Origin: a virus | Length of the DNA stretch: 64,000 bases | Direction: 5' to 3' (one strand) | Virus record (IMG/VR): IMGVR_UViG_3300037488_003551 | Coordinates: 1-64,000 of that record | Shown here: positions 1 to 64,000 of the stretch, piece by piece | Position numbering within the stretch: the first letter of the stretch is position 1 | How the letters are laid out: each line of letters starts with the position of its first letter | The notes under the pieces: model-generated | Told to the model about the DNA's origin: nothing | What the model saw: the letters and a program-made list of their open reading frames with translations, nothing else | Databases searched by the model: none | Position numbers and translations under genes: made by a program

Positions 1-48
1 AGCGTCCGCACTTCTTCGTGATCTTCAGTTGAGCGTTCATTCTTTGAA

Positions 49-1182
49 TTACCTCTTGAGTTTTTCTAACGTTTTCGGTCCGACAATCCCGTCGACGACG
101 AGAGATTCTGGGCGATTGTCATTACATTTCCGTTGAAAGCTGATTACGACCTCCTTTGTTTTTTCTCCGTAAATACCATCGACAGTCAGTGCGAAGCCTC
201 GGTTAACGAGAAGCTGCTGGATGTCCTTGATGGCGGGGAGAGTGGTTGCTTCAGTTTCTTTGTCGGGCTCGGTCTCGAGTCCGTACTCCGGGTTCTCGAT
301 GCAGGTATCTTGGTCATCAAACTCTTCGGAACAGATGAAGTCGTTCGATGGAAGATAAACAGTCTCTATGGCCATCTGGAAGGCTTTGAGCTCTTCCAGT
401 GGATAATCTTCGAAAACGGCAGTGTTTACGTCCGCAAATGGCCAGAGAGGTCCCATGTCGAACTTCCCCTCTTGCCACTGCGAATGCTGTGACATGCGCG
501 CGGGAGAGAGGAGGGAGTCGTCTGTCGCCCAACGAATGATGCGTTTGAGTTTGATGTTGTTCGTAACCTGATCTGCAGTGAAAGGCTGGAAAAATTTGGC
601 GCCTTTATAAGCGGGAGAGACAGGCTGGGGCGGGAGTTCTTTTACCAGTTTAGCCGGGATATTTTTCCCATTCCACATGACCCAGTCTTCTCCGATGCTG
701 CGGACAGGGCCGGCGTTCACCATCTCGATGCTCCAGCTGTCCGCGTTTCGAGCGGGAGTGTGCCAGGCCCCATGCATCAGTGGGACGATGTAGAAAGGCT
801 TCGTGTGGTAGCCGAGCACGAAATGAGTTGAAGCCCTACTTTTTGAAGAAGAACCAAACCAATTCAGCGTCGAAACATGAGAAATACCTGCGGTGAAGTG
901 GTCGATCCACCACAAAGCGGGCTTTGTCAGAAGGCGGTTAGGGTTGCACTTGGTCGTAGGATACAGAACCTTGGCGGTCTTTCCGAGTGCTTGCAGGATG
1001 CGGGCGTGGGAGTCGATAAAGAGTGCGTTCAAGCATGCACAGGCGTCTTCTTTGCTGAGTCGGATGGACTCAGACAGCTCCCAAAAGTGTTCGAATGTCG
1101 TGTTGGAAGCTAGGGCTTCACTCTCGATAAAGTCCCAGAACTTCTTCTCTTTTGTGTAATCGAGCAATCCGTCCATGCGCAT
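49..1182 (-). CDS. Endolysin: N-acetylmuramoyl-L-alanine amidase (Amidase_2-like) with C-terminal peptidoglycan-binding domain
   Basis: Amidase motifs IDHFTAG, STHFVLG, AWHTP, SIEMVN, SQH..KFDMG; C-terminal IQQLL..GF..VDGIYG..T...V..FQ...VDGIVGPKT PG-binding helices. Start re-assigned to 1182 or 1176 (GAGGTG SD, overlaps upstream stop). Confidence 0.85.
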   Translation of the reverse strand: MRMDGLLDYTKEKKFWDFIESEALASNTTFEHFWELSESIRLSKEDACACLNALFIDSHARILQALGKTAKVLYPTTKCNPNRLLTKPALWWIDHFTAGISHVSTLNWFGSSSKSRASTHFVLGYHTKPFYIVPLMHGAWHTPARNADSWSIEMVNAGPVRSIGEDWVMWNGKNIPAKLVKELPPQPVSPAYKGAKFFQPFTADQVTNNIKLKRIIRWATDDSLLSPARMSQHSQWQEGKFDMGPLWPFADVNTAVFEDYPLEELKAFQMAIETVYLPSNDFICSEEFDDQDTCIENPEYGLETEPDKETEATTLPAIKDIQQLLVNRGFALTVDGIYGEKTKEVVISFQRKCNDNRPESLVVDGIVGPKTLEKLKR

Positions 1183-2057
1183 CACCTCTTTCCTCGGCAC
1201 CGGCTGTAATAACCACAGAAGGTAAGAGAACAGTGCCAACCTGTGGGGGCACAGCGAGGGAAAATTCCCGCCTTTATGTTCCGTGCTACCTCTGCAACGT
1301 CTTCTAACAAAATCGTTTTGTCCTGTCGACTGCGTTTGCTTGTCACCGCGGTATATTTCGTACCCGTTTTTAGCCACGCAAGGAAATCGATTCTAACGCG
1401 GTCGGTGTTTTCCGCAATAGCATAAAACGTTAATTGTGGCTCATTTTCAATTCGGGAGGCAGGCCAGAGACGTTTTACTGTTTTAAGGTCGCTAACGACC
1501 TCGATCATCTGGGGATTTTCGGGGTCGTTCTCTAAACTCATGTCCGGGTTTTTCACGGAGTCGACGAGGTCGATGATACCGAGAACCGGAACTCCGCACA
1601 ATTCACGCGACCATTTAAACGTATGTTCCACTCGTACTGGATTGATGTACGGTACCGCATCATTGTAATAAGTCCTAAACATGCGGATTGCTTTATCTTT
1701 TGCGTCTCCTTGCGTCTCCTCTTCCCACTCTTCAATCGTAGGAGCCTGCTCATCAAATTTGTCGGAGACCGCGGCGGCCCCCTCTTCAATGGAGATAGGC
1801 TTGCCGTGCTTAATGGTGTGCTTGTGGGTTAGCTCAGCTCCTTTGTGCACCGCGGTTCCGCGAATTTGGGCGATGCCCGGGGGCTTTACGAGCTGCATGA
1901 TATACGCGTACTCGTACTGGCGCGGGCAGCGCTGGTAGGTGTTGTGCTGAGAAGGTGAAAGATATCCCTTGGGAAGCTCGGGGTCGAGCCAATCCTTGTC
2001 TTCCAGCTCAGTTTTTTCCGGGGTTACGGGGTCGAGGTCATCGAGCTCTTCACTCAT
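1182..2057 (-). CDS. Cas4/RecB-like PD-(D/E)xK exonuclease
   Basis: LSPSQ...CPRQY, GTAVH, GIIDLV, DLKT, QLTFY and C-terminal Cys cluster (HCSLTFCGYYSRC). No CRISPR array or other cas genes in the window. Confidence 0.85.
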   Translation of the reverse strand: MSEELDDLDPVTPEKTELEDKDWLDPELPKGYLSPSQHNTYQRCPRQYEYAYIMQLVKPPGIAQIRGTAVHKGAELTHKHTIKHGKPISIEEGAAAVSDKFDEQAPTIEEWEEETQGDAKDKAIRMFRTYYNDAVPYINPVRVEHTFKWSRELCGVPVLGIIDLVDSVKNPDMSLENDPENPQMIEVVSDLKTVKRLWPASRIENEPQLTFYAIAENTDRVRIDFLAWLKTGTKYTAVTSKRSRQDKTILLEDVAEVARNIKAGIFPRCAPTGWHCSLTFCGYYSRCRGKR

Positions 2058-2445
2058 CACGGTTGCTCCTAACGTAAATAATGGGTTCACCCGGCGGTAG
2101 GTTTGCTTCGGATTCGTTTCGTTCGCGTGTTGTAACTTCTCCGTCTTGGGAGTATTCGTACACTATCCCCTCGAGCTGATGGCTTTCAGTCATAATTTGG
2201 GCCATTTCTTCCGGAGACGATTCAGGAGGAGGCACAGGTACTTCTTTTGGAGTCGTCAGATATTGTTTTAGGTGTGGTGGATTAGGAGGTGTTACGGGAT
2301 AGATTTGCCTATTCAAACCAAAGATGTTTAGATTTGTACCAATAATGACTCGGTCATCCGGGATAAAAGCGATATGTGTAACGTCCGCGTTCAGGGCCTT
2401 GGCAAGAAGGAGTTTGAGTTCTTCAACGGTTATAATGATTTCCAC
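2050..2445 (-). CDS. Hypothetical protein
   Basis: 131-aa ORF overlapping both neighbours in the same operon. Confidence 0.6.
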   Translation of the reverse strand: MEIIITVEELKLLLAKALNADVTHIAFIPDDRVIIGTNLNIFGLNRQIYPVTPPNPPHLKQYLTTPKEVPVPPPESSPEEMAQIMTESHQLEGIVYEYSQDGEVTTRERNESEANLPPGEPIIYVRSNRDE

Positions 2446-4474
2446 TTCTTATGACCTCCGGTGAAACAGTTTCTCGGCTGATGTTGGACCGGTGTATACA
2501 CCCGGCCGCCCAGGGAATAATCTTTTCCTTCAAGCAGTCCGCGTAGCGGTTACAGAGAGCACAGCTCACTTTTTCCGTGAGCATTTTAGCGATATCTTCT
2601 CTGTTATCCAGTGCCACGAGCTGCTGAATCTCGACGCTATCCCGGGCGCACAGACGATATACGACGGTCTTCCGCGTTTGCCCTATCCGATATTCTCGGG
2701 CTCGGGATTGCAACCAGTGCTCCAGCGACCAAGATCGACTGTAATACACCGCGTAGCGAGAAGCCACGAGATTTATTGCGATGCCTGTGGATTCTTGCCC
2801 GAGATACGCGCGACAGTTAATATCCGTGCTGAAATTATTGACGAGCGTCTTTATGCGATGCGTTGATGACCCGTCTACGCGCACGTATGCGTAGTTTAAC
2901 TTTTTCAGAAGCTTCTCAATGTCATCCATCTCCGCCATCATATTTGCCCAAATGACAACTTTTTCTTCTGGGTTATCTAAGAGGTCTTCTAGAAGGTCAC
3001 TCAAGGCCTCGAGCTTAGGATTATGTGTATATCTGAGTGTGTTCTTTTCGAGCATCTCTCGAAGCTCTTCGTAGCGCTCGCACTGCTTCGTTCCTGGAGC
3101 GATACTGTTACGGACACAACGCATAACATACTGACATATGTCGCAAACTTGACCCATAGTTTCATCTTTTAGATACAGAAAACCGCTGCATATTTGGAGA
3201 AGTTTGTTTAAGCGGACGCCACCGTTGAGATTCGAAAGCTGTCCGTATTCTCCAAAGTCTAAGTCAACGCGCTTTACGAGGGCGTTATAGTCCCTGAGCT
3301 GTTCCGGAGACAGAGTAAACATTACATCCACATCTCTAAGCTCCGGTAAATCAACGCAATCATCTATAAGCTTTTCACTCGAAAGGCTGTTAATGCGTTG
3401 GCTAATGATATTGAGATGCCGGTATCCTGTTATTATGTGCGCGTTCGTAGGGGATGTAATACAGAACTTATTCGCGTATTCCATATAGTTTTCGGGGCAC
3501 ATATATTTGGCCAAGGCATTCATCTGGGGATAAAGGTCCAAAGGATTTCCCATGCTGATAGTTCCAGTGAGTAAGTAGCGCCGCGCTGCGTGTTTACAGA
3601 GCTCCATGACCGCCTTCGTACGCTTACTCTTGATATTTTTTATGCGATGAGATTCATCTAAGATAATGATTTCATACGGAAAATCTGTAAGACAAAAGTC
3701 CTTAGATAGCGCTGCGACCTTACACTTGATAGCCGCGAGGGACACTAAATTTTGATAATCATCTAGAATCTCTAGCGCATTTTTCTCTGTTAAACCCTTA
3801 AGGAGTTTTTGTACCGCGAGTGGCACAGGGAGTCGACCGGTTTTTAGGCGTTTAATCACTGGAGCTGGAACTGTGTGGACTCCGTAAAGACGTGCGGCAT
3901 CGTAGGTTGTGAGCAGAATATCACAAGGACCCGCTATAGCTTTTTCTAAAGCTTCGAGTTTCTTTTGCCGCGTGGTCCCTTTGAGAACTGCAGCTTTTAA
4001 AGAGCCGTTGGAGTGGAGCTCTATCTCGGTAATCCAATTGTCGATGGCAACTACCGGTGCGATGATAAGAGTTTTCTTGCGCAGCTTATTTAAGGCTTCA
4101 ATTGCAACCTTTGTTTTCCCTGTCCCCATTTCCCAACGTAGCGCCCAGCGATAGTTGTACAAAAGTTCTGCAATTCCTTCGTTTTGATGTTCGTAGTTGG
4201 GGTAGGGGCCGAGAGGAGGGGTGGACTGGACCTCCGACAAGAGCTCCTCGTAGGAGCGTATTTTAGACAGGTATGCCCGAGCCTCATCGCTGTACTGGAC
4301 GCCTAAAGCCGCAAAATCATTTTTTACTTTCTCCAGAAATGGGGGGTATGCGGGATACATCCAAGCATTGTATTGTTTCAAATAGGTGCCTCCGTAGATT
4401 CGAGATAAGATATCGAGATTCCCCGTGATAATAAATGCGGGAGTCCTTGCTGAGAGTACAAACGTAGCTTCCAT
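2423..4474 (-). CDS. SNF2-family (SF2) helicase with Cys-rich insertions
   Basis: EMGTGKT Walker A, DESH, LTGT, KLLQICSG, GIAINL, AREYRIGQ; CDIC/CALC pairs. Confidence 0.9.
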   Translation of the reverse strand: MEATFVLSARTPAFIITGNLDILSRIYGGTYLKQYNAWMYPAYPPFLEKVKNDFAALGVQYSDEARAYLSKIRSYEELLSEVQSTPPLGPYPNYEHQNEGIAELLYNYRWALRWEMGTGKTKVAIEALNKLRKKTLIIAPVVAIDNWITEIELHSNGSLKAAVLKGTTRQKKLEALEKAIAGPCDILLTTYDAARLYGVHTVPAPVIKRLKTGRLPVPLAVQKLLKGLTEKNALEILDDYQNLVSLAAIKCKVAALSKDFCLTDFPYEIIILDESHRIKNIKSKRTKAVMELCKHAARRYLLTGTISMGNPLDLYPQMNALAKYMCPENYMEYANKFCITSPTNAHIITGYRHLNIISQRINSLSSEKLIDDCVDLPELRDVDVMFTLSPEQLRDYNALVKRVDLDFGEYGQLSNLNGGVRLNKLLQICSGFLYLKDETMGQVCDICQYVMRCVRNSIAPGTKQCERYEELREMLEKNTLRYTHNPKLEALSDLLEDLLDNPEEKVVIWANMMAEMDDIEKLLKKLNYAYVRVDGSSTHRIKTLVNNFSTDINCRAYLGQESTGIAINLVASRYAVYYSRSWSLEHWLQSRAREYRIGQTRKTVVYRLCARDSVEIQQLVALDNREDIAKMLTEKVSCALCNRYADCLKEKIIPWAAGCIHRSNISRETVSPEVIRSGNHYNR

Positions 4475-4491
4475 CCTGTCGCTCCTTACGA

Positions 4492-4498
4492 TAGAATT
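4492..4498 (+). promoter_or_regulatory. Putative -10-type promoter (TAGAATT) for the portal operon
   Basis: The same TAnAATT motif precedes several structural genes; lies in a divergent intergenic gap. Confidence 0.5.
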
Positions 4499-4534
4499 TG
4501 GTCAGTCTCGCGGACTAAAAAAGAAAGTTGAACC

Positions 4535-6268
4535 ATGACTACGATTTCCGATACGACGTTAATGGCCACGGGTGGATTGGGTCACTCTAACCCATACTTC
4601 ACCTATAGTCAGCTCTTTGCTCCCAAGCGATTGAAGGAACTTTTCAAGATGTGCGAGTACCTGTTTTATAACAGCCCACACATCTTCGCAGCCCTTCGAA
4701 AGTTTGGAGAATATCCTATAACAGAGATTACGTATGATACGGATAATATTCAGTTAAAAGAGAAGCAGAAGAGTCTCCTAGAAAAGGTTGTCCGCGCAAA
4801 AGAATTTCTGTTGAAATCCACGCTGGATAAATATATTTATGGAAACTCCTTCACTTCTATGTACCAACCGTTCGTCCGTTATTTGACTTGTCCAAAGTGC
4901 AAGGCGGCTACGAATATCAAGTTCGTGGACTATTCTTTTACACTGCAAACTTTAACGTTTGCTTTTAAATGCCCCGCCTGCGAGCGTCAAGTAACTGTGG
5001 GTGAAGATAACGTTGAGGACCGGAAGCTGATGCTCACGAAGGACATCAACTTCATTCGCTGGGACCCCAAGTGTATCGACATCGAACACAACGTTTTTAC
5101 AGGAGAATCCGTTTACTATTATTCGATTCCTTCGGATACGGCAGCGCAGGTTCGACGCGGGCAGAAGCATATCATCGACACGACGCCCTGGGGTTTTCTG
5201 CAGGCTATCAAAGAGCACAAGCCTTTTAAGTTCGCCCCCGAGGCCCTCTTCCACATGAAATTTTGTGCGCCGGCCGGTGTGAACCCGCAATGGGGCTTGC
5301 CGCCCCTCCTCCCAGCGCTCGACCGCTTTTTCTATACGCAGGTGTTGCGTAAAGCGAATGAGGCTATTGCGCTCGAGCATCTCGTGCCCTTCCGTATCGT
5401 GTCCCCCGCGGCGACGTCGAGTAGCGGAGACCCCATCCAGTCTATCAACCTCGCCCGGTGGATAGACAACATGAAGAAGAACGAGCAGGACTGGCGCAAC
5501 GACCCGCTGCACATCATGTACGCGCCCATCCCCGTGGCTGTCTCGCAGTTGAATGGGCAAGGACGAGCTCTTCTCACCCTCGGAGAAGTCCAAGAGGCAG
5601 AGAAGTCCCTCGTGGCTGCCCTTGGAATTCCGCTCGAGTTCCTCTATGGCGGACTCACGGGTCAGGGCATGAGCGCGACCTTGCGCATGATTGAGAACCA
5701 GCTGGCGACGCATGTCAGCGACCTCACGGACCTCCTTCAATGGATGACGGATTCCTGCAGCAAGTTTTTGGGGTGGGAGTCCATTCCGGTGGGACTTATT
5801 CCTTTCCGGATGGTGGACGATAATGAAAAGAAGGGAATGCTTTTTCAGCTCTGGCAAGCGGGACTTCAGGGAATGGGACCTCAGACAATTTCGACGACAA
5901 CGATGGCCGAAATCAACGACATCGATGTGCAAAAAGAGTATGGAAGAATCAAAGAAGAGACGTTGCAAAATGCGCGTCGGACGCAAGAACTGCAGCGTGA
6001 GATGCAGAAGATTCAAAATACGATGGCCCAGCAGATTCAGCAGGAGGCCGGCGCCGGAGCTCCACAAGGCTATGACCAGCAGCAGGTCATTGCGAACGCT
6101 GACAATTTGGCACAGCAGTTTTCACAGATGGACCCCTCGACGAGAAAGAGCCAGCTTCACCAGCTTCAGATGGAAGACCTCGTAATGTACTCGGTGGTCA
6201 TTCAACGCCTTGAGCAACAACAGACCGTGGCGCGGCAGCAAGCAACCGTGCAACAGGGGGCAATGTGA
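4535..6268 (+). CDS. Portal protein with Zn-ribbon insertion and Q-rich C-terminus
   Basis: D.YIYGNSF, FIRWDP..I.I, FHMK, WGLPPLL and SLVAALGIPLEFLYGG resemble large-phage portals; first gene of the head operon; CPKC..CPAC insert. Confidence 0.75.
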   Translation: MTTISDTTLMATGGLGHSNPYFTYSQLFAPKRLKELFKMCEYLFYNSPHIFAALRKFGEYPITEITYDTDNIQLKEKQKSLLEKVVRAKEFLLKSTLDKYIYGNSFTSMYQPFVRYLTCPKCKAATNIKFVDYSFTLQTLTFAFKCPACERQVTVGEDNVEDRKLMLTKDINFIRWDPKCIDIEHNVFTGESVYYYSIPSDTAAQVRRGQKHIIDTTPWGFLQAIKEHKPFKFAPEALFHMKFCAPAGVNPQWGLPPLLPALDRFFYTQVLRKANEAIALEHLVPFRIVSPAATSSSGDPIQSINLARWIDNMKKNEQDWRNDPLHIMYAPIPVAVSQLNGQGRALLTLGEVQEAEKSLVAALGIPLEFLYGGLTGQGMSATLRMIENQLATHVSDLTDLLQWMTDSCSKFLGWESIPVGLIPFRMVDDNEKKGMLFQLWQAGLQGMGPQTISTTTMAEINDIDVQKEYGRIKEETLQNARRTQELQREMQKIQNTMAQQIQQEAGAGAPQGYDQQQVIANADNLAQQFSQMDPSTRKSQLHQLQMEDLVMYSVVIQRLEQQQTVARQQATVQQGAM

Positions 6269-6807
6269 TGAAAAGTTTTATTGACGCTATTAACGATTCT
6301 AGAGCAACGTCTATTGCCGAACCCGTTGCGCCCTTGGATAACGTAGCGATGTTCATGCCCGAAGCTAAGAGCGTCCTAAAAGGAAAACAGACAACTTTTG
6401 GGCAAGGTCTGAACTGTAACGGACATTCAAAAGTGTTCGTTCTTTGGCGTCCGTGGACTCAATGCCATCGCTGTCTTAAAAAAATAGAGCACGGAGAATT
6501 TGAGCTCCCGGATGTGGGAGACCATGAGTGTCCGCACACCATGCGTGAGGACTATGAAGCCATTTTAGATAGCGGCCTTCGGGGTGACGTTCTTTTTCAA
6601 ACACAGGAATACTTCACGCTCCATGACGGCACGCGCTGTTGCCACGCTGTTTGGTTGACTATGGATGCCAAAGTATCGGAGTTGGCCGCAAAAAGGCAGG
6701 AGGTCGCCGAGACTTTTTCCCCGTTACATTCCTCGATAATCGCGGAGATGAAAGCGGAGGCGGCGAAAAAAGAAGCCCTGGAGGCTTCTGAGGACGAACC
6801 TCAATGA
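6265..6807 (+). CDS. Hypothetical protein (Cys/His-rich, possibly metal-binding)
   Basis: Translationally coupled to portal; CHRC..HECPH. Confidence 0.6.
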   Translation: MMKSFIDAINDSRATSIAEPVAPLDNVAMFMPEAKSVLKGKQTTFGQGLNCNGHSKVFVLWRPWTQCHRCLKKIEHGEFELPDVGDHECPHTMREDYEAILDSGLRGDVLFQTQEYFTLHDGTRCCHAVWLTMDAKVSELAAKRQEVAETFSPLHSSIIAEMKAEAAKKEALEASEDEPQ

Positions 6808-6809
6808 TT

Positions 6810-6829
6810 CTGCCTCCAGGGCAGGTTTT
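6810..6829 (+). terminator. Short GC hairpin plus T tract, possibly bidirectional
   Basis: CTGCC-TCCAG-GGCAG-GTTTT between convergent stops. Confidence 0.4.
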
Positions 6830-6887
6830 AGCGACGCAGCACGGCTATTAGCAGCGCTGCCAGAATCATTGCGGGCTGGATGACCAT
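6828..6887 (-). CDS. 19-aa hydrophobic peptide MVIQPAMILAALLIAVLRR (type I toxin-like)
   Basis: Not in the ORF track; perfect SD AAGGAGGTGA 6 nt upstream; own promoter motif at 6938-6953. Confidence 0.65.
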   Translation of the reverse strand: MVIQPAMILAALLIAVLRR

Positions 6888-6937
6888 TTGTTATCACCTC
6901 CTTTCATGGGGGGTGACAGTAGTGGTCTCCTCTCTAG

Positions 6938-6953
6938 TTCTTGTACCCAAAAT
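6938..6953 (-). promoter_or_regulatory. Putative phage promoter ATTTTGGGTACAAGAA (GGTAYAAG class)
   Basis: Identical 16-mer at 48369-48384 on the + strand. Confidence 0.6.
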
Positions 6954-6964
6954 CGAGGTCACAT

Positions 6965-9900
6965 ATGAAACTGATACCTATCCTTCAAAACCCCAATGAG
7001 AAGCGTGAGCGCATCCGCGATAAAGTAATTGAAGGACTGACCGAGTCCTTTCCGATTACAGCACGTAATAAAATTATCGAGGTCACGGATGTTTCTTTTA
7101 CTCCGAGAGATTACACCTCGAACGAGCAGAAGATGGCCATCCTTCGGGGAGATTCTCTTTTTGAGACAGCGAAGGGTACGGTACGTATAAAAGATGCGAA
7201 AACAGATAAGGTTTTAGACGAGGCTAAAAATTTCACTCTCGCCCGCGTTCCGTGGTTCACTCCGCGACATACGCTCATCGTTGCTGGAAATGAATATTCG
7301 ATTGCGAACATGGTACGGCCAAAGCCAGGCGTGTACGCACGTAAGAGGGCTAATGGAATCCTCGAAGCTAGTTTTAATACTGTCGGCACCTCGAACTTTA
7401 ATGTCACCATGGACCCGGAGAAGGGAGAACCAGAGCTCGAGTACGGTTCTTCCAAAATACCTCTTTACACAATTCTCCGAGCCTCGGGAATCTCCCATGA
7501 CGCTATCGCTAAAAAGTGGGGTAGTGCACTAGCGAACGAAAATCAGAAGCGTCTTGAAAAGAATCTTCCGCAGCATGTCGACAAGCTTTATCGAAAAGTA
7601 GTTCCTGCTTACGCTATCCTTCCAGATATGACCGTGGACTCCAAGATGGAGGAGGTCCTTGCGCGGTATAAAAAGGCGACGATGGACCCAAAGGTTAATG
7701 AGAAAACCTTGGGAACAGCGTACGGGCATGTGACTCCTGATAGCCTCCTCGACGCTTCGGCAAAGGTGCTTAACATTTTTCGTAATCCCGAGGAGGTCGA
7801 TGACCGCGATAACCTCGATTTTAAATCGTTGCGTTCTGTAGAGGACTTTTTCAAAGAGCGCATTCAGCTAGACGCTCGGGATATCGGTCGACGCGCTGCT
7901 ATAAAAATAGAGAATACACCAGAGGTTCGGAAAGCTATGGCCTCGGGAGCGTTTACACCGGGCCTCGTCAAGTTCATCACAGGCTCTCAGCTCGCGGCAA
8001 TTCCTACACAGACGAATCCGATGGAGCTCATAGATACCGCGGTGCGCGTAACGTCGCTAGGCGAAGGCGGTATCAGCTCTGAACGTGCCATCCCCATGGA
8101 AGCGCGGATGATTCATCCAACACAGATTGGGGCGCTTGACCCTGTCCGTACCCCAGAATCTTTTCGCGCAGGTATCGACGTACGTGCGGCGCTATCGGCT
8201 GCACACGATAAAGATGGAAACATTTTTGTCCCGATGCTTGACACCAAAACGGGGAAACAAACCTACATACGTGCAGGAGAAATTGCAACTTCGACTGTAG
8301 CGTTCCCACAACAGGTTATGAAAGGGAAAATTTCAGCTCTGGTAAATGGCAGAATTGCTACGGTGCAAGCGAATAAAGCCCAGTATCAAATTCCCCATTC
8401 TTCGGTGATGTACGGTCCGACCTCAAACCTCATTCCTTTTATGGAGTCTCTGCAGGGTAATAGACAGCTGATGGGGTCGAAGCATCAGACGCAGGCCATC
8501 TCTCTCGTGGACAGGGAAGCTCCTTATGTGCAGGTGATGTCTCCCAGCGGTAAATCTTTCGAGCACATTATGGCTACGGTTGTGAATCCCACGTCTCCTG
8601 TAGCGGGGACGGTTGAAAAAGTAGACGGAGATTATATCTATATTCGTCCGAATGCTAAGACGGCGGCGGAAACAAAACCCGAGCTTGTCCGAGTTTCGTA
8701 CGATACATATCTCCCTATGGCAGCGAAGACATATCTGAATCATGACGTTACGGTAAAAGCGGGGGACTCCGTAAAAGCGGGAGACATTCTAGCTGAATCT
8801 AACTTCACGAAAGATAAGACGCTGGCCCTGGGTAAGAATCTTTCAGTTGCGTATATGCCCTATTACGGTGCGAATTCAAACGACGCCGTCGTTATCAGTT
8901 CCGGGGCGGCAAAAAAGTTGACGTCTGAGCGTCTCTACAAAATTGTTCTCCCGCGCGACGCTGATATCGTTTTTGACCGAACGAAACATAAGACGTATTA
9001 CGGGCATACATATGGGCACGATTATTACGGAGGAGTAGATGAAGAAGGAGTGGTAAAGCCAGGGGCAAAGATTAATGGGGGAGAGCCTGTTGCTTTTAGT
9101 CTCCGTAAATCTACACTTACTTCCGACGATATTCTTTTGGGGCGTCTGCATAAGTCTCTCGTGCGTCCATTCCGAGACGCAACACAGACTTGGGACCACG
9201 ACCACCCCGGGGAAGTGGTGGATGTCGTTAAGACTCCAAAGAGAATTGCTATAACAATTAAAACGCAAGAGCCTATGCAAATAGGAGACAAGCTCTGCTA
9301 TACCGAGGATACGGAGGTTTTAACAACTAATGGATGGAAATACATTAGCGATATTTCAAAAGAAGATATTTGCTATACACTCGATAGAGAGGGATTCATT
9401 CACCTCTGCCGCCCTACACATTTTCACGCCTATAACTCTGCTGATAAATTATTTTTGGTGCGGTCACAACAAGTGGACCTCTCTGTTACGCTAGACCACG
9501 GACAAGTCGTAAAAAAAGGTGAGGGAAACCAACTCACCCCTTCACATGAATTACTCGATAAACCTTTTCAGTTAATTCGCACAGGTACTTGGGCTCCGGA
9601 GAGAGCGTATGACGCAGATGACGCGTGGTGTGCGCTTATGGGTCTCTACGCCGTAAAAGGGCATACCAGAATTCCCGAACTCGTACAGGGAACTTTTGAG
9701 CATGTTGTTGAAATCTTTCTGCGCGAGAAGCTCCAAGAAGGAGAGAAGTTGTGGTTAGAGGGGATTTTAGGAAAATTGGGAATGACAGATAAGAGCCGTA
9801 TCGACGATGACATTCTTACGATTAATGACCCAGTTCTATATGCAGAGTGTCGGACTCTAGGAGATATCGTCGAACGGCGCCTCCCTAAATCAGTCTTTTC

Positions 9901-12319
9901 TCTAAATGCGGGACAGGCTGGAATAGTTATTGATAGCGCTTTGAAAGCAGCAGGTCACCAGACCGGATGGAGTCGAGATAAACAAGGAGACGGGACGGAT
10001 ACCTGTGTAGTCTCCTCGCGTCAACTTGCGGACGACTTACAGCGCCTGGCCCTCCATGCCGGGTATTCAGCCAATATCGTTGTCCATACGGTAAAACGTC
10101 CGCTTTATACCAAGCGTTACTCGTTACGTTTTTTACGTAAGCGGAGTTTTCCCATCATCAATAACCCGCGGAGTAACAAAAAAAATACGAGGGTAATAGA
10201 TTCTAAAGCTCCTGTGTTCGGAGTAACGATTCCTAACCACACCCTCTACGTGCGCGTCAACGGAAAGCCTGTGTGGTCGGGCAACTCTGGAAGGTACGGG
10301 AACAAGGGCGTGGTCTCGGAGATTGTTCCAGACGACCAGATGATTAAGGACGAGGCTGGAAAGCCCGTCGATGTTCTTCTTACTTCAGCCGGCGTCGTCT
10401 CGCGCGTTAATCCGGCACAGATTATTGAGACTGCTGTAGGTAAGGTCGTAGAGAAGACGGGAAAACCAATTATCGTAGAGAATTTTACCGGTAGGGATAA
10501 CGTCCAGTGGGCCAAAGACCTCTTAAAAGAGCATGGCGTAAAAGATAAAGAGACCGTATTCGACCCGCGGTCAGGTAAAAATATTCCTAATGTTTTTGTG
10601 GGTCGGCAATATATCTTTAAGATGTTCAAATCCACAGATACAAACTACAGCGCTCGCGGTGTGGATACTTACGATGCGAATATGCAGCCTACGAAGGGCG
10701 GTAAAGAGAGTGCGAAGGCCATCGGAAAGATGGAGTTCGACGCGCTTGTTGCCCACAACGCTCGCAATGTATTAAGAGAATCCTCTGTTTTGAAGAGCCA
10801 AAAAAATGACGAGTACTGGAGGGCGTTGCAGCTCGGGTATCCTACTCCTCCACCCAAGACTTCTTTTGCGTCTGACAAGTTTTTCAATATGCTGACGGGA
10901 GCGGGTGTTCGTGTAGACCGCTCGGGTTCGAAGATAGGGCTCGCACCCCTCACAGATTCGGACGTCATGGAGATGTCGGCGGGAGAAGTGAAGGACGCAA
11001 AGCTTGTCAGCTCTAAAAATCTGATGCCGGAAAAAGGAGGCCTATTCGACCCCGCCGTTACGGGTGGAATGAAAGGGACGAAGTGGTCCCATATTTCGCT
11101 GGCCGAGCCTATTATCAATCCCATTTTCAAAGAGCCGACGCGCCGGCTTCTGGGAATGACCGAGTCACAACTAGATACGACAGTGCGAACAAAAGGTATT
11201 GGGTACGTTCGGGACGAGCTCGCAAAAATTGATATCGTTAAACGCGAGAAGGATATGCTCGACGCGGCTAATACGCGTAAGGGAACCCCTCTCGATGACG
11301 CGACTAAGCAGATAAAATATCTGCGTGCGTTGAAGGCTCAAAATCTCACGCCGGATAAGGCCTATATCTCGAGTGTCATCCCTATTCTTCCTCCTATCTT
11401 CCGTCCGGTTCTTCCTGGAAAAGGTGGGCAGGAGCTTATTTACGGGGATATTAATCCTCTCTACAGGGATTTGGTGTACGTAAATAATCAGTTTAAAGAG
11501 CTGAAGAAGTTTGGAAAACTCCCTGAGGAAGAAGCCAAGCTTCGAGGGACGCTGCAGGACGCGGTGGGAGCGGTGTATGGAGTCAATGACCCCATTACAC
11601 AGAAGTCGAAGAGCCGTAATCATAAAGGCTTCCTGACCTATATCGCAGGGCAGGGAAGTCCGAAATACGGATACGTTCACTCGAAGCTTTTAAAGAAGCA
11701 ACAAGACCTGGCGGGGCGTGGAACGATTGTCCCAGATACGACCTTGGGAATGGACGAAGTAGGTCTTCCCGAGAATATGATTTGGACGATGTACAAACCG
11801 TTCCTAATTACTCGGTTGGTGCAACAGGGATATCCGGCATTGCAGGCTAAGGAGATGGTCGACGATAAACATCCCGCAGCGCGTGAGGCGATGATGCGCG
11901 AAACACGTGAGCGTCCAGTTATGATCAACCGCGCTCCGACGTTGCATCGATATAGTATCGTGGGTGCTTATCCGATTCCTGTAGCAGGTAAAACAATTAG
12001 GATAAATCCTTTTACAGAAGTGGGCCTGGGCGCTGATTTTGATGGTGACGCGATAACAATTCACACTCCATCAGGTATTAATGCGATTGAAGACGTAAAA
12101 CGAATGACGCTTTCAAACACGCTCTACACGGATAAAGCTCGCGGTGACTTGTTAGTTGCACCCCAAATGGAAGCAGTCATGGGTCTGGCCCAAGCGACCG
12201 CCACACAATCCACGGGACATGCAAAGGTTTACAAAACCAAAGCAGAGGCAATGGCGGACTACAATTCAGGGAAGATAGGCCTTGGAACGAAGGTCACTAT
12301 TAAGGACCAGCAACTGTGA
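6965..12319 (+). CDS. Phage multisubunit RNA polymerase: beta subunit fused to the N-terminal (catalytic) half of beta'; contains an intein
   Basis: Beta motifs QTNP..R..LGEGG, RTPE, NRQLMGS..Q.QA, LALGKN, NSNDA, GDKL/SGRYGNKG, SRVN, GKMEFDAL; beta' motifs GLFDP, IPILPP..RP, GRGTIVP, NRAPTLHR, GADFDGD. ATG 6965 has a GAGGT SD. Confidence 0.95.
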   Translation: MKLIPILQNPNEKRERIRDKVIEGLTESFPITARNKIIEVTDVSFTPRDYTSNEQKMAILRGDSLFETAKGTVRIKDAKTDKVLDEAKNFTLARVPWFTPRHTLIVAGNEYSIANMVRPKPGVYARKRANGILEASFNTVGTSNFNVTMDPEKGEPELEYGSSKIPLYTILRASGISHDAIAKKWGSALANENQKRLEKNLPQHVDKLYRKVVPAYAILPDMTVDSKMEEVLARYKKATMDPKVNEKTLGTAYGHVTPDSLLDASAKVLNIFRNPEEVDDRDNLDFKSLRSVEDFFKERIQLDARDIGRRAAIKIENTPEVRKAMASGAFTPGLVKFITGSQLAAIPTQTNPMELIDTAVRVTSLGEGGISSERAIPMEARMIHPTQIGALDPVRTPESFRAGIDVRAALSAAHDKDGNIFVPMLDTKTGKQTYIRAGEIATSTVAFPQQVMKGKISALVNGRIATVQANKAQYQIPHSSVMYGPTSNLIPFMESLQGNRQLMGSKHQTQAISLVDREAPYVQVMSPSGKSFEHIMATVVNPTSPVAGTVEKVDGDYIYIRPNAKTAAETKPELVRVSYDTYLPMAAKTYLNHDVTVKAGDSVKAGDILAESNFTKDKTLALGKNLSVAYMPYYGANSNDAVVISSGAAKKLTSERLYKIVLPRDADIVFDRTKHKTYYGHTYGHDYYGGVDEEGVVKPGAKINGGEPVAFSLRKSTLTSDDILLGRLHKSLVRPFRDATQTWDHDHPGEVVDVVKTPKRIAITIKTQEPMQIGDKLCYTEDTEVLTTNGWKYISDISKEDICYTLDREGFIHLCRPTHFHAYNSADKLFLVRSQQVDLSVTLDHGQVVKKGEGNQLTPSHELLDKPFQLIRTGTWAPERAYDADDAWCALMGLYAVKGHTRIPELVQGTFEHVVEIFLREKLQEGEKLWLEGILGKLGMTDKSRIDDDILTINDPVLYAECRTLGDIVERRLPKSVFSLNAGQAGIVIDSALKAAGHQTGWSRDKQGDGTDTCVVSSRQLADDLQRLALHAGYSANIVVHTVKRPLYTKRYSLRFLRKRSFPIINNPRSNKKNTRVIDSKAPVFGVTIPNHTLYVRVNGKPVWSGNSGRYGNKGVVSEIVPDDQMIKDEAGKPVDVLLTSAGVVSRVNPAQIIETAVGKVVEKTGKPIIVENFTGRDNVQWAKDLLKEHGVKDKETVFDPRSGKNIPNVFVGRQYIFKMFKSTDTNYSARGVDTYDANMQPTKGGKESAKAIGKMEFDALVAHNARNVLRESSVLKSQKNDEYWRALQLGYPTPPPKTSFASDKFFNMLTGAGVRVDRSGSKIGLAPLTDSDVMEMSAGEVKDAKLVSSKNLMPEKGGLFDPAVTGGMKGTKWSHISLAEPIINPIFKEPTRRLLGMTESQLDTTVRTKGIGYVRDELAKIDIVKREKDMLDAANTRKGTPLDDATKQIKYLRALKAQNLTPDKAYISSVIPILPPIFRPVLPGKGGQELIYGDINPLYRDLVYVNNQFKELKKFGKLPEEEAKLRGTLQDAVGAVYGVNDPITQKSKSRNHKGFLTYIAGQGSPKYGYVHSKLLKKQQDLAGRGTIVPDTTLGMDEVGLPENMIWTMYKPFLITRLVQQGYPALQAKEMVDDKHPAAREAMMRETRERPVMINRAPTLHRYSIVGAYPIPVAGKTIRINPFTEVGLGADFDGDAITIHTPSGINAIEDVKRMTLSNTLYTDKARGDLLVAPQMEAVMGLAQATATQSTGHAKVYKTKAEAMADYNSGKIGLGTKVTIKDQQL
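9296..10285 (+). mobile_element. Intein (330 aa) with probable degenerate LAGLIDADG homing endonuclease domain
   Basis: Interrupts GDKL|SGRYGNKG; begins CYTEDTEVLT; block B VTLDH; ends VWSGN followed by Ser+1; internal LMGLYAVKG and LADDLQRLAL segments. Confidence 0.92.
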
Positions 12320-13785
12320 CAGATTCTCCGACCATCATCTCTGGAATTAAGAACATCACCAAACAGGATGTGATTGATTATTACAAAGACCCGATGGTGC
12401 GGGAAAACCTTTTGCGCGCTACCGGAGACAAGCCAGTCCTGACAGTGATGCAGCGTGAACCTGGGACGCCTATCTATCGGCGCTATGACAGGAAGAAGCA
12501 GCCCATCCTTTTGAACATGGACTCGCTGGACGACCTCGCTAAACAGCGTACCGTAGAGTTCCACGCTACACTGGGCGAGGGTACTCGAGAAATATGGGTA
12601 GACTTAGACCCAGGTGCGGCTGTATCCCCTGGAAATCTCAAGAGAACCGTTAAGCACGTCGATGACCTTTTGAAGAAGTTACCTGAGGTCAAAGATACCC
12701 GCATCGTCTTTTCAGGTGGGCGCGGCTACCATGTCCGGGCTGAACTCGAGAAAGAACTGAAGACGAACGCTGCCAAGAAGCTCCTACAGAAAACGCTGCA
12801 GCCTTTGTATGACTCGGGGTCGACGCTTGTCGACGTTCCTCCGAGAGGCAATCAGATACGGCTGGATACCTCGACGTTTCATCCAAAAGGGTCTCTGCGA
12901 GCTCCCTACTCTCTGAATGCGACAACTGGCCTTGTGGCGCTTCCCGTTGCGCGTGAGAAGCTAGATACATTCAATCCACAAGCCGATGCGAGTATAAAGA
13001 GCGTCCTCTCTCAAAAAGACATTGGAGAGTTTGCTCCGGGTATCCCTCGTGACCGTACGACGCAGTTGCTTCCGACAGCTTCAGGTAAAAACTGGACGTT
13101 GGCGGTGCAGAAGCACGTTGCGGATAAAGCAGGCCCGCATTGGGACCTTCGACTGGTAGACCCGGAGACACAGTATGCTCATTCTTGGGCTGTTCCTAAG
13201 GCTTCTTTTCCAGACAATAAGCCGCGTTTGGCGTTGCAGATGCCGACCCACAGCGCAGGCTACGCCCTTACTTTCGGGGAAAAAGGACCACAGAAAATTC
13301 AAGAGGGTTATGGCAAGGGAACTGTTGAGATGGCCCACAAAGAGCCGGTGCAGGTGTTAGAAGTCAACCCGAACAAGGTTGTATTCCAGCGCGGCTCCGG
13401 AGACACTCTGGCGATGCATCGAACGAGTGAGAATAAATGGTTGCTCCGAAAGGCGACGAACATGACTGAGAAGACTGCTTTTTACACTGCGGGTTATCGC
13501 ACTGCTCTTTTGAAGTTAGGTGTAGCGGTAACTAAGCCTGTTGGTATGCGGGGAAAAGAAATGTCCCATGGAGAAGGGAATCGTCCTCTTGAAAGTTCTG
13601 ACACGCATCTTCCCGCGGGGCAAGTGGCGATGATGTTCCAGGGTCTTCCGAACGCTAAGCGGCGTGGAGGCGGAGTCACTCTTGAAAATGTGCCTGCGGT
13701 GGGAGACAACAACGCTGAATGGGGTCCCGCACAAGATGTTATGCAATTCAACGGCGCCTCTCCTTATCTATCAGGACGCGAGTAA
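12316..13785 (+). CDS. LigD-like protein: AEP primase-polymerase domain plus 3'-phosphoesterase domain, no ligase domain
   Basis: AEP motifs VEFH, WVDLDPG, FSGGRGYHV, IRLD, APYSL; PE motifs VQKH.A...HWDLRL, SWAVPK, RLA...TH, YGKGTV. Confidence 0.9.
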   Translation: MTDSPTIISGIKNITKQDVIDYYKDPMVRENLLRATGDKPVLTVMQREPGTPIYRRYDRKKQPILLNMDSLDDLAKQRTVEFHATLGEGTREIWVDLDPGAAVSPGNLKRTVKHVDDLLKKLPEVKDTRIVFSGGRGYHVRAELEKELKTNAAKKLLQKTLQPLYDSGSTLVDVPPRGNQIRLDTSTFHPKGSLRAPYSLNATTGLVALPVAREKLDTFNPQADASIKSVLSQKDIGEFAPGIPRDRTTQLLPTASGKNWTLAVQKHVADKAGPHWDLRLVDPETQYAHSWAVPKASFPDNKPRLALQMPTHSAGYALTFGEKGPQKIQEGYGKGTVEMAHKEPVQVLEVNPNKVVFQRGSGDTLAMHRTSENKWLLRKATNMTEKTAFYTAGYRTALLKLGVAVTKPVGMRGKEMSHGEGNRPLESSDTHLPAGQVAMMFQGLPNAKRRGGGVTLENVPAVGDNNAEWGPAQDVMQFNGASPYLSGRE

Positions 13786-15587
13786 TGGCAGATCGAACTG
13801 ACACGTTTGGACGCTTACTGGTAAACGACCTGTTGCCAGAGGAGCATAAAGTCTCAGGACCAATAACGAAGAAATCTTTCTATAAGATGCTCGATACGAT
13901 GTCTCGAGAAACTCCAGATGTGTATATAAAAGTTGTTCCAGAATTAAAAAGACTTGGAGACCGCCTTGCCACGACTGAAGGTCTTTCCGTGGGGTTGGAC
14001 GATATCACCCCTGATTATAAAGATCGGAATTCTACCCTTGAACCTTTTGTTAAGCGTTTCGATGCGGCTAAAACAGATAAAATCCGTAGTCAAATAGCGG
14101 AAGAAGCGCACGGTAAAATGCAAGAAGTTGCGATGCGTAATCCGGGGACGATGACGATGCAGGTGCAGAGCGGCGCTCGTGGAAAGCCCGTTCAGTACAC
14201 ATCGATTATTTCTACTCCGACATACGCGCGTGATGGAAAAGGGAGTACTGAGCCGTGGCTCATCCGAAAATCTTATAGCGAAGGACTCTCGCCTGCTGAC
14301 AATTGGGTAGCAGGTAGTGAGGCTATTTTAAATACGATTAGCACTTATACCGCCGTCTCAGAGCCAGGTGAACTTGCAAAAGTGCTCGTAAGTAATATGA
14401 GCAATATCATCATAACCGAGGATGACTGTGGAACTACTAATGGTGTGTTTGTGTCTACTTTGTCTGCTACTGCTTTGGACCGGTACCTCGCAAAAGAAGT
14501 AGGTGGATTTAAACATAACACGCTTATAACATCTCTTAATCAATCCAAGCTTGCGAAGATTTCTCCGACCATTCTCGTACGCTCTCCGATGACCTGTGAA
14601 GCGGGGGATGGCGTTTGTCAAAAATGTCAGGGTCTAAATGAAAAGGGGAGCACGCACGACATCGGCACGAACGTAGGTGTGCGCGCGGCTCAGGCGATGG
14701 CGGAACCTCTCACGCAGTTTGCTCTCGGCGCCAAGCACGGTATTCGTACAGCTAAAGATGAGCGAATTAGAGTCAAAGGAATTCAAGGTCTTCGACAGAT
14801 TACGGAGTCTCCTCAGCAATTTATAAACAAGGCGACGCTCGCTCAATTGAACGGGACCGTGGAGCGTATTGCGGTGGCTCCTCAAGGCGGTCATTACGTT
14901 TTTGTGGGCGGACAGCAGCATTACGTGACGCCCAATTTAGACGTTATCGTTAAAGTTGGAAGTCCAGTTCAAGCGGGGGACGCTCTCAGTCAGGGCATAC
15001 CAAAGCCGGACGAAGTCGTACGCTTGAAGGGACTCGGAGTAGGGCGCCAGTACATGGTCGATACTTTGGCCGGTCTCTATAAAGACCAGGGTCGAGAATT
15101 AGACCAACGCCATTTTGAGCTCCTCGCCAAAGGTGAGCTCAATTATGTGCGCGTTTTGAAGGACCCGAGTCGGAATTTCATTCCTGGCGACGTTGTTAGT
15201 TACAATGTCCTGCGCAATGAATTGAAGAAGGGTACCAAAGTGATGCCCGTGGACGAGGCTGATGGTGAGACTTTAGGCAAGGCCTACTTTCATTTCTACT
15301 CAGGAACGCGCGTCACTCCGCAGATCCAAGCGTATCTCAAACAACAGGGAATCAAGGAAGTGGTCATAGCTCCCCGTGCGCCTGAAGTAGAATTCATCAT
15401 GAAAGCCGCCACCCGAGCACCCCTTTTGAATCCGGACTGGATGGCTCGTTTGGCTCATCGGAATCTGAAAACGACGGTGATGCAGGCCACGCACTTCGGA
15501 GAATCGTCAGATATTCATGGGACGCATCCTGTTCCGGCGTACATAACGGGCGTAGAATTCGGGCAAGGTCCAAAAGGAAAGTACTGA
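13785..15587 (+). CDS. RNA polymerase beta' C-terminal half (bridge helix, trigger loop, Zn site)
   Basis: SGARG, SYSEGLSP, EPGEL, ITEDDCGT, RSPMTC...VCQKCQG, VGVRAAQAMAEPLTQ..H, RHFELL; ATG overlaps the upstream TAA. Confidence 0.93.
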   Translation: MADRTDTFGRLLVNDLLPEEHKVSGPITKKSFYKMLDTMSRETPDVYIKVVPELKRLGDRLATTEGLSVGLDDITPDYKDRNSTLEPFVKRFDAAKTDKIRSQIAEEAHGKMQEVAMRNPGTMTMQVQSGARGKPVQYTSIISTPTYARDGKGSTEPWLIRKSYSEGLSPADNWVAGSEAILNTISTYTAVSEPGELAKVLVSNMSNIIITEDDCGTTNGVFVSTLSATALDRYLAKEVGGFKHNTLITSLNQSKLAKISPTILVRSPMTCEAGDGVCQKCQGLNEKGSTHDIGTNVGVRAAQAMAEPLTQFALGAKHGIRTAKDERIRVKGIQGLRQITESPQQFINKATLAQLNGTVERIAVAPQGGHYVFVGGQQHYVTPNLDVIVKVGSPVQAGDALSQGIPKPDEVVRLKGLGVGRQYMVDTLAGLYKDQGRELDQRHFELLAKGELNYVRVLKDPSRNFIPGDVVSYNVLRNELKKGTKVMPVDEADGETLGKAYFHFYSGTRVTPQIQAYLKQQGIKEVVIAPRAPEVEFIMKAATRAPLLNPDWMARLAHRNLKTTVMQATHFGESSDIHGTHPVPAYITGVEFGQGPKGKY

Positions 15588-15590
15588 AAA

Positions 15591-16088
15591 ATGTACCAGT
15601 ACGGATATAATGCGGCCCTGCATCAGTTGGGTTTAGAGAAGAACGCAGCTTTCTTTCCAGGAGCGGCAGCTCGATTCATGCCGAAACTCAAATCTTTTGG
15701 TAAGGCTGTCGGCACAAATCTTTTTGGACAACCTAAAAAGTTCGTAGGTGAGTTGCGGTCTGGAACGGCATTTGGTAAAGACAGTCTACTTGCAGAAGGA
15801 TTTAAAGCGCCAAAACTCTGGCAAAAAGCGCTCATGTATGGTCTTCCCGCGGCTTCAGCTGTTCAGACTTTGCGGAGTGATGACCCAGATAAAGCAGGGT
15901 CTATTGGAGGTTTAATCGGTGGTACAGCTTTAAGTACAGCTGCTTTTGGACCTTTTGGTATGCTAGGAGCGATACCTACAAGTATGGCAGGAGAATTTAT
16001 CGGTAAGCGTCTCGTACACGGTACGCAGCGTATATTGGGAGTTGGAAATCAACAGGCTCCGCAATATACTTCTTTGCAACAACGGTAA
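15591..16088 (+). CDS. Glycine-zipper putative internal-head protein with class A leader
   Basis: MYQYGYNAALHQLGLEKNAA; GGLIGG hydrophobic segment. Confidence 0.6.
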   Translation: MYQYGYNAALHQLGLEKNAAFFPGAAARFMPKLKSFGKAVGTNLFGQPKKFVGELRSGTAFGKDSLLAEGFKAPKLWQKALMYGLPAASAVQTLRSDDPDKAGSIGGLIGGTALSTAAFGPFGMLGAIPTSMAGEFIGKRLVHGTQRILGVGNQQAPQYTSLQQR

Positions 16089-16138
16089 CTATATGAGCCG
16101 TGGCACGTTTACCCGGCTACTGAAAGTGAGAAGACTGA

Positions 16139-16591
16139 ATGAATCCTGAACTCATTAAACAGGCGTACGCGTACGGTGCCGCGGTAGCTCTTCAGGAACT
16201 CGGCTTTAGTGCGCAACAAGCACAGGCAGGCGGAGTAAAGCTTGCTTCTGAGAAGATGGCTGAAGGCGAAGAAATGAAAGATCCTGCTCTGTGGCCTGCG
16301 GCTATGTTTGGACCTACGGGTGCAGCGATTGCTGCGCCTGAAGGCAAGAGGATGAGCGCCTTTGGACGTACACTAGGAGGTCAAACTCTTGGTATGCTTG
16401 GGGGCGGCGCTGTTGGTGGTGGTCTGGGTGCTGGTGTCGGTGCTCTAGCGGGACTTCTTAGCCGTGGAAAATTTAGACCAGGGCAAGGTGCTGCTCTTGG
16501 TGGATTGGGTGGTGGATATCTCGGTATGGGTGGCGGCGGTATGTACGGTGCGGCAAAGGGATATCAGAGCGCCCTAGACAAAGAGGAATAA
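16139..16591 (+). CDS. Glycine-zipper putative internal-head protein
   Basis: KQAYAYGAAVALQELG..KLASEKMA; long GxxxG arrays. Confidence 0.6.
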   Translation: MNPELIKQAYAYGAAVALQELGFSAQQAQAGGVKLASEKMAEGEEMKDPALWPAAMFGPTGAAIAAPEGKRMSAFGRTLGGQTLGMLGGGAVGGGLGAGVGALAGLLSRGKFRPGQGAALGGLGGGYLGMGGGGMYGAAKGYQSALDKEE

Positions 16592-16656
16592 AGAAGCGGT
16601 CTCGCTGGCGGTTTGATGTCGGGCGAGTGATTTATAAACACAAGGAGTTATGAAAA

Positions 16657-17532
16657 ATGGGTCTGTTCAAACAAGCACACGTCCGGGGAATCGCGCACGA
16701 ACTCATGAGAAGCGGCATCTTGACTTTCCCGTCGGAGAAGATGGCGGAAGATGTTGCCGACGAGGTCGCGGACAATTTCACGGATGAAGAGATTCCTGAG
16801 GAGTCTCCAGAAGATGGTCTGTCGGAAGAACAAGCTGCGTCCATTCTTGACCAGCTCGCCGCGGTGGCAGATGCCATTTCCGAGAAGACAGGTGGCGCTC
16901 GAGACCTCGGCGTGAACAAGCTCGCAGCTTCCGTTTCTTTGGAAGACGCGGCCTATGCGCATGCTGTCGCTCTCGTGAAGCGCGCGATGGAAGAGGGCAC
17001 GACCAATCCCGGTGAAGGGTCTGTGACTCCCGAGCTGACCGGCGCTGAGGCGCAGGTTGACGCGGTGAACAATCCGTCTTCGGCGGTTGTTGTTCCGCAG
17101 GGCTCTTCGGCCATCGACACCACCCCCGGTATCGTGGGACATGCCGAGCCGGCCGCGCAGCAACCTGGCACCAGCGCTTCGCCTGCTCCCGATTCCATGG
17201 CAGACGTCAAGGCCGCTTCCGAGCTGCTCCGCGTTCTGAAGAAGCTGTCGGAGGATGGAACTCTTCCCTCCGAGGGTGGTCGTATGGACCTGAACACCAA
17301 CTCGAACATCACGACTCCCGTGGTGGCTCAGGGTACGACCAACTCCACGACCCCGACTGAGCCCGTTCCGCAGAAGCCCCATCCAGCAACAGCGGAAGCT
17401 GGCCTGAATACGACCGGCAGCGCACCGGCTGACGTCGCGAAGGTCGCCGCGTTTCTGCAAACGCCAGAGGGTGTTGCGTTTTACCGGCGCTTCCAGGCCC
17501 AAAACAAGGTGGCTGCGGTAGTCAATCGCTAG
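16657..17532 (+). CDS. Acidic putative scaffold/internal head protein with multiple K-x-A sites
   Basis: KQA, KMA, KLA, KRA, KAA, KVA x2; GC3-rich codon usage like the capsid genes. Confidence 0.55.
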   Translation: MGLFKQAHVRGIAHELMRSGILTFPSEKMAEDVADEVADNFTDEEIPEESPEDGLSEEQAASILDQLAAVADAISEKTGGARDLGVNKLAASVSLEDAAYAHAVALVKRAMEEGTTNPGEGSVTPELTGAEAQVDAVNNPSSAVVVPQGSSAIDTTPGIVGHAEPAAQQPGTSASPAPDSMADVKAASELLRVLKKLSEDGTLPSEGGRMDLNTNSNITTPVVAQGTTNSTTPTEPVPQKPHPATAEAGLNTTGSAPADVAKVAAFLQTPEGVAFYRRFQAQNKVAAVVNR

Positions 17533-17614
17533 CCCTGGCTCTCCGCTCCTTTCCTCAATCGTAAAAAGAACGTACAATTCAAACGTTAACGTCTCGAAAA
17601 GGGAGTGCCAATCT

Positions 17615-20092
17615 ATGCCAACTATGTCCATGTCTCCGGAAGTTCAAGCGTATGGCCAACTGCCGTCGACCGAACAAGCCGCGGAGATGTTCAAACAAAG
17701 ATTTTCGGAGATGGCCTATAACGTAATGATGGCGAAGTTTCCTGAACTCGCTGCACAAGTCGTGACGTTTAAGCTCATCGAGACGGACGCAGAGAGTGGC
17801 AAAGGCGTAGGCGCTTTTGTTTTGCTTCTGGAAGATAAGACTATCTATATCCCTGTGGTGATGGTGGATAGTCAGCTCAAGCCTTTTGATATGTTCTATT
17901 TTAAAGACCTCAATATTTTCCTACCCCTTTCGAATGAGTGGTTGGATGAGGTCTCTAAATCAGCGCTGTCGAATTTAGGTGAGCCTGCCAAGCTCCCGCA
18001 AGGCGTCTCCCGAGACATGAGCATCCGGGACATTATTGTTCCGCCTATTATGCCCGAGGGGCGCATCGGACTCGCCTCGGATATGTCCGAGATGTTTAAG
18101 GCCGCGAGTTATAACCCGAAGCCGCGTTTTCTCGAGTTCGTGAAGAACGCGTCGCATGTAGTTCTAGACGGTCTTCGTTTGACGTTCGAACGTAATCCGA
18201 GTTTCGGCCAAAAGATTGCTCAGTACTACGGGAAGAAAGCACTTACGGAAGCTTTTCAGACTGGATATGCGCGTACGGTAAAGACAGCAGCAGAAAATAA
18301 GAAGCCGGTCGTTCGCGTATTCAATCTCGAAACGTACCAGAACGCACTCCCTGAATTGAAAAGGGAATGCGGTTTGAAAATCGCGTCGGACCTTTTCGGC
18401 GAGATCGCGATGAACGGTGTCGGTACAATTGATACGCGACCGGTGGTGAAAAACAAGGTCGTAAAGGTTGAGTCTCCTGTGTGCCTCTCTCCTGCCACGG
18501 AGACTGGATTTTATAACCTCTATTTCCCGGACAAGACGAAGAAGCTCTGTCTCGTGGCAGCAACCGTTCCGGACGGTGACTACCTGGTAATGTTCGCTGA
18601 TGGGAGCAAAGCTTGGACCGTTTACAAAAATGACGCCAAGACGCTGATTGGTGAGCCTGAACTAGATGATAGCGTTATCAAAGCTACGGCCATTTATAAA
18701 GCTCTCGAAGGAGGCTCCAATAATAAGCCGACGATGAATAAGCACAACGTTGCTTTGTACGTTTCAAAACAGGGAAAACTCCAAGCTTGCGGGCCTAAGT
18801 ACATCTCTAGAGTCACGGATAACGGTGACGGTACGACCACGCTAGATAGCGGTCATATCGATTCGGATAATATACGCGGACGTATCATGACTTCTTCGGG
18901 TAGCATGAGCGGCTCTACGACCTTTTATCCGAAGAGCACTTCTTGGTTTTCAGTTCCAGACCCCTGGGAAAATAAACTGAAACCTATCGATGACCCGAAC
19001 ATGATTACGCGCTGGATTGACCAGCACCTTGCAGATAAGACTGACGAGGCGCCTATCAATGTGAAGAAAGCAGGTCTGGCTCAGTGGTGGGTGGAAGGAA
19101 TTCCGACCGCGGTTTATTTGGAGGCCGCGCTCGAGAAGGTCGCCACACGCTACGACCTCTCGCTCAATGATGCGTCCCGAGTTTTGGACGATGCGACAAA
19201 GAATGGGACGTGTCGCTTGCGCCTTATAAAGAGAGCGCAGGGCGAAGAGATGATGCAGCAGGAAGCTGCTCCTCCACAAGACCCAGCGCTGCAGCAGCAA
19301 GGTATGGACCCGGCGATGATGCAGCAGCAGGGTATGGACCCGAGCATGATGGGTATGGACCCGAGCATGATGGGGATGATGCCGCCTCAGCCCCCACAAC
19401 TTTCACCAACCGACCTGGCGATTGCGGAAACAGTTCAAGGTCTGCAGCAGGAGAACCAACTCCGTATGCAGCAGATTCAAGACCAGATGGCTCAGCAGCA
19501 GCAAGCTATGCAGATGCAGATGGAGTCCAACGAGAAGCTCATCGGTGTGCTGACCCAAATTCAGCAACGCGCGAGTGCTATTGGACAGGCGACAGGTGGG
19601 ATAGTTCCTCCCGAAGCCATGCAATCCCCGCTCGCTGCCGGCCAAATGTTGGCGCCAATACCTCCTCCGCAACCCGAGCCTCCGCCGATGCCCGTCATGC
19701 AAGAAGAAGGTCCGGCCTCCGCGGAGATGGTCGCATCTCAAATCCATCCAGAGCTCGCCGAGCAAGCGGCAGATTTTCAAGATGCGGGAATGTTCGACAC
19801 CTCAGTCTTGGCAGTGATGGCAGCTGCTCCGCTCCTCCGGGATATCGTTAGCACCTATATTCCCAATCTGGAAAAAGCGCTCGATAATATCGGGCGTATT
19901 CAGCTGACTTTGTGGATGCGCGAAGCAGAGACCAAGTCTGCCATCGGAAACGATGCGTTCGTTCTCCTCGAAGACAAGCTGCGTAACGTGTTCAAGAACT
20001 TAGGAGAAATCGTTCTCCAGGTAAACCGCAACGCGCTGGATACCGAAGCAGGTGCGATGCAATCTCAGAGGATGTTGGGCGACCAACAGTAA
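17615..20092 (+). CDS. Large putative head/core protein with Q/M/P-rich low-complexity region
   Basis: 825 aa; KAAS, KTAA, KIAS, KRAQ sites; GMDPSMM repeats; TACAATT upstream at 17573. Confidence 0.55.
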   Translation: MPTMSMSPEVQAYGQLPSTEQAAEMFKQRFSEMAYNVMMAKFPELAAQVVTFKLIETDAESGKGVGAFVLLLEDKTIYIPVVMVDSQLKPFDMFYFKDLNIFLPLSNEWLDEVSKSALSNLGEPAKLPQGVSRDMSIRDIIVPPIMPEGRIGLASDMSEMFKAASYNPKPRFLEFVKNASHVVLDGLRLTFERNPSFGQKIAQYYGKKALTEAFQTGYARTVKTAAENKKPVVRVFNLETYQNALPELKRECGLKIASDLFGEIAMNGVGTIDTRPVVKNKVVKVESPVCLSPATETGFYNLYFPDKTKKLCLVAATVPDGDYLVMFADGSKAWTVYKNDAKTLIGEPELDDSVIKATAIYKALEGGSNNKPTMNKHNVALYVSKQGKLQACGPKYISRVTDNGDGTTTLDSGHIDSDNIRGRIMTSSGSMSGSTTFYPKSTSWFSVPDPWENKLKPIDDPNMITRWIDQHLADKTDEAPINVKKAGLAQWWVEGIPTAVYLEAALEKVATRYDLSLNDASRVLDDATKNGTCRLRLIKRAQGEEMMQQEAAPPQDPALQQQGMDPAMMQQQGMDPSMMGMDPSMMGMMPPQPPQLSPTDLAIAETVQGLQQENQLRMQQIQDQMAQQQQAMQMQMESNEKLIGVLTQIQQRASAIGQATGGIVPPEAMQSPLAAGQMLAPIPPPQPEPPPMPVMQEEGPASAEMVASQIHPELAEQAADFQDAGMFDTSVLAVMAAAPLLRDIVSTYIPNLEKALDNIGRIQLTLWMREAETKSAIGNDAFVLLEDKLRNVFKNLGEIVLQVNRNALDTEAGAMQSQRMLGDQQ
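19301..19380 (+). repeat. Coding tandem repeat GGTATGGACCCG(GCG/AGC)ATGATG x3 (GMDPxMM)
   Basis: Seen directly in the sequence. Confidence 0.85.
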
Positions 20093-20096
20093 AAAG

Positions 20097-20801
20097 ATGC
20101 TTGCCCGCATACAGCCGTATTGGCGGTGGTTGAATCTTGAGTACGCGATAAAACGTAAACAGCCACCATCGGACCCATGGCTTGAGCAACTTTACGACCT
20201 GTATTTTGGAAACGTAGAGGGAACCGAGGCGCAGCAAGCAGTCATCGGTCATGTTTTTTCGGAGTTCAAACGCGACGTGATTATGGCCTACTTTTTTGCG
20301 CGATGTTCGATGAACGATATCGAGGAGAGCTTAGAGCTTCCCCCCGAGGTCGTGGAAGGCGTTGCGCGCTTATTTTTTGACCGTACAAAAATTCGTACGA
20401 AGTTAGACCATATTGAATACGCTCGCGAATATATGGACAAGTTTGCTTGTGCGGAAGGAAAGAGTCTCATCTATCTCGGGATGACTGGAGGACCAATTTC
20501 CTTAAAGAATAAATTTTGTCTTGGTTATGAGATGCCTAACATCGATCAAGACTTTGTAGATCACCGGATGTATATGACAGCGGTGTCTTTTGGACTCATG
20601 ACCCGAGGTAATGCTCTGACTTCACGCGAAGGAAAAGAAGCCTTTCACTGGTTCCAGCAGGCTTCTACGATGTCTAATGTGTATCGTAAACTGCAGCAGG
20701 GAGAAGACGACGCCCAGGATGCTATCGTGGCGATTGAGCAGCGAAAGCTTACCCATAAACCTGAGGCGGCTGGTATCGACCGCAACGAAGTTCTTCACTG
20801 A
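20097..20801 (+). CDS. Hypothetical protein of the head operon
   Basis: Fills the gap between neighbours; start placed at ATG 20097. Confidence 0.6.
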   Translation: MLARIQPYWRWLNLEYAIKRKQPPSDPWLEQLYDLYFGNVEGTEAQQAVIGHVFSEFKRDVIMAYFFARCSMNDIEESLELPPEVVEGVARLFFDRTKIRTKLDHIEYAREYMDKFACAEGKSLIYLGMTGGPISLKNKFCLGYEMPNIDQDFVDHRMYMTAVSFGLMTRGNALTSREGKEAFHWFQQASTMSNVYRKLQQGEDDAQDAIVAIEQRKLTHKPEAAGIDRNEVLH

Positions 20802-20815
20802 TAAGGAGTCCAGCT

Positions 20816-21691
20816 ATGTGGATGCGCGATGATTACGAAAAAGCGGCGAGTGTTATTGCCAAGGAATTCGCTGCGGGTAATGGCGCTGTGACCATTAACC
20901 AGCTCGCCACAAAAACTGCTGCCGAGGCTGGATTGAATCCGGATGGGATTCGAACACTGGTGCGCCTTGCGAACGTCAATGCTTTTAATGAGCTCTTTTC
21001 AAAGCAGGCGGGTAAAGAAGACCGCATGTTCGAGTTTGAGACTGGCGACCCCGAGATTGTTATTTCTTCTCTACATTCGGATGCTAAAGTGGCGCACGAG
21101 ATGAACTCTCCCGTCTCTTTGAATAATTACGATATGCTCGCGGACTACTTCGGCGGATTCTCGACGAAGACTGCGGAAGACGAAGAAGAGGATGACGAAG
21201 ACGAGGGCGAGGACGAAGAATGTGAGAAGGACGAGAAGTGCGACGAAGAGAGCAAGGAGCCTGTCCTGAATAAATCCGAAGTTACGATGCTTTACAACCG
21301 AGCTAAAGACAAAGTCTCAGAAGAAAAGAAGGCGTCGGAAATCCGTTGGGGTCTGGCTCTCGAGAAGGCGGCACGCGTAACCAGCGAAGTGGCGGGTCGA
21401 AACGTCCATTTTAACAAGACCGCTTTTTACCGTGACCTCGTCTCTGCCAGTAATGGTTCATGTCTCGATGACGTTAAAGGCCTCCACGCTCTTCTGACAA
21501 AAGAAGAAGGCGTGGACGTTCTTGGTGGAATGAAGGTTGCGGAGGTCGTGGATACTTTTTCACCCAACCTAAAAGGACAGACCGCAGAAATTCTCGGCTA
21601 CCTAGAAGAAGCACGCGAAGCACGCTACAATTGGGACAAGTGCGCTAGCGCCGAGAGGTTCCTCAATGGGATGGAAATCAGTCACAGATAA
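20816..21691 (+). CDS. Putative internal head protein with acidic tract and K-x-A sites
   Basis: AAGGAG SD; KAA, KTA x3, KQA, KVA x2. Confidence 0.6.
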   Translation: MWMRDDYEKAASVIAKEFAAGNGAVTINQLATKTAAEAGLNPDGIRTLVRLANVNAFNELFSKQAGKEDRMFEFETGDPEIVISSLHSDAKVAHEMNSPVSLNNYDMLADYFGGFSTKTAEDEEEDDEDEGEDEECEKDEKCDEESKEPVLNKSEVTMLYNRAKDKVSEEKKASEIRWGLALEKAARVTSEVAGRNVHFNKTAFYRDLVSASNGSCLDDVKGLHALLTKEEGVDVLGGMKVAEVVDTFSPNLKGQTAEILGYLEEAREARYNWDKCASAERFLNGMEISHR

Positions 21692-22373
21692 GTTCGTAAC
21701 CGACCCCGGACCCGCGCTAAAACGTTTTATCGAAACCGTTCAGCGTCATCCGGTAGCTTCTACAATAGGCGCCGGGACTCTTGCAGCAGGTGCAACATCG
21801 TTTGGCCCCAAGGCCAATGAACAGGAGAGTGAGTTCATGAAAAACCGTCTTGGGTCTCCTGACGGAAAATTTGTTTACGCCTCTGAAAAAGTTGCGGCGC
21901 AACTGGAAGAGCTATTTGTGAAAGAGGCGGCACCATCTGCTGCGGCTAACCCTTCCGCGTGGAATTCGGCGTGGCAATCGGGTGTTGAAGGTTTAAGTAA
22001 AGGCGTAGGCGCAGGCGTAGGTGGAGCGGGAGTATTGATTCTCTCTGACCTTCTCCGAAAAGCGGGACGAGGACTCTCTCAAAAACTCGTTTACGATTCT
22101 AAGCGTAAAGAAATGCTCCGCAAGATTCTTTCGATGGACCCTATCGTCAGCGCTTTTGAAGCCCAGAACCCAGGTCTCATGCTCAAGGTTTATGCGTCTA
22201 TGGTTTCTGTTGCGCCCACTCTGAGTCTCGACCAAAATGCAGTGACTTCTTTTCTCCGAGAAGCTGCGCAAACGCATGGCTCGTTGAACTACATGACGAT
22301 TAAGCAATTGGCCGAAACAGAAAAAGCAATCAACGAGTCCAAGGGTACGGACCTCAGCCGCTTGAGACTGTGA
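21666..22373 (+). CDS. Putative internal head protein with hydrophobic Gly-rich segments
   Basis: EKVAA, KEAA; GVGAGVGGAG. Confidence 0.55.
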   Translation: MGWKSVTDKFVTDPGPALKRFIETVQRHPVASTIGAGTLAAGATSFGPKANEQESEFMKNRLGSPDGKFVYASEKVAAQLEELFVKEAAPSAAANPSAWNSAWQSGVEGLSKGVGAGVGGAGVLILSDLLRKAGRGLSQKLVYDSKRKEMLRKILSMDPIVSAFEAQNPGLMLKVYASMVSVAPTLSLDQNAVTSFLREAAQTHGSLNYMTIKQLAETEKAINESKGTDLSRLRL

Positions 22374-22600
22374 GGCAGAACATGACATACGACGAACTCA
22401 GCCAAATGATTCCAGAGTCCGTAAAACTCGCGATGCGCAATGGACAGTTCCATAAGGTAGCCGCGGAAATGAACGGTTGGAAATCCACAGAGCTTCCTGA
22501 AATTCTTGAGAGTTTTGGGACCAAGCTTGCCAGCCGACAAGAGCGCTATCGCGTGATTACGGATGGGCTAAATGCTCTCGAGACTCTGAAGAAGGACTAA
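22370..22600 (+). CDS. Small putative scaffold-like protein
   Basis: KLA, KVA, KLA within 76 aa; coupled ORF. Confidence 0.55.
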   Translation: MRQNMTYDELSQMIPESVKLAMRNGQFHKVAAEMNGWKSTELPEILESFGTKLASRQERYRVITDGLNALETLKKD

Positions 22601-22607
22601 TCCTCAC

Positions 22608-24689
22608 ATGATGAGAAAAATCGTCCACCTCGACCCTTACTTCCCGACTGGTGAGCTCACGATTCAGCCGGTTGTATTGTGGTCGGGGAGTAAGAAGTTT
22701 GTCGAACCCATCACGAAGCATGCAAGTGTTGGGGCAGACTTCTTCAAGACGATTCAGCCGGTACCCGGTCATAGCATCGTTTATGTTCTCGCTGTCAGCG
22801 CTTGGGAGCGTTATGGCGAAAACCGAAATGGTGACGGTTTTCCAGACCAGCCGTATATGGCGCATGCGGGAGGAATTCAAGAAACCGAGACTCTCCAAAA
22901 GCACTACAAATCTTTTGAGTCTGTTGGGAATGTTTTTCTCTCGCACGTTAACACCGACCCCATAAAAGCTGTAGGGCGCGTTATTAAAGCATTCTGGAAT
23001 GACTCGATGAAACGCGTCGAGCTTCTTTTGGATGTGGACAACGCTAAAGCTCCACGTGTGGTTGAGCGAATAGAAGCTGGGGAATATCCTGCGGTTTCGA
23101 TGGGGACGCGCGTTCCCTGGGACGTGTGCTCCCTACCCTCTTGTTTAAATCACGCACCCACCCGTGCCCAGTACTGCGACCACCTGCGTTTTCAAATGCG
23201 GGATGTTGTTAACGGCGTGAAGGTTGCCGCTCTTAATCCGAGCTGCAAATTTTTCGATATTTCTTGGGTGGTGCGGCCGGCAGACCCGAATGCCTATATG
23301 CTCAAGAAGGTTGCTGATGAGGCCTACGAAATCAAATATTCGGGGGCGGCAGCAGGTGAATACTTGGACGAAATGGAAGAGCGTAAGCTCGCGGCGCACA
23401 AGTTAGCGGTAATCGATAAAGTTGTTCAGGGTATTCCAGTCGATGCCAAGTCCGAAAATATCGATCCGATGCACCTACACAACGCCTGTGCAATGCAGCC
23501 GACGGCGATGTCGATGAGTCATGGTCTTCCAGAGCTCTCTGATTCTATCCTCCGGCAGCTGGCCTCGTCCTGCTCTCTTCCAGATATTTTCACGTCTACG
23601 CTTGCGATGGGCATGCCCCTATGCACGCGCGAGGTTGTGAAAATTACGATTTACCGTCAGATGCCTGGCGCCCCAAATATGGACGGAGTCGCGGATGCCG
23701 CGGTCTCCGCGCGTCAGCCTTTGATGGACCTTTTCCAAGAGCATCCGCAGATGTTGGATGCATATGAAGGTGACCTCGACATTGACCAGTGTCATTTGAA
23801 TCCTAAAGTAGCTGAAATCATTGGGACCGGAATGGAAAAACGTTCGGGTATTTATGAGTACTTGAAACGTAAGTACGTTCCTGGAAAGTACCGTGATGAT
23901 GCTACACGACTGACACCCTTTACTGTAACGGACCCGGTATCGGGACAACGTTATGGTACGAATCGACAAGCTGCTATTTTGGCACATGACGAAATCGCTA
24001 AAAAGAATTTACGGAAAGTTCTGGGAGGGGCTGCGGCTCTCGGAGGAGCGTATGGTTTAATTTCTTCTGGGTTGAGAAGTAGAGGATTGTCGAAGTTAAA
24101 TCCTCTAGTTGCAGGCACTCTTGGCGCAGTTGGATTAATGAATATGCCTTCTATGGGGCCGCATTATATGACGGACCAAGGTGTTCCTATTCCTGTCCTG
24201 ACTGAGCTCACCAAAATGAGCGCCGATTCTTCTGGTTTTGCACGTTCTTTAGCGTTACCTCTTTTTGGTACGCTGGGAACGATGGCGCTTTTAGGGATGG
24301 ACCGAAGGCATCGTTTAGCCCAAGGATATGTTCCAGGTAATCCCTACGAGAATGCGCCTCGTCGAGGGATAGATACTCTCAGTACCGCAGCTGCAAATCA
24401 CCCACTTCTTTTTGCAGGATTGGGTACGCTAGGAATGCGCGCTGCAGGGAATACCAGAGCTGCAAAATATCTCGGAGAGAATGTCGCTAAGCCACTTTTT
24501 AATAAAGGGCAAAAGGCTGTCAGTGGTATAGACGAATCCCTTCGAAGATGGGCTCAAAAAACTAGCCAAGAAATAATTGTGGGAGCGTCTATGAAAGCTG
24601 CGTCGGATTCCGTAAGCCTTCCAGTATTAGACATGGACAAAATCGCCGAAAGTCTTGGCGAGATTTTGTTAGGAAACACGGACTTGTGA
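22608..24689 (+). CDS. Prohead maturation protease (N-terminal) with glycine-zipper C-terminal extension
   Basis: NRNGDGFP, FLSHVN (His), AVSMGT (Ser), CSLPSC..CDH, FFDISWV.RPAD..A; lies upstream of the capsid genes. Confidence 0.8.
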   Translation: MMRKIVHLDPYFPTGELTIQPVVLWSGSKKFVEPITKHASVGADFFKTIQPVPGHSIVYVLAVSAWERYGENRNGDGFPDQPYMAHAGGIQETETLQKHYKSFESVGNVFLSHVNTDPIKAVGRVIKAFWNDSMKRVELLLDVDNAKAPRVVERIEAGEYPAVSMGTRVPWDVCSLPSCLNHAPTRAQYCDHLRFQMRDVVNGVKVAALNPSCKFFDISWVVRPADPNAYMLKKVADEAYEIKYSGAAAGEYLDEMEERKLAAHKLAVIDKVVQGIPVDAKSENIDPMHLHNACAMQPTAMSMSHGLPELSDSILRQLASSCSLPDIFTSTLAMGMPLCTREVVKITIYRQMPGAPNMDGVADAAVSARQPLMDLFQEHPQMLDAYEGDLDIDQCHLNPKVAEIIGTGMEKRSGIYEYLKRKYVPGKYRDDATRLTPFTVTDPVSGQRYGTNRQAAILAHDEIAKKNLRKVLGGAAALGGAYGLISSGLRSRGLSKLNPLVAGTLGAVGLMNMPSMGPHYMTDQGVPIPVLTELTKMSADSSGFARSLALPLFGTLGTMALLGMDRRHRLAQGYVPGNPYENAPRRGIDTLSTAAANHPLLFAGLGTLGMRAAGNTRAAKYLGENVAKPLFNKGQKAVSGIDESLRRWAQKTSQEIIVGASMKAASDSVSLPVLDMDKIAESLGEILLGNTDL

Positions 24690-24742
24690 ATTGAGAACGA
24701 GCACCATATCATTGGTGCGTAAAAGGAAAGAGGTCATGCACC

Positions 24743-25279
24743 ATGGAATTCGCTAAGATGCTCGCCGGTTTTAACGCTCCCGCAGCTGCACAAACTAAAA
24801 CGGCTAGCGTGGACAACACGAAACAGCAGATTGCTAGCGCTGTGGAAGCGACTAAGGTTGCTTCGGCAGCACAATCAACTGATGCTGTGGAGGCTCTTAT
24901 GAAGACAGCGGCTACGTTGGCTGAAAATGAGAAGACAGCTGAGCTGGTACACGCGCACATGAGCGGTCGCGCTTTTGCGCAAGGTGCTATGGAAGTGTTC
25001 GCGGTTGCTGACGCTGCAGCTCAGAAGGTAGCGTCGGAGACTGCTCCTTCGCCCAATGCGTACTACCAAGCAAAGATGGCTGCTGACCAGGAAGCCATGG
25101 TCAAGGCTGCTGCTGAGCAGGGTTATCACGACACGATGACCAAAGCTGCCGCTGAGTACAACCAAGGATACGAAGCAGCGGTACAGGATGCCGTGAAGGT
25201 CGCTGCCAACGAGTTCTACAAGGGTGCGCAAGAGGCCGCGATTATCATCCAGGCCGCTCGCAGCCAAAGGAACGGCTGA
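24743..25279 (+). CDS. Ala-rich putative scaffolding protein
   Basis: About nine K-x-A sites; GY repeats (QGYHD, QGYEA). Confidence 0.6.
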   Translation: MEFAKMLAGFNAPAAAQTKTASVDNTKQQIASAVEATKVASAAQSTDAVEALMKTAATLAENEKTAELVHAHMSGRAFAQGAMEVFAVADAAAQKVASETAPSPNAYYQAKMAADQEAMVKAAAEQGYHDTMTKAAAEYNQGYEAAVQDAVKVAANEFYKGAQEAAIIIQAARSQRNG

Positions 25280-25286
25280 GTGAAAC

Positions 25287-25502
25287 ATGGCTAGACCTCT
25301 TCCGAGTGTGGATGCTGTTGTTGCCCGCGTCAAAGCGCTGGCACAGGAAGAAGCGGTGAAGACCGCCTCTGCCGCGGCGCCGATGCTTACTGACGATGTG
25401 GCTCAAAGCCTGCAGAAGTTGGCGAGCGACCTTCGGGCAGAGGCTTCGGTACGCGTGTCTGTTCAGGACGTTCTGAACTTTGCACAGGCGGTGCACCGAT
25501 GA
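25287..25502 (+). CDS. Small putative scaffold-like protein
   Basis: KTAS, KLAS; lies in the operon. Confidence 0.55.
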   Translation: MARPLPSVDAVVARVKALAQEEAVKTASAAAPMLTDDVAQSLQKLASDLRAEASVRVSVQDVLNFAQAVHR

Positions 25503-25657
25503 CATCTCCCGTGTCAGCTCAACTCCGTACCTTGGCGCAAGAACTCCGTAAGGAAGCGTCAGTCCGTGAAGAGACCAAGCTACTCAAAGTGGCGCAGGTT
25601 CTCTCCGCGGCTCGAGCCTTAGACGAATTTCGTGCGCTTCTAAATGGAAGGCAGTAA
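25499..25657 (+). CDS. Small helical protein (52 aa, MTSPVSAQLRTLAQELRKEAS...), not in ORF track
   Basis: ATGA overlap with the previous stop; ends 2 nt before the next ATG; KEA and KVA sites. Confidence 0.6.
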   Translation: MTSPVSAQLRTLAQELRKEASVREETKLLKVAQVLSAARALDEFRALLNGRQ

Positions 25658-25659
25658 AA

Positions 25660-25992
25660 ATGCTGGACCTAGTGAAAGTAGCTGAAGTCCTCGAAGCTGC
25701 CGCCAGTTATATCGAGGCAACCGAGACCAAGCAAGCCGAAGCTGTCAACGCGGTTCGGGGTGCTGAGGCCTCAAAATTGGCCAGCCGTATCCGAGATGCC
25801 GTCGGAGAAAATATCTCCGCGGACCTTCTCGGAAAGCTGGCCGCGACTAACCCAGAAGTGACCGAGCTCCTCGCGCGCCTCGCCGGGGGAGACCGCGTCG
25901 ATTCCCTGGGCGGTCCTGACACAACGAAAACAGCTTCCACCTCTTCGCTGCCCGAGGGTGAGGCTGCTTTTGTAAACTTCCTTCTGAGCTGA
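25660..25992 (+). CDS. Putative scaffold protein immediately upstream of the capsid genes
   Basis: KVA, KQA, KLA x2, KTA; C-terminal FVNFLLS. Confidence 0.55.
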   Translation: MLDLVKVAEVLEAAASYIEATETKQAEAVNAVRGAEASKLASRIRDAVGENISADLLGKLAATNPEVTELLARLAGGDRVDSLGGPDTTKTASTSSLPEGEAAFVNFLLS

Positions 25993-26018
25993 AGGACTTG
26001 AAAAGGATGAGGTAACCC

Positions 26019-26534
26019 ATGTCGATTCTCACGAGCAATTTCGACATCATCACCCATGATCCCCCCGAGAGTGCGAAGGCGGGTCTTGCGATGGTGTTGA
26101 GCGTCTACGGCGCACCAGCCCCAGGGGCTGGCGGCACCCCCACCGCGGGTTCCATCCCGGCTGGCTCCATCATTGTGATGAATGCCAACGGTCTGGCGAT
26201 TCTCGCAGACAACGATGCTGCGACGACGGATGCTCCCAAGCTGATGTTCGTCACCATCGACGGCGACCAAGACTACGACGGGTCGTTTGTCCACAAGATC
26301 ACCTGCGTGCAGGGCGGCATCGAAATCCTGACCCCGCAGTATCTCACGGCGAGCTACGCTCCCGGCGCCATGCTCACGTGTGGCCAGGCGAGCGCGACGG
26401 CCTGCGTTGGCAAGTTCCGCGCTGCCGCCACTGGCGAACAAATCTACGGTGTAGTTGGCCCGCTGGGTCTCAATGCGACCACGCTGGTTCTGGACGTCAT
26501 CATTCCGCAGGGCATTTGCCCGGCGTCGGCATAA
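26019..26534 (+). CDS. Capsid decoration/cement protein (putative)
   Basis: Beta-rich 171-aa protein directly before the major capsid gene; strong SD; GC3-rich codons. Confidence 0.6.
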   Translation: MSILTSNFDIITHDPPESAKAGLAMVLSVYGAPAPGAGGTPTAGSIPAGSIIVMNANGLAILADNDAATTDAPKLMFVTIDGDQDYDGSFVHKITCVQGGIEILTPQYLTASYAPGAMLTCGQASATACVGKFRAAATGEQIYGVVGPLGLNATTLVLDVIIPQGICPASA

Positions 26535-26546
26535 GGGAGGTTTCTG

Positions 26547-27467
26547 ATGTCGTACAATGTTGAAACCTCTACTCATTCCGCGCAGTTCCTGAACAAGTCG
26601 TTCCTCTCCAAGGTTGAGGGCGGCCATGTGAAGGAAGCGGTCGAAGCCAGCTCGCTGTTCATTCGTGAGCGTCTTCGTCAGGCGGCAGCTGTCCGTGAAG
26701 TCATCGTCCCCCAAAGCGTGACCGAAGAGAACATCGACCGTGACGAGAGCACCGACCAGCCGAAGATCATCATCGACAAGGAGCCGAACTCAACGGCTTC
26801 TTTCGTGCAGTTCCAAGGCACCGGTCGCCGCACGTGGTTCAAGGGTCCCCGTTACTCCGTCCGCTTTGGTAAGGTCGAGTCACAGCGATTCACCAAGACC
26901 AAGGCGGAGCTCATGACCTACCGCTCCGACATTCGCAAGATTCTGTCGGACAACTCGGTCATGGATATGGCGGACGAAGAGGATCGCAAGTTCTACGAGC
27001 TCGTCGCCGCGATCATCGCCGCGAACCCGAGCGTACAGCGCACCACGGGCGCTTTCCAGAGCGGCACGTTCAAGGTTGCTTGCCAGGCGATGCTGACCGG
27101 TACGCGCAAGCGTCCTATCGGCAAGCTCCTGCTGAGCAAAGAGCGCTACATGGACGCGCTCGACCTGCCGGCGACCTCCGTCGGTGACGAGATTGCCAAG
27201 CGTCATTTTGACGAGGGCATCGAGTCCTCGCAGAAGCTCTGGGGTCTCCCCGTTGTGACGCACGTCAAGTCGGATATCTATCCGACCGACAAGGGTTGGA
27301 TTTTCTCTCCAACCACGCCGAACAACTTCCTGGGTAACTTCTTCACCCTGCAAGATGCCACTCTGTTCATCAAGCAGGAAGCAGACGTCATCTCCTTCTG
27401 GACCTACGAGTACGTTGGCCTCGGAATCGCCAACACTCTGTCCATGCAGGAAATCGTTTTCAGCTGA
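26547..27467 (+). CDS. Major capsid protein (HK97-fold, putative)
   Basis: FIRERLRQ...REVI, IIDKEP, ELMTYRSDIRKIL...D...EEDRKF, LWGLPVV, YEYVGLGIAN; strongest codon bias in the window; position after protease and scaffolds. Confidence 0.75.
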   Translation: MSYNVETSTHSAQFLNKSFLSKVEGGHVKEAVEASSLFIRERLRQAAAVREVIVPQSVTEENIDRDESTDQPKIIIDKEPNSTASFVQFQGTGRRTWFKGPRYSVRFGKVESQRFTKTKAELMTYRSDIRKILSDNSVMDMADEEDRKFYELVAAIIAANPSVQRTTGAFQSGTFKVACQAMLTGTRKRPIGKLLLSKERYMDALDLPATSVGDEIAKRHFDEGIESSQKLWGLPVVTHVKSDIYPTDKGWIFSPTTPNNFLGNFFTLQDATLFIKQEADVISFWTYEYVGLGIANTLSMQEIVFS

Positions 27468-27488
27468 TAAGAAGGTAGGCGAACTGCC

Positions 27489-28022
27489 ATGAAACTCTGC
27501 CGGGTAAAGAACGTCACCGAGAGTAGGTTAGTCATCCTTGCCGTTCGCGACAGGGATGGTCAGCCCATTTCTTTTGAGCCAGGTGAATGTAAGCAAATGC
27601 TGTCTACCACGGTCAACCATCCCGCCGTGTCCGTGCACATCGGACGGGGACTGCAGCTCGTGGAAGGGCAAGTATCTGTTGAGGAAGTGCCGAAGCAAAA
27701 GGTGCTGGAAGTTGCTATTTCACCAGCCCCGCCGCCTGCACCGAAGGTGGAAGCGCCGGTCGTCGCGCCGGTTGTGGAAACCCCAGTGATTCAGGAAGCA
27801 CCGGCTACACCTGTAGACGCATATGCAAACGCCCCCGGAGTTACAGAAGAAGACATTTGGGCTATCACGGAGATGTACCCGACTATCGCGGACTTGGCAA
27901 AAGCTGATAAGGACGCTCTCGTGAGACTCGGCTTCACAAAATATGGTGCTAAACGGCTCATCGCGTGGGCAGCCGTAAAGCTGGGAAGCACCGAAAAATC
28001 TGAGTCGAATCTCGACGAGTAG
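27489..28022 (+). CDS. Hypothetical protein with C-terminal helix-hairpin-helix-like domain
   Basis: Pro-rich linker then PGV...YPTIADLAKA...LGFTKYGAKRLI. Confidence 0.5.
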   Translation: MKLCRVKNVTESRLVILAVRDRDGQPISFEPGECKQMLSTTVNHPAVSVHIGRGLQLVEGQVSVEEVPKQKVLEVAISPAPPPAPKVEAPVVAPVVETPVIQEAPATPVDAYANAPGVTEEDIWAITEMYPTIADLAKADKDALVRLGFTKYGAKRLIAWAAVKLGSTEKSESNLDE

Positions 28023-28063
28023 TTCTCCCTCTCCCGGACCTACTTCTCACCTACAATTTAAGC

Positions 28064-28432
28064 ATGACGGTTGTAGTAAATCACGACTACCCACAGCTCC
28101 ATGCGCTGCAAGTGTTACGCGAAGATGGGACTCCCATCGAGGGCGCACGTATTCGTATATATGACGCGAATCGTTATTACGTTCAAGATCTCGCTAATTG
28201 GGTAACGCAACAGCCTGTTCTTTTTGAAAGTACTTGGGACAGCTCCATGGTTCTATTCGGAGAACCTGAGGCTTTTAACGTTTTACTCCAGACCAGTTGG
28301 ATGGGAGATATTTATACTGATGCAAACGGTGAGTGGACTTCCGACATGTTATTACCTGAAGCCCACACATGGCTGTTGTACATCGAGTATGACCCAGATT
28401 TTGAGTCGCGTATCGTGGAAGTAACGACATGA
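28064..28432 (+). CDS. Hypothetical virion protein (beta-sandwich-like)
   Basis: DGTPIEGARIRIY...TDANGEW motif; leaderless start 5 nt after TACAATT. Confidence 0.5.
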   Translation: MTVVVNHDYPQLHALQVLREDGTPIEGARIRIYDANRYYVQDLANWVTQQPVLFESTWDSSMVLFGEPEAFNVLLQTSWMGDIYTDANGEWTSDMLLPEAHTWLLYIEYDPDFESRIVEVTT

Positions 28433-29163
28433 CTACAGGACGAAAAACGATACCACCGATTCCTCCAAGCCCCGAGGCTAAAAAGCACGCTCGGTCTAAT
28501 CTGCCTTGGAGTGAGCAGAATGACGGTGGAAAGTTTGCAACGCCCCATGAACTCAAAATGGCCCGGACAGCTCCGTATCAGCGGGCACAAACAGCCCCTC
28601 GCGTAGGTGATGATATCTCAAGCGTTTTCATGCCCGTGGAAGACCTGTACTGGATAAAAGATTCTTTACACAACTTACGGAAAGAAAAAGCAGACCGAGT
28701 CCTTTTGCTTGCTAGCATGAAAACAATTGAGGAGCAGCTAGATATGTTCGAGACACGCTTGGACAAAGCTACTCATTGCCACCGAGAATCTGACTTCGAG
28801 GAGTTAAAAGAAGCCGTGAATTCCTGGCGCTCCTTTTTTAGAAACACAGTCGCGGTAGGTTTTCTCGGAGCGTTGATAGTAATCGGAGGATGGCTCTGGC
28901 AGTACTACTCACTGGTTGACCAAGTTTCTAAAACGAGTGAAGACGTAACTCAGACTTCTCACAACGTATCTACGCTGCAGGATGATTACGTTAAATACAA
29001 ACAAGACCAGTTCGCTGAGAGAGTAAAATACTCAGCTGAAAATGATGCTCGGTCTATGCAATTAGAATATAAACTGTTGGCCGCAATATCGAAACTTTCG
29101 CAAGGGCAGAAAATAGACACACCCGCGGCGCCCGCATTAGCGCCTACAGATAAAACGAAGTAG
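28429..29163 (+). CDS. Single-TM coiled-coil membrane protein (holin/antiholin-like candidate)
   Basis: TM segment VAVGFLGALIVIGGWLW flanked by coiled coils. Confidence 0.45.
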   Translation: MTTGRKTIPPIPPSPEAKKHARSNLPWSEQNDGGKFATPHELKMARTAPYQRAQTAPRVGDDISSVFMPVEDLYWIKDSLHNLRKEKADRVLLLASMKTIEEQLDMFETRLDKATHCHRESDFEELKEAVNSWRSFFRNTVAVGFLGALIVIGGWLWQYYSLVDQVSKTSEDVTQTSHNVSTLQDDYVKYKQDQFAERVKYSAENDARSMQLEYKLLAAISKLSQGQKIDTPAAPALAPTDKTK

Positions 29164-29171
29164 GGAATTCA

Positions 29172-29645
29172 ATGAGCAATTATATCTACCCAATCATTGT
29201 AAGTTCAACCGTTGCGGGCGTGCGGCAGACTATTTTAGGCGGACCGTTTACAGGTGTCGCGCCTACTTTTCCCCTTGTACCTGGACCCGGGTCTGGAACG
29301 GCTTATCCCGCAAAAGCGTCAGGCGGGATGTATACGTACGGAGACCCCGAGGACCTTACCGCACTGACACTCGATGCGGGAGGCCTCTTCGATTTATCTA
29401 ACAACTATACGTACGCGTTACGCTGCATCCGTGCTTTTTGCGGGGCGGCAGCGACGTATAATCTTTATATCCAAAAACGTGGCGGAACAGAGGTCACTAC
29501 GATCCTGACTCTGGCGGACGCGAATGCAACGAGCAGGGATTTTGACGGTACTGGACTAATCGTTCTTCCATCTCAAACCGTAAAAATTACGACAACAGCC
29601 GCGGGAACGATTGATCTGTATTTTACACGTTACCAAAATCCCTGA
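29172..29645 (+). CDS. Virion protein, tandem paralog 1
   Basis: Clearly paralogous to 29661-30116 (MSNY.YP, GGLFDLS, LRCIRAFCG, VKITTTAAGTID.YFTRY). Confidence 0.65.
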   Translation: MSNYIYPIIVSSTVAGVRQTILGGPFTGVAPTFPLVPGPGSGTAYPAKASGGMYTYGDPEDLTALTLDAGGLFDLSNNYTYALRCIRAFCGAAATYNLYIQKRGGTEVTTILTLADANATSRDFDGTGLIVLPSQTVKITTTAAGTIDLYFTRYQNP

Positions 29646-29660
29646 AAGGAACGTATTGAA

Positions 29661-30116
29661 ATGAGCAATTACACCTATCCAGTTGTTGTAGGTAAGACCG
29701 TCGTAGGTGTTCGGCAAACGACTAGCGTTGCCATGATAGGCGCGGCGCCCACTATCGCTGTGATTGGCGCGGCCTATCCGGCTAAATTCGTAGACGGATT
29801 GTATACCTATTGCAACCCCGCTGACCACGCATCCATGACGCTGAATGCCGGAGGTCTTTTTGACCTTTCGGATAATGCGTGCCTCTCACTGCGCTGTATC
29901 CGCGCTTTTTGTGGCGGCGGACAAACATACAGCGTTTTTGTACAAGACCGAGGTGGCGCGTTTGTAGCGACTATTCTTGCGGGAGAAGGTGCCAATGCCA
30001 CGAACTACGAGTTCGATAGGACAGGCATCATTGTTCTCCCAGGACAAAATGTGAAAATCACAACCACTGCAGCGGGAACTATCGACGCCTACTTTACGCG
30101 TTACGAGTATCCCTGA
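29661..30116 (+). CDS. Virion protein, tandem paralog 2
   Basis: Paralog of 29172-29645. Confidence 0.65.
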   Translation: MSNYTYPVVVGKTVVGVRQTTSVAMIGAAPTIAVIGAAYPAKFVDGLYTYCNPADHASMTLNAGGLFDLSDNACLSLRCIRAFCGGGQTYSVFVQDRGGAFVATILAGEGANATNYEFDRTGIIVLPGQNVKITTTAAGTIDAYFTRYEYP

Positions 30117-30136
30117 GCAGAGGGATGAGGTGAGCC

Positions 30137-30604
30137 ATGCCAGTTGTTCTTCCAGCAGTAGGTGACCCGCTAACTTCGGATGATGTCCGTTGGTTTTTAC
30201 GGGACAAACCCGAGCACAATATTATCCTCCCGGATAACGTTGAGTTCAGCACGGAGGATATCAACAGGGCAATTCGATTCACGGTAGCAAAATACAACGT
30301 GCTCCCGCCGCAGACTGCCTACACGTATGAGAACATCAACGAGTACGTCCTTATGTGCGGGGTATGCGCCATCCTTCTTCGGTCAGAAGGTATTAGGCAA
30401 AATCGAAATGAAGTACGGGCACAAGACGGAAATATCGCACCTGTGAATCTCGATGAGAAGCAGGCGCAATACGCAGCCTGGGCTGACCGGCTACAGCAGG
30501 AATTCGACATGCATTGCCGCCTCTCTAAAACAGAGGCGAATATGGAATCCTGCTACGGTAGCCAATCCTCGGGGTATCGCTATCTCGGCCGCTGGACTAC
30601 CTGA
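30137..30604 (+). CDS. Head-tail adaptor (putative)
   Basis: VRWFLRD...FSTEDI helical protein in the usual position after the capsid genes. Confidence 0.55.
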   Translation: MPVVLPAVGDPLTSDDVRWFLRDKPEHNIILPDNVEFSTEDINRAIRFTVAKYNVLPPQTAYTYENINEYVLMCGVCAILLRSEGIRQNRNEVRAQDGNIAPVNLDEKQAQYAAWADRLQQEFDMHCRLSKTEANMESCYGSQSSGYRYLGRWTT

Positions 30605-30609
30605 CAGCC

Positions 30610-31488
30610 ATGCCACTTTTTCCCTCATCAGTCATCCAGTCGGTAAGCAATCCGCCGCTTTTAACCAGTACGTATATCGAGGTCATGCGCGTCTTTCCGA
30701 TGTTTCCAAGACGCGTTTTTCTCCAATGGGTATTCCGTAATCCGACTGTAGGAGAGACATACCGTTTCACCGTAGATCGAGCTGGAAGTGCTGAAGGTCC
30801 ATGGGAGACATTAACAGTTCCACCTATCTACAACTTTTATTACGTGGACATGGATTTCCCTGCTAATCCCATAGTGGGAGAACCCGATCTCATGTCCATG
30901 TCTCGTGTGGTGTATTACCGAATCACTGCGACGCCTTTTTTGGGTGGGACGAGTGTATCCGTAATCAAGAAGATGGAGCCGTGGCTCGACCGCAGGAGAG
31001 AGGGCATTCATCGCAAGCTCGTGCGCGACGCGATGATAGCTCTTCAGCGTGTGGTAGGGACCGAAATCGCCGCGGTTAAAAAGCTCAAGTGGGGAACGCG
31101 TTGTTCCTTGTGCCTCACGAACGCAGGTACATCCGTCGACCCCTATTGCCCCGAGTGTTACGGGACTTCGTTTACAGGTGGATATTGGACACCAGTTTAC
31201 GGGTGGGCTCAAATGTTCACCGCTCCTATCTCCGTGCAGTCTGCACTCCAGGGAGAGACTGAGATTCGACAGACTCGCATTCTGATGGCGAATGTTCCAC
31301 AGATGGACAAGGAAGACCTGCTTGTCTTTTTACGGAGCAATAAACGTTTTCGGGTGCTCGAGGTAACGCCTACACAAATACACAACGTAGATGTGCACCA
31401 AGAGTTGGTCGTATCGGAATTATCCCCGAGCAGCGCCGAGTACAATATCAATGTGGACCCGTGGCGCGCGCCGTGTTGGTGGGTGTAA
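30610..31488 (+). CDS. Neck/head-closure protein with Zn finger (putative)
   Basis: RCSLC...CPECYGTSFTGGY motif typical of large-myophage neck proteins; FN3-like N-terminus. Confidence 0.55.
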   Translation: MPLFPSSVIQSVSNPPLLTSTYIEVMRVFPMFPRRVFLQWVFRNPTVGETYRFTVDRAGSAEGPWETLTVPPIYNFYYVDMDFPANPIVGEPDLMSMSRVVYYRITATPFLGGTSVSVIKKMEPWLDRRREGIHRKLVRDAMIALQRVVGTEIAAVKKLKWGTRCSLCLTNAGTSVDPYCPECYGTSFTGGYWTPVYGWAQMFTAPISVQSALQGETEIRQTRILMANVPQMDKEDLLVFLRSNKRFRVLEVTPTQIHNVDVHQELVVSELSPSSAEYNINVDPWRAPCWWV

Positions 31489-31491
31489 CCG

Positions 31492-32289
31492 ATGACCATT
31501 TTTCAGATAGCGCAGACCTACAACGGAAAAGCTCTCCCCCTTGAAATAGGGGAGCATCCAAACGTAACCGTGGGTTCCCCTTTGGCCGTGATAGGTCTCT
31601 TTGTCCTGGCGCTGCAGCACCGCTTCAGCCCAGGAGCTCGAGGGACAGAAGGACTGCTTGGAGACTCGCCAGACCTCCGGGACCCTGTCAGTTGGGAAGA
31701 CCCTGTTGACCCCGAACCTCTCCCTTGGATTTGGACTGGAGACCTAAAGCCCGCGGATGAATGCACCCCCGGGAATACCAGAGCTCCTCGCCCTATTTTT
31801 GTAGGGCCGGCGTTCGACAAAAATAAGGGCATCCGCAATTACCGACCTGCTATTTATGTCGACCGCGGGAACGTAGTCATTCAAAAAGTCTCCAACAACA
31901 ATTTTGTGGGACAGCACTCTGCGAGTGGTCTTGAGGCCTTCGGAGCCATCGCTAAAATTCCTATCCAGATTGACTGCATAGGCGAGAGTTACGGGGACTC
32001 GAGTATCATCGCGGATACGGTGTGGTTCTACATTTTGGCGAGCCGTAATATTCTCAGCCGCACCTTTGGCTTTCATCAAATCGTAGAGCCTGTTCTTGGA
32101 GCAACTCTTCCAGAAGAAAATGATAAGCAGGTTTTTCACACGCAGGTTTTCTGCGACGTGGAATTGTTTTTGCGATGGAGCACACGTCCGATTGCTCCGC
32201 TCATAAACGACATCGTATTGCGCGTTGGAAAAACTGGGTCGGTCGATGACGTACTCGTGGATATCGTGCTTCGGGAAAGCCGAAGCTGA
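31492..32289 (+). CDS. Tail terminator/neck protein (putative)
   Basis: RPAIYVDRG motif; directly upstream of the sheath gene. Confidence 0.45.
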   Translation: MTIFQIAQTYNGKALPLEIGEHPNVTVGSPLAVIGLFVLALQHRFSPGARGTEGLLGDSPDLRDPVSWEDPVDPEPLPWIWTGDLKPADECTPGNTRAPRPIFVGPAFDKNKGIRNYRPAIYVDRGNVVIQKVSNNNFVGQHSASGLEAFGAIAKIPIQIDCIGESYGDSSIIADTVWFYILASRNILSRTFGFHQIVEPVLGATLPEENDKQVFHTQVFCDVELFLRWSTRPIAPLINDIVLRVGKTGSVDDVLVDIVLRESRS

Positions 32290-32327
32290 ACATATAATTC
32301 CGCAGCAACCAGAGGAGAGAAACACCG

Positions 32328-35021
32328 ATGCCTCTATCTAGACCGAACACTGTCGTTTATCAGGAATATGCGGACCTCTCCGTTGTTCCCGCTACCCCAT
32401 TCTTGAACACCCTCATCGTTGGTCCTTGCTATCAGCTGCTGGACTACCTCGATGACAAGGCGGATTGCGCCGCAGGAGAATACGGTACCCTGCAAATGAA
32501 TAACCCACGCACGTCCCCGACGGCTGCGGTGGTTATCGCCACTCCTCCTGAGCTAGAAGCAGGTGCCATTCTCGAAGATAACAGCGTGAAGATTTTCTTC
32601 GATGAGGTGCAGGTCGCATTGAAAGAGGTCACGGGTACTCCTGGAGATGATGCTGGACTTTATTACATCAGCGATAATCTGTTTGCCACTGTGAATGCTG
32701 ATGGCGTACACATCGGTAAACAGTATGCGCAAGCAGGCGATACGCTCATCTGTGAAACATCGGTTACTGCGGATTTCATCAAAACCATAAAAGAATTGGC
32801 CTACACGTTTTATGGTCCGGTACTCGATTTCACAACGTGGGGAGTAGATACCGGCGACATTATTACGGTTGAGAATGATGCAGCTTCTCCTTCTCGCAAT
32901 GGTACCTACACCGTAAAAAAGAAGTATATCGTCGGAGGTTCTGTCCTCGCTACAGCCATTGAAATCGAAAATGCAGCAGCCCTAGAAGGTGACGTAGCAA
33001 ATGCGGACATCACTATCCGCTCTTCGACGGGAACTCTGCGACACACCACCATAGGTGGAGCTCCTGTTTCTTTGGGTGATTGGTGCAATCTCCGCGTAAC
33101 AGAAGATTTCTCGGCTGGACATCCGGTCAGTTGTCTCTGGCGCATCGAGCGTCAACTCAACGATGTCGAACTTGCTTCTACGGATATCACGGTGAACAAC
33201 ACCACGAAGACCGTAACCGTTAAAGCTGGCGTGACAGCAATTGTGAGTACGACCATTGGAGCCAAGCCTGTTACGTTCGCTGAGATGTACATGGAGTACG
33301 CTGCGCTGCGGCAGGACCTCCAAAACGTGGCCGAGGTTTCGTCTTCTTCCGAGGCGATTGCTCTCCTTGGAAAATACGATGCACGTAATCCGCTCTGCGT
33401 AGGTGTGCATGTAGCTCTATATAACACCACGACGCCCATCAAGGTCTATGGTCTCGCCGCGGATACGTTGGCCGGGTACACGGATTTTGTGGAGCGCACC
33501 AGTCATCTCAGCGACATCTACGCGGTGGTCCCACTGACCTACGATACGAGCGTTATCGGTTATCTCAAGGACGCGTGGGAGCGTTACGCTGATGCAGACA
33601 TCGTTCTTCAAACAGGTATTAAGCAGAAATTTCGGACGACCATCGGCGCTGTGGACCTCGTCACACAGAGCGAAGTCATCTCCGCGACCGCAGGCTCGTC
33701 CACGCTGACGAAAGCGGGAACAACTCCGGCAGGAAATTACACGCTGACTCTTTCTGGTCTTTCAGGTCAAACAGCGGATTTCAGTGCTTCTGGCGTTCTT
33801 CCGGGAGACATTGTCAATGTTAAAATTGGTGGCGTAACTGCTGGACCATTTACGGTAGCGCATGTAAATACGGCACTCATTCTTGAAACAGAAGAAGCCC
33901 TCACAGGTTTAGGTATAGCGCGTGACGCAGCCGATACTTTGGATATTACAGACCCAACAGGTATTATCCATCGTTTTACGGCTTTGGTTTATTCGGTAGG
34001 TGTCAAGGGGTTTACTCTTGGTGCATCCGTTCTCGACGCCCTTTATCTCACCCTGAGCTCTTCGACCTCCACGTTCATCACGGACGGCGTGGTCCCGGGC
34101 GACCTGCTCCAGATTCCGACCGACCCCGAGTCCACTTCTTGGACGACCTACGACACCTGGGTCATCGCAACTGTCGATAGCGAGACGCGCGTCACGGTGG
34201 TGAACGGCGGGAACAACACGGCCGACCTACAAAACGAGCTCCCGCATCTCATCAAGCGCACCGCGGCGACTGACCGTGTGGTCTCTACTAGCACGGTCTA
34301 CTTCCGCATCAAGCGCAACATGACCAAGACCGAGCAGGTCAACTACATGCTTGCGGTGGCTCAGAGCTTGGACAGCAAGCGTGCTCTTCTCTGCTACCCC
34401 AACAGCGTGGACATCACCGACCTTATCGATGGTAGTCTGACACGAACGGGTACGGACCCCGAGGTCGCCGCGGCGCAGCCAGGCTACTATCTCGCCTGCC
34501 TCGTTGGCGGCCAGACGGCGAGCCAGCCTTCGCACCAGGGCTTCACGAACCTGGGCGGCAACGGCATCGACCGCATTTACAACTCGAGTGACTACTTCAG
34601 CGAGGAGCAGCTCACCAACCTGTCGAATGGCGGCGTGTACGTCTTCGTGCAGGATGCGCCGGCCGCGCTGCCCTACACCATCCACGAAGTGACGACCGAT
34701 GTTCTCTCCCTCGAGACCGGTGAATACATGCACGTGAAGAATTTGGACTATCTCTCGATGTCTTTCCTCGAGACGCTGCGTCCCTTCATTGGCAAGTGGA
34801 ACATCACACCGGATGCTATTCAGTTCATCACGCAAGCTTTGTATGCGACCATCAACACGCACAAAACTGCATACCGCGCGAGGATTGGAGCGCCGATGAT
34901 TGACGGGACGGTACGCACCGTCTTCCAAAATACGGATGTCTCAGAAGATCGCATCGAAGCGTACGTCGACGCTGACTTGCCAACGGTCCTTAACACCCTC
35001 GGCCTACACTTGGTGGCGTGA
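32328..35021 (+). CDS. Contractile tail sheath protein
   Basis: N-terminal RPNTVVYQE..IVGP; C-terminal QGFTN, LSNGGVYVF, VTTD, E....NLDY, FIGKWNIT, PTVLN; 897 aa with insertion domains. Confidence 0.85.
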   Translation: MPLSRPNTVVYQEYADLSVVPATPFLNTLIVGPCYQLLDYLDDKADCAAGEYGTLQMNNPRTSPTAAVVIATPPELEAGAILEDNSVKIFFDEVQVALKEVTGTPGDDAGLYYISDNLFATVNADGVHIGKQYAQAGDTLICETSVTADFIKTIKELAYTFYGPVLDFTTWGVDTGDIITVENDAASPSRNGTYTVKKKYIVGGSVLATAIEIENAAALEGDVANADITIRSSTGTLRHTTIGGAPVSLGDWCNLRVTEDFSAGHPVSCLWRIERQLNDVELASTDITVNNTTKTVTVKAGVTAIVSTTIGAKPVTFAEMYMEYAALRQDLQNVAEVSSSSEAIALLGKYDARNPLCVGVHVALYNTTTPIKVYGLAADTLAGYTDFVERTSHLSDIYAVVPLTYDTSVIGYLKDAWERYADADIVLQTGIKQKFRTTIGAVDLVTQSEVISATAGSSTLTKAGTTPAGNYTLTLSGLSGQTADFSASGVLPGDIVNVKIGGVTAGPFTVAHVNTALILETEEALTGLGIARDAADTLDITDPTGIIHRFTALVYSVGVKGFTLGASVLDALYLTLSSSTSTFITDGVVPGDLLQIPTDPESTSWTTYDTWVIATVDSETRVTVVNGGNNTADLQNELPHLIKRTAATDRVVSTSTVYFRIKRNMTKTEQVNYMLAVAQSLDSKRALLCYPNSVDITDLIDGSLTRTGTDPEVAAAQPGYYLACLVGGQTASQPSHQGFTNLGGNGIDRIYNSSDYFSEEQLTNLSNGGVYVFVQDAPAALPYTIHEVTTDVLSLETGEYMHVKNLDYLSMSFLETLRPFIGKWNITPDAIQFITQALYATINTHKTAYRARIGAPMIDGTVRTVFQNTDVSEDRIEAYVDADLPTVLNTLGLHLVA

Positions 35022-35470
35022 TGCAAAACGAGTTTTACAAAGCGGGCTACAACGACGCGCTGGTGAAAATGGGAGGCTTTGGAAGCGCTATTGCCAAAGG
35101 CCTTCAGACTGCGGGCGGATGGTTAAAAGGTCTCGGAACAAAAGTGCCAGCGGGTCCTGCTCAGATGTCACTTCCTGGTATGGCCCCTGCCGCGGCAAAA
35201 CCGGGGTGGTTTGCGGGAAAAGCTCAAGGCGCAGCACAGGGCCTAGGCAATTCTCTCAACAATCTCGCAGCTGCTCCGGGACAAACCCTCTGGCAGGGCG
35301 CCGGCAACTTCGGAAAGAACATGCTCGGGATGGGTCAGGCGAATACAACAAGCGGCGTTTTGGGCCGCGGTGCCATGGGCGTTGGCCTAGTGGGTGGCGC
35401 TACGGGTGGTTTCGGAAATAGATCGCAACCGAGACCGGGACAGCTCCCCGGCCCGGGACAGATACAATAG
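35018..35470 (+). CDS. Gly-rich putative cargo protein with class A leader, between sheath and tube
   Basis: EFYKAGYNDALVKMGG; C-terminal glycine zipper. Confidence 0.55.
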   Translation: MMQNEFYKAGYNDALVKMGGFGSAIAKGLQTAGGWLKGLGTKVPAGPAQMSLPGMAPAAAKPGWFAGKAQGAAQGLGNSLNNLAAAPGQTLWQGAGNFGKNMLGMGQANTTSGVLGRGAMGVGLVGGATGGFGNRSQPRPGQLPGPGQIQ

Positions 35471-35479
35471 GAGGCTCGG

Positions 35480-36241
35480 ATGCCGCTTGGAATCACTCAT
35501 GGTCTCGGTAGCTGGAGAATCCAGCAAAACAACGTCGAGCGCCATACCGACAACGCTGCCTACACCGCAGCCAACCCGGAAGACACTCTCATTCTTGCGG
35601 GGCCTCCTCGGTTCATGGATGTGATGCAGGCCGAGGACAATGGCGTAGGAAGCCTCCTGGCCATCGGTATGACGCAGACCTTCCAGTTCACGAGCCAAGT
35701 CCCGCTGCAGCCAATGCAGGCCATCGGTTCGTCGCGCCTCTTCTTCACGCGTGGCAAGAGCCAGACCTCGTGGAGACTCGGCCGACTCCTGACGAACGGT
35801 CGTAACCTCCTGCGCGTGCTCTACCACAACGCGGTGGCCGCGGGCCTGAACGTCGGAGCTCTGGATGAACCCCCGGTGCCGGCCGGACAGGGAACCCAGA
35901 ACACCACCTTCTACGCTAACCTCGACTCCGAGCTCTTCTACGTGCCGTTCGGCATCGCAGTGCTTTTCAGAGACCGGGCCAAGGATCTCCTCGGCGCGTT
36001 CTACTTCGAGCTCTGCATGGTGAACATGTACACGCTCGGATTCACCATCGGACAGAACATGGTGATGGAGGACATCAGCGGACTCTGCGACCGCGTTGTG
36101 CCTTTCTCTCCCAGCACGCTGCAGGCTGTCCCCGGACTCGACCGAAAAGCCCTCGACGAAGTCATCGGCTTCACGTCGGCTGGCGACCCCAGTGTTCCGA
36201 CCGACTGGATTACTGGCATGGACGACCTGCCCCCTGGCTGA
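35480..36241 (+). CDS. Tail tube protein (putative)
   Basis: AIGM.Q.F, AIGS.R.FF, SELF.VPFG, FYFELC, GQNMVME; follows the sheath; GC3-rich. Confidence 0.7.
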   Translation: MPLGITHGLGSWRIQQNNVERHTDNAAYTAANPEDTLILAGPPRFMDVMQAEDNGVGSLLAIGMTQTFQFTSQVPLQPMQAIGSSRLFFTRGKSQTSWRLGRLLTNGRNLLRVLYHNAVAAGLNVGALDEPPVPAGQGTQNTTFYANLDSELFYVPFGIAVLFRDRAKDLLGAFYFELCMVNMYTLGFTIGQNMVMEDISGLCDRVVPFSPSTLQAVPGLDRKALDEVIGFTSAGDPSVPTDWITGMDDLPPG

Positions 36242-36277
36242 TTCCTTTTTCTTTTGCCCCCGTGCTATGCTTTTTGC

Positions 36278-37816
36278 ATGGACGACTCAAAAGAAATCTC
36301 CAAAACAATACGCTTCGGAAAAACTCCAATATCCAGCTCCCCCTTTTCTTCTGGCGGAAAAGTACTTGGGACTATCGAGTCTTATAACGACAGTACTAAA
36401 ACGTACACCGTCGTTACGCAGGGTAATAAAAGAAATCCAAATGCGCTCGGTGGTCGCCTGCAGGGAATTCCCCGAAAGCTCTCTCACTCTGGAGACCAAG
36501 TGGTTCTCAGTCCGGAGACCACGGTCATCGTCGACTTCGAGCTCGGCATTCCTTATATCGATGGCGTCTTACCGCAGGCCGCCACTTCTTCTGCGGCGTA
36601 TTCCGTAGCGCCCAATTTTGGGACGACAGCAGGAAGCGGAGCGTCAGCGGTTGGGGATACCGGAGGAAATTATCGAACGGCTAATTCACCTACAGGAATG
36701 CTCCCGGGTGACCAAGTTCTCGCAGGGGAAGATGGCAACTATGTCGCGGCACTACGTGGAAAAATCTCCACGCTCCATGGCAGCGAGCGCGCTCAAGTTC
36801 TCGTCTCGGGCTTGCATGACCTCGTCCGCGTCGTCTGCGAAAACTACGAAAATTTTTCATCTTTTGGAAATCTCGAGATAAAAAACAAAGATGGAAGGAG
36901 CTCTCTGTCCTACCGAGGTGGAGCTGACCAGGCGTCTCAGTCTGGCGGCGAGCTCGAGGCCTGGACTTTTCGTTTGGATATCGGCGACGTTGGTAATATC
37001 TTTGACATGCGGGTGACCTCTCCGGATAATAGCAAAACTTTTGCGCGCATAAAGATGTCTCCCGACGGTTTTTTGGAAATCTTCGGAGAGCTCGCTCGCG
37101 CAGATAGCACTGCTGGTGACCGTTATACGACGACCGGTGGCACCCACTACATCCGTACGTCCGGTAATACGCGAGAAGAAATTCGTGGAGCCTCTGCAAT
37201 AAACATTCAAGGTGGTTCCACCGAGAGCGTTGCAGCTAACCGTACCGCAAATGTCGGTATGGACGATGTTGTTTCTGTGAATAGAAACGAAGTAAAAAGT
37301 ATCGGGGCTCAGCAAATCACCACAGTCATGGGAGGTCTCCCTCTTGATGCCAAGCCTACGGATAAAGCTAAAGAAGTCCGCGTAGTTAACGGAAGTTATC
37401 TCATCGAAATAGGGAGCCCAAAAGACGGTGGTGTTCCTTCTGCAATGTCGGGCTATAAAGTCTACGTGCACAACGGAGCTATTATCATCGGCGAGAATCC
37501 GATGCTCCCTGCTACACAATGCAGCGTAAATCTGAGCACGTTAAAACCGAGTTCTATTGGACTGGGTTGCATCGTCCCCGGACCCTGGCCCGAGGCCTCA
37601 ATGAATCCTCCCACGGGTTCGGCGATGGTCTATGAAAAGTGGCTCATCCTTTTCAATGCCCTCATCACGGCTTTGGATAATCACCAGCACGTCGCGACCT
37701 ACGGCGGAGGTCCAACGCTCTCTACTCTTCCTGGAACACCTGGAGCTTACTTTCAAGGAATCACGGGTAGCCTCACCGCAGCCGTGAAAAGTTTGAAGGT
37801 TAAGATAGGTGCCTGA
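36278..37816 (+). CDS. Baseplate central spike/hub (gp5/VgrG-like) protein
   Basis: N-terminal OB-like region, Gly-spaced beta-helix repeats (TTTGGTHYIRTSGN...), C-terminal HQH. Confidence 0.6.
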   Translation: MDDSKEISKTIRFGKTPISSSPFSSGGKVLGTIESYNDSTKTYTVVTQGNKRNPNALGGRLQGIPRKLSHSGDQVVLSPETTVIVDFELGIPYIDGVLPQAATSSAAYSVAPNFGTTAGSGASAVGDTGGNYRTANSPTGMLPGDQVLAGEDGNYVAALRGKISTLHGSERAQVLVSGLHDLVRVVCENYENFSSFGNLEIKNKDGRSSLSYRGGADQASQSGGELEAWTFRLDIGDVGNIFDMRVTSPDNSKTFARIKMSPDGFLEIFGELARADSTAGDRYTTTGGTHYIRTSGNTREEIRGASAINIQGGSTESVAANRTANVGMDDVVSVNRNEVKSIGAQQITTVMGGLPLDAKPTDKAKEVRVVNGSYLIEIGSPKDGGVPSAMSGYKVYVHNGAIIIGENPMLPATQCSVNLSTLKPSSIGLGCIVPGPWPEASMNPPTGSAMVYEKWLILFNALITALDNHQHVATYGGGPTLSTLPGTPGAYFQGITGSLTAAVKSLKVKIGA

Positions 37817-37842
37817 GCTATAATTTTTTAGGAGGATTTCTC

Positions 37843-38118
37843 ATGCGAAAAACAGCTGAAGATATTGCGCAGAAGGTGCTAGAAAAGAATGCACTATCTG
37901 TAGCACATGTTCGAAAGGTTCTTTTAAACGCTGACCCTAAAAGAATTCAAAATATGAGGTAGGATAGTCCGGTGATGCGTGTTGCGACAAAAGGTGGGAT
38001 AGGAGAAAGTGAGAGGTTCTTACAGGAATTAGAGCGGCGCCGTTTGGGTTTACCTCCGGTAGATGACTTGGCGGACATTGAAAGGTACGCACGGTCTATT
38101 AAATCTGCTCCGTGGTGA
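37843..38118 (+). pseudogene. Class B-leader gene interrupted by in-frame TAG at 37960-37962 (nonsense allele, readthrough, or two tiny ORFs)
   Basis: TATAATT, AGGAGG SD, then MRKTAEDIAQKVLEKNA; the frame stays open 51 codons past the TAG. Confidence 0.5.
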
Positions 38119-38187
38119 ACTTAAGCAATCAGCCTATAATTCTCAAAAAGTGGGCGCTGACTGCCCCGCATTAAAGGAGTTTTTTCC

Positions 38188-39024
38188 ATGCCACGAGTAA
38201 GAGTCAACGCCCTCATCGGTGCCGTGCATATTCAAGACCCGCAGCCTGCTACTGGCGGTTTGTCCGTGACCGCTGCAGCTGGGTCGTATAAAATCTTCGA
38301 CTGCAATTGGGATGTGTTTCAACGTATCGCTCCGCAGATTGCCGAGCTCGAGACGCTAGGCGCTGCGACCTTCACTGTTTCCGGTGGCACGGATAACTTC
38401 TGGGCGCAAGAGGGCGACCTTCCAGGCATGCCGCGCATCGACCGCGTGTCGAAGCATGACCTTGCGCTGACCGGTGAAGCCAGCATCGTCGTCGAAGGCC
38501 TCTACTTCTTAGGCGGGCAGAGCTTCGCGACCACGCGTCTCGACTACACGACCGCGAATACCGACCTCGTCATCTCCGCGCGCACCCCCGGCTACTGGGG
38601 CAACGCCCTCTCGGCTATCGTTTCTGACGACGGCGGTGGCGGCCTGGCCATCTCCGTGGTCGGCGGCGTGCAGCTGAAGATCGACCTCGGTGGTGCGACG
38701 CCCAATGCCACGACCATCGCTGCAGCTGTGAACGCGAGCGCTACCGCGAAGCTCCTTTTCAAAGCAGTGGTGGACGGTACCGGCGCCGGTCTCCCCACGG
38801 TCAAAGCTTCTCAGACCTTGGCAGGTGGCGAAGGCCCGGGCCTGGCTGTGACCTGCGCGGGCGTGGCTTGCGATGTCCTCACGATCACGGACGCACACCC
38901 GAGCTATTCGATGACCATCGCTATTCCGACCATGGCCGGCGTGTCAGCTTCCGGAGAAGGCGTGAACCTCGAGCTCCGGTCGGGTGGGAAGATTGCCACT
39001 GTTTCTCTGCAAATCGCTCCGTGA
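38188..39024 (+). CDS. Virion structural protein (sheath-insertion-like beta domain)
   Basis: ARTPGYWGNALS..IAAAVNA..LAGG motif; GC3-rich; own TATAATT promoter. Confidence 0.55.
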   Translation: MPRVRVNALIGAVHIQDPQPATGGLSVTAAAGSYKIFDCNWDVFQRIAPQIAELETLGAATFTVSGGTDNFWAQEGDLPGMPRIDRVSKHDLALTGEASIVVEGLYFLGGQSFATTRLDYTTANTDLVISARTPGYWGNALSAIVSDDGGGGLAISVVGGVQLKIDLGGATPNATTIAAAVNASATAKLLFKAVVDGTGAGLPTVKASQTLAGGEGPGLAVTCAGVACDVLTITDAHPSYSMTIAIPTMAGVSASGEGVNLELRSGGKIATVSLQIAP

Positions 39025-39042
39025 TAAGAAAGGACTCTCTCC

Positions 39043-39807
39043 ATGAAAAAGACAGCTCACCAAATTGCTAGTCACGTATTAGCAAAAGTTGCCGCTATTA
39101 CACCGGAAGAAATCGCAGCCGGATTGGCTGGCAATAAGATGCGCGATATCCCCCAAGAAGAGATTGACAGCCTAACGCAAGAGTACGGCGATAAGGCTTA
39201 TAAAGAACGCGCAAGCGCTCCTTGGTGGGGTGGTGGACTTGGTGGGGCTCTCGGTGGATTGGGAGGATTAGCGTTAAGCCAGGGTCGTCCTGCAGGTGGA
39301 CTCATTGGCTTAGGGATTGGCGGGGGACTGGGAGCTCTTCTCGGGCATGGAGTACGCACGGGTGCACGGTCTCAAGCGCGTGACCTGGGATCGACAGTCG
39401 GAGGAATTGCACAGTCAGGTCGTATTCCTTACGACTTTCCTGGACGCGTCCGAACAGATGACCTTATACCGTACGCTAAGGGTATTCAAGGAACTCCTGA
39501 GACCATGAATTTTCAGGACGAACAAGCCATCAGGGACCGGCTGACAAACCGGCTCATGCTTATGCGCGGAGCAGAAGGCGCAATTACTGGGGGTCTAACG
39601 AGCGCTCTGGCTAACCGAGATCGTGAAGACGCATCAGGGGATGCCGTACTCAGCGCCGCGCTTCAAGGTGGGATGGGAACATTGCGCGGACGCTCGGAAG
39701 CGCGTGAGATGGCGCGCAAAGTCCTAGACCTAAAATCTCGTGGGTATGGGACGCTGTCTGATCGTTACTACAACGACGCCCTTGACCCAGAAATCCTGGG
39801 CTATTAA
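39043..39807 (+). CDS. Glycine-zipper cargo protein with class B leader
   Basis: MKKTAHQIASHVLAKVAAITPEEIA; GGLGGALGGLGG. Confidence 0.65.
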   Translation: MKKTAHQIASHVLAKVAAITPEEIAAGLAGNKMRDIPQEEIDSLTQEYGDKAYKERASAPWWGGGLGGALGGLGGLALSQGRPAGGLIGLGIGGGLGALLGHGVRTGARSQARDLGSTVGGIAQSGRIPYDFPGRVRTDDLIPYAKGIQGTPETMNFQDEQAIRDRLTNRLMLMRGAEGAITGGLTSALANRDREDASGDAVLSAALQGGMGTLRGRSEAREMARKVLDLKSRGYGTLSDRYYNDALDPEILGY

Positions 39808-39831
39808 GCCAAGTTCTCCTAGAATTAGGGC

Positions 39832-42402
39832 ATGAAAAAGTCAGCCCTTCAAATCGCAGATGCAGTAAGAGCCAAACCTGAAGAACCTAGCGCGTTACGG
39901 AGGGCTGCACCTTGGCTTACCGCGGCCGGGACTGGAGCTCTAGGGTATGGCCTTTTGCGCCGAAGGAGCTTCGCTCCTATTGGGACACAACTGCGGTCTC
40001 TCCAAGAAGCGGCAAAGAATAAGCCTTTTAGTATAGCGACTTCGGGTGGAACGCCTTGGGCACAAAAAATTCGCTCCATGATTATGGGTGCTCCTGTCCA
40101 TACGACCGGAGAAAAGGTGAAAGGAACGGTTCTTCATCACACACCAAACCCTAAAGGTGGGGGTGATATTAATATAAATGCGGGAAATATTACAGACGCT
40201 CTTCAAGACAAAGCTGTCTTTGATCGTGTTATGCGTGAAGGTGTTGGTGCGGGACCTGGAATGGCTTCTTCTCTCCCAAATACAATGCGTCTTGATGAAG
40301 CACTAAAACGCGTAGGAGGAGACCCAAAGCGCTTAAAAGAAATCTATCCAGATTTTATGTTAAAAGCCCGAAGCGAATCAATGGGAAGGGGTATTTTTAA
40401 ATCGTTAGATGACCCCGGCGTAAATGAAGCTATTCAAAATCCAAGTCAATTTATCTTCCAAGAGAAGATGCCCATAAAGAATGAGTTCCGCGTACATACT
40501 ATAGATAACGAGCCGTTTACGGCGACGCACCGTTTTATGCCCAATAAAACGTTACGTGGTTTATGGAATCGAGTGGCTGGTGGAGGAGGCGGAGCTTTCG
40601 TTCCTCTGGTGGGAAAGAGACGAAGAGCTCTCCATGATTTTATTAGGCAGAGCACGGCGCATCTAAAACCAGCGGACGGTAAAAGCCTCTCAGACGTAGG
40701 AGAGTCTATGCATGTTGCCTGGGACGTTGCGGAGCTTCCTGATGGCACGTTCAAGCTTATTGAAGCCAACCCTGTACCGGGTACTATGATGAACCCGGGT
40801 ATTGCACAAAAACTTCAAAAACAAATAACTGGAAGATGGTCTAGACCCGTTGCAGCTTTAGGAGGAACTGCTTTAGCAGGCACATCTGGAGTTGCCGCTA
40901 ATAAGATTTTAGGCGGTCCTTCAAACAATGTAGCGGAGACATCTCCTATGAAAAAAACAGCGGACCAAATCAGTTGGAGCGTTCTGTTAAAGGTCGCAGC
41001 CGGAGCGGAAGGTAATCCCGAAATATGGCGCAAAATGGTAGACCGTATCGCTAAAAGCAAAGGTATACCAAAACCTACTGATGCTCAATTCCAAGAGATG
41101 TTTCCTAAGGATTTTGCAACCTCGGGAAAAACATTAGAAGATGCCATACAAGGTTCTGCTTGGTTTAAGCAGGGCACTTCAAGTGGCATGGGAGCTCAAG
41201 GTAGCAATTGGAATCGGGGATCTAGCGGTGGCGCTTGGGGACCAGGAGCAGATGATGCAGTCGCTGCTACGGAAGCTGCGCGCCAAAGAGAGTTGATGGC
41301 TTTAAGTCTTGTGAGCGGCATGCATAATGTAATGGGTTTAGGCGCGGCTGGAAGTGGAATTGGTACGGCTGCTACTGGGATTCATAGCACAACACAGGCT
41401 AAAACTCCAGAGGAACGCGCAGCTGTTTTAGGCCTGAGTGGAGGACTCGCAGGTTATTCTGGAGGGTCTGCTTTCGATAATTTTAGAAAAGCAAAATTAT
41501 ATAAAGACCTTCAAAATGCTATGTCCAATCCTACTGGTCCGAATTATTCGCAACGAGTAACAGATATATCTAATAAAATTATGAGAAAGCCTAAAGCATT
41601 TTCTCCTCAGCGTATTGGCGGATTAGCAGGTGTTGGTCTGGGTCTAGGCGGAGCTGCACTTTGGAATTATTTAGCCAGAGATAAACCTATGAGTAAGGCA
41701 GCGGCTATTACACCAGAAGAAATAGCTACAGGTTTAAGCGGACGAGCTGCACGTCCAGAAATTACGCTAGCGGAAATCATGGAACTTCGTAACAAACTTC
41801 GCCAAGAAGAATATGCTAAGCGGAGAGGGACACCTATAAAGTGGGGTATAGGTGGTGGCTTATTAGGCGCTGCTATTGGCGCTCTTTCGAGTAGAAAAAA
41901 GGGCTTAGGTAAATTACCCAGAACTTTAATTGAGGCAGGATTAGGAGCCGGTTTAGGCGGCTTTTTAGGAGAAACAAGTCGCAGCTTGGACAGTGATGCG
42001 ATGCTAGACCGCGGAAATATTCTAGGAAGAATAGCTAGAACAGGAAACTTGAAGCTAGTAGCGGATTCAGAAAATGCAAAAGATTACGCTCCCTTCGCAA
42101 TTGGAAGTCAACCAGGCGCTAAACCCTTAACGGAAGAGGAGACACACGCTCTTCGTAATCAAGTGTTAAAACAACGAAGTTTAGGCGGCGCAGTTAGGGG
42201 TGCTCCTTTCGCAGCTCTATCCGGAATACTCGGCGCCGCTGCTAAAGCTCCTCCTGGGGCCATAGCAGAATCTATGGCTTTCCCGCTTTTAACTGGAACG
42301 TACCTCGGAGCAAATAGAGCAGTAGACCAATCAAATACGTTAGTAGATTTGCACAACAGGGGGTATGGCGACCTAGCACGCATCATCCAAAAAGATTGGT
42401 AG
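39832..42402 (+). CDS. Three-module polyprotein: ATP-grasp (RimK-like) ligase plus two glycine-zipper modules
   Basis: FMLKARSESMGRGIF, IFQEKM, EFRVH, AWDV, LIEANPVPG (ATP-grasp); internal modules paralogous to the 42410 and 39043 ORFs. Confidence 0.75.
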   Translation: MKKSALQIADAVRAKPEEPSALRRAAPWLTAAGTGALGYGLLRRRSFAPIGTQLRSLQEAAKNKPFSIATSGGTPWAQKIRSMIMGAPVHTTGEKVKGTVLHHTPNPKGGGDININAGNITDALQDKAVFDRVMREGVGAGPGMASSLPNTMRLDEALKRVGGDPKRLKEIYPDFMLKARSESMGRGIFKSLDDPGVNEAIQNPSQFIFQEKMPIKNEFRVHTIDNEPFTATHRFMPNKTLRGLWNRVAGGGGGAFVPLVGKRRRALHDFIRQSTAHLKPADGKSLSDVGESMHVAWDVAELPDGTFKLIEANPVPGTMMNPGIAQKLQKQITGRWSRPVAALGGTALAGTSGVAANKILGGPSNNVAETSPMKKTADQISWSVLLKVAAGAEGNPEIWRKMVDRIAKSKGIPKPTDAQFQEMFPKDFATSGKTLEDAIQGSAWFKQGTSSGMGAQGSNWNRGSSGGAWGPGADDAVAATEAARQRELMALSLVSGMHNVMGLGAAGSGIGTAATGIHSTTQAKTPEERAAVLGLSGGLAGYSGGSAFDNFRKAKLYKDLQNAMSNPTGPNYSQRVTDISNKIMRKPKAFSPQRIGGLAGVGLGLGGAALWNYLARDKPMSKAAAITPEEIATGLSGRAARPEITLAEIMELRNKLRQEEYAKRRGTPIKWGIGGGLLGAAIGALSSRKKGLGKLPRTLIEAGLGAGLGGFLGETSRSLDSDAMLDRGNILGRIARTGNLKLVADSENAKDYAPFAIGSQPGAKPLTEEETHALRNQVLKQRSLGGAVRGAPFAALSGILGAAAKAPPGAIAESMAFPLLTGTYLGANRAVDQSNTLVDLHNRGYGDLARIIQKDW

Positions 42403-42409
42403 AAAAGAT

Positions 42410-43408
42410 ATGTACAAAACTGCCGAACAGATCAGTTGGAATATCCTACTAAAAGCGGCTGCGAGTGAAGGTGGTAACCCTGAACTGTGGCGCAAGATGG
42501 TAGACCGTATAGCCAAAAGTAAGGGAATGCCAGCGCCTACTGACGCCGAGTTTGCAGAGATGTTTCCTCCTGATTTCGCGACTTCCAGTAAAACAATGGA
42601 AGACGCCATCCAGGGGTCCAAGTGGTTTAACAAGGCAAATGCAGGTCCATCTGCGTCCTCTCCGAGTTCTAATCCGTACGCGGATTACAATCCACGTTCG
42701 AGTTCAAGTTCGAGACAATACTCGTCTCCATTTGATGACTTTTTTTCAAGGTATAACCAGCAGGCAAGACAAAATTCGAATTGGTGGGATAAGACGTGGG
42801 ACGCAGAGAGTCAAGCACGAGCCGAAGCACGTAAAGCTGAGCAGCAAGCGAGTGACGCGCAATGGGAAGAAAGAAGACAGCGGCAAACTCGCGAGTCCGC
42901 AGACCGGGAAAAAGCATACCAAGAAAAACAAAAAGGTTATAGCCGCAGTACCTCGGCATCGACCGAGTCAAATAAGTACTATGACCAAGCTCGCGGTATG
43001 AAGAACCGTGCCGCCGCATATACGGCAGGGCTCCCAACTGCATTGGGTATGAGCGGATTAGCCATTGGAGCTGCGACTGAGGACAAAGATAAACGTAATG
43101 TAATTATGGGAGGTACAGGCGCAGGCGCAGGGGCCTCTATGGGATATGGAAGTGTCCTCGAAGAGAACGCTCGGCGGTTTAGGAATGCTATAAAACCTAT
43201 TCCTTTTTCTGTTGATGAAGGCTTTCAAGTTATGAAGCCTTACAATAAAATGAAAGCTACTCCCCATACAGTTATGGGTGGACTTCTTGGATTAGGTTTG
43301 GGTCTGGGTGGGTCTCACTTGATACAAAAAGCCTTCTATGACCAAAAGAAGACCCCTATGCGAAAAGCCGCTTCTGAAATTGCGGCATCGATTCTTAGAA
43401 ATTATTGA
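42410..43408 (+). CDS. Glycine-zipper cargo protein with class B motif at both ends
   Basis: MYKTAEQISWNILLKAAA...; C-terminal MRKAASEIAASIL. Confidence 0.65.
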   Translation: MYKTAEQISWNILLKAAASEGGNPELWRKMVDRIAKSKGMPAPTDAEFAEMFPPDFATSSKTMEDAIQGSKWFNKANAGPSASSPSSNPYADYNPRSSSSSRQYSSPFDDFFSRYNQQARQNSNWWDKTWDAESQARAEARKAEQQASDAQWEERRQRQTRESADREKAYQEKQKGYSRSTSASTESNKYYDQARGMKNRAAAYTAGLPTALGMSGLAIGAATEDKDKRNVIMGGTGAGAGASMGYGSVLEENARRFRNAIKPIPFSVDEGFQVMKPYNKMKATPHTVMGGLLGLGLGLGGSHLIQKAFYDQKKTPMRKAASEIAASILRNY

Positions 43409-44823
43409 GTCGTATCTCTCTGTAGAAGTCGCATTAATTGATTATTCAAATCTTTTTTGTTCTTCGACATATCTGCTAATACATCTTCTACTCCAATTGG
43501 GTCCTTTTTTGTTATTCTCTGCCAAAGGTTGGCTTGTGGATGCGTGACGTATTGCTGGACAAGAACGTTACGCTTGTCCTCAGGTAAATCTGTGTGTGAA
43601 CCATGCCGAATCGCACGTCCAATAACCTGGTCGAGTTTTTCTTCATTCCAGTGAGGCTCTAAAACTTGGACCAGCCGCGTCCCTTTTAAGTCCAGACCTT
43701 CGCCACCTGCGGATGAGAGGAGCAAGGCCCGCAATTTCCCAGCGTTGTAATCGTCGATGGCAGCCTGGCGCTCTCCTTTTGGTACTGACCCCGTAAAAAG
43801 TTTGCTAGGAATTCCCTGCGATTCAAGTTGCTGCTGGTATTCGGATAGGTTGTTTAGATAATTGGAATATACGATGGCTTTGGAAGTAGGGTCAGACTTA
43901 ATACGCTTAGCTAGTTCTTGAACCGCGTACATTGTTTTGGGAGAGGCTTCGCCACGAACATACTTATTAGTGGAACCTGATATCTGTCTAGCCTGCGATT
44001 CAAATTTATTAAACGCTGAAAGTTCTTTCCCAGCAGGCAAAGCGCCATGCTCCAACTTTTTACGCAGACTTCGTGGAAGTGTTCCCCATGCGGCAGCGTG
44101 TAATCGCGTTTGCAGATCCGACATAGGAACGCGTACACGCTCGTCCATACGCGTTGGGAAATCCCCACTCGTATTGTCTTGATAATCTACCCACTTTTGG
44201 AGGACGCCCTTGAGCTCATCCGTATTTTTCAATACAGGCTTCATAGGCTTTCCTCGAAGGCGGTACCACCAACTTGGATTTCTTGGGGGTTTACTGATAT
44301 ATTTTTCGTTGAAAGTAGCTCCCACAGGAAGAACAGATTTACCTGCTGCGATGTTGACAAGCGGAGCTATATCGGAAGGCCTGTTATATACAGGCGTTGC
44401 AGTCAAAAGCATCCGTTTAGCCGCGGGATATTGCGCGAGAAGTTTATTAAGACCTGTAGATGTCTCGCGAGCTTTATGCGCTTCGTCTACAACTAAAAGG
44501 TCAGAGGGGATTGTTTCACCTGATAGCGCATCTCTCTGCTGACTTCGTACCTGGATATTATTAGGACCTTTGAGATGCTTGGCAATTTCCTTTTGGTAGT
44601 TGGGAACCAAAGATGCGGGAGCTAAGACGGTCGTATTTCCACTTTGTCCCGCAGCTGCCGCGAGGGAACTTAACGTTTTTCCTGTGCCTAACCCGTGTGC
44701 TACAACCAGCCCCGGCTGTTTTTTAAGACGGTCTACTACGCGCTGTTGATGCGGGAGTAACTGCGTTAAAACTTCCGCTGCAGTTTTATTGAATATTCCA
44801 GAAGGAATGGTCTTCGGTTTCAT
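43402..44823 (-). CDS. Second SNF2-family helicase, with N-terminal KTAA site
   Basis: HGLGTGKT, DEAH, LTATP, GGEGLDL, QVIGRAIRHGSH; leaderless start after TAAAATT. Confidence 0.9.
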   Translation of the reverse strand: MKPKTIPSGIFNKTAAEVLTQLLPHQQRVVDRLKKQPGLVVAHGLGTGKTLSSLAAAAGQSGNTTVLAPASLVPNYQKEIAKHLKGPNNIQVRSQQRDALSGETIPSDLLVVDEAHKARETSTGLNKLLAQYPAAKRMLLTATPVYNRPSDIAPLVNIAAGKSVLPVGATFNEKYISKPPRNPSWWYRLRGKPMKPVLKNTDELKGVLQKWVDYQDNTSGDFPTRMDERVRVPMSDLQTRLHAAAWGTLPRSLRKKLEHGALPAGKELSAFNKFESQARQISGSTNKYVRGEASPKTMYAVQELAKRIKSDPTSKAIVYSNYLNNLSEYQQQLESQGIPSKLFTGSVPKGERQAAIDDYNAGKLRALLLSSAGGEGLDLKGTRLVQVLEPHWNEEKLDQVIGRAIRHGSHTDLPEDKRNVLVQQYVTHPQANLWQRITKKDPIGVEDVLADMSKNKKDLNNQLMRLLQRDTTQ

Positions 44824-44837
44824 GTCCCAATTTTACT

Positions 44838-45098
44838 TCAACTGGGACCTTGGCTTCCCCCGTATCCGCTTTGAACTTTTGTCGCTTCAAAATTTCCATG
44901 CGTGTGCATGTACCCAGCCCTTTGCGCTTTACATCCGGGGTATGATGGAATGCAAACAGAACTCAACTTTGGGGCCACGAGGAAGACGGTGTGCATATCG
45001 CCTTTGCAGTCCGGACAGACAAAAGAAGCCGTATCGTTGTCGACGAGCTCCTCGAGCTTGTTGTTGCACGTGGAACATTCAAAGTCTTTCATCCGCAT
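44838..45098 (-). CDS. FmdB-family zinc-ribbon protein
   Basis: M..KDFECSTC...E...CPDC. Confidence 0.7.
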   Translation of the reverse strand: MRMKDFECSTCNNKLEELVDNDTASFVCPDCKGDMHTVFLVAPKLSSVCIPSYPGCKAQRAGYMHTHGNFEATKVQSGYGGSQGPS

Positions 45099-45157
45099 TT
45101 TCAGGCCTTCTTTCTGAATCTGAGTATGCTTATTATGTTACCTGTAGGAGGTCCACT

Positions 45158-45316
45158 ATGTCTATACTGCTCACCATTCTTCTCATCCTACTCATTCTCA
45201 GTATTTTTGGTGGGGCGTTGAGTGGTGGCCACATCAGCTGGTCTCCGATTGGAATTATTCTTTTAATCTTCCTCATTTTAATCCTCACTGGGAACGCGGG
45301 GCATCTCCGACTATGA
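45158..45316 (+). CDS. Small two-TM membrane protein (DUF3309-like)
   Basis: MSILLTILLILLILSIFGGAL...SPIGIILLIFLILILTG; AGGAGGT SD. Confidence 0.6.
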   Translation: MSILLTILLILLILSIFGGALSGGHISWSPIGIILLIFLILILTGNAGHLRL

Positions 45317-47161
45317 CGATGGCTGCAAGTCGTCTCCGAATGGTATCTCAGCTGCCACTGGAACGGTGCAAAGTTTTAAAGGCTGGAGATCTGCATCGAA
45401 CGTTGGGACTTCGATTTCGACCGTCGCATTCAAGTCGGCACCAAACGTCGCTTCTTCCAGGCCTTCGATAGCTTCTCCGAGCGAATCGACCAGAGACTCT
45501 ATCTCGGTACTCCCGCTGGCAAAGATAGCTCGGAGAAGAGCGGTAGAGGCCTGCACTCGAGCCTTCGGTCCACCGGCCATGAGAATGACGCCCATGACGT
45601 ACTCGTCGCCACGGTGGAACGGCGGGGCGTTGGGGAAGCCTTCTGCGAGGGAGTTTGCCAGGTCCGAGAGGAGGTACTGGTTCCCACCTCCACCTTCAAA
45701 CGCCCGTATGTAGACTCCGCCGAGCTTGTTCGGGAGCGCTAGGAGATTCGTTAGTGCCTGTATTTGTAGGAGAATATCCGATACGATTGTCTCGTACCTG
45801 AGAATCTCCGCTTTCAAGAACGCCACGTAGTCCTTGAGCATGTTCCCCGGAACTTCGAGCCTAGCGGCCAAGGCCTCGATGTATCCCGCGACCATCCGGA
45901 CGAGGTACGCAAAGGGCGGGAAGAGCTCGGCGACCGAGGGCGTCCGGACCCAATCCGGGGGAGTGCTATCGGGATACGTGGGGAAGGGGTAGACCTGAGC
46001 TTTATTGGAGATGTCCCAGTACTGGAGGGTTGTCCCTGCTCCAGCTACCCATCCTCCGCCTTCTGCCAGAATGTTCGACAGTCCGTCATACGCTTCAAGC
46101 TGCCAGGCGATAGCGAAGTGATAGAGGTCGCCGTCCGCCACAGGCAAGTCTCGCGCCACGTACGAATTCTCCCCAAGCTTGAATGGTGCCTCGCTCACCA
46201 CCCAAATATCCGTGCCGCGTTTGGTAGAAGAGGAGATGTCTCGCGTTCCAATGAGCTCTACAACGTTATTAGCTGTAGACGCTTGGATATTATTTCGAAT
46301 CGCAAAAATGGCTCGACGCCTTGGAATGAGAATCGTATTACCCAGGTCTGGAAGGGTTGCGAATGGGACATCCAAAGTGTCCCACTTCAAAAGCACACTC
46401 AGCTTTTTATCCTTGCCTGGTTTTGTGAGCGCGTAAGCCGTTAAGTTTTCCGGCTTGGGAACTTTTGTCTCGGTGGTCGACTTGAAAAGACTTCCGAACA
46501 TCCCTTTTAAGCGCCACATGTCGTCCAAGAATCCGAGAGGGTCGATATTCGTCCCGAGCATCATGACCAACCCACCAACCCAATCCGCATCACTCATGAA
46601 CTGAGGGCGATTACGGTCTCCCTTGTCTTGGAGTGACGCGGCCACCTGTCTATAAAACCCAGCATTGCCTCCGCTATAACGATTTACGTTGACGAGGAAC
46701 TTTCGATAGCTATCGGTCATAGGCTGGTCGGTCGGCGCCGGGGCGAAGAGCTTACTCGCAGGCGGGGTCAAATCCCCGAAGCCCGCGAAGGTCGTATTAA
46801 ACCTTTTGCCGTTTGGGATGAAGATAGTGTATAGGCCGGCATCCTCTAGGAGACCTTCTAGGAAAGCTTTTACCTGGTCAATAATCTTTTTGATAAGAGC
46901 TGCAGCCGCATCTTTCAATCCAATGATGAGATTGGCAATCACTTCAAGGAGGCTAACGACGGCATTCAGAACCTTACGTAACTCGTCAATAATATTAGCT
47001 ATTTTTTCGATAGGACCAAAGTCTGGAAGAGCAAGCTCGAGCTTTCCCCAAGCAGCCGTAGGAGTCCCGGGTTTGCTCTCCCAAAAAAGACTCTGTGACT
47101 TTTGGAGTTCGGCAGCTTGCTTGGCTTTCCAGGCATCAATTTTTTCTTGTTGCGTTGCCAT
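45311..47161 (-). CDS. Large hypothetical protein, possibly baseplate-associated
   Basis: 616 aa; helical termini with a central beta domain; no catalytic motif recognised. Confidence 0.5.
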   Translation of the reverse strand: MATQQEKIDAWKAKQAAELQKSQSLFWESKPGTPTAAWGKLELALPDFGPIEKIANIIDELRKVLNAVVSLLEVIANLIIGLKDAAAALIKKIIDQVKAFLEGLLEDAGLYTIFIPNGKRFNTTFAGFGDLTPPASKLFAPAPTDQPMTDSYRKFLVNVNRYSGGNAGFYRQVAASLQDKGDRNRPQFMSDADWVGGLVMMLGTNIDPLGFLDDMWRLKGMFGSLFKSTTETKVPKPENLTAYALTKPGKDKKLSVLLKWDTLDVPFATLPDLGNTILIPRRRAIFAIRNNIQASTANNVVELIGTRDISSSTKRGTDIWVVSEAPFKLGENSYVARDLPVADGDLYHFAIAWQLEAYDGLSNILAEGGGWVAGAGTTLQYWDISNKAQVYPFPTYPDSTPPDWVRTPSVAELFPPFAYLVRMVAGYIEALAARLEVPGNMLKDYVAFLKAEILRYETIVSDILLQIQALTNLLALPNKLGGVYIRAFEGGGGNQYLLSDLANSLAEGFPNAPPFHRGDEYVMGVILMAGGPKARVQASTALLRAIFASGSTEIESLVDSLGEAIEGLEEATFGADLNATVEIEVPTFDADLQPLKLCTVPVAAEIPFGDDLQPSS

Positions 47162-47164
47162 GTT

Positions 47165-47794
47165 TTAGGCGTCCCCATAGATGATATCGTAATGGTCGGC
47201 AGGCGGGATAGGTTCCATTCCCGTACCTGTGCTTATTAGAGGACTCTGAGACATCGCAAGTTTTATTACGAAGTCGCAATCGTAAAGAACAAAGCGCCGC
47301 AGCTTTCGTATAGGCCAATCCACAATAGATTGTCGCATTGTATCCACGTAGGCGAGGAGCGCCTCATACACGTCGGACATCGGATGTGCGAGCGTCCAGA
47401 GTGCGTCGAATGCGCGTGGACGCAGGGCCAGTTTCAAATACGCACACTTCCAAAGGTCTGTGTAGGGCGATAAAAAAAGTGAAGAATTGGTGGTATAAAG
47501 ATATTGAGCCTCTCTATTCAAGCTTCGACAGAAGACGTAGATTGACGCTATGTCTTTGACCAGATTCTTTTTCGGTACCTCGAAGTCCTTGGCGTAAGCG
47601 ATATCTACGCGCATGACTCCTTCTGGGAGAATGGCCAGACTCGGATTCGTTCTCAAGATATGTGAGATACACAGTGAGCGCGGAACATCCGATTTGTATT
47701 GGTCAATGTATCCCCCGTAAATCGCCCCTACTTGTTTGTACGGAGCGACGTTGAGCTTGGCCATGTGGGCCGCGTCGTCGCGGAAGGTAGTCAT
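47165..47794 (-). CDS. Hypothetical protein
   Basis: 209-aa ORF in a tight operon. Confidence 0.55.
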   Translation of the reverse strand: MTTFRDDAAHMAKLNVAPYKQVGAIYGGYIDQYKSDVPRSLCISHILRTNPSLAILPEGVMRVDIAYAKDFEVPKKNLVKDIASIYVFCRSLNREAQYLYTTNSSLFLSPYTDLWKCAYLKLALRPRAFDALWTLAHPMSDVYEALLAYVDTMRQSIVDWPIRKLRRFVLYDCDFVIKLAMSQSPLISTGTGMEPIPPADHYDIIYGDA

Positions 47795-47796
47795 CT

Positions 47797-48054
47797 TTAG
47801 AAATCCTCACCTTTTGAGATGAAGTGTACTTTTGCTTTTTCGTTCGATAACGCTTCCCTAATCATAGGGGTCGTACGTACTACGTGTTCTTTATAGGCCT
47901 CCGTGAGTTTGTCCGCATCTTCAAATCCCTGTGCCTTCAGCTGCGCAGCGCCACGAGCCACCATTTGGTAGGTGACGAGGCGACCCAACCTCGCAGCTAT
48001 GATCCCTAATTTCTGTAGCCCTAATGGTGGGGCTATTCCGTTGACCCAGCTCAT
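47797..48054 (-). CDS. Hypothetical protein (MSWVNG..., 85 aa)
   Basis: Start re-assigned to 48054; TG-C-TACGCT lies 6 nt upstream (leaderless). Confidence 0.55.
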   Translation of the reverse strand: MSWVNGIAPPLGLQKLGIIAARLGRLVTYQMVARGAAQLKAQGFEDADKLTEAYKEHVVRTTPMIREALSNEKAKVHFISKGEDF

Positions 48055-48088
48055 GGAACGAGCGTAGCACAAATAGGAGCGGAAAAAC

Positions 48089-48262
48089 ATGTCGGAAAGG
48101 TGGAAAGAGGTTCTAGTGGAAGTTGGTAAGAAAGCACTAGTAGCCACTGCGGTTGTAGTTGTAGAGGAGTTAATCCGACGAAATGTTTCCACAGATTCAA
48201 ATGTAAAAACAAAACAAGAACCATCCACGAACACGAATACGAATGCGAATGAGCCGGCCTAA
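48089..48262 (+). CDS. Small protein MSERWKEVLVEVGKKALVATAVVVV... (57 aa), not in ORF track
   Basis: AGGAG SD; TNTNTNAN tail explains the hexamer repeat at 48227-48250. Confidence 0.6.
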   Translation: MSERWKEVLVEVGKKALVATAVVVVEELIRRNVSTDSNVKTKQEPSTNTNTNANEPA

Positions 48263-48368
48263 GCTCTAAATTAGGTTCCCCCAAGTACGAATGCTGAGCA
48301 GTTATCTTCTGCACTATCCGTCCACGTGACGTAAAAAGATGGGGGATTTCTATTCAAAAAATCAACCC

Positions 48369-48384
48369 ATTTTGGGTACAAGAA
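48369..48384 (+). promoter_or_regulatory. Putative phage promoter ATTTTGGGTACAAGAA
   Basis: Exact copy of 6938-6953 (minus strand); upstream of the small-gene cluster. Confidence 0.6.
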
Positions 48385-48451
48385 TACGAGATGAACAGTG
48401 GTTGTTCACACTCAATCCACCCCGTGCTGCAGCACGGGAAAGGAGTCCATC

Positions 48452-48619
48452 ATGTTTGGAAGAGTACTCGAAGTAGGTCTGGGCGTATTTGCAGGAGTCC
48501 TGGCGGCGAAAGGCGTGGAGAAGGGGATTGAGGCGGGAGTCGATGCGTTTAAGGGGTGGCGTAAGTCCGGGGCGGAAGCCCGAGAGGCCAAGAAGGAGGA
48601 AAAGAAAAAGAAGGAGTAG
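48452..48619 (+). CDS. Small membrane-associated protein with basic tail (55 aa)
   Basis: Hairpin plus AAAGGAG SD; VGLGVFAGVLAA. Confidence 0.6.
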   Translation: MFGRVLEVGLGVFAGVLAAKGVEKGIEAGVDAFKGWRKSGAEAREAKKEEKKKKE

Positions 48620-48641
48620 CAGAGTAAGTGGAACGAGTTCC

Positions 48642-48709
48642 GAAACCCGCTGAGAGGGGAGACACCGGTCTCCTCTCTGAGCTCCTCCCCTCTGGGCGGG
48701 TTTCTTTTT
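48642..48709 (+). terminator. Rho-independent terminator (branched stem)
   Basis: GAAACCCGC...GCGGGTTTC followed by TTTTT. Confidence 0.7.
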
Positions 48710-48741
48710 ATTGATCCCACAACAAAGTACAGGAGGATTTG

Positions 48742-48918
48742 ATGAGTTGGCAGACTACGGCAAAAGAAATCGGTAAAGTTGTTTTAGAAGCCGCATTTAC
48801 CGCACTTATAAACGTAATTGTTATTCGTTTTGGTGACCAAAAACCAGTTAAGAAACTCACGCGAACTAAACGTAAACCACGACAACTACGGTCAGCTACC
48901 GTTAAAAAAACTGCATAA
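48742..48918 (+). CDS. Small protein MSWQTTAKEIGKVVLEAAFTALINVIVIRF... (58 aa), not in ORF track
   Basis: AGGAGG SD; hydrophobic helix then basic tail. Confidence 0.6.
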   Translation: MSWQTTAKEIGKVVLEAAFTALINVIVIRFGDQKPVKKLTRTKRKPRQLRSATVKKTA

Positions 48919-48960
48919 CTCTATCCTCAAACCCCCGGAAGTACCGGGAAGGAGTCTATC

Positions 48961-49206
48961 ATGTGTACATGCGAAAAATGCAACCCAAAGCCAACCGAGT
49001 CAAATATCTGTACCAGTGAGCTTGCGGCAGAAGTGACGGCGGGAGTCATCGGTGGACTGCTAGCAGTTGCGGCTATCGGGGTAACGCTGTTCTTCGTGGG
49101 AAGGACGGTGCTAGCGGAAGTCCAGTACAGCGCCAAACAGAAGGGAAGGCGCGAGGTCCAGGACGAGGTTGAAAAAGAGAGCGCGAAAAACCCCAGCGCT
49201 TCCTGA
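48961..49206 (+). CDS. Small single-TM protein
   Basis: Hairpin plus AAGGAG SD similar to the 48452 leader; TM GVIGGLLAVAAIGVTLFFV. Confidence 0.6.
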   Translation: MCTCEKCNPKPTESNICTSELAAEVTAGVIGGLLAVAAIGVTLFFVGRTVLAEVQYSAKQKGRREVQDEVEKESAKNPSAS

Positions 49207-49217
49207 GGTGATTAGAG

Positions 49218-49257
49218 GAGCTCGTCTCAGCTACTTGCTGGGGCGGGCTTCTTTTTT
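49218..49257 (+). terminator. Rho-independent terminator
   Basis: GAGCTCGTCTCAGC-loop-GCTGGGGCGGGCTT then T run. Confidence 0.65.
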
Positions 49258-49318
49258 GGCTTGCACAAACTAACCTCATAGCTTATAGATTGTAAAACAC
49301 CTACAGGAGGAACGGAAA

Positions 49319-50026
49319 ATGACAATAGGACCGTATTTTCTGGATCTGGCCCTGGACAAGTACGAGGTCTGTTGTGCCGTTCAGCATGACGGCGAGCTCT
49401 GTGAGCGCGATGCCTCGGAAGAGCTCATCGCGACCCACCCGGACGGACAGACTTTTTTCATCCCCCTCTGCAGCGACAAGCTCCACCGACTCAAAGCGGT
49501 CAGCGCGAAGAAGCATATCGAGAGCGGCCTGGACCCTCGAGAGGTCACCGAGGTCTACTACCATGGTCTCTTCTTGCAGCCGCAAGGCATGCAACGAAAA
49601 TGCAAGACAACGGAGTACGACCGGTTCTCCGTGCCAATAGGCATCACGAATTACTCAGAAAAGAAAAGTAGAAAAGGCGCAGCTCGAAAAGAAACCCTCC
49701 CCTCTCTTCCTCTCGAAGTTCTCCCAAAAACAATAAAAGCTCCGCGTACCTGGCAATGGATCGATGACGTTTTCCAGTGGATGGATACCGATGGGGAAGT
49801 AAAACCCCTTTTAAAAATGTCCAAACAACATCTCATCCTCACTGCCCTGGCCATTCGCGACGAAAACTACCAATCCTGCCCAAAGAAAATCGCTTGGACA
49901 AAAGAACTCATCGCTCCGAGCTTCAAGCTCGAGTATCCGGAAGGAGCTCTGTGTGTCGGTACGCGCGAAGCCAGTGCTAAGCTCGAGGAATTTGAAGAAG
50001 TTCTGGCAGAGCTTGGAGTCCTGTGA
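49319..50026 (+). CDS. Hypothetical protein
   Basis: AGGAGG SD, 235 aa. Confidence 0.6.
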   Translation: MTIGPYFLDLALDKYEVCCAVQHDGELCERDASEELIATHPDGQTFFIPLCSDKLHRLKAVSAKKHIESGLDPREVTEVYYHGLFLQPQGMQRKCKTTEYDRFSVPIGITNYSEKKSRKGAARKETLPSLPLEVLPKTIKAPRTWQWIDDVFQWMDTDGEVKPLLKMSKQHLILTALAIRDENYQSCPKKIAWTKELIAPSFKLEYPEGALCVGTREASAKLEEFEEVLAELGVL

Positions 50027-50039
50027 CATATAATTGGGC

Positions 50040-50666
50040 ATGAGCGCGACAGGACTATTCAAAAGAGCCGTCTCAATATGGACCAAAGCCCCGGGTCTTC
50101 CTTTTACTGTTAGTGGAAATACAGTACCAGATGACCGACTACTCGGTATGTCCGAGTGGGCTCCCCGTGACATGATAGAGCGCATGGGTAAAGGAGTTCA
50201 TCGAGGTGAAGACGTCGATAAGTTAATCGAAGAAGAACGTGGAAGAGGACTCGGTAAAGCGGTTGGAGGCGGAGCTGCTCTTGGTGGACTAGGTGGAGGA
50301 GTCCTGGGACGCATTATATCAGGAAAAGCCGCGACCGACCCCATTGAGGATATTTTTGAAAAAGGCACAGGTGCTTCTTTACGAGGTCTTCGAAATCTAT
50401 CGCGTGTACCCGGAGCAGCAAAAGCTTTGACACTGGGTGGGGTAGGACTGGGGGCTCTCGCAGGAGGTATCGGTTGGGGTAGAGGCGCTAAAGACCGGGA
50501 GAGCACGGCTCGTGACGTAGCATCTGGTCTGCACACGGAGCAATTAACCGCGGGTAATGCTAGTCTTCAAAATCAACTAATGGCGCGACAACTTTTGAAC
50601 GCTAATCCTATGCCTTCTGCAACCGCATCTACACCTCTCGTAGCGCAGACAGGAAAATCGATATGA
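50040..50666 (+). CDS. Glycine-zipper cargo-like protein
   Basis: LFKRA near the N-terminus; GGGAALGGLGGG; leaderless after TATAATT. Confidence 0.6.
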   Translation: MSATGLFKRAVSIWTKAPGLPFTVSGNTVPDDRLLGMSEWAPRDMIERMGKGVHRGEDVDKLIEEERGRGLGKAVGGGAALGGLGGGVLGRIISGKAATDPIEDIFEKGTGASLRGLRNLSRVPGAAKALTLGGVGLGALAGGIGWGRGAKDRESTARDVASGLHTEQLTAGNASLQNQLMARQLLNANPMPSATASTPLVAQTGKSI

Positions 50667-51010
50667 TGCGTGGCATACAAAAACTAGCGGAGCTTGACGG
50701 CAAAGCTATTCTCGGTGGTGGCGCTGCTGGACTCGGTGCATACGCGTTAGCAAATACGCTTACAAAAAGTACCGCGGAAGCTCAACGCATCGCTATGGAA
50801 AAGGCGATAGAGTCTTATGCTAGAACAAAAGCTACGCCGCTTGTTGCTGGCGCAATCACAGCTCTACTTGTAGGAGCATTCGTAGCTTCTAGGATGAAGA
50901 ACAAAGTACAACAACCAACGATGACTCCGCAGCAGATGATGTACCAGCGCCAAGGCTTTCTCCCAGGTGAAGCTGTTCCATTTCCATCTGTAAGTGCGAA
51001 GTACCGATGA
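50663..51010 (+). CDS. Small two-helix hydrophobic cargo-like protein
   Basis: RGIQKLA N-terminus; GGGAAGLGAY. Confidence 0.55.
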   Translation: MMRGIQKLAELDGKAILGGGAAGLGAYALANTLTKSTAEAQRIAMEKAIESYARTKATPLVAGAITALLVGAFVASRMKNKVQQPTMTPQQMMYQRQGFLPGEAVPFPSVSAKYR

Positions 51011-51126
51011 CAACTCCACGACCCACCATCTATAGAATACCCTCGAAGAATCTCCCAAGGCGTCCTGCTGAAGAGAAGGATAAACGTCTCTGGGAAAAAA
51101 ATAAACAAAAGCGTGGTATAAAGTAG
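51007..51126 (+). CDS. Small basic protein (39 aa), not in ORF track
   Basis: ATGA overlap with the previous stop; MTTPRPTIYRIPSKNLPRR... Confidence 0.4.
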   Translation: MTTPRPTIYRIPSKNLPRRPAEEKDKRLWEKNKQKRGIK

Positions 51127-51580
51127 AGTCGCGATTCTCGTGTAGATGTTGAGCTCGCATGAGTTGGAGCTTGACCGCTGCAGCTACTGCAGTATTTTAG
51201 TCTAATAAGAAAGAAGAGCCATGCCTTTCGGTCGGAGCCGAAAGAGATGAGCTCATGAGCGTCACCGCTACGATTGGCGGTAGCGTCGACGTCCTAGTAC
51301 ACGAGGACCGCGACATTTTAATTAGGCCGCACTGCAGCGTTTTTTAAAAAGAACGCCAGCTGAAGATACTTCAGTACTAAAGGCAACAACAGTGGTTAGA
51401 GTCGTACACGAATCTTTTAGCTTCTTGCTCCTCGAAGTTTTCTATTTTGCGACAAAATAGAAAACGTTCTCCTCGCGGCGAAGTAAAAAGATTCTTGCCG
51501 AACTCTCAGGAGTGCGGTAGGGGAAGGCGTGCCGAGAGTCTCTTCGGAGGCTCTCAGTACGCCGACCTCTTTTTTTGCTC
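51127..51580. ncRNA. Candidate structured non-coding RNA (or origin-like element)
   Basis: ~450 nt with no ORF of 60 aa or more; at least 8 hairpins, one 9-bp long-range helix, ends in a UUCG stem plus T run. Confidence 0.5.
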
Positions 51581-51598
51581 CTGAGTTATAATTGGAGG

Positions 51599-51952
51599 AT
51601 GGAAACTACCTACGACAAAGTTCTCAGCTGGTACAACAAGCAGCCGTGGTGGGGAAAGATTCTCTTCTTTGGAGTTCTCATCCTGCCCTTGCTCATAGGT
51701 ATTGCGCGCTATGCTACGCTTTTAATCCCAGAGAAAAAACTCGTCCCTTTCACCAAGCCTTCGAACTCACCTCCTTTTGGGAAAGTGAACGAAGCATTGG
51801 ATACTCGCCTCGAGGATTTAAAGAAAGAGTTGATATCTAAGCTGGAGACAGTACGGCAAACAGGTATTAGAGCTGGAGAACGACGTGAAACTATAAAGGC
51901 TGCAACGACAATGGCGGAGCTCGACGAAATCAAAAAGAGGTATGGTCTATGA
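51599..51952 (+). CDS. N-terminal TM plus coiled-coil protein (spanin-like candidate)
   Basis: TM ILFFGVLILPLLIGIA; coiled-coil C-terminus. Confidence 0.45.
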   Translation: METTYDKVLSWYNKQPWWGKILFFGVLILPLLIGIARYATLLIPEKKLVPFTKPSNSPPFGKVNEALDTRLEDLKKELISKLETVRQTGIRAGERRETIKAATTMAELDEIKKRYGL

Positions 51953-52398
51953 AAAAACTCTTTGGAATTTTTTGCCTAACTCTAGTTTTTTGGAGTGCCT
52001 CCCTCGCGGCTGAAGACTTTCCCGAACGCCGAGTCCCGGACGTACCGGCTACGACGATAAAAGGAACAGAGTACAAGTGTTTTGATACGGCACAGTACGC
52101 AACGCTCTTGCTCTTATCCTCAGACTATCAAGCTCTGCGCCAAGTTTACTACTTAAATATCCCTAAAACGTACAACGACCTCGAGGATGTATATGTTCTC
52201 AAACTCTCTTTGAAAGACGATGAGATTTCTTTTCTCCATGGAAAATTATCAGAGGCTCAAAAAGAAATTGCTGCTCGGTACGCCGCTGACGAGAAGATAG
52301 TGAAAAGACTACAACTCTCAGCTACGGGTTGGAAGATTATTTCAGGGGTTGAAGCCGCGTTACTTGTGGTGATGACGGGTTACGCCGTTTTTAAGTAA
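51949..52398 (+). CDS. Signal-peptide coiled-coil protein with C-terminal TM (spanin-like candidate)
   Basis: MKKLFGIFCLTLVFWSASLAA; C-terminal hydrophobic helix. Confidence 0.45.
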   Translation: MKKLFGIFCLTLVFWSASLAAEDFPERRVPDVPATTIKGTEYKCFDTAQYATLLLLSSDYQALRQVYYLNIPKTYNDLEDVYVLKLSLKDDEISFLHGKLSEAQKEIAARYAADEKIVKRLQLSATGWKIISGVEAALLVVMTGYAVFK

Positions 52399-52402
52399 GA
52401 AC

Positions 52403-52960
52403 TCAGCCGAACAATCCGAGGGCTTCTTGGAGTTGGGGCTGTACCGACCGATTTTGGAAGAGGCTGTTTAGGATAGGGGTCTGCTGCTGAGCTTGGAGGA
52501 GTTGGTCCATTTGACGAAGTTGGGTCGCTCGCTCAGGGAAAGCTCCCGCGAATTGATTCTGCTGAACGATATTGACCGGAGTCTTAGGAGCAGCTTGAAG
52601 GCGTATGGCTGCAGGGTCATAACCTGGGAGATTCTTAGCTCGGGCTGCAGCCGGTACGCTTGCAGCTGGGACTTGTTCTGCTCTCGTTCTGAATGGAGCT
52701 TGCGGAACAACTGTTCTAGACTTTAATTCTTCCATGAATTGAAGTTGCGTAGGGGTAGGAGCACCGGGTTTTACCGTAGCACGTGCAAGCGGATTCAGTC
52801 CCGTATTTTGAACGGATGTCGCCGCGGAGCCTGGAGGAAGTGGCGTCTTCCGGGAGAAGAGTGTTTTAGCTGCGCGTGTAACTGAATCTAGGATGCCAGC
52901 TTCCTTCTGGAATCCTAGGTCTACTAGTGCTTGTGCGTACCCTACTTGCTGGAAGTTCAT
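52403..52960 (-). CDS. P/Q/A-rich cargo-like protein with class A leader
   Basis: MNFQQVGYAQALVDLGFQKEAG. Confidence 0.6.
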   Translation of the reverse strand: MNFQQVGYAQALVDLGFQKEAGILDSVTRAAKTLFSRKTPLPPGSAATSVQNTGLNPLARATVKPGAPTPTQLQFMEELKSRTVVPQAPFRTRAEQVPAASVPAAARAKNLPGYDPAAIRLQAAPKTPVNIVQQNQFAGAFPERATQLRQMDQLLQAQQQTPILNSLFQNRSVQPQLQEALGLFG

Positions 52961-53463
52961 TGGTAACCCATTGGCATCTGTTGCTGGCCGTATTGCTGCA
53001 TGGGTTGGCTAGGAGGTGGAGCTCCCATACCCGTTACATACCCTAAGCCACCTGCTCCGGCACCAGCTAGACCCACACTCATGAGGGGATTTCGTCGGAT
53101 ACGGTTCAGCATCCCCCCGCCCGCTGCAGCTTGAGGTGGAGGCGCCGAGGCGGCAGGAGACGCGGGAGGAGGAGCTCCCGGGGGCGCAGCCGGAGCCGCT
53201 GTTTGTCCTGCAGGTGCTTTGGGCTTAACACCTGCGAAGGCGTCCTCTGCCCGTCCTGTTGCGTTGGCTCCAGGAGGTTTACGAGGAGTCCGACCAGCTG
53301 CGAACCTCTCGACATCGTCCATGGCCGTAACTCCTGGACCTGCTTTTGGAACCGCTTTCGGCGCTCGACTAAAAAGCTGCTTTAACCAACCAAAGCCTGC
53401 CGCTGTTTTCTCAAGCCCCAAATCTGACAGGGCTGAATGGTATCCAATTTCAATCAAATTCAT
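52957..53463 (-). CDS. P/A-rich glycine-zipper cargo-like protein with class A leader
   Basis: MNLIEIGYHSALSDLGLEKTAAG; GGAGG SD and TAGAATT upstream; start re-assigned to 53463. Confidence 0.65.
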   Translation of the reverse strand: MNLIEIGYHSALSDLGLEKTAAGFGWLKQLFSRAPKAVPKAGPGVTAMDDVERFAAGRTPRKPPGANATGRAEDAFAGVKPKAPAGQTAAPAAPPGAPPPASPAASAPPPQAAAGGGMLNRIRRNPLMSVGLAGAGAGGLGYVTGMGAPPPSQPMQQYGQQQMPMGYQ

Positions 53464-53535
53464 GCTAGTCCTCCGTGCCAAAATTCTACTCGATTTCTGG
53501 TACAAGCTCTGAGACAATTTTACACCCAGGAGGGC

Positions 53536-53763
53536 ATGATGACATTCCAAAGAGAGCTGCGCCAGCTCACACAGAAACGGCGTAAGGTTACCACTTGGAC
53601 CTTTATGATAGTCTTTATTCTTCTTTTGGGTACCGGTGGGGGCTTTTTCATTGCGTTGATTGGTGCTACTTTCTTTTCGACGATAGCACGGATGGGTGTG
53701 ACTCACGAACTGGAAAAATTCAACCGGCGGTTGTATCTAGGAGGAAAGAAGCCATGGGCGTAA
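53536..53763 (+). CDS. Small membrane protein
   Basis: AGGAGG SD; long hydrophobic stretch; GGTACAAG motif at 53499. Confidence 0.55.
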   Translation: MMTFQRELRQLTQKRRKVTTWTFMIVFILLLGTGGGFFIALIGATFFSTIARMGVTHELEKFNRRLYLGGKKPWA

Positions 53764-54077
53764 CCAGTTTAGAAGTCGGGCTGAAGACTCGAACCGAGGA
53801 CCTGAAGAAGCTGTGGGAGACGCTGAAATCCGGCGTAACAATTGAAGATAATCGTTTTGTGAAAATCAACAATTATCTCGCGGAAATTCCCATTCGAATG
53901 CAGCGTAGAGAAGGATATGAAGCTCTCTTCGCTCTTACACGCGCCGCTACCCTGTTAGGAGAGATTAGAATTGAATACAGAGATACAGAAAGAAGAACCG
54001 AAGATGGAACTGACCAAGGAGACACTGTGGAGTGTACCGCTGAGGAGGCTCCGTCAAACGTACATCCTCTTAGGTGA
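53754..54077 (+). CDS. Hypothetical protein
   Basis: GGAGG SD; coupled ORF. Confidence 0.5.
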   Translation: MGVTSLEVGLKTRTEDLKKLWETLKSGVTIEDNRFVKINNYLAEIPIRMQRREGYEALFALTRAATLLGEIRIEYRDTERRTEDGTDQGDTVECTAEEAPSNVHPLR

Positions 54078-54423
54078 GGAGCTTCCAAAGATGATCAACG
54101 AAGCGTACCTCGATATCCTCGAGCAGTTGTACGGGGTGTTAGGGGATGAGGCTACCGTTACAGCCACGCGATTGGATGACTCGTCATTCACAGTCATCGA
54201 GGTTCTAGCGTCTCCAGAGTGTATCCGACCCCTCGCTGATATTCTAAAAGAGACGTCAGAAGTACGGGGATTTGGGATGGCGTTCAAAGCTGAGACCTGC
54301 TTGCCCTTCATCCGCTACCAAATCACGCTGTATTACCTGCCACTCGAGCTCGACTGGGTATGGAATACGGTTTCCCCTACGCCGATTACGCTCAAGACCA
54401 TCGTCAAGAAACTGAAGAAGTAA
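54004..54423 (+). CDS. Hypothetical protein
   Basis: ORF in the accessory operon; start uncertain. Confidence 0.45.
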   Translation: MELTKETLWSVPLRRLRQTYILLGEELPKMINEAYLDILEQLYGVLGDEATVTATRLDDSSFTVIEVLASPECIRPLADILKETSEVRGFGMAFKAETCLPFIRYQITLYYLPLELDWVWNTVSPTPITLKTIVKKLKK

Positions 54424-54453
54424 TTCTCTAAAAACAAGAGGAGGAGGGTCGAG

Positions 54454-55686
54454 ATGAAACTTCATCATCCGGAGAGCCTTATGCTGAAATACGGCGAGGC
54501 TCTACAGCGTGTCGAGAAACTTTATAAAGGTCCTACTTATATGAGTACGGGTCTAATGGCTGAGGTGATAAATCTTACGCCGCTATCCGTGTATTTTATC
54601 CCACCTGTCCGAGACGTTTTAAAAGACTCGGATAACCCAGCTTCTTTTCTACTGCTCAAAGAAGATGGCCGACTCAGCGAACTGCTTGAGGGAGTAAGGG
54701 ACACGTTTAAAAACTTTGGGAGTATGCCTGAGTCTATTCTAGCGGAAGAAATCATGACGGCATTGAAATACACGCACTCGTATCTCGTGTGGTCTATGAA
54801 TGGGTCACGCCTTTATGAAGTGCACCCGGACTTAGCGTGGGCGTTACAGCGCACGGAGCTTCAAGATTTCCCTACGGAAGATTTGCAACTACCCTGCAAC
54901 GCTCTGTATCTGGAGCTCCCACCGACGCTCTATATCCCGAACCGTATTACGGGTGACCATCCCACCGCGGGTGCTTTTATCATGGAGGAACTCCTCGATG
55001 ATATACGCACTTGGAGAATTGTTTTAACGGGTGGACCCAATGAATCTTCGGAAAGTAAGGACTACGTAAAGAAATATGGAAGTGACGACGCCCTTTTTCA
55101 TTACTGGATAGACTTCAGTCAAAAGACCGTGCAGGAGTGTATCGCGGCGCAATTGGAAACAACGCGCACTGGCAGCGAGCGTACGTGTCACTGGAAAGGT
55201 AAATCATACCATGCTATCTCCCCCAAATACATAGACGACGGTCCCGCTTTTGAGGACCTCCGTAAAACGCTGACAAGCACATTCCAGTACATCATGAACT
55301 GCGTCATTTACTCTACGACTGCAGAATCTGATGTCTGGTTTTATGAGGCCTCAAAAGAATACCGCGACCTCAAAGACCGGGCGATGAAAGCGAAGGGTGA
55401 CAAGCGCAAGCGTTTGTTCGCAGAGCTCAAGAACGTGTCGTCGCACACTCGGTATGTCATGGGCAGCCGCACGGTCATCGACCGCAAGCGCACCAAGGAA
55501 GCGAGCGTCGAGGGCGAGGGCCGCAAGCTCACCAAGGGCGGGCTCGTCGCCGGCCACTGGCAGAGGTACTGGGTAGGTGAAGGGCGTAAAACATGCGTAC
55601 GAAAACTGAGACTCCCCTTCTGGCGTGGGCCAGGGGAAGAATTCGTGCCGGCTGAAGAGGGTCGGCATGTGACAAAACTTAAGTAA
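54454..55686 (+). CDS. Conserved-type phage hypothetical protein with C-terminal GHW motif
   Basis: VAGHWQRYWVGEGR...PFWRGP; strong SD. Confidence 0.6.
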   Translation: MKLHHPESLMLKYGEALQRVEKLYKGPTYMSTGLMAEVINLTPLSVYFIPPVRDVLKDSDNPASFLLLKEDGRLSELLEGVRDTFKNFGSMPESILAEEIMTALKYTHSYLVWSMNGSRLYEVHPDLAWALQRTELQDFPTEDLQLPCNALYLELPPTLYIPNRITGDHPTAGAFIMEELLDDIRTWRIVLTGGPNESSESKDYVKKYGSDDALFHYWIDFSQKTVQECIAAQLETTRTGSERTCHWKGKSYHAISPKYIDDGPAFEDLRKTLTSTFQYIMNCVIYSTTAESDVWFYEASKEYRDLKDRAMKAKGDKRKRLFAELKNVSSHTRYVMGSRTVIDRKRTKEASVEGEGRKLTKGGLVAGHWQRYWVGEGRKTCVRKLRLPFWRGPGEEFVPAEEGRHVTKLK

Positions 55687-55769
55687 TTAGCGGTATAAGA
55701 AAAAGTCTTTCTGGGGGATTTTTAAATCAAGCGAATAAACCAAGTCAGACCCAACCAAGAAAAAGGAGA

Positions 55770-56042
55770 GTGATGATGGTCCACGAAGCAGTGAAGTGGG
55801 AGACGGAGAGCTTTGGGCGGAAAATCTTAACTGAAACAGTTATGGAAGGTGGACAGGTATTACGAACGCAATCACTGCGCGTGCGTAAACATCCGACGTC
55901 AAATGGGATTAGATTTGTTGCCCTTTTGACGACTGACTTTGATGCATATGACGGATTTACAGGTTTTGTCTGTCCTTTTTGTGGGAGCACGGAGAGGACA
56001 AATTGTTGTCAGTGTGCCAACTGTGGAGTGACGCGATGGTAA
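55770..56042 (+). CDS. Hypothetical Zn-finger protein
   Basis: CPFC..CANC; GGTATAAGAA at 55692 upstream. Confidence 0.5.
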   Translation: MMMVHEAVKWETESFGRKILTETVMEGGQVLRTQSLRVRKHPTSNGIRFVALLTTDFDAYDGFTGFVCPFCGSTERTNCCQCANCGVTRW

Positions 56043-56350
56043 CGTTGAAAAGGATTGAAGATAACGCGGCACGGCTCGAGAAGATTTGGCCGGGGCGAAA
56101 AACCTTCGCGGCGATAACAGTTGCGGAGGTCCTTGAAATCAAGTATGCGGACGTCATCGCCATGGTCCGCGCTGGCGCCTTCCCTGCCTGGAAGGAGAGC
56201 GGCACCTGGTCTATCCCCATGTGGGAGCAAGGGTGCCCTCTTGAGTGGGCACAGAACAGGCGCTATGATACGTCCCGTCGGTACCAGGGTGGAAAGGTGC
56301 CATTTGACAAGCTCTTCGCGGAGCTAGTGGATGTGACCGATGGGATATAG
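56036..56350 (+). CDS. Excisionase-like (MerR-type HTH) DNA-binding protein
   Basis: TVAEVLEI....V...VRAGAFPAWK.SGTWSIP. Confidence 0.55.
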   Translation: MVTLKRIEDNAARLEKIWPGRKTFAAITVAEVLEIKYADVIAMVRAGAFPAWKESGTWSIPMWEQGCPLEWAQNRRYDTSRRYQGGKVPFDKLFAELVDVTDGI

Positions 56351-56501
56351 AAGCCAAGTAGCCATCGTCATCAAAGACGACGCATTCCAAGAAGCGCTTT
56401 TGAAAGAGGGCGTGGATCTTCAGGAAGAAGTACGTAAGTGTCTGGAACAATATACGGACGAGACCATACACTACGAGTGTAAACTCACGTACAGCCACTA
56501 G
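56340..56501 (+). CDS. Small hypothetical protein (MGYRSQVAIVI...), possibly truncated
   Basis: 53-aa ORF not in track; overlaps the previous gene end. Confidence 0.4.
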   Translation: MGYRSQVAIVIKDDAFQEALLKEGVDLQEEVRKCLEQYTDETIHYECKLTYSH

Positions 56502-56725
56502 GATTCGTAGGCTAGGGGGACTCGACATCCCTTAGCTTACACTTTCAAAATGGAAACACCTTTACAAGAAACTCTTGGGATACTTCAGCGCACTGCACAG
56601 GCGCTTAACACTATTTATTGGACGGAGTTACAAGAAAATCGTCCGCCCTCTCTTAAATACCGAGAGGCGTTAAAGAGGCTCCGAATGCGCATCTATAATC
56701 TACAAAAATCCTTGGGAGTGATCGC

Positions 56726-57268
56726 ATGAAGTTGGAAAATCAAATCGAAAACTACCTTAAAGCCGAGCCGACCAAGCGGTATTCGACAGAGGATATTACT
56801 GTTCGGTTTGGACGGAATAGAAAGGTTACAGCCGTCCTGCAGAAAATACGCGCAGGGTACATGCCGTACCTTTACTTTTCAAAAGAGCGGACACCTAAAG
56901 GAACCGGCCTTCGTTTTGAGTATTACTATATACCCGAAGGATTTGAGCCCCTGCCTAAAATCCTTACGTTCCGGGAGCTTATTGAAAAAGGATATTTGCA
57001 AGAGGCCAATCGTCTCTTTTTTAACACACTGGGTTTGAGCTTAGCTATCGCAAGCGAGGATGCGCCTAGCCTTATCGTTTATGACTTCAGAGATTCTTTA
57101 CACGGGGTTATGTTCAGCCCTGAAGTTACTTGCAATCCGAAGTTTAAAGAGCGAGTTGAGTATGTTGCGTTTGAGCGCGAAACAAAAAGGCTTGTACGTC
57201 AGACGTTGAGCAAGTTTAGTATAGGAGATGGTTCTAAGAGGTCACATAAACAAAAACAATCCAGGTGA
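56726..57268 (+). CDS. Hypothetical protein
   Basis: GGAG SD; GYLQEANRLFFNTLGLSL segment. Confidence 0.55.
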   Translation: MKLENQIENYLKAEPTKRYSTEDITVRFGRNRKVTAVLQKIRAGYMPYLYFSKERTPKGTGLRFEYYYIPEGFEPLPKILTFRELIEKGYLQEANRLFFNTLGLSLAIASEDAPSLIVYDFRDSLHGVMFSPEVTCNPKFKERVEYVAFERETKRLVRQTLSKFSIGDGSKRSHKQKQSR

Positions 57269-57280
57269 AAGAGGTTCAAT

Positions 57281-57553
57281 ATGAGTTGGGAAAAACTGGG
57301 TAAAGTAGAAACAGCTGGAATCCTAGGGGCTGCCACTGGATATGGAGTTGTTTCTTATTCGGGTCTGACAGCGGCAGGAATGATGGGTAAAAATTTTGGG
57401 ATAGGGTGCTCAGCTGGCCTCGTTGGAGCGGGCGCTGGAGCAGTTCTTGGAGTATCACTCTACGCATTAGGGGACGTAATTATGGACCTATTCGAAACAC
57501 CAAAGGAAACTCCCTTCGAACGGTGTCTGCGTGAAATGCGGAGAACCTATTAG
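57281..57553 (+). CDS. Small glycine-zipper membrane protein
   Basis: GLVGAGAGAVLG; GAGGT SD. Confidence 0.55.
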   Translation: MSWEKLGKVETAGILGAATGYGVVSYSGLTAAGMMGKNFGIGCSAGLVGAGAGAVLGVSLYALGDVIMDLFETPKETPFERCLREMRRTY

Positions 57554-58015
57554 ATGAAATTTGTAGTACGCATTCAAAAGTCTTCGGTTACTTTTGCGGA
57601 AGTAATAGTAGATGCAGAAAGCAAAGAGGACGCTCGGGGTAAAGCTGAAGCGGACGTAAATTTAAGCCTTCTTCGTTGGATGAGTCCCGAGACTCTAATC
57701 GAAATAATAGGGATCGATGAAGTCGAGACTCCTAAAGAACCTCTGTGTCCTCATTGCGGCGCTCAAAACTTCCGAGAATTACAAACCGTCTATGAAGCCC
57801 AAAAGGTTTCATGGAATGCGGATGGAAATTTCTTAGAGTATGGTAATGTGGAATTCCAGGAGATGGAATCCGTAACAGGTATTGAGTGCGCGTCTTGCGG
57901 CAAGGACCTTGGTGAGGATTTCTTCCAGCCGTGGCATCAAGGTAAGACGCGCAGTGAGATATACGGCGAACACGAAACAACGAACAACACGAAAGGAGAA
58001 GACCAGCATGACTGA
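57554..58015 (+). CDS. Hypothetical Zn-ribbon protein
   Basis: CPHCG...CASCG. Confidence 0.55.
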   Translation: MKFVVRIQKSSVTFAEVIVDAESKEDARGKAEADVNLSLLRWMSPETLIEIIGIDEVETPKEPLCPHCGAQNFRELQTVYEAQKVSWNADGNFLEYGNVEFQEMESVTGIECASCGKDLGEDFFQPWHQGKTRSEIYGEHETTNNTKGEDQHD

Positions 58016-58319
58016 GATCCAGAAACTGGTTAAGGGTGAGAAGACGGCCTTACCAGTCGCGTTGATTGGCGGCAGCGGAGCCGGATGGGTGACCGCGGAC
58101 CCCGCTGTAGACGGCCTTTTGGTGATCCCCAAGTGTGGGGTAGGAGCTGTAATCCTGTCCGAATCGGACTTAGCAGACTTTGGATACGTCAAACGGAGGA
58201 ATCAGAAACGTGCCAGTGTACCAAGTCCAGAGGACAGTTCGCCGAAATCAAAAGGCGCGCGTAAACGCAAGCAACGCGACGGAAGCTCAGCTAGTAGCGG
58301 AGGACCTTCCGGACAATAA
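58008..58319 (+). CDS. Hypothetical protein
   Basis: AAGGAG SD before ATG 58008. Confidence 0.45.
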   Translation: MTEIQKLVKGEKTALPVALIGGSGAGWVTADPAVDGLLVIPKCGVGAVILSESDLADFGYVKRRNQKRASVPSPEDSSPKSKGARKRKQRDGSSASSGGPSGQ

Positions 58320-58528
58320 GTGGATAGCATTTGATCTCGCCAGGACCTTGCCAAGGACCCCACCACTTCCGTTCGGAACTGACCCCACGCTCCCGTTTTA
58401 AGGTCACCAAGCTCTGTTCTCAGTTGATAAACTGAAAAACGAACACGTTTTACTTTGAAGGTGGGGCTTCGGCCCTGCCTCAAATTTTGCTCATAAAGTC
58501 GGTATAAGAGCATGATGTATTTTGAAGG

Positions 58529-58819
58529 ATGTTTTTAACAGACGAGAAAGGAGCTTCAATGCTTGAAGTAAAACACGGCTCAAAAATACGAACCTGGGGC
58601 GGATGGTATCGGCACGACGAAGTCTTTTTGGATGGGAGGTGCATCGGGCGGTTTCAGATAAGACTCCGAAATAAGCGAATAGATTCGACGACCTGCCACG
58701 ATGCAACCTCTTCCGGTGTGCTTGGAAGTAATTTACAATGGCTTATCCGCACGGAGGAGTCATGGCAAATTACCAAGCAAGTACCGTCTGCCCACTTTGC
58801 CAATATACGAAGCATTTAA
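58529..58819 (+). CDS. Hypothetical protein
   Basis: GGTATAAGA at 58501 upstream; SD present. Confidence 0.45.
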   Translation: MFLTDEKGASMLEVKHGSKIRTWGGWYRHDEVFLDGRCIGRFQIRLRNKRIDSTTCHDATSSGVLGSNLQWLIRTEESWQITKQVPSAHFANIRSI

Positions 58820-58946
58820 CGTACGATGAAGCTTGTAAGCTCGTGTCCCAATCAATTCGGTATCGAGATGTCTCGGTTGCTTGTACAGCCTGCACCTGGT
58901 CATTCTCAGCAAAAAACAACATCGTTTTTAGAGAGGAGAACAATCC

Positions 58947-59267
58947 ATGCCACGCTCTAAGCGCGAAAACCAAATACGACACGCGCGAAAGCGTGCCCAT
59001 CAGCGGTTCGGTTTAAACGCCACACATATCCAACAAATCGAAGAGGACATCCGAAATCAGAAGTGCCAGCTCCTCGAACGCCAGTCGAACATCCGTACGG
59101 CTTGGTACGTTGAAATCGAGGAGCTCGAAATCGTCGCTGTATACGACAGCCGGCGAAACGTTGTCGTAACCCTAATACCGTACGAATGGTGGAAAGCAGG
59201 ACATGCAGGTACGAGTACGTCTGTGCGCGAAAGGACACCGATAGTCCAGTTCTTATCAACCCCCTAG
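58947..59267 (+). CDS. RelE-like/DUF4258-like fold protein (possible RNase)
   Basis: HARKRAHQRFG...IVAVYD....VVTLIP. Confidence 0.5.
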   Translation: MPRSKRENQIRHARKRAHQRFGLNATHIQQIEEDIRNQKCQLLERQSNIRTAWYVEIEELEIVAVYDSRRNVVVTLIPYEWWKAGHAGTSTSVRERTPIVQFLSTP

Positions 59268-59437
59268 CGGTGTGGGCTGAGAACCCCCGGGAGGCCGCTA
59301 AGCTCTATGGGAGAATGACCAAAGTGGGAGAGAGTGGGATGACCGTGTGCGTGGAGCGGGAAGGGCGGTCTGTTAAGTTCCACGTGTACCTAGAGTGCGT
59401 CCCCGAAATCTGCGTGAGATTTTTGTCTGCTTCGTAA
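59186..59437 (+). CDS. Hypothetical protein
   Basis: 83-aa ORF. Confidence 0.4.
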   Translation: MVESRTCRYEYVCARKDTDSPVLINPLAVWAENPREAAKLYGRMTKVGESGMTVCVEREGRSVKFHVYLECVPEICVRFLSAS

Positions 59438-59462
59438 TAGACACTGGACATGGAGAAAAAAT

Positions 59463-60188
59463 ATGACGTCTAAATTAAAAAAAGTAGAACCCCCGCTGGA
59501 ACCAGATGGGATTAGTGCTGATTATTTAGCTAAGTTTTGCCACATTTCACCTGCTTGGTTAGGTGCATTCTTTGTGCGTATCGGCTTACCTATTAGTGAG
59601 AGTGGAATATTTGATCCTCAAGACCTATGGCGACGCATAGACCGTAGGATACCTAAAGAACCAGTGTCTAATGCCTACGAGAAACTCTTAGGAGAACGAG
59701 ATTTAAAAATAATTGAAAAGCCTAAAAGCAAACCAGAAAATAATATAGAAAAAAAGAAAAAAATAAAGAGTACCCAACAGAGCAATATAGACATTAAGTT
59801 TAGTCCTATTGCGCTATTACGTATTTCTGCTTTAGAACTTTTCAATAAGCATAGTATCAAAGCTAAGTGGAGAGGTACTTCGCAATCCCAAAAATATTCC
59901 GTATTAAATACATCATTACAAGATGGACATATTATAAGTGTTGCAGTACGCGCATCACGAACAAGTTTGGATAAAAATTCGTTCATTTTAACAGCGCCAT
60001 TTTTTCCGTGGTATTGTTTTATAATTAATACGCCTAATTGTGTCATATTAAAAAGTTTAGATGAACTTATCCCAAGGGTAGATACTCTACATAAAAGGAC
60101 AAAAAGTATTACTATCCATGCAGCAGAGAGTAAATCGTTCGAAGACCAACTTGAATTCCTCAAACAAGACTTACAAAGAAAAGGATGA
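59463..60188 (+). CDS. AT-rich hypothetical protein, paralog 1 (N-terminal HTH-like)
   Basis: Shares LR..AL.LF and TAPF..WYC.I with 60210-60830. Confidence 0.6.
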   Translation: MTSKLKKVEPPLEPDGISADYLAKFCHISPAWLGAFFVRIGLPISESGIFDPQDLWRRIDRRIPKEPVSNAYEKLLGERDLKIIEKPKSKPENNIEKKKKIKSTQQSNIDIKFSPIALLRISALELFNKHSIKAKWRGTSQSQKYSVLNTSLQDGHIISVAVRASRTSLDKNSFILTAPFFPWYCFIINTPNCVILKSLDELIPRVDTLHKRTKSITIHAAESKSFEDQLEFLKQDLQRKG

Positions 60189-60209
60189 CCCAATAACAAG
60201 GAGGTTAGA

Positions 60210-60830
60210 ATGGGAAAAATAGACCTAAAAACGTTTGCAGATTCTTGTGGAGTTTCCGTATTGGAACTGGGGCACGTGTTCGGGTCTATGGGACTAAGCC
60301 TCAATTTCAAAGACGAAAGCTTTGAGGGGGAAGCTCTGTGGGAAAGATTAAAAAAATTAGATACGAAATCTAAAATAAAGGTTCCTACACCTAACGCAAG
60401 CGAAACGCCTACTAGAAAAGCTTATAAATACAATAGTCATCGTCCAGTTTTAGACTTACGTAAACAAGCATTAAACCTTTTTATCGATAATAACTTTAAT
60501 GTTGAATGGAATCGCCTAAGTGGGAATCGCCTCTTCACGTCATTACGTGTTACATCAACAACTGGAAAATATATTGATGTTGGTGTTGGTACGACAACAC
60601 ATAGTAAGCCCTCTTACAACTTTTCAGTAACTGCACCTTTCTATTCCTGGTATTGTTTAATATTAACCTCAATGGAGAAAGTGCATCTGCGCAAGAAAGA
60701 CAGCTTTGCAACTATTAAATACCAGAACAAAAAAAAGTCAACTGCTAGCTTAAATACTAATATAAATCAAACAGAGTTTCTCTTCTTAAATCAGATAGAA
60801 GTATTCCGAGAAGAATTAGAAAGTCTGTGA
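60210..60830 (+). CDS. AT-rich hypothetical protein, paralog 2
   Basis: AAGGAGGT SD; paralog of 59463-60188. Confidence 0.6.
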   Translation: MGKIDLKTFADSCGVSVLELGHVFGSMGLSLNFKDESFEGEALWERLKKLDTKSKIKVPTPNASETPTRKAYKYNSHRPVLDLRKQALNLFIDNNFNVEWNRLSGNRLFTSLRVTSTTGKYIDVGVGTTTHSKPSYNFSVTAPFYSWYCLILTSMEKVHLRKKDSFATIKYQNKKKSTASLNTNINQTEFLFLNQIEVFREELESL

Positions 60831-60850
60831 CTCTCCTGGAGGATTAAGAT

Positions 60851-61246
60851 ATGAACCCCTGGGGTAACTCTAAAACCGACAAACTTCTCAAGTGGGTAAA
60901 CACGGTATATCAACCCCGCGTACAAGCTTTTCCACTAGAAGAGTTTATAAAGCAAATCACACCTTTTGGGGGACGAACGCATTCGCGCTCTAGAAACTAT
61001 TGGGCGTTCGAGACACTGGAAGCTCGTGCTTTCTGGGAAGAAGAAGTCGAAAAGCGTTTTGGGTTATTAACCATAAGTGCTTCGAACGTGTACGAAGTTG
61101 GTAGTCCGATAGCTGGATATTTCCGTATCGCATATCAACCCGACCTCATCTACGCCTTGACACTTGGGAAAAATAATGCGCTTAAGAAACAACTTATTGA
61201 CCTACGAAGAAAGGACAAGAAGTATGGGCAAAGAAGAAAAGCTTGA
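60851..61246 (+). CDS. Hypothetical protein
   Basis: GGAGG SD. Confidence 0.5.
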   Translation: MNPWGNSKTDKLLKWVNTVYQPRVQAFPLEEFIKQITPFGGRTHSRSRNYWAFETLEARAFWEEEVEKRFGLLTISASNVYEVGSPIAGYFRIAYQPDLIYALTLGKNNALKKQLIDLRRKDKKYGQRRKA

Positions 61247-61469
61247 GCTCGAAGTACTCCAGCATATGCTCGGGAACAATCAGCGAAATGGCTTAACACC
61301 TGGCTGGCGTAATTGTTTCTGCGCTGGCCTGGAAGGAAAAGACTATGATACCCTTTTGCGGCTGGAAAAGAAGGGTCTCGTGCGCGGAGATCCCACTATC
61401 AACGACGGCGCGAACCAATATTGGTTTGCGACTCCAGAAGGGATTAAGCTTGGATGCCAACCCCTGTAG
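61224..61469 (+). CDS. Small winged-helix-like hypothetical protein
   Basis: LQHMLG...WRN.F.A...L.RLEKKGLV...ATPEG. Confidence 0.5.
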   Translation: MGKEEKLELEVLQHMLGNNQRNGLTPGWRNCFCAGLEGKDYDTLLRLEKKGLVRGDPTINDGANQYWFATPEGIKLGCQPL

Positions 61470-61867
61470 AGATTCTTCGAGAAGCAGTGAGGAAATCAAA
61501 CATGTTCTCATACGGAATATACCCGAGGCCCACGCGCCAGGCACGCTTAAATGACGGCAAGCTCTCCCTCTGCGATGAGAGGGGAGCGCTTCTTAAAGCC
61601 GTACGGTGTGGCAATATCGATCAGCGATGTCACGAAGATTGCGCCTGGTTTTCCGCCCCTAAAACCTCGGAATACTTTTTCTGCTTCGGGATGCCTATCG
61701 CGCTCATCTGGAGTGAAGATTCGACTGTGCGAATCGCAAAGGAACAGATAGAGTACGACCTGCGTTTGGAGCAGCTCGCGGAGGCTCAGCGCAAGGCCCG
61801 AAAAGAGAACTTCAAATCGTCAACCAATCCGCGTAAAAAGACCAAGCCGAAAAAGGAGCCAGCATGA
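61454..61867 (+). CDS. Hypothetical protein
   Basis: Coupled ORF; CHEDCAWF motif. Confidence 0.5.
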   Translation: MPTPVEILREAVRKSNMFSYGIYPRPTRQARLNDGKLSLCDERGALLKAVRCGNIDQRCHEDCAWFSAPKTSEYFFCFGMPIALIWSEDSTVRIAKEQIEYDLRLEQLAEAQRKARKENFKSSTNPRKKTKPKKEPA

Positions 61868-62424
61868 CCGAGACCGTTCTTTGGGGATGGGAGCAACACA
61901 ACGATAATACCTGTCATGGCACTTTCGAGTCGCGGGAAGAGGCTATCGAAGACGCTTTGGAGCATCTCCACCCGAGAGAAAAACGCACCATCACAATCGG
62001 GCACATCAAGGAGCTCGAAGCCGCGGACTATGTCTGCGTCGATTCCGCTGTGATGCTGGAACAGGCCGCCCAAGAATGCTGGGATGAGTTCAACTATGAA
62101 GGGGACCGCCCCTTCGATTTTGTGAGCACCGAAATCATCCCCGAGGCCGTGCAAGAGCTCCACAAGTTCATACGAGAGTGGGCTGGTAAGTACCTCTATA
62201 ACGTTGATGGGTTCTATATCCTGGAGGACACAGAGACCGTGGAGCTCGTTGCAAAAGAGAGGTTCGGGAATGAAGACGGAGATGCCGATGGAGACGACGA
62301 CGGAGACGACGACGACGACGATTATGACGACTCCGAAGACGACGAAGACTCCGATGAAGAAGATGAAGGGGAAGACGAGGACGAGGAAGAAGACGAGGGG
62401 AAGAAAGAGGGGGTAGTTAATTGA
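61864..62424 (+). CDS. Highly acidic protein with D/E tail
   Basis: AAGGAG SD; FESREEAIEDA; ~45-residue D/E tract. Confidence 0.6.
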   Translation: MTETVLWGWEQHNDNTCHGTFESREEAIEDALEHLHPREKRTITIGHIKELEAADYVCVDSAVMLEQAAQECWDEFNYEGDRPFDFVSTEIIPEAVQELHKFIREWAGKYLYNVDGFYILEDTETVELVAKERFGNEDGDADGDDDGDDDDDDYDDSEDDEDSDEEDEGEDEDEEEDEGKKEGVVN

Positions 62425-62481
62425 GTAATACACTTATCGTAGGAGCAAAAAAAGGGCTTACGCCCTAGGAAGGTGGGAGCT

Positions 62482-62664
62482 CTACTTGGGGTGCTTACGC
62501 AGAACGGAGAGTTGGTCATCTTTCGCAGTGACCTCTAGGACTTGTAATACCTTTACGGTATCATAGTGTCCCGCTTTCTTGGCGTCCTTGAACGCCTTCA
62601 TGGTGTCATACATCCATGAACCAATCTTTGTTCCATCCCAATCCACAACTAGAATTTTTCTCAT
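62482..62664 (-). CDS. Small hypothetical protein
   Basis: AAGGAG SD and TTGGTATAAGAA (62710-62721, minus strand) upstream. Confidence 0.55.
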   Translation of the reverse strand: MRKILVVDWDGTKIGSWMYDTMKAFKDAKKAGHYDTVKVLQVLEVTAKDDQLSVLRKHPK

Positions 62665-62976
62665 AACGTTCTCCTTAGTTTGACTCGAAGCAATTTACCT
62701 CGAATCCTATTCTTATACCAATAAATTGAATTGATTTTTTTAAAGGAGCTGTATATTATCGAAGAGAACGCCCCATTCTTTTTGGCCGACTGGTAAGGCA
62801 AAATCCGCGCGGTTATCAATCTCAGTTCAAATCTGGGCGAAGAGTGGGTCGTTCTCTTTTTTAGTGTCAGATTCTCCATGTCCTTCTCGTTATAAACTCG
62901 AGTGTTTTTTGGGTACAAGTATATAAGCAGAACTCAAATGGGTTGGGTCTCTGCCTAATAACCAAGTCGCGCCCAT

Positions 62977-63333
62977 ATGAGGGTGCGCAAGGAGGTTCAC
63001 ATAAAAAAAGTATCCCGAGAAGAGCTTTGTCATGATGGTCTTTGGGGGCGAGCTCAAGGTCAGGGTAAGGAATGGGTCGGGCAAAGCTGGTATAGAATAC
63101 CGGCTCTAGATGACGAACCTGTAGAGGTGCGTCGGCTGGGGCTGCCAGATCCCCCCCGGCCCAAGAATTTCGGATATGCCTTGCTCCACCTGGAGTGGGC
63201 GGACGTTCGTGGCGGGGCGAAAGTCTCGCTGCACTTCTACCTTCCGAGAATCCCAGGGAGGTTTGAGGCGCGGCGCGAAAGCGCGCTGCGCATCTACATT
63301 CGCGGAATCATGTTCGGGTGGACACGCGCGTAA
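62977..63333 (+). CDS. Hypothetical protein
   Basis: Downstream of TTTTGGGTACAAG (62907-62919); start uncertain. Confidence 0.4.
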   Translation: MRVRKEVHIKKVSREELCHDGLWGRAQGQGKEWVGQSWYRIPALDDEPVEVRRLGLPDPPRPKNFGYALLHLEWADVRGGAKVSLHFYLPRIPGRFEARRESALRIYIRGIMFGWTRA

Positions 63334-63530
63334 TGTTTTCAACAGCGTCCTACGGGGCGCAGAAGAGGAATGTTATGGAAGAGAAAATGGGATTTGCTGT
63401 CGTTTACGACTGCGGGGTATGGGTACCCTACCTCTGCACTCGGCGGGAGGAACTTCTGTACTCAAACCAGAGTGGATGGTTCGAGAGCCAAACTGAGGCT
63501 CAAGAACACGCTAACCAATTAAACCGTTAA
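63318..63530 (+). CDS. Small hypothetical protein
   Basis: WFESQTEAQEHANQLN C-terminus; true start probably the internal ATG. Confidence 0.45.
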   Translation: MDTRVMFSTASYGAQKRNVMEEKMGFAVVYDCGVWVPYLCTRREELLYSNQSGWFESQTEAQEHANQLNR

Positions 63531-63535
63531 GCCCT

Positions 63536-63934
63536 ATGGGGCAGAAAGGCTCTACTATGACTATCTGGAAAGAGGCGGTTGAGGCCCCTGAGCTCCCCCG
63601 ACTCGGGGCTTACCCTGAGTCACCCCTCGAGGCGGAGGACAACGCGGCGAGGGCGAAAGCCCAAGCTGCCGTTTGGGCTATAGAGAAAAAACTCCGTGAG
63701 GCCCAGGTCGAACTGGCCCGAGCTCAGGCAGCGATGCCTGAGTATTGGGTAGAGCGGAGAGGGAACTGTGGAGGCGCCCACACCCACGGGGCTTGGTGCT
63801 ACACCAGCCACGTGCGGTTCTCTGTTCCACCGGCAGGGGTAAAGACCTACCCCGACCGGTTATGCGCCGAGCGCGCCGCTGTGCGCGCCGACGCCCAGTC
63901 CTCCAAGGACTGGCAGGACTTCCTGGCCTGCTAA
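63536..63934 (+). CDS. Hypothetical protein
   Basis: 132-aa ORF followed by a terminator. Confidence 0.5.
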   Translation: MGQKGSTMTIWKEAVEAPELPRLGAYPESPLEAEDNAARAKAQAAVWAIEKKLREAQVELARAQAAMPEYWVERRGNCGGAHTHGAWCYTSHVRFSVPPAGVKTYPDRLCAERAAVRADAQSSKDWQDFLAC

Positions 63935-63951
63935 GTTCCTGCGCCTTTCCT

Positions 63952-63997
63952 AGAAAGCCCCACCTCCACTCCTAACGGAGGGTCGGGGCTTTCTTTT
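63952..63997 (+). terminator. Rho-independent terminator
   Basis: AGAAAGCCCC...GGGGCTTTCT followed by TTT. Confidence 0.75.
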
Positions 63998-64000
63998 CAT

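Follow-up and report, generated by a model that had tools for sequence, protein, structure and literature searches.

The window analysed here, a 64,000-nucleotide stretch from an uncultured 173-kb phage, carries a portal gene (4535), a protease gene (22608) and a capsid gene (26547) in an order that is syntenic with gp204, gp222 and gp226 of Salmonella phage Arash. The 13 + strand ORFs at 15591-25992, referred to below as the head operon, are named by their first position and listed with the observed versus the expected number of Lys-x-Ala (K-x-A) triplets.

15591..16088, + strand: 165-aa ORF; 1 versus 1.6, no enrichment
16139..16591, + strand: 150-aa Gly/Ala-rich ORF; 3 versus 1.4
16657..17532, + strand: 291-aa ORF; 7 versus 1.7
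17615..20092, + strand: 825-aa head protein, partial homolog of Arash gp218; 11 versus 4.8
20052..20801, + strand: 249-aa ORF; 2 versus 1.2, no enrichment
20816..21691, + strand: 291-aa ORF with an acidic run; 10 versus 2.4 (Poisson p 2e-4)
21666..22373, + strand: 235-aa ORF; 2 versus 2.2 overall
22370..22600, + strand: 76-aa ORF; 3 versus 0.4, site 19 kept in 5/5 orthologs
22608..24689, + strand: prohead protease precursor, 693 aa; 8 versus 3.9
24743..25279, + strand: 178-aa protein, 29% Ala; 10 versus 3.4
25287..25502, + strand: 71-aa ORF; 2 versus 0.7 (KTAS, KLAS)
25499..25657, + strand: 52-aa ORF; 2 versus 0.4
25660..25992, + strand: 110-aa ORF; 5 versus 0.9, K90-T-A-S kept in 5/5 orthologs

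The N-terminal leader of ORF 15591 ends in E-K-N-A and resembles the leaders of the next two ORFs, that of ORF 16139 being followed by KLAS and EKMAE. In the head protein 17615, whose partial homolog Arash gp218 is annotated as 'structural protein', 7 of the 11 sites are grouped at residues 115-255, while those of ORF 24743 are irregularly spaced.

Lys-x-Ala excess in the head operon

When the 13 ORFs are pooled, 66 K-x-A triplets are observed versus 25.2 expected (z 9.0, with 0 of 2000 within-protein shuffles reaching 66), and the triplet is found at about 2.6 times the chance level in the head-building proteins of the phage and its relatives. In the remainder of the 173-kb genome, taken by region, the observed/expected ratio is 0.76-1.03, and the density is 0.28-0.62 sites per 100 aa versus 1.95 in the head operon. 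A sequence-only reading of this DNA had noticed several such sites in almost every ORF here and, by eye, much sparser ones in the accessory ORFs. The excess persists in the composition-corrected count, and the sparseness outside the operon is borne out. The numbers that it gave for ORFs 22370 and 25660 are correct (3 and 5), and the 'about nine' for ORF 24743 is nearly right, the actual count being 10. The statement about almost every ORF is overstated, since three of the 13 ORFs (15591, 20052 and 21666) are not enriched.

The excess is confined to one spacing. Only i+2 exceeds expectation in the 13 ORFs, K..A gaps of 1 and 3-7 being at the expected level and the reversed order A..K showing no enrichment, and z remains at 8.8-9.6 when shuffling is confined to windows of 10, 20 or 30 residues. 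Among all residue pairs at gaps of 1-4 (about 1,600 patterns), K-x-A ranks first with a z of 8.2, the next best having 4.5. K-x-x-S takes rank 3 in the same scan. At the DNA level, AAR-NNN-GCN is found in the reading frame 66 times versus 12 and 4 times in the other frames of the head operon. An artefact of composition or helix formation was rejected on the gap-specific, window and frame tests. The enrichment is restricted to Lys in position one and Ala in position three, as neither R-x-A nor K-x-S nor K-x-G shows an excess in the head operon.

The residues around the triplet are also selective. Ser directly follows the Ala (P1', for a cut after Ala) 19 times versus 4.2 expected, an excess also present in five relatives, the residue preceding the Lys (P4) is mostly Val or Thr, and the β-branched Val or Thr is the commonest x (24/66). 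In its fuller form, the consensus reads [V/T/E]-K-[V/T/L]-A with S, A or E as the next residue and often E after that. Motifs of the Glu type are not enriched in the head operon, with observed/expected counts of 26/20 for L-x-E, 12/8.4 for I-x-E, 16/15 for S-x-E and 13/17 for G-x-E, and the mild excess of A-x-E (42/30) is attributed to the Glu at P2' of the K-x-A sites. The herpes-type V/L/I-x-A is likewise not enriched there. The departure from Glu specificity suggested by the sequence-only reading is therefore real. As a positive control, the identical scan was run on T4 gp67/68/21/22, where it placed I-x-E first and L-x-E second and thus recovered the known T4 motif; in T4 gp22, [LI]-x-E is found 16 times versus 5.7 expected.

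The RNA polymerase of the phage contains 9 K-x-A triplets versus 14.7 expected, a weak and non-significant deficit that is absent from the Arash polymerase. Motif avoidance by the packaged polymerase was therefore dropped and kept out of the evidence. The RNA polymerase is packaged in Arash, and the lack of clear K-x-A avoidance is a point against cleavage at the motif.

Conservation among relatives

The proteases of the relatives are 32-96% identical to ORF 22608, and the clade comprises at least 718 protease clusters and at least 844 capsid-protein clusters, mostly uncultured. K-x-A heads the ranking of residue pairs in 15/15 loci (12 distinct, the window included), whose substrates are 25-45% identical, and these loci include the syntenic head operons of two cultured phages, Arash and Vibrio phage D69. 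The conservation of Lys is 0.54 inside versus 0.37 outside K-x-A, and that of Ala 0.59 versus 0.40. Many of the sites form conserved islands that are kept above their flanks, and some move by a few residues yet persist. In ORF 16657, 4/4 divergent orthologs retain the sites at residues 5 and 88, and in ORF 24743 six sites are kept in 5/5 orthologs despite an overall identity of 26-35%. Even in ORF 21666, K86-E-A88 is kept in 6/6 orthologs, with a flank identity of just 0.12.

Actinophage I3 has 25 K-x-A versus 13.2 expected (rank 7), and actinophage Stormageddon 16 versus 9.8 (rank 35), with R-x-A at 26 versus 16.3. As this excess is modest, the extension of the rule to actinophages is tentative. 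The homologous protease domain of the cluster C mycobacteriophages also has K-H-A ahead of it, and the Lys-x-Ala rule may reach these phages as well.

The literature searched yielded no cleavage products for this phage or its relatives, and no published account of a K-x-A code or of mature ends in Bxz1/I3-type phages was found. The Arash virion proteome paper and its supplement contain no peptide-level or N-terminal data and leave the protease without annotation; the coverage values are uninformative, and the paper does not name a raw data deposit.

The protease, the capsid protein and their predicted sites

The following features of the protease precursor and of the capsid gene downstream are relevant here.

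22716..22724, + strand: K37-H-A39, then S40; adjoins the protease domain upstream, kept in 64/65 orthologs, pLDDT<50
22944..22946, + strand: His113, candidate catalytic His; invariant in 65 orthologs
23097..23099, + strand: Ser164 in PAVSMG, predicted nucleophile (hhalign); invariant in 65 orthologs
23307..23315, + strand: K234-V235-A236, directly behind the protease domain in the disordered linker 226-246; invariant in 65/65 orthologs
24639..24647, + strand: K678-I-A680; kept in 54/65 orthologs
26547..27467, + strand: 306-aa major capsid protein, with 38% identity to Arash gp226 ('major capsid protein')
26631..26639, + strand: capsid-protein site K29-E30-A31; present in 8/8 divergent orthologs, those of Arash and D69 among them

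ORF 22608 consists of a gp21/assemblin-fold domain (about residues 40-225, with pLDDT 70-90 in the AF2 model) and a 450-residue helical C-terminal extension. In VIA-align, the catalytic domain superimposes on T4 gp21 (5jbl_C) with Z 9.7 and an rmsd of 3.4 over 136 aligned residues, the next matches being herpesvirus proteases with Z 5.5-7.6 (VZV 1vzv, pseudorabies virus pUL26N 4v08, HCMV, HSV and KSHV). At the sequence level, PHROG 18299 'head maturation protease' is the sole curated model that matches ORF 22608 (E 1e-6); no Pfam family is matched by it or by any of 65 orthologs, and no sequence-level link to solved structures was found. A weak hhalign profile alignment to T4 gp21 (E 0.04) sets PAVS164M opposite PGVS140S, whose Ser140 we take to be the nucleophile of the T4 enzyme, and in it His113 lies 3 residues off T4 His85. 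The third residue of the triad is Asp in T4 and His in herpesviruses. The candidates here are D172, which is invariant, and H192, which is at least 90% conserved and may instead be a metal ligand together with C174, C179 and C190.

The protease sites at 37-39, 234-236, 260-267 and 678-680 are invariant or nearly so among the 65 orthologs, and those at 37, 234 and 663 lie in the AF2 model within pLDDT<50 linkers bordering the folded domain. The LKKVA that had been pointed out just after the protease domain is indeed found there. K37-H-A39 and K234-V235-A236 are the predicted sites of N-terminal self-processing and C-terminal self-release, respectively, and a cut at K678-I-A680 would free the final 13 residues of the precursor. 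The conserved sites 260 and 265 lie inside a predicted helix, which is a point against cleavage there.

The major capsid protein lies outside 15591-25992 but is part of the same system. Its K29 and A31 do not vary among 50 homologs, and K29-E30-A31 is predicted to be the removal site of a 31-residue propeptide; the model of this protein is too poor (mean pLDDT 57.5) to say much about residue 31 relative to the fold. Outside the head operon, there are 14 extended-motif starts in the first 70 residues, of which 8 are grouped at positions 13-18 of unrelated proteins (binomial p 8e-6).

Interpretation and significance

To our knowledge, all studied prohead proteases of the T4/phiKZ type cut after glutamate. 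The giant-phage enzymes phiKZ gp175 and SPN3US gp245 belong to MEROPS S80, and herpesvirus assemblin (MEROPS S21) cuts Ala-Ser bonds in (V/L/I)-x-A followed by S. T4 gp21 recognizes I/L-x-E and cuts after the Glu (PMC12991175; PMC5694885), while SPN3US gp245 uses A-x-E with Val preferred at P4 and Ser at P1' (PMC10052503). The present system shares with T4 the fold (PDB 5jbl), the alignment of PAVS-M with PGVS-S, the placement of the protease gene amid portal, scaffold-like and capsid genes, and a three-residue P3-x-P1 motif that is over-represented in core/scaffold proteins. Self-processing, capsid propeptide removal and multi-site scaffold destruction, known in T4 (PMC5694885; substrates gp22, gp67, gp68, gp23, gp24 and the internal proteins), are predicted here. 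It differs from T4 in having K-x-A instead of I/L-x-E, in the lack of Pfam-level membership of ORF 22608, and in the Cys/His cluster (C174, C179, C190, H192) and the long C-terminal extension of this protein. With phiKZ and SPN3US it has in common a virion-packaged multisubunit RNA polymerase, many processed head proteins and C-terminal autoprocessing of the protease (processing being predicted here), several motif copies per propeptide, and the preference for a P4 Val and a P1' Ser (PMC10052503, PMC5694885), but their proteases cut after the Glu of (S/A/G)-x-E or A-x-E, and their genomes are unrelated to this one except for the fold-level similarity. Assemblin has the second-best fold and the P1 Ala and P1' Ser predicted here, whereas P3 is strictly Lys in this bacterial virus, sequence similarity is lacking and any His-Ser-His triad is putative. 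The candidate leaders suggested by the motif positions 13-18 in 8 proteins resemble the short N-terminal capsid-targeting sequences (CTS) of T4 internal proteins and Alt, which also end in a protease motif (PMC5694885), although the sequence code differs.

This is a known protease system with a predicted new specificity, and the Lys-x-Ala triplets most likely mark the cut sites of the capsid protease, as judged from the sequence. We propose that K-x-A is recognized in the assembled prohead by the serine protease that the phage itself encodes, namely the N-terminal domain of ORF 22608 with Ser164 as predicted nucleophile and His113 as candidate general base. By analogy with the related enzymes, the scissile bond would follow the Ala, with Lys at P3, Ala at P1 and Ser/Ala at P1'. 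The enzyme would shed the segments on either side of it through cuts at residues 37-39 and 234-236, and the capsid protein would lose its 31-residue N-terminal propeptide. The Ala-rich scaffold/core proteins 24743, 25287, 25499, 25660, 20816 and 16657, and likewise the N-terminal part of 17615, would be chopped into short peptides, able in the case of the scaffold/core proteins to exit the shell; ORF 24743 in particular is predicted to encode a scaffold/core protein of this kind. Leaders of about 15 residues would be clipped off some proteins whose genes lie in other parts of the genome, and a putative release of cargo modules is suggested by the site positions. We infer both that cleavage occurs and which of the sites are used. 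To the mechanism as a whole, with K-x-A read by the ORF 22608 protease, we assign a probability of about 0.7. Statistics, conservation, fold, flank preferences and the T4 control support the earlier proposal of a prohead-protease recognition motif, and make cleavage well supported, though indirectly.

In principle, Ala-rich amphipathic helices, local composition or a DNA-level signal could produce the excess, and so could repeated paralogous modules, as the substrates are Ala-rich and helical and three ORFs have a common paralogous leader. This explanation is largely refuted, and we give it next to no weight: i+1, i+3, i+4 and i+7 show no excess, z is about 9 under the window shuffles, the DNA pattern is frame-specific, the sites of ORF 24743 are irregularly spaced, and the excess survives in orthologs at 25-45% identity with the sites kept above their flanks. 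Alternatively, the motif would not be cut at all, but would serve as a Lys modification site or as a docking contact, through which proteins of the core, the scaffold and the cargo bind one another, the portal or the inside of the shell. Statistics and conservation by themselves do not separate binding from cutting, and several sites lie in predicted helices. This reading nevertheless appears improbable, considering that the sites bracket the protease's own catalytic domain in disordered linkers, that the capsid site lies close to the N-terminus at a constant distance and others at residues 13-18 of unrelated proteins, that layout and flank preferences equal those of proven protease motifs, and that the presence of 10 sites in the Ala-rich, 178-aa protein is consistent with a scaffold that is destroyed, T4 gp22 being a parallel.

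If the motif is cut, the bond or the enzyme could still differ from our proposal. HK97 gp4 cleaves its capsid protein after a Lys, and a similar cut here, with Ala and Ser as P2' and P3', would agree with the Lys being as strict as the Ala and with Arg being no substitute. We consider it unlikely, since the nearest folds, T4 gp21 and then the herpes proteases, cut after the third residue of P3-x-P1, since Val before the Lys and Ser after the Ala fit the P4/P1' preferences of SPN3US gp245 only for a cut after Ala, and since the β-branched Val/Thr most often found at x is in our judgement an unlikely P1'. Cleavage by an enzyme other than ORF 22608, either from the host or a further phage protease, is very unlikely: the enzyme-substrate pairing is predicted here from sequence, but the motif tracks this protease clade across Salmonella, Vibrio and unknown sediment bacteria as hosts, invariant sites lie at the domain borders of the ORF 22608 protease itself, and Pfam/PHROG scans of 17 ORFs (25287, 25499 and 25660 excluded) named no second head protease.

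Cleavage after Lys-x-Ala by the ORF 22608 protease would, if true, be the first departure from Glu specificity within this fold among phages, and an echo of assemblin's Ala-Ser bond that bears on the common ancestry of these enzymes. We lean slightly towards the broader view that this clade of T4-fold proteases switched from cutting after Glu to Lys-x-Ala followed by Ser/Ala, and that the motif acts across the genome as a 'load, then cut' label, which would combine capsid maturation, enzyme self-release, scaffold destruction and the trimming of about 15 residues from head-travelling proteins. The rule offers a sequence-only approach to hundreds of unannotated phages: it predicts mature protein ends, helps to separate scaffold from cargo and nominates head-carried proteins, including the virion RNA polymerase operon, and the two cultured phages allow it to be tested directly. 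As some bacterial CBASS sensors respond to prohead-protease cleavage of decoy loops (PMC12991175), knowledge of the motif would also make it possible to look for host sensors that are adapted to this clade.

The K-x-A motif in the head operon

Translation of the 13 plus-strand ORFs of the head operon (15591-25992) gives 66 Lys-x-Ala triplets (K-x-A), compared with 25 expected from the composition of each protein. Within-protein shuffling reached this count in 0 of 2000 trials (z 9.0), and z is 8.8-9.6 when the shuffling is confined to windows of 10, 20 or 30 residues, which preserve the local composition. In the within-protein shuffles, Lys followed by Ala at spacings 1 and 3-7 occurs at expectation, and the reverse order, Ala before Lys, is not enriched in the operon. 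When every residue pair at spacings 1-4 is ranked without prior choice of a motif, K-x-A comes first with z 8.2, the runner-up having z 4.5 and K-x-x-S coming third. The DNA pattern for K-x-A is found 66 times in frame versus 12 and 4 times in the other two frames, which places the signal at the protein level. In this operon and in nine relatives the enrichment is limited to Lys at the first and Ala at the third position, R-x-A, K-x-S, K-x-G and K-x-T being at or below expectation.

The sequence-only reading had described K-x-A as pervasive in the head-operon proteins, and the excess persists in the composition-corrected comparison with the rest of the 173-kb genome, where the observed/expected ratio is 0.76-1.03. 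For the stricter form K-[VTLAMIQ]-A-[SA], the count is 22 in the 3,312 residues of the head operon versus 27 in 51,702 residues elsewhere. The statement that almost every ORF is rich in the motif holds for ten of the thirteen and was slightly overstated, as ORFs 15591, 20052 and 21666 (named, like all ORFs here, by their start coordinates) do not exceed expectation. The K-x-A-rich ORF 20816 has a mid-protein stretch of about 25 Asp/Glu residues (residues about 118-146; 21165-21250), directly after a KTAE site.

The proteases of the gp21/phiKZ type studied so far recognize a P3-x-P1 motif whose third residue is Glu and cut behind this Glu; the motifs are I/L-x-E in T4 (PMC12991175), S/A/G-x-E in phiKZ and A-x-E in SPN3US (PMC5694885, PMC10052503). 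Glu-type motifs are not enriched in the present operon, in agreement with the earlier proposal that its motif departs from the Glu specificity. As a positive control, the identical pair scan on T4 gp67, gp68, gp21 and gp22 placed I-x-E first and L-x-E second (16 sites versus 5.7 expected in the scaffold gp22), and thus recovers a proven cleavage code; the K-x-A signal is stronger than this control signal.

The residues around the K-x-A sites of the operon are also selective. Val (13 versus 4.4 expected) and Thr are favored before Lys, and Val, Thr and Leu at the middle position. Ala is followed by Ser in 19 cases (4.2 expected, p 2e-8), by Ala in 17 and by Glu in 9, Glu being favored one position further. 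The Ser excess recurs in the cultured relatives Salmonella phage Arash (10 versus 2.4) and Vibrio phage D69 (16 versus 4.0) and in three metagenomic relatives. In SPN3US, gp245 favors Val at the P4 position and Ser at P1' (PMC10052503), and the preferences found here coincide with these positions if the cut follows Ala. Mainly for this reason, we infer that the scissile bond would follow Ala. The set of sites put to use is likewise a prediction, and cleavage may release cargo.

Synteny and conservation among relatives

The window covers the opening 64 kb of one contig of 172,892 bases, and its genes at 4535-27467, all on the plus strand, are syntenic with Arash.

Counterparts in Salmonella phage Arash
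Portal: gp204, 30% identical
Fused RNA polymerase beta/beta'-N chain: gp206
RNA polymerase beta'-C chain: gp216
825-aa head protein: gp218, partial counterpart
Protease (ORF 22608): gp222, 40% identical over residues 35-280
Major capsid protein: gp226, 38% identical

Spectral counts in Arash virions are highest for the RNA polymerase beta chain, gp222 (L001:19920-21395) is named only "structural protein", and the paper does not mention a protease or processing (PMC10585845); the proteome comes from a trypsin digest for which only coverage values are reported. Since the Lys of the motif is itself a trypsin site, ends created at K-x-A would escape a fully tryptic search. The protease annotation is thus missing from this cultured model phage.

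A tblastn and viral-contig scan yielded as relatives Arash, Vibrio phages D69, D181 and D148, and 15 IMG/VR loci, 13 of which entered the pair scan; their proteases are 32-96% identical to ORF 22608. K-x-A is the top-ranked pair pattern in 15 of 15 syntenic head operons (z 4.3-10.1), representing 12 distinct sequences with the window included. In divergent lineages the predicted substrate proteins are 25-45% identical, versus about 68% for the capsid protein, and many K-x-A sites stand as conserved islands in the ortholog alignments. K29-E30-A31 of the capsid protein is kept in all eight orthologs, including those of Arash and D69, and K29 and A31 are invariant across 50 homologs; the structural model of this protein is too poor to inform on the site. 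Also kept are K86-E-A of ORF 21666 (6/6 orthologs, with a flank identity of 0.12), six sites of ORF 24743 (5/5) and K90-T-A-S of ORF 25660 (5/5). Other sites are not matched in the aligned column, yet the ortholog has a K-x-A within a few residues. Compared with other Lys and Ala of the same proteins, motif residues are more conserved (Lys 0.54 versus 0.37, p 0.002; Ala 0.59 versus 0.40, p 1e-4).

The predicted protease of ORF 22608

ORF 22608 matches the PHROG "head maturation protease" (1e-6) and no Pfam protease family. Its AF2 model, based on 65 orthologs, is confident for a domain spanning about residues 40-225. In the structure comparison T4 gp21 ranks first (5jbl; Z 9.7, rmsd 3.4 over 136 residues), ahead of herpesvirus proteases (Z 5.5-7.6). 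Overall, the hhalign alignment of ORF 22608 with T4 gp21 is a weak one (E 0.04), yet it pairs AGEYPAVS164M with T4 AGWIPGVS140S and NRNGDGFP with NRNKRLYP, and leaves the invariant His113 three residues off T4 His85. The domain contains an invariant Cys/His cluster (C174, C179, C190, H192; 23127-23183, residues 174-192), with weak zinc-finger Pfam matches in 38 of 65 orthologs (best E 7e-4, under the gathering score). T4 gp21 is not known to have a Cys/His site of this kind.

K37-H-A39, K234-V-A236 and K663-A-A665 lie in segments with pLDDT below 50 (among them 36-38, 226-246 and 662-670). Of the 65 orthologs, 64 keep the first site and 63 keep Ser40; the second site is present in all 65, and K260, K265 and K678 are also kept in 54-64. 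About 1 in 8 of the protease orthologs listed has 1057-1095 aa (P0010, P0016, P0036, P0065, P0066, P0078-P0080, P0086, P0093, P0096, P0097, P0101, P0103, P0104, P0111), and Pfam domains of the intein, LAGLIDADG or Hint type are present in all but one of these, which indicates that inteins occur repeatedly inside this gene.

Residues 37-235 also match large proteins of cluster C mycobacteriophages and Gordonia phages through the N-terminal domains of these proteins, one of which is annotated as capsid maturation protease. In these actinophages the homologous domain heads a protein of 1089-1408 aa.

Actinophage proteins with the homologous protease domain
L018:8920-13146: mycobacteriophage I3 gene 103
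L020:8914-12183: Gordonia phage Stormageddon gene 13

In I3, K-H-A precedes the domain at the same place as in ORF 22608 and K-x-A is modestly enriched (25 versus 13.2); in Stormageddon the excess is weak. Both capsid proteins have K-L-A-[H/S] at residues 45-50.

Sites beyond the head operon and reading of the motif

Among proteins encoded outside the head operon, the extended motif K-x-A-[S/A/E] starts 14 times within the first 70 residues, and in eight cases at residues 13-18 (p 8e-6). The eight proteins are otherwise unrelated.

Proteins with the motif at residues 13-18
Window 39043-39807: also K-T-A at residues 3-5
Window 42410-43408: also K-T-A at residues 3-5
Window 43402-44823, minus strand
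Window 45311-47161, minus strand
Genome 93258
Genome 148369, minus strand
Genome 157943, minus strand
Genome 170875, minus strand

This arrangement looks like a cleavable leader of roughly 15 residues. No single ORF of the genome has a stronger excess than a 339-aa ORF outside the window (contig C1, 156126-157145, plus strand), with 13 K-x-A versus 3.0 expected (Poisson p 1.5e-5). It lies far from the head operon and probably encodes a further core or cargo protein of the head. Within the operon, three consecutive ORFs open with a similar leader, KQA/YQY..G..A..L..LG (15591-15660, 16139-16270, 16657-16750), followed by E-K-x-A (EKNA, EKMAE and EKMAE in ORFs 15591, 16139 and 16657, respectively). 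The resemblance suggests that these leaders may be paralogous, removable N-terminal modules.

The K-x-A motif is real, strong and conserved. We consider it likely, with a probability of about 0.7, that it is the recognition code of a prohead protease of the gp21/assemblin fold, predicted to cut after Ala. Read as a protease code, K-x-A would represent a new specificity within a known kind of prohead protease system.

What the first reader, a model, noticed from the sequence alone, without database searches (positions are those of the whole stretch)
37843..43408. Second (class B) leader 'MxKxAxxIxxxxLxKxA' repeated six times in a cargo cluster
Seen: MRKTAEDIAQKVLEKNA (37843), MKKTAHQIASHVLAKVAA (39043), MKKSALQIADAVRAK (39832), internal MKKTADQISWSVLLKVAA (40948), MYKTAEQISWNILLKAAA (42410) and C-terminal MRKAASEIAASILRNY (43358). 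The complete copies form an amphipathic helix bracketed by two KxA sites. The motif can lie N-terminally, internally or C-terminally. Inference: it is an excisable targeting helix, perhaps binding a different prohead receptor than class A, which would give two sorting codes in one phage.
Basis: partly seen in the sequence, partly recalled or inferred. Interest (0 to 1): 0.8.

Follow-up and report, generated by a model that had tools for sequence, protein, structure and literature searches.

The report
Portable K-x-A tag on phage proteins
An uncultured 173-kb phage puts the same 15-18-residue helix, bracketed by Lys-x-Ala sites, at the start, middle or end of otherwise unrelated proteins; it is most likely a cut-off "load and process" tag for proteins packed into the virus head, comparable to the phage T4 capsid-targeting sequence but with a different sequence code, and no experiment has yet tested this.

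Summary
All six copies lie at the stated coordinates. They are the only matches in six frames of the 172,892-bp genome (0 in 60 simulated genomes). A second locus at 92.5-93.3 kb holds three weaker copies.

Paralogy explains only part of it. Copies 40948 and 42410 head a duplicated 87-aa module. The other copies sit on unrelated sequence: a TM helix plus ATP-grasp enzyme, the p254 module, a hypervariable small gene, a C-terminus and an HExxH protein. Orthologues keep all four positions they share, including the C-terminal copy.

The tag is portable:
- Orthologous ATP-grasp proteins carry the other (class A) tag at the same point.
- A 96% relative has the same tag on a different body in the same slot.
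- One homologue has two tandem tags.

K-x-A behaves like a head-protease site. It is enriched in head-assembly proteins (60 vs 23) in this phage, in six relatives and in cultured phage Arash. It is avoided in the bodies of the tagged proteins (1 vs 8.5). It is kept only at tags and module junctions.

Cleavage, targeting and virion location are inferred, not shown. "Two sorting codes" is not supported, and amphipathicity is weak. The scan has noted similar K-x-A tags in other uncultured phages.

The parts
37843..37896 (+). Class B tag copy 1. It is the N-terminus of a 39-codon ORF (37843-37962) that ends in TAG; a 48-codon ORF (37972-38118) follows in the same frame.
   Evidence: A 96%-related phage has, in the same slot, a 94-aa ORF with the same tag and an unrelated body. 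The slot is empty in L003 and L006.
39043..39096 (+). Class B tag copy 2. It is the N-terminus of the 254-aa protein (39043-39807): tag, then ITPEEIA module, then glycine-zipper segments.
   Evidence: In 12 homologues the tag is kept, with K15 and A17 invariant; one has two tandem tags and one a tag 4 aa shorter. The gene is absent from L003 and L006.
39832..39876 (+). Class B tag copy 3. It is the N-terminus of the 856-aa protein and lacks the second K-x-A. A hydrophobic helix follows (aa 24-44).
   Evidence: Orthologues P0007-P0009 keep it. P0010, P0011 and L030 have a class A-type tag at the same point.
40087..40878 (+). ATP-grasp (R2K-clade-like) domain of the 856-aa protein. This is the cargo enzyme.
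   Evidence: Pfam R2K_3 hits below cut-off, E 0.0013-0.0068, in homologues. Invariant columns run from G86 to A349, including E311-x-N313. 29% identity, E 1e-30, to a stand-alone 390-aa homologue in L030.
40948..41001 (+). Class B tag copy 4, internal (aa 373-390 of the 856-aa protein). It heads the B-module (aa 391-459, nt 41002-41208).
   Evidence: (65% identity to aa 1-87 of the 332-aa protein). No Shine-Dalgarno sequence is conserved in front of its Met in orthologues.
41689..41706 (+). Degenerate junction 'MSKAAA' between the p332-like and p254-like modules of the 856-aa protein. The tag core is missing and one K-A-A site is kept.
   Evidence: DKAAS conserved in all orthologues; alignment with the p254 family.
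42410..42463 (+). Class B tag copy 5. It is the N-terminus of the 332-aa protein (42410-43408), followed by the B-module.
   Evidence: The B-module family has 31 representatives, and most start with this tag at residue 1.
43358..43405 (+). Class B tag copy 6. It is the last 16 residues of the 332-aa protein, directly after a glycine-zipper helix.
   Evidence: All six orthologues keep K-A-A-S-x-I-A-x-x-[IV]-L. In P0004 the Met is Gln, so the Met is not a required start codon.
22608..24689 (+). Candidate prohead protease (693 aa). K-x-A sites are conserved at aa ~37-39 (TK[HY]AS) and at the end of the protease domain (KKVA[DE]E).
   Evidence: phrog_18299 head maturation protease, E 1e-6. Synteny with phage Arash. 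Twelve orthologues aligned. No Pfam or PDB sequence match.
24743..25279 (+). Scaffold-like 178-aa protein with 8 K-x-A-[AS] sites (1.2 expected).
   Evidence: The same enrichment is seen in the equivalent ORF of six relatives and in Arash gp223.
26631..26639 (+). K29-E30-A31 near the N-terminus of the 306-aa major capsid protein (26547-27467). This is a candidate maturation site.
   Evidence: [VIK]-K-E-A lies at the same place in the capsid proteins of L016, L017, L022, L023 and Arash gp226. The capsid protein was assigned by synteny and size with Arash gp226.

Best explanation
The class B motif is a portable 15-18-residue helical tag. Its full form is M-[KR]-K-x-A, then about 9 residues (x-Q-I-[AS]-x-x-[VI]-L-x), then K-x-A-A.

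It marks proteins that enter the prohead and meet the head maturation protease. That protease most likely recognises K-x-[A/S/G]. The same protease degrades the K-x-A-rich scaffold-like proteins and trims the capsid protein.

Placed at an N-terminus, the tag would be removed like a T4 capsid-targeting sequence. Placed between modules (residues 373-390, and the reduced site at 622 of the 856-aa protein), it would cut a polyprotein into an ATP-grasp enzyme plus two glycine-zipper proteins. Placed at a C-terminus, it would be clipped off.

Shown here: the motif, its portability, its conservation, and the enrichment and avoidance pattern of K-x-A.
Inferred: cleavage, head location, and that the helix is itself the address rather than only a processing cassette.

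Classes A and B look like interchangeable variants, not two destinations.
For: (1) Not chance: 6 matches against 0 in simulations.

(2) At least six unrelated contexts in this genome:
- a small hypervariable gene;
- the p254 module;
- TM helix plus ATP-grasp;
- the B-module;
- the C-terminus after a Gly-zipper;
- an HExxH protein.

(3) Orthologues at 41-98% identity keep the tag at all four shared positions. The C-terminal copy is kept even where its Met is lost.

(4) Tag swapping. The ATP-grasp orthologues P0010, P0011 and L030, and the B-module members P0034, P0037 and P0041, carry a class A-type tag at the same point.

(5) Same slot and same tag with a different body in a 96% relative. Tandem and shortened tags occur in p254 homologues, with the K-x-A columns invariant.

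(6) K-x-A counts:
- head operon, 60 vs 23 expected;
- tail proteins, 5 vs 7;
- rest of the genome, 180 vs 190.
The head-operon enrichment recurs in six diverged relatives and in cultured phage Arash, gp220, gp223 and gp225. K-E-A is conserved at residue ~30 of the capsid protein, Arash included, and at the protease domain boundary.

(7) Site avoidance. Outside the tags, the three cluster proteins have 1 K-x-A against 8.5 expected (P<=0.001). L003 has 2 vs 7.8 and L006 2 vs 8.4. K-x-S and K-x-G are also depleted, while R-x-A, A-x-K and K-x-L are not. Four of the five K-x-A sites of the 856-aa protein lie at tags or the module junction, and all five are conserved.

(8) The Arash virion proteome holds 116 proteins. 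They include the RNA polymerase, many enzymes, and helicase gp217, which is 37% identical to the helicase next to this cluster (PMC10585845).

(9) AF2 gives the tag helices lower confidence (pLDDT 28-56) than the adjoining B-module core (55-81). This speaks against their being an integral part of the fold.
Against: - There are no proteomic or cleavage data for this phage or for any tagged orthologue.
- The protease is assigned only by a PHROG hit (E 1e-6) and synteny. Its fold and specificity are unknown.
- The cluster lies behind the tail sheath, tube and spike genes, not in the head operon.
- The second tagged cluster (91-96 kb) shows no K-x-A avoidance.
- Copy 39832 and both C-terminal copies lack the second K-x-A.
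- [SAG]-x-E is also depleted in the cargo bodies (6 vs 19.4). Some of the order bias may therefore be unrelated to the protease.
- In the widespread B-module family, the second half of the tag (W-x-x-L-x-K-x-A-A-V-D-P) is part of the conserved module.
- Both AF2 models are poor (mean pLDDT 49 and 43).
Confidence: 0.52

Rival explanations
1. Processing cassette only. The helix with its K-x-A sites is a substrate-recognition and linker element for the protease. It separates modules and trims ends. Entry into the prohead would be directed by something else, for example the glycine-zipper segments or the B-module.
For: K-x-A is the most invariant part of the tag. At residue 622 of the 856-aa protein the helix core is missing and only K-A-A is kept and conserved. 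Internal and C-terminal positions suit a linker better than an address.
Against: The residues between the two sites are also conserved across unrelated carriers (I-[AS]-x-x-[VI]-L). Tags are swapped as whole units. A bare K-x-A would be enough for cutting.
Confidence: 0.2
2. Docking or oligomerisation helix. The motif lets the paralogous glycine-zipper proteins pair with each other, N-terminal tag with C-terminal tag, to build one membrane-active ejection complex. The K-x-A brackets would be incidental.
For: The 332-aa protein has the motif at both ends. In the second locus a C-terminal copy (93223) directly precedes an N-terminal copy on the next protein (93276). All carriers have hydrophobic Gly-rich helices.
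Against: Amphipathicity is not above shuffles. This reading does not explain K-x-A avoidance in the bodies, K-x-A enrichment in head-assembly proteins, or the A/B swap on orthologues.
Confidence: 0.12
3. Tail or baseplate cargo signal. The tag loads the proteins into the tail tube or onto the spike, like the N-terminal packing signals of extracellular contractile injection systems, and not into the head.
For: The cluster directly follows the sheath, tube and gp5-like spike genes. The second cluster precedes fibre-like genes. In distant relatives the tagged genes also follow the spike.
Against: The K-x-A link points to the head protease. Tail proteins show neither enrichment nor avoidance of K-x-A. 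Class A tags also sit in the head operon.
Confidence: 0.08
4. Plain paralogy and relic gene starts. The motif is only the inherited N-terminus of one family. Internal and C-terminal copies would be leftovers of gene fusion and truncation, with no function of their own.
For: The 856-aa protein is a fusion of an ATP-grasp unit with copies of both neighbours. Internal copies keep a Met. The C-terminal copy lies where a p254-like module starts in the fused form.
Against: The C-terminal copy is conserved in six orthologues whose middle parts have diverged, and it survives loss of its Met. The tag sits on non-homologous bodies. It is exchanged for class A on orthologues.
Confidence: 0.05

Closest known systems
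Capsid-targeting sequence (CTS) of phage T4 internal proteins IPI-III and Alt, removed by prohead protease gp21 (Mullaney and Black 1996, cited in PMC10052503; details from my own knowledge)
   Same: Both are short peptides shared by unrelated proteins and end in the motif that also marks head-assembly proteins. The same slot can hold different cargo behind a conserved tag, which recalls the variable T4 internal-protein locus.
   Different: There is no sequence similarity. The presumed site is K-x-A, not [LI]-x-E. The tag is longer (15-18 aa against about 10) and has a site at both ends. It is also used internally and C-terminally. Two tag classes occur in one genome. Function is untested.
Propeptides of head and ejection proteins of giant phages SPN3US, phiKZ and 201phi2-1, cut by gp245/gp175 at A-x-E-type sites (PMC10052503, PMC5694885)
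   Same: Both are large phages that pack an RNA polymerase and many proteins into the head. One protease motif is shared by the capsid, portal, scaffold-like and ejection proteins. The SPN3US protease carries a C-terminal propeptide.
   Different: Those propeptides are 20-254 residues long, N-terminal except in the protease, and do not share one portable sequence. Here the motif is K-x-A, and [SAG]-x-E is not enriched in the head operon.
Polyvalent proteins of phages and conjugative elements (Iyer et al. 2017, cited in PMC7824862)
   Same: Enzyme domains of the same repertoire appear in tagged proteins and are sometimes fused: InPase plus ATP-grasp in P0010 and P0011, NUDIX, and an HExxH peptidase-like protein, predicted to be injected with the DNA.
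   Different: Here the units are mostly separate genes or a three-module fusion. They are joined by a defined short tag with protease-type sites, rather than being one giant protein with its own processing peptidase.
Cargo-loading peptides of encapsulins (my own knowledge)
   Same: Both are short peptides that can sit at either end of unrelated cargo enzymes and direct them into an HK97-fold shell.
   Different: Encapsulin peptides bind the shell protein and are not cut off. There is no sequence relation. Here a protease motif brackets the tag.

Membership tests
T4-type capsid-targeting sequence | One short peptide shared by otherwise unrelated proteins | tested here: met
   At least six unrelated contexts in this genome, plus tag swaps and cargo swaps in relatives.
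T4-type capsid-targeting sequence | The peptide ends in the prohead protease's cleavage motif, which is shared with capsid and scaffold proteins | tested here: inconclusive
   K-x-A ends the full tags. It is enriched in head-assembly proteins (60 vs 23), conserved at residue ~30 of the capsid protein, and avoided in cargo bodies. No cleavage has been observed.
T4-type capsid-targeting sequence | Strictly N-terminal position | tested here: not met
   Conserved internal and C-terminal copies exist.
T4-type capsid-targeting sequence | The peptide is necessary and sufficient for packaging into the prohead, and the carriers are found in virions | not testable with these tools
   The phage is uncultured. 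The only related virion proteome (Arash, PMC10585845) does not include orthologues of the class B carriers.
T4-type capsid-targeting sequence | Sequence homology to the T4 CTS or use of the [LI]-x-E site | tested here: not met
   No PHROG or Pfam hit for any carrier. [SAG]-x-E is at expectation in the head operon (62 vs 55). [LI]-x-E is only mildly raised there (36 vs 24, P 0.004) and does not end the tags. Neither is raised in the Arash head-assembly proteins, although the Arash capsid protein has [LI]-x-E 7 vs 3.4 (z 2.3).
R2K-clade ATP-grasp (PF14243/PF18299; PMC4431377), for the cargo domain of the 856-aa protein | Match to the family model above its cut-off | tested here: inconclusive
   R2K_3 gives E 0.0013-0.0068 at 17-19 bits against a cut-off of 26.3, in homologues P0007, P0008 and P0010. 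There is no hit for the window protein itself. The AF2 model was too poor for a fold search.
Polyvalent protein (Iyer et al. 2017) | A large protein with several effector enzyme domains | tested here: not met
   The 856-aa protein has one recognisable enzyme domain. Only the distant relatives P0010 and P0011 combine InPase and ATP-grasp.

The most novel reading that the evidence does not exclude
A whole lineage of large phages, reaching the cultured Salmonella phage Arash, uses a head-protease code (K-x-small residue) that has not been described. On top of that code it has evolved short, exchangeable helical tags that work at the N-terminus, between domains or at the C-terminus. One signal would then both load enzymes into the capsid and cut polyproteins into working parts, giving a programmable cargo-loading system that could be moved onto foreign proteins.
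Probability: 0.3. Interest if true: 0.8.

Novelty: new variant of a known kind. Interest (0 to 1): 0.62.

Why it matters
How large phages choose which of their many proteins go into the capsid is known in mechanistic detail only for T4. A second, unrelated code would show that cargo addressing by protease-bracketed tags is a general solution, particularly one that works at any position in a protein and is shared by a widespread uncultured lineage.

It would also:
- allow the injected proteome of these phages to be predicted from sequence; here that proteome includes an ATP-grasp ligase, a NUDIX hydrolase, an HExxH protein and glycine-zipper proteins;
- give a handle for loading foreign proteins into capsids.

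The K-x-A prediction can be tested now in the cultured phage Arash.

Tried and rejected
- DNA and protein searches of the cluster against 50,697 phage records found nothing.
- Pfam and PHROGs gave no family for any carrier.
- The ESM Atlas gave no usable neighbour for the B-module.
- Both AF2 models were poor (mean pLDDT 49.3 and 42.8). No fold search was run, and the ATP-grasp fold could not be confirmed.
- A PDB sequence search with the 856-aa family and with the protease family found nothing. Pfam on the protease family gave only weak zinc-ribbon noise.
- Internal translation start at residue 373: rejected, because no Shine-Dalgarno sequence is conserved in orthologues.
- Membrane-targeting amphipathic helix: weak. 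The hydrophobic moment is within the shuffle range, and the carriers already have hydrophobic helices.
- Sigma-70 promoter and terminator scans of the cluster were at chance level.
- Relatives of the second-locus HExxH protein were not found in IMG/VR or in three related contigs. Conservation of those three copies is therefore untested.
- The gapless tag profile does not score the tag-like stretches of the scaffold-like protein, so that resemblance stays anecdotal.
- The SNF2 helicase start (NKTAAEVLTQLL) resembles the tag in register, but the profile does not score it and it runs into the helicase Q-motif. It is treated as unproven.
Full report
SETTING. The window is the first 64 kb of a 172,892-bp IMG/VR virus record, estimated 97% complete. 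It encodes:
- a split multisubunit RNA polymerase;
- a head operon with a PHROG-level prohead protease at 22608-24689;
- a 306-aa capsid protein, assigned by synteny with Salmonella phage Arash;
- sheath-, tube- and gp5-like spike genes.
The closest cultured relatives are distant: Arash and Vibrio phages D69, D148 and D181.

OBSERVATION. The strict pattern has no other match in six frames of the whole genome. It found none in 60 simulated genomes and none in 200 protein shuffles. A profile built from the six copies finds three weaker copies in a second locus:
- 92509, internal;
- 93223, C-terminal;
- 93276, N-terminal on a protein with an HELGH motif.
That locus also holds a NUDIX protein with an internal class A motif. 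The helices are predicted, but only at low confidence. The hydrophobic moment (0.33) is not clearly above shuffles (0.25 +/- 0.13).

HOW MUCH IS PARALOGY. The 856-aa protein is a mosaic:
- residues 373-459 are 65% identical to residues 1-87 of the 332-aa protein;
- residues 496-625 resemble residues 196-322 of the 332-aa protein;
- residues 620-849 are 32% identical to the 254-aa protein (E 5e-25).
Copies 40948 and 42410 are therefore one duplicated unit. A profile of that unit finds 31 representative proteins among 1.84 billion. Most of them start with the tag at residue 1. In this family the second half of the tag belongs to the conserved module.

The other copies are attached to unrelated sequence. 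The AF2 models give the tag helices pLDDT 28-56, against 55-81 for the module core.

At the junction where the p254-like module begins inside the 856-aa protein, the tag core is missing. A single K-A-A remains and is conserved in every orthologue.

CONSERVATION AND PORTABILITY.
- Orthologous clusters in L003 (55% identity) and L006/L007 (58%) keep the tag at the N-terminus and at the internal site of the 856-aa homologue. They also keep it at both ends of the 332-aa homologue.
- The C-terminal copy is kept in all six 332-aa orthologues although their central parts have diverged strongly. In one orthologue its Met is Gln.
- No ribosome-binding site is conserved before the internal Met.
- The 254-aa gene and the small 37843 gene are absent from L003 and L006.
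- In a 96%-related contig the 37843 slot holds a 94-aa ORF with the same tag and an unrelated body. DNA similarity ends 18 nt into the ORF.
- In the window this small gene is interrupted by TAG.
- Twelve homologues of the 254-aa protein keep the tag. One has two tags in tandem and one has a tag 4 residues shorter. The K and A of the second site are invariant.
- The ATP-grasp orthologues in P0010, P0011 and L030 carry a class A-type motif (aromatic-x-x-G-x-x-x-A-x-x-x-L-G-L). It sits exactly where the window protein has class B, in front of the same hydrophobic helix.
- Three B-module relatives likewise start with class A.
- In the more distant relatives, every tagged gene behind the spike is class A.
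Class B therefore appears to be a sub-lineage variant that has been copied onto several proteins.

THE K-x-A LINK.

Enrichment:
- K-x-A-[AS] occurs 79 times against 39.6 expected genome-wide, and the excess lies in the head operon.
- With local shuffles, head-operon proteins have 60 K-x-A against 23 expected. Tail proteins have 5 vs 7 and all other genes 180 vs 190.
- The same enrichment appears in the same assembly proteins of six diverged relatives, and not in their neck and tail proteins.
- It also appears in Arash gp220, gp223 and gp225. The T4-type and phiKZ-type motifs are not enriched in these Arash assembly proteins.

Conserved sites:
- K-E-A at residue ~29-31 of the capsid protein is conserved from this phage to Arash.
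- K-x-A sites at residue ~37 and at the end of the protease domain are kept in all 12 protease orthologues.

Avoidance:
- Outside their tags, the three cluster proteins contain 1 K-x-A where 8.5 are expected (P<=0.001). The L003 and L006 orthologues have 2 vs 7.8 and 2 vs 8.4.
- Among twelve control motifs, only K-x-A is both enriched in the head operon and depleted in the cargo bodies.
- K-x-S and K-x-G are also depleted there. R-x-A, A-x-K and K-x-L are not.
- The five K-x-A sites of the 856-aa protein are at residues 3, 279, 375, 387 and 622. These are the tags, the junction, and one conserved K-P-A inside the enzyme domain.
Enrichment in proteins that are to be degraded, avoidance in proteins that are to be kept, and retention at boundaries is the pattern expected for a maturation-protease site.

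INTERPRETATION. The best reading is a T4-CTS-like tag written in a different code. It is bracketed by protease sites and is usable at either end or between modules. The 856-aa protein would then be a small polyprotein.

Support from a relative: the Arash virion proteome contains 116 proteins. They include the RNA polymerase, many enzymes, and a helicase 37% identical to the one beside this cluster. Heavy protein packaging therefore seems to be a trait of this lineage.

What is not shown:
- that the protease cuts K-x-A;
- that the tagged proteins are in virions;
- that the helix is the address rather than a processing cassette.

Points that do not fit cleanly:
- the cluster sits among tail genes;
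- the second cluster shows no avoidance;
- [SAG]-x-E is also depleted in the cargo bodies.

The 'two sorting codes' idea is not supported, because the two classes replace each other on orthologous cargo.

NOVELTY. I found no description of this tag or of a K-x-A head-protease motif in the papers searched. The known systems use [LI]-x-E (T4) or A-x-E-type sites (SPN3US, phiKZ) and N-terminal propeptides (PMC10052503). Other follow-ups of this scan have reported K-x-A-ending tags in other uncultured phages. Those are unchecked notes, and I did not use them as evidence. I class the finding as a new variant of a known kind.

Noticed in passing
window 37843-38118: The small tagged gene is split by an in-frame TAG (37960-37962) into 39 and 48 codons, 91 positions in all with the intervening codons. 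The 96% relative has an intact 94-aa tagged ORF with a different body in the same slot. This looks like a hypervariable cargo slot behind a conserved tag and ribosome-binding site, and in this genome the gene is possibly inactivated.
   Followed up: partly
window 43402-44823 (- strand): The 473-aa SNF2 helicase is 37% identical to Arash gp217, which is abundant in Arash virions. The window protein has a 16-residue N-terminal extension containing N-K-T-A-A that Arash lacks.
   Followed up: partly
genome 93223-93290 (outside the window; locus L024 3224-3291): The 312-aa tagged protein ends ...KKK-TGA on a run of nine A. The ATG of the next tagged gene overlaps this run in the -1 frame. This could be translational coupling or possibly slippage that fuses the two proteins.
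   Followed up: no
genome 91276-95734 (outside the window; locus L024): This is a second tagged cluster. It holds a NUDIX protein with an internal class A motif, a protein starting MPFKSKSQQRFMF (an N-terminal domain shared with B-module relatives P0023, P0025, P0028 and P0030), an HELGH protein and a 496-aa glycine-zipper protein. It lies just upstream of fibre-like genes.
   Followed up: partly
proteins P0020, P0033, P0034, P0037, P0041: Five of 27 B-module family members end in K-x-A-A followed by the stop codon (0.8 expected). It is as if the genes end at the presumed cleavage site.
   Followed up: partly
window 24743-25279 and Arash gp223 (L033 10392-11159): The scaffold-like proteins contain stretches that resemble the tags with one indel: QQIASAVEATKVAS in the window protein, and a stretch in Arash that joins class B-like and class A-like halves. 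The tags may therefore derive from, or mimic, scaffold segments.
   Followed up: no
window 39043-43408: [SAG]-x-E, the phiKZ/SPN3US-type site, is strongly depleted in the bodies of the three cluster proteins (6 vs 19.4). It is not enriched in the head operon. This is unexplained.
   Followed up: no
L004 5648-6304, L005 6484-7152, L029 15389-15988, L030 16877-17494: In the distant relatives the tagged gene block contains a conserved protein of about 200-220 aa with an A-[ED]-S-N-G motif. This suggests a lytic transglycosylase, which would be a possible virion-borne cell-wall enzyme.
   Followed up: no

Follow-up and report, generated by a model that had tools for sequence, protein, structure and literature searches.

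The internal-protein locus of phage T4 (IPI-III, Alt) is hypervariable, and its gene content differs between related phages. A leader directs each of these proteins into the prohead and is removed by the head protease; on infection they pass into the host along with the DNA (PMC5512222, PMC10052503). In SPN3US, a phiKZ-like phage with the gp53/gp54 paralogue families and the gp245 protease, the prohead protease takes off N-terminal propeptides of 20 to 254 residues, some of them at several sites, and among them short ones of 20–24 aa (PMC10052503). According to Iyer et al. (2017, PMC5512222), the polyvalent proteins of portal-terminase phages are multi-module proteins with rapid domain shuffling, for which packaging and injection are predicted. 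The class, known from phages and conjugative elements, is defined by single polypeptides that combine 2–15 effector-type domains. ATP-grasp is mentioned twice in that work, both times on RNA ligases, and the enzyme family of unit 1 described below is not among them (PMC5512222). A role in modifying host proteins was earlier predicted for the R2K enzymes of phages, which have the ATP-grasp fold (PMC4431377, PMC7824862); the R2K.3 group is marked by ExGD replacing ExN in the last strand (PMC4431377).

Here we describe three genes, A, B and C, of an uncultured phage with a 173-kb genome. They lie in a window of 64,000 nucleotides, the whole stretch of DNA analysed, within the structural block and beside a gp5-like spike. 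The nearest cultured relative is the Salmonella phage Arash, whose virions contain RNAP beta, beta' and gp217 (PMC10585845). A, B and C probably travel in the virus particle and enter the host by injection, for which the virion content of Arash is indirect experimental support. The best explanation of the whole, to which we give a probability of about one half, is that they are late leader-tagged cargo modules that would be loaded into the virion, cut at their leaders and injected.

Layout and paralogy of the modules

Gene A (39043–39807, + strand) encodes 254 aa, gene B (39832–42402, +) 856 aa and gene C (42410–43408, +) 332 aa, with the ORF bounds given in the first-pass annotation. Gene A carries a type-1 leader (residues 1–15), the sequence KVAAITPEE, glycine-zipper segments and a DLKSRGYG end. 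Gene B comprises three units, as had been claimed. Unit 1 (39832–40947, +, residues 1–372) begins with a type-1 leader and ends in a linker at residues 361–372; between them lies an ATP-grasp ligase domain with one hydrophobic helix on either side. Unit 2 (40948–41688, +, residues 373–619) opens with a complete internal type-1 leader (SP-MKKTADQISWSVLLKVAA), after which a conserved head of 60 aa leads through a low-complexity middle part to the GGLAGVGLGLGG glycine zipper. Unit 3 (41689–42402, +, residues 620–856) starts KP-MSKAAAITPEE, with the leader tail only, continues with glycine-zipper segments and ends in DLHNRGYG. Gene C is built over its whole length (+ strand) from a type-1 leader, a full-length paralogue of unit 2 and a 16-aa terminal stub. 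The stub (43358–43405, PMRKAASEIAASILRNY) matches the unit 2/unit 3 junction and is kept in the relatives L003 and L005 as PMKKAASVIAVNVLTI. A propeptide role is difficult to reconcile with this leader copy, which lies at the very end of C. The uncharged Gly/Ala/Leu segments in A, B and C could equally mean membrane proteins of the infected cell.

Residues 1–78 of C and 373–450 of B share 72% identity in protein comparison (E 8e-36). The similarity of these starts is strong, yet the "nearly identical" of the first-pass annotation overstates it; nor is it confined to the first ~75 aa, since C is a paralogue of unit 2 along the whole length, junction stub included. In the DNA the repeat spans 238 nt (40947–41184 versus 42409–42646) and is 71% identical. 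Its third codon positions are only 42% identical, indicating an old duplication under selection and not a recent conversion. Residues 13–239 of A align with residues 620–849 of B at 31% identity (E 1e-8), with the common ends AAITPEEIAxGL and DLxxRGYG, in agreement with the proposed end-to-end paralogy of unit 3 and the 39043 ORF. A 35-nt DNA block at 39091 and 41701 is 80% identical. The protein comparisons establish A and unit 3, and likewise C and unit 2, as real paralogues.

The layout differs between close relatives. L004 has A, then unit 1 alone (a 374-aa gene), then a unit 2-3 gene, and lacks C; unit 2 there opens a gene of its own, which has an AAGGAAGGA ribosome-binding site and overlaps unit 1 by ATGA. 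L003 and L005 have the fused B and C and lack A. Unit 1 also stands alone in P0008, again with 374 aa, and in the distant L006, L010 and L011; in L006 and L011 it lies behind four tandem small genes, all with a second type of leader. Gene A has at least 10 stand-alone orthologues (48–93% identity). About 29 of the 92 representatives of the unit 1 family are fused to extra modules on one or both sides, the partners including InPase (PF18823), LigD_N with ligase, SNF2, C39 peptidase, NUDIX and kinase domains. At the level of sequence, the stand-alone gene is demonstrably the ancestral form of unit 1, and B is a derived in-frame fusion with a complete internal leader. The idea that the same units occur both separately and fused was thus borne out (A for unit 3, C for unit 2, unit 1 alone in L004), and so was the change of the gene repertoire by duplication and fusion, to which fission and loss are to be added; close relatives display three layouts, differing in module order and fusion state. 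No homologue of these modules was found among 50,697 cultured phage records.

Two neighbours are of interest. A 39-aa ORF (37843–37962, +) begins with the type-1 leader MRKTAEDIAQKVLEK behind a strong AGGAGG ribosome-binding site and stops at an in-frame TAG, the frame being open to 38118. It was not found in the relatives L003 and L004. On the other side, an SNF2-type helicase gene (43402–44823, −; Pfam SNF2-rel_dom and Helicase_C) adjoins the cluster, and relatives lack it at the corresponding place. Its product is a homologue of Arash gp217 (37% identity) and is likely a co-cargo protein.

The ATP-grasp unit of gene B

The AlphaFold model of unit 1 (pLDDT 92, pTM 0.86) agrees with the earlier assignment to ATP-grasp enzymes. 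Foldseek against the PDB returned at least 500 matches at E ≤ 0.001, and the 33 top-ranked were all ATP-grasp. The best was ArgX (3vpb, E 1.5e-10), and the top matches comprise ArgX/LysX, Ddl, PurK and PsnB (E 1e-10 to 1e-8). A PDB profile search gave ATP-grasp enzymes in 10 out of 10 matches. K178, D298 and N313 are invariant in all 44 unit 1 homologues, K127 is present in 43 and residue 311 is Glu in 41 and Asp in 3. The catalytic set K127/K178/D298/E311/N313, with the lysines and the D...E-x-N pattern of ATP-grasp enzymes, is intact in unit 1. Unit 1 is an ATP-grasp fold enzyme with a predicted intact Mg/ATP site. The linker between units 1 and 2 displays low pLDDT and is therefore probably flexible.

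Unit 1 has no Pfam match above threshold. On R2K_3 it scores 17.4 bits, under the cut-off of 26.3, and sub-threshold R2K_3 matches were obtained for all four close homologues; P0058, a distant member of the family, passes the R2K thresholds (41.7 and 34.7 bits). The R2K.3 signature ExGD is not found in unit 1, which, like its homologues, has E311-A-N313, the Asn being invariant. The R2K clade is further marked by a second conserved Lys/Arg directly behind the strand-2 lysine and by loss of the linker lysine. Of the 44 sequences compared here, only 22 have Arg at +2 from K178, and the conserved K127 might correspond to the linker lysine. The enzymes matched best in structure add amino acids to protein C-termini, which points to a candidate for rewiring of the host at injection, as far as the model can indicate.

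Leaders and the fate of the gene B chain

The type-1 leader is 15 aa long (MKKTAxQIAxxVLxK), usually with K-x-A-A next. Six copies, all on the + strand, lie within 37843–43408. The carriers there are the 37843 ORF, A, B, unit 2 and C; three proteins at 92–94 kb, beside a NUDIX enzyme, have the leader as well. A second type (GY..AL..LG) is found on ORFs 15591, 16139, 35018, 52960 (−) and 53463 (−) and on the C-terminal part of a LigD-like enzyme, and on at least 6 proteins in total. The genome of this phage harbors at least two leader classes and its relatives a third. Distant unit 1 homologues bear two other leader types, and in P0010 and P0011 an internal type-2 leader immediately precedes unit 1. 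T4-type systems are recognized by a short leader that recurs on several late proteins with nothing else in common, and this is the pattern seen here. The internal leader of B is as strictly kept as the N-terminal ones, including the Pro-Met-Lys-Lys start.

The KxA-like junction that had been proposed for each unit holds for unit 2, unit 3, A and C, but not for unit 1 (AKPEE; EKIEAP in L003, GTQPEP in L004); K-x-A is absent after unit 1 leaders and several other leaders. A Glu lies 17–23 residues past each leader Met, and a T4/phiKZ-type site fits as well as KxA. The capsid protein seems to be without a long propeptide on which a cleavage site could be calibrated. The protease at 22608–24689 could not be placed in a family of known specificity. 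A leader-tagged HExxH (HELGH) protein, with no Pfam match, is encoded at about 93.3–94.2 kb. A domain search of A, B and C detected no peptidase domain.

How B is translated bears on the fate of its units. The first-pass annotation had named the ATGs at 40948 and 41689, as independent starts, among what would speak against a polyprotein; one mRNA would then yield nested products without proteolysis. GGAG is located 9–13 nt ahead of ATG 40948, and the unit 2 Met is kept in all fused forms. However, no Shine-Dalgarno sequence precedes this Met in L003, L003 and L005 lack a start codon at the unit 3 junction (TTA, Leu; TTA-GAT, Leu-Asp, in L003), and in L004 this junction reads AKKVAM. Because internal starts are not conserved, B appears to be translated as one chain. 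The stub that ends C keeps Pro-Met-Lys/Arg-Lys as well, and initiation at that point would give a 16-aa peptide, so the unit 2 Met can be regarded as part of the leader motif. Nested products are thus very improbable. The single chain might instead stay uncut, B being a polyvalent-type virion protein whose leaders dock to a common partner (scaffold, portal, tail lumen) or act as links, with the whole 90-kDa chain entering particle and host in one piece, in the manner of the N4 virion RNA polymerase. Several polyvalent proteins are delivered unprocessed (PMC5512222), B contains no peptidase domain, its unit 1 leaders lack K-x-A, and the leader-like stub of C, kept in L003 and L005, cannot be a propeptide at its extreme C-terminal position. 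Several points nevertheless make an uncut chain rather doubtful. In relatives each unit also functions as a gene of its own, the internal leader is conserved no less strictly than those at N-termini, the inter-unit linker is predicted to be flexible, and in SPN3US and T4 short propeptides resembling these leaders are cut.

A, B and C might also act outside the virion as late membrane proteins of the infected cell (for example in envelope remodelling, exclusion or lysis timing), the leader being an amphipathic membrane-surface helix. The position of the genes inside the structural block, beside the gp5-like spike, does not favor this, and the same leaders occur on LigD-like and NUDIX enzymes, soluble proteins acting on nucleic acids that would not be expected at a membrane. 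Against it, too, are the SNF2, ligase and InPase domains to which unit 1 homologues are fused. Each unit does contain uncharged Gly/Ala/Leu segments of 18–25 residues, but their hydropathy peaks reach only 0.9–1.4. Matches to Gly-zipper_YMGG are weak (unit 3 at 18.3 bits, below the cut-off of 28.9, E 0.0019), and an Atlas lead for Gly-zipper scored 0.88, under the reliable range. Annotations as membrane proteins are frequent among the R2K.3 relatives (PMC4431377). Taken together, a role only in the membrane of the infected cell is unlikely.

We return to leader-tagged cargo and propose a delivery path for it. A, B and C would form a late gene cluster closing the structural block of an Arash-like, RNA-polymerase-carrying phage. 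Their portable modules would be an amphipathic leader helix, an ATP-grasp peptide/protein ligase, two glycine-zipper families (unit 2/C and unit 3/A) and short flexible linkers. The leader may be an address and/or processing tag for virion loading, comparable to the capsid-targeting sequence of T4 internal proteins and Alt. The B chain would be cut at or just past the leaders by the head maturation protease (22608–24689) or the HExxH protein (~93.3 kb), and the pieces would enter the host along with the DNA. The probably flexible linker, the conserved junction motifs and the absence of conserved internal starts speak indirectly for such a release of the units. After injection the glycine-zipper units could act at the host membrane, and the ligase could modify a host or phage protein. 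Since every unit has its own tag, fusion and fission would be nearly neutral, which would explain the shuffling.

A broader proposal is more tentative. Interchangeable address tags, of at least three classes across the relatives, might set both virion loading and the cut sites of multi-unit chains, such that delivery would survive any addition, fusion, splitting or swapping of modules. Such plug-and-play cargo, with an ATP-grasp ligase and glycine-zipper proteins directed to the host envelope, would differ both from the single capsid-targeting sequence of T4 and from polyvalent proteins that contain a protease. Were the leaders loading and cutting signals, the set of proteins injected by a large group of uncultured sediment and freshwater phages could be read directly from sequence, the free fusing and splitting of their cargo genes would be explained, and short tags would be at hand with which to bring foreign proteins into phage particles. 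If the B chain stays whole or never enters the virion, the locus displays ordinary domain shuffling among paralogous late genes.

Comparison with known systems

B has the organization of a viral polyprotein, one ORF whose units are also independent genes. The "eukaryotic-virus-style" label of the first-pass annotation is not retained, for T4 capsid-targeting leaders and phage polyvalent proteins are the nearer comparisons. As in T4, a short conserved N-terminal leader is common to unrelated late proteins, including a (here putative) host-modifying enzyme, and the genes are clustered and variable between related phages. Unlike in T4, the leaders, unrelated in sequence to that of T4, fall into several classes, also occur internally and at a C-terminus, and accompany units fused into one ORF.

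Unit 1 homologues are fused to recurrent domains of the polyvalent class (InPase PF18823, SNF2, NUDIX, LigD-type). Unlike polyvalent proteins, B has, among its three modules, one recognisable enzyme domain together with glycine-zipper modules, and an in-chain processing peptidase (zincin MPTase or other) is in none of A, B and C; most effector-type enzymes here are separate leader-tagged genes, not parts of one giant protein. Large size, a virion RNA polymerase and paralogue families of ejection proteins, the latter predicted as such here, are shared with the phiKZ-like giants, with no sequence similarity. The phiKZ-type motif, which ends in Glu, fits only some junctions here (GAE, ASE), and the parts cut off in SPN3US are propeptides, not independent functional units. 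Like the RimK-type/R2K ligases (CDC123, LysX/ArgX), unit 1 has an ATP-grasp fold and a predicted intact Mg/ATP site, and its best structural matches are protein-C-terminus ligases. It differs from R2K in scoring under the Pfam thresholds, in having E-x-N rather than the R2K.3 ExGD, in keeping K127, and in being flanked by two hydrophobic helices and a leader.

Setting and paralogy of genes A, B and C

The window covers the first 64 kb of an IMG/VR record that is 172,892 bp long and is rated 97% complete. Within it the phage has a multisubunit RNA polymerase split over two genes, which flank the gene for a LigD-like enzyme. Its nearest cultured relatives are the Vibrio phages D69, D181 and D148 and the Salmonella phage Arash (31–40% identity in the protease-like protein). 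The protein encoded at 22608–24689 matches only the PHROG for head maturation protease; searches of Pfam and of PDB sequences gave no match that would place it in a family of known specificity. A capsid protein of 306 residues (26547–27467), probably the major one, was recognized by its similarity to the Arash capsid protein gp226 (307 residues), the two N-termini matching, and has no PHROGs or Pfam match. It has no long N-terminal delta domain and no obvious long propeptide, and gave no calibration of a cleavage motif. A gp5-like spike gene follows at 36254–37816.

Genes A, B and C form the end of the plus-strand structural block. They occupy 39043–39807, 39832–42402 and 42410–43408 and encode 254, 856 and 332 residues, as the first-pass annotation had described. 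A scan for promoters and terminators in 35000–45400 performed no better than on shuffled sequence. Before the start of gene B or of unit 1, 12 nt (TAGAATTAGGGC) are identical in this phage (39817–39831) and two close-relative loci, L003 (5986–6000) and L004 (7986–8000), whose proteins are only 55–77% identical; the block may have been conserved as a signal for translation or transcription. On the minus strand, a SNF2 helicase gene (43402–44823) shares its last 7 nt with the end of gene C; its product has 37% identity to Arash gp217, a protein abundant in Arash virions. The gene is absent at the corresponding place in L003, L004 and a third close relative, L005, and is thus a lineage-specific insertion. 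A second SNF2 gene lies at 2423–4474, also on the minus strand.

Against Pfam and PHROGs at default thresholds A, B and C gave nothing, and leads from the ESM Atlas were all below 0.9. They contain uncharged Gly/Ala/Leu segments with hydropathy 0.9–1.4 and weak Gly-zipper matches. Self-comparison found repeats at both protein and DNA level. Residues 373–450 of B, which begin unit 2, are 72% identical to residues 1–78 of C (E 8e-36). The similarity noticed at first reading is thus real, and "nearly identical" overstated it. The corresponding DNA is a 238-nt repeat of 71% identity, with a further 35-nt block at 80%. Third codon positions of the 238-nt repeat are just 42% identical, indicating that the duplication is old and kept by selection; for the same reason a recent conversion event between C and unit 2 was rejected. 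Alignment with relatives extends the match of C over the full length of unit 2. Both the GGLxGLGLGLGG zipper and the junction K-x-P-M-x-K-A-A are included, so that the last 16 residues of C are equivalent to the joint between units 2 and 3. Unit 3 (residues 620–849 against 13–239 of A; 31% identity, E 1e-8) is, as proposed, an end-to-end paralog of A, with invariant K-x-A-x-I-T-x-E-E and D-L-x-x-R-G-Y motifs at the two ends.

Unit 1 and the arrangement of modules in relatives

Unit 1 (residues 1–372) is an ATP-grasp enzyme, as had been suggested from the sequence. A profile of 44 homologs matched only ATP-grasp enzymes in the PDB, namely TTLL7, Ddl, microviridin ligase and cyanophycin synthetase. 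The AlphaFold model built on the same 44 homologs reached pLDDT 92 (an alignment of four sequences gave pLDDT 43 and was unusable), and Foldseek matched it to ArgX/LysX, Ddl, PurK and PsnB with E from 1e-10 to 1e-8. K178, Q210, E218, R220, R234, D298 and N313 are invariant among the homologs, E311 is nearly so, and the active site looks intact. At a loose Pfam threshold all four close homologs touch R2K_3 (best E 4e-4). At most a putative member of the R2K clade, unit 1 itself falls below the R2K threshold and has E-x-N where the R2K.3 family has ExGD (PMC4431377). Only half of the unit 1 sequences have the clade's second basic residue; P0058, a distant relative, clears the threshold of both R2K models.

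Only four B homologs of similar length were found among 5.8 billion clustered proteins, all four fused, and unit 1 also occurs alone in P0008 (374 residues) and P0009 (365 residues). No match to B, or to a homolog carrying the third leader described below, was returned by tblastn against 50,697 phage records, and a viral-contig scan with P0008 found nothing. Layouts were compared at syntenic loci of IMG/VR and metagenomes, bounded by the gp5-like and 278-residue genes upstream and by 86-residue and 616-residue genes downstream. The present phage has A, then fused units 1-2-3, then C and the SNF2 gene. L003 and L005 have the fused units followed by C, and lack A and the SNF2 gene. L004 lacks C and has A, unit 1 alone and a unit 2-3 gene; the last of these overlaps unit 1 at ATGA and is preceded by a ribosome-binding site of its own, AAGGAAGGA. 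These three layouts demonstrate by comparison that modules have undergone duplication, fusion and fission. Gene A has at least 10 stand-alone orthologs. In the distant loci L006, L011 and L012, four tandem small genes precede a stand-alone unit 1, all five bearing the second leader (GY..AL..LG). Separate genes are thus the older arrangement, and B arose from them by fusion.

An exhaustive search gave 89 unit 1 representatives, and domains were mapped on these plus the close homologs found earlier, 92 proteins with the domain in total. About 29 of the 92 extend at least 70 residues beyond unit 1 at one end or at both, the extra parts including InPase (PF18823), LigD_N with DNA ligase, SNF2 with C39 peptidase, NUDIX, SNF2 alone and ABC1/protein kinase. 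Of these, InPase, SNF2, NUDIX and peptidase domains are also found repeatedly in polyvalent proteins, predicted to be packaged and injected by phages (PMC5512222). In P0010 and P0011 the second leader is internal, directly before unit 1, indicating that leader and module move together in lineages independent of one another. Five distant polyproteins of 1000–1400 residues (P0072, P0079, P0080, P0092 and P0093) contain unit 1, and their modules are bounded by a repeated NTIEGLxxG ... TDFGSGW, which may be the inter-module joint of another lineage; P0072 and P0093 have ABC1 or protein-kinase domains.

Leader sequences

The type-1 leader pattern, M-[KR]-K-[TS]-A-x-x-I-[AS]-x-x-V-L, occurs six times between 37843 and 43408, all on the plus strand: in a 39-residue ORF, at the starts of A, B and C, at B residue 373 and at the C-terminus of C. 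The DNA encoding these leaders is identical at just 21–33 of 48 nt between copies, which gives no support to homologous recombination at the leaders today. Elsewhere in the genome the leader is found only at 92–94 kb (locus L013). There, one ORF (L013 4342–5280) has a copy inside the chain and a stub at its C-terminus; it is followed by a leader-bearing protein that contains glycine-rich segments and the zincin motif HELGH (genome 93,258–94,223; L013 5259–6224). The latter has no Pfam match and is a candidate processing peptidase for leader-tagged proteins. Both ORFs lie beside the gene for a NUDIX enzyme (L013 3277–4326), which carries a type-2 leader within its chain. The type-2 leader, Y-x-x-G-Y-x-x-A-L-x-x-L-G, also begins the ORFs at 15591, 16139, 35018 and, on the minus strand, 52960 and 53463; a further copy lies towards the C-terminal end of the LigD-like ORF. 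Many stand-alone unit 1 homologs, among them P0026, P0029–P0031, P0035, P0041, P0048, P0052 and P0055 from other metagenomes, have a third leader, V-R-F-I-R-x-H-G-R-v-v-P-I-r, unrelated to both leaders of this phage.

The 39-residue ORF starts at 37843 behind a strong AGGAGG ribosome-binding site and stops at an in-frame TAG (37960–37962), past which the frame stays open for 51 further codons (37843–38118). It is one of three things: a leader gene broken by a nonsense codon, a gene expressed by read-through, or a leader peptide of minimal size. The 370-nt stretch around it is missing from L003 and L004. In L004 an extra 167-residue type-1-leader gene (4111–4614) lies between the genes for a 253-residue protein and the gp5-like spike, and has no counterpart in the present genome (tblastn E > 0.1).

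Internal copies are preceded by Pro and retain Met (SP-MKK, KP-MSK, TP-MRK). A KxA-like junction had been claimed for each unit of B. K-x-A does follow most leaders of both classes; it is absent after several others and after those of unit 1, where AKPEE is found in this phage, EKIEAP in L003 and GTQPEP in L004. Every type-1 unit has a Glu 17–23 residues past the Met, so that a cut after Glu of the T4/phiKZ type would fit equally with a cut after K-x-A. A Sec signal peptide was rejected, the leader core being too polar by eye (H, Q, S, K).

Proposed fate of the proteins and closest known systems

We infer that A, B and C would be virion cargo. The genes lie inside the structural block, their leaders are common to soluble nucleic-acid enzymes, unit 1 has polyvalent-type fusion partners, and the unit 1–unit 2 linker (residues 361–372) is flexible in the AlphaFold model (pLDDT about 42–55). 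Other phages add to the case. In the virion proteome of Arash no protein was detected more than RNAP beta, and 38 unique peptides come from the SNF2 helicase gp217, a relative of the gene beside C (PMC10585845); the prohead protease of SPN3US removes short propeptides of 20–24 residues (PMC10052503). Counting against cargo, no cultured phage among the 50,697 records has these proteins, and the C-terminal leader copy in C is unlike propeptide behavior. Processing of B as a polyprotein, with steps inside the capsid, is a reasonable candidate model, with a probability of about 0.5.

That B acts in the virion as one uncut multidomain cargo protein seems somewhat unlikely. We consider it improbable that these are non-virion membrane proteins of the infected cell, a reading under which the uncharged segments and weak Gly-zipper matches could simply mark such proteins. 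Least credible is that internal translation starts at 40948 and 41689 make the units with no proteolysis. The ATG at 40948 does have GGAG 9–13 nt upstream; however, L003 has no such GGAG before the unit 2 Met, the unit 3 junction reads TTA-GAT in L003 and L005 and AKKVAM in L004, and the stub at the C-terminus of C, in which a start would serve no useful purpose, conserves the Met just as well. Internal initiation is therefore a very unlikely source of the units.

Two known systems come closest to the proposed processed cargo: one is the capsid-targeting leader of T4 together with the variable locus for internal proteins, the other the polyvalent proteins. Unlike these, the present case has several interchangeable leader classes, leaders inside chains and at one C-terminus, a chain without a peptidase, and a putative cargo of an ATP-grasp ligase and glycine-zipper modules.
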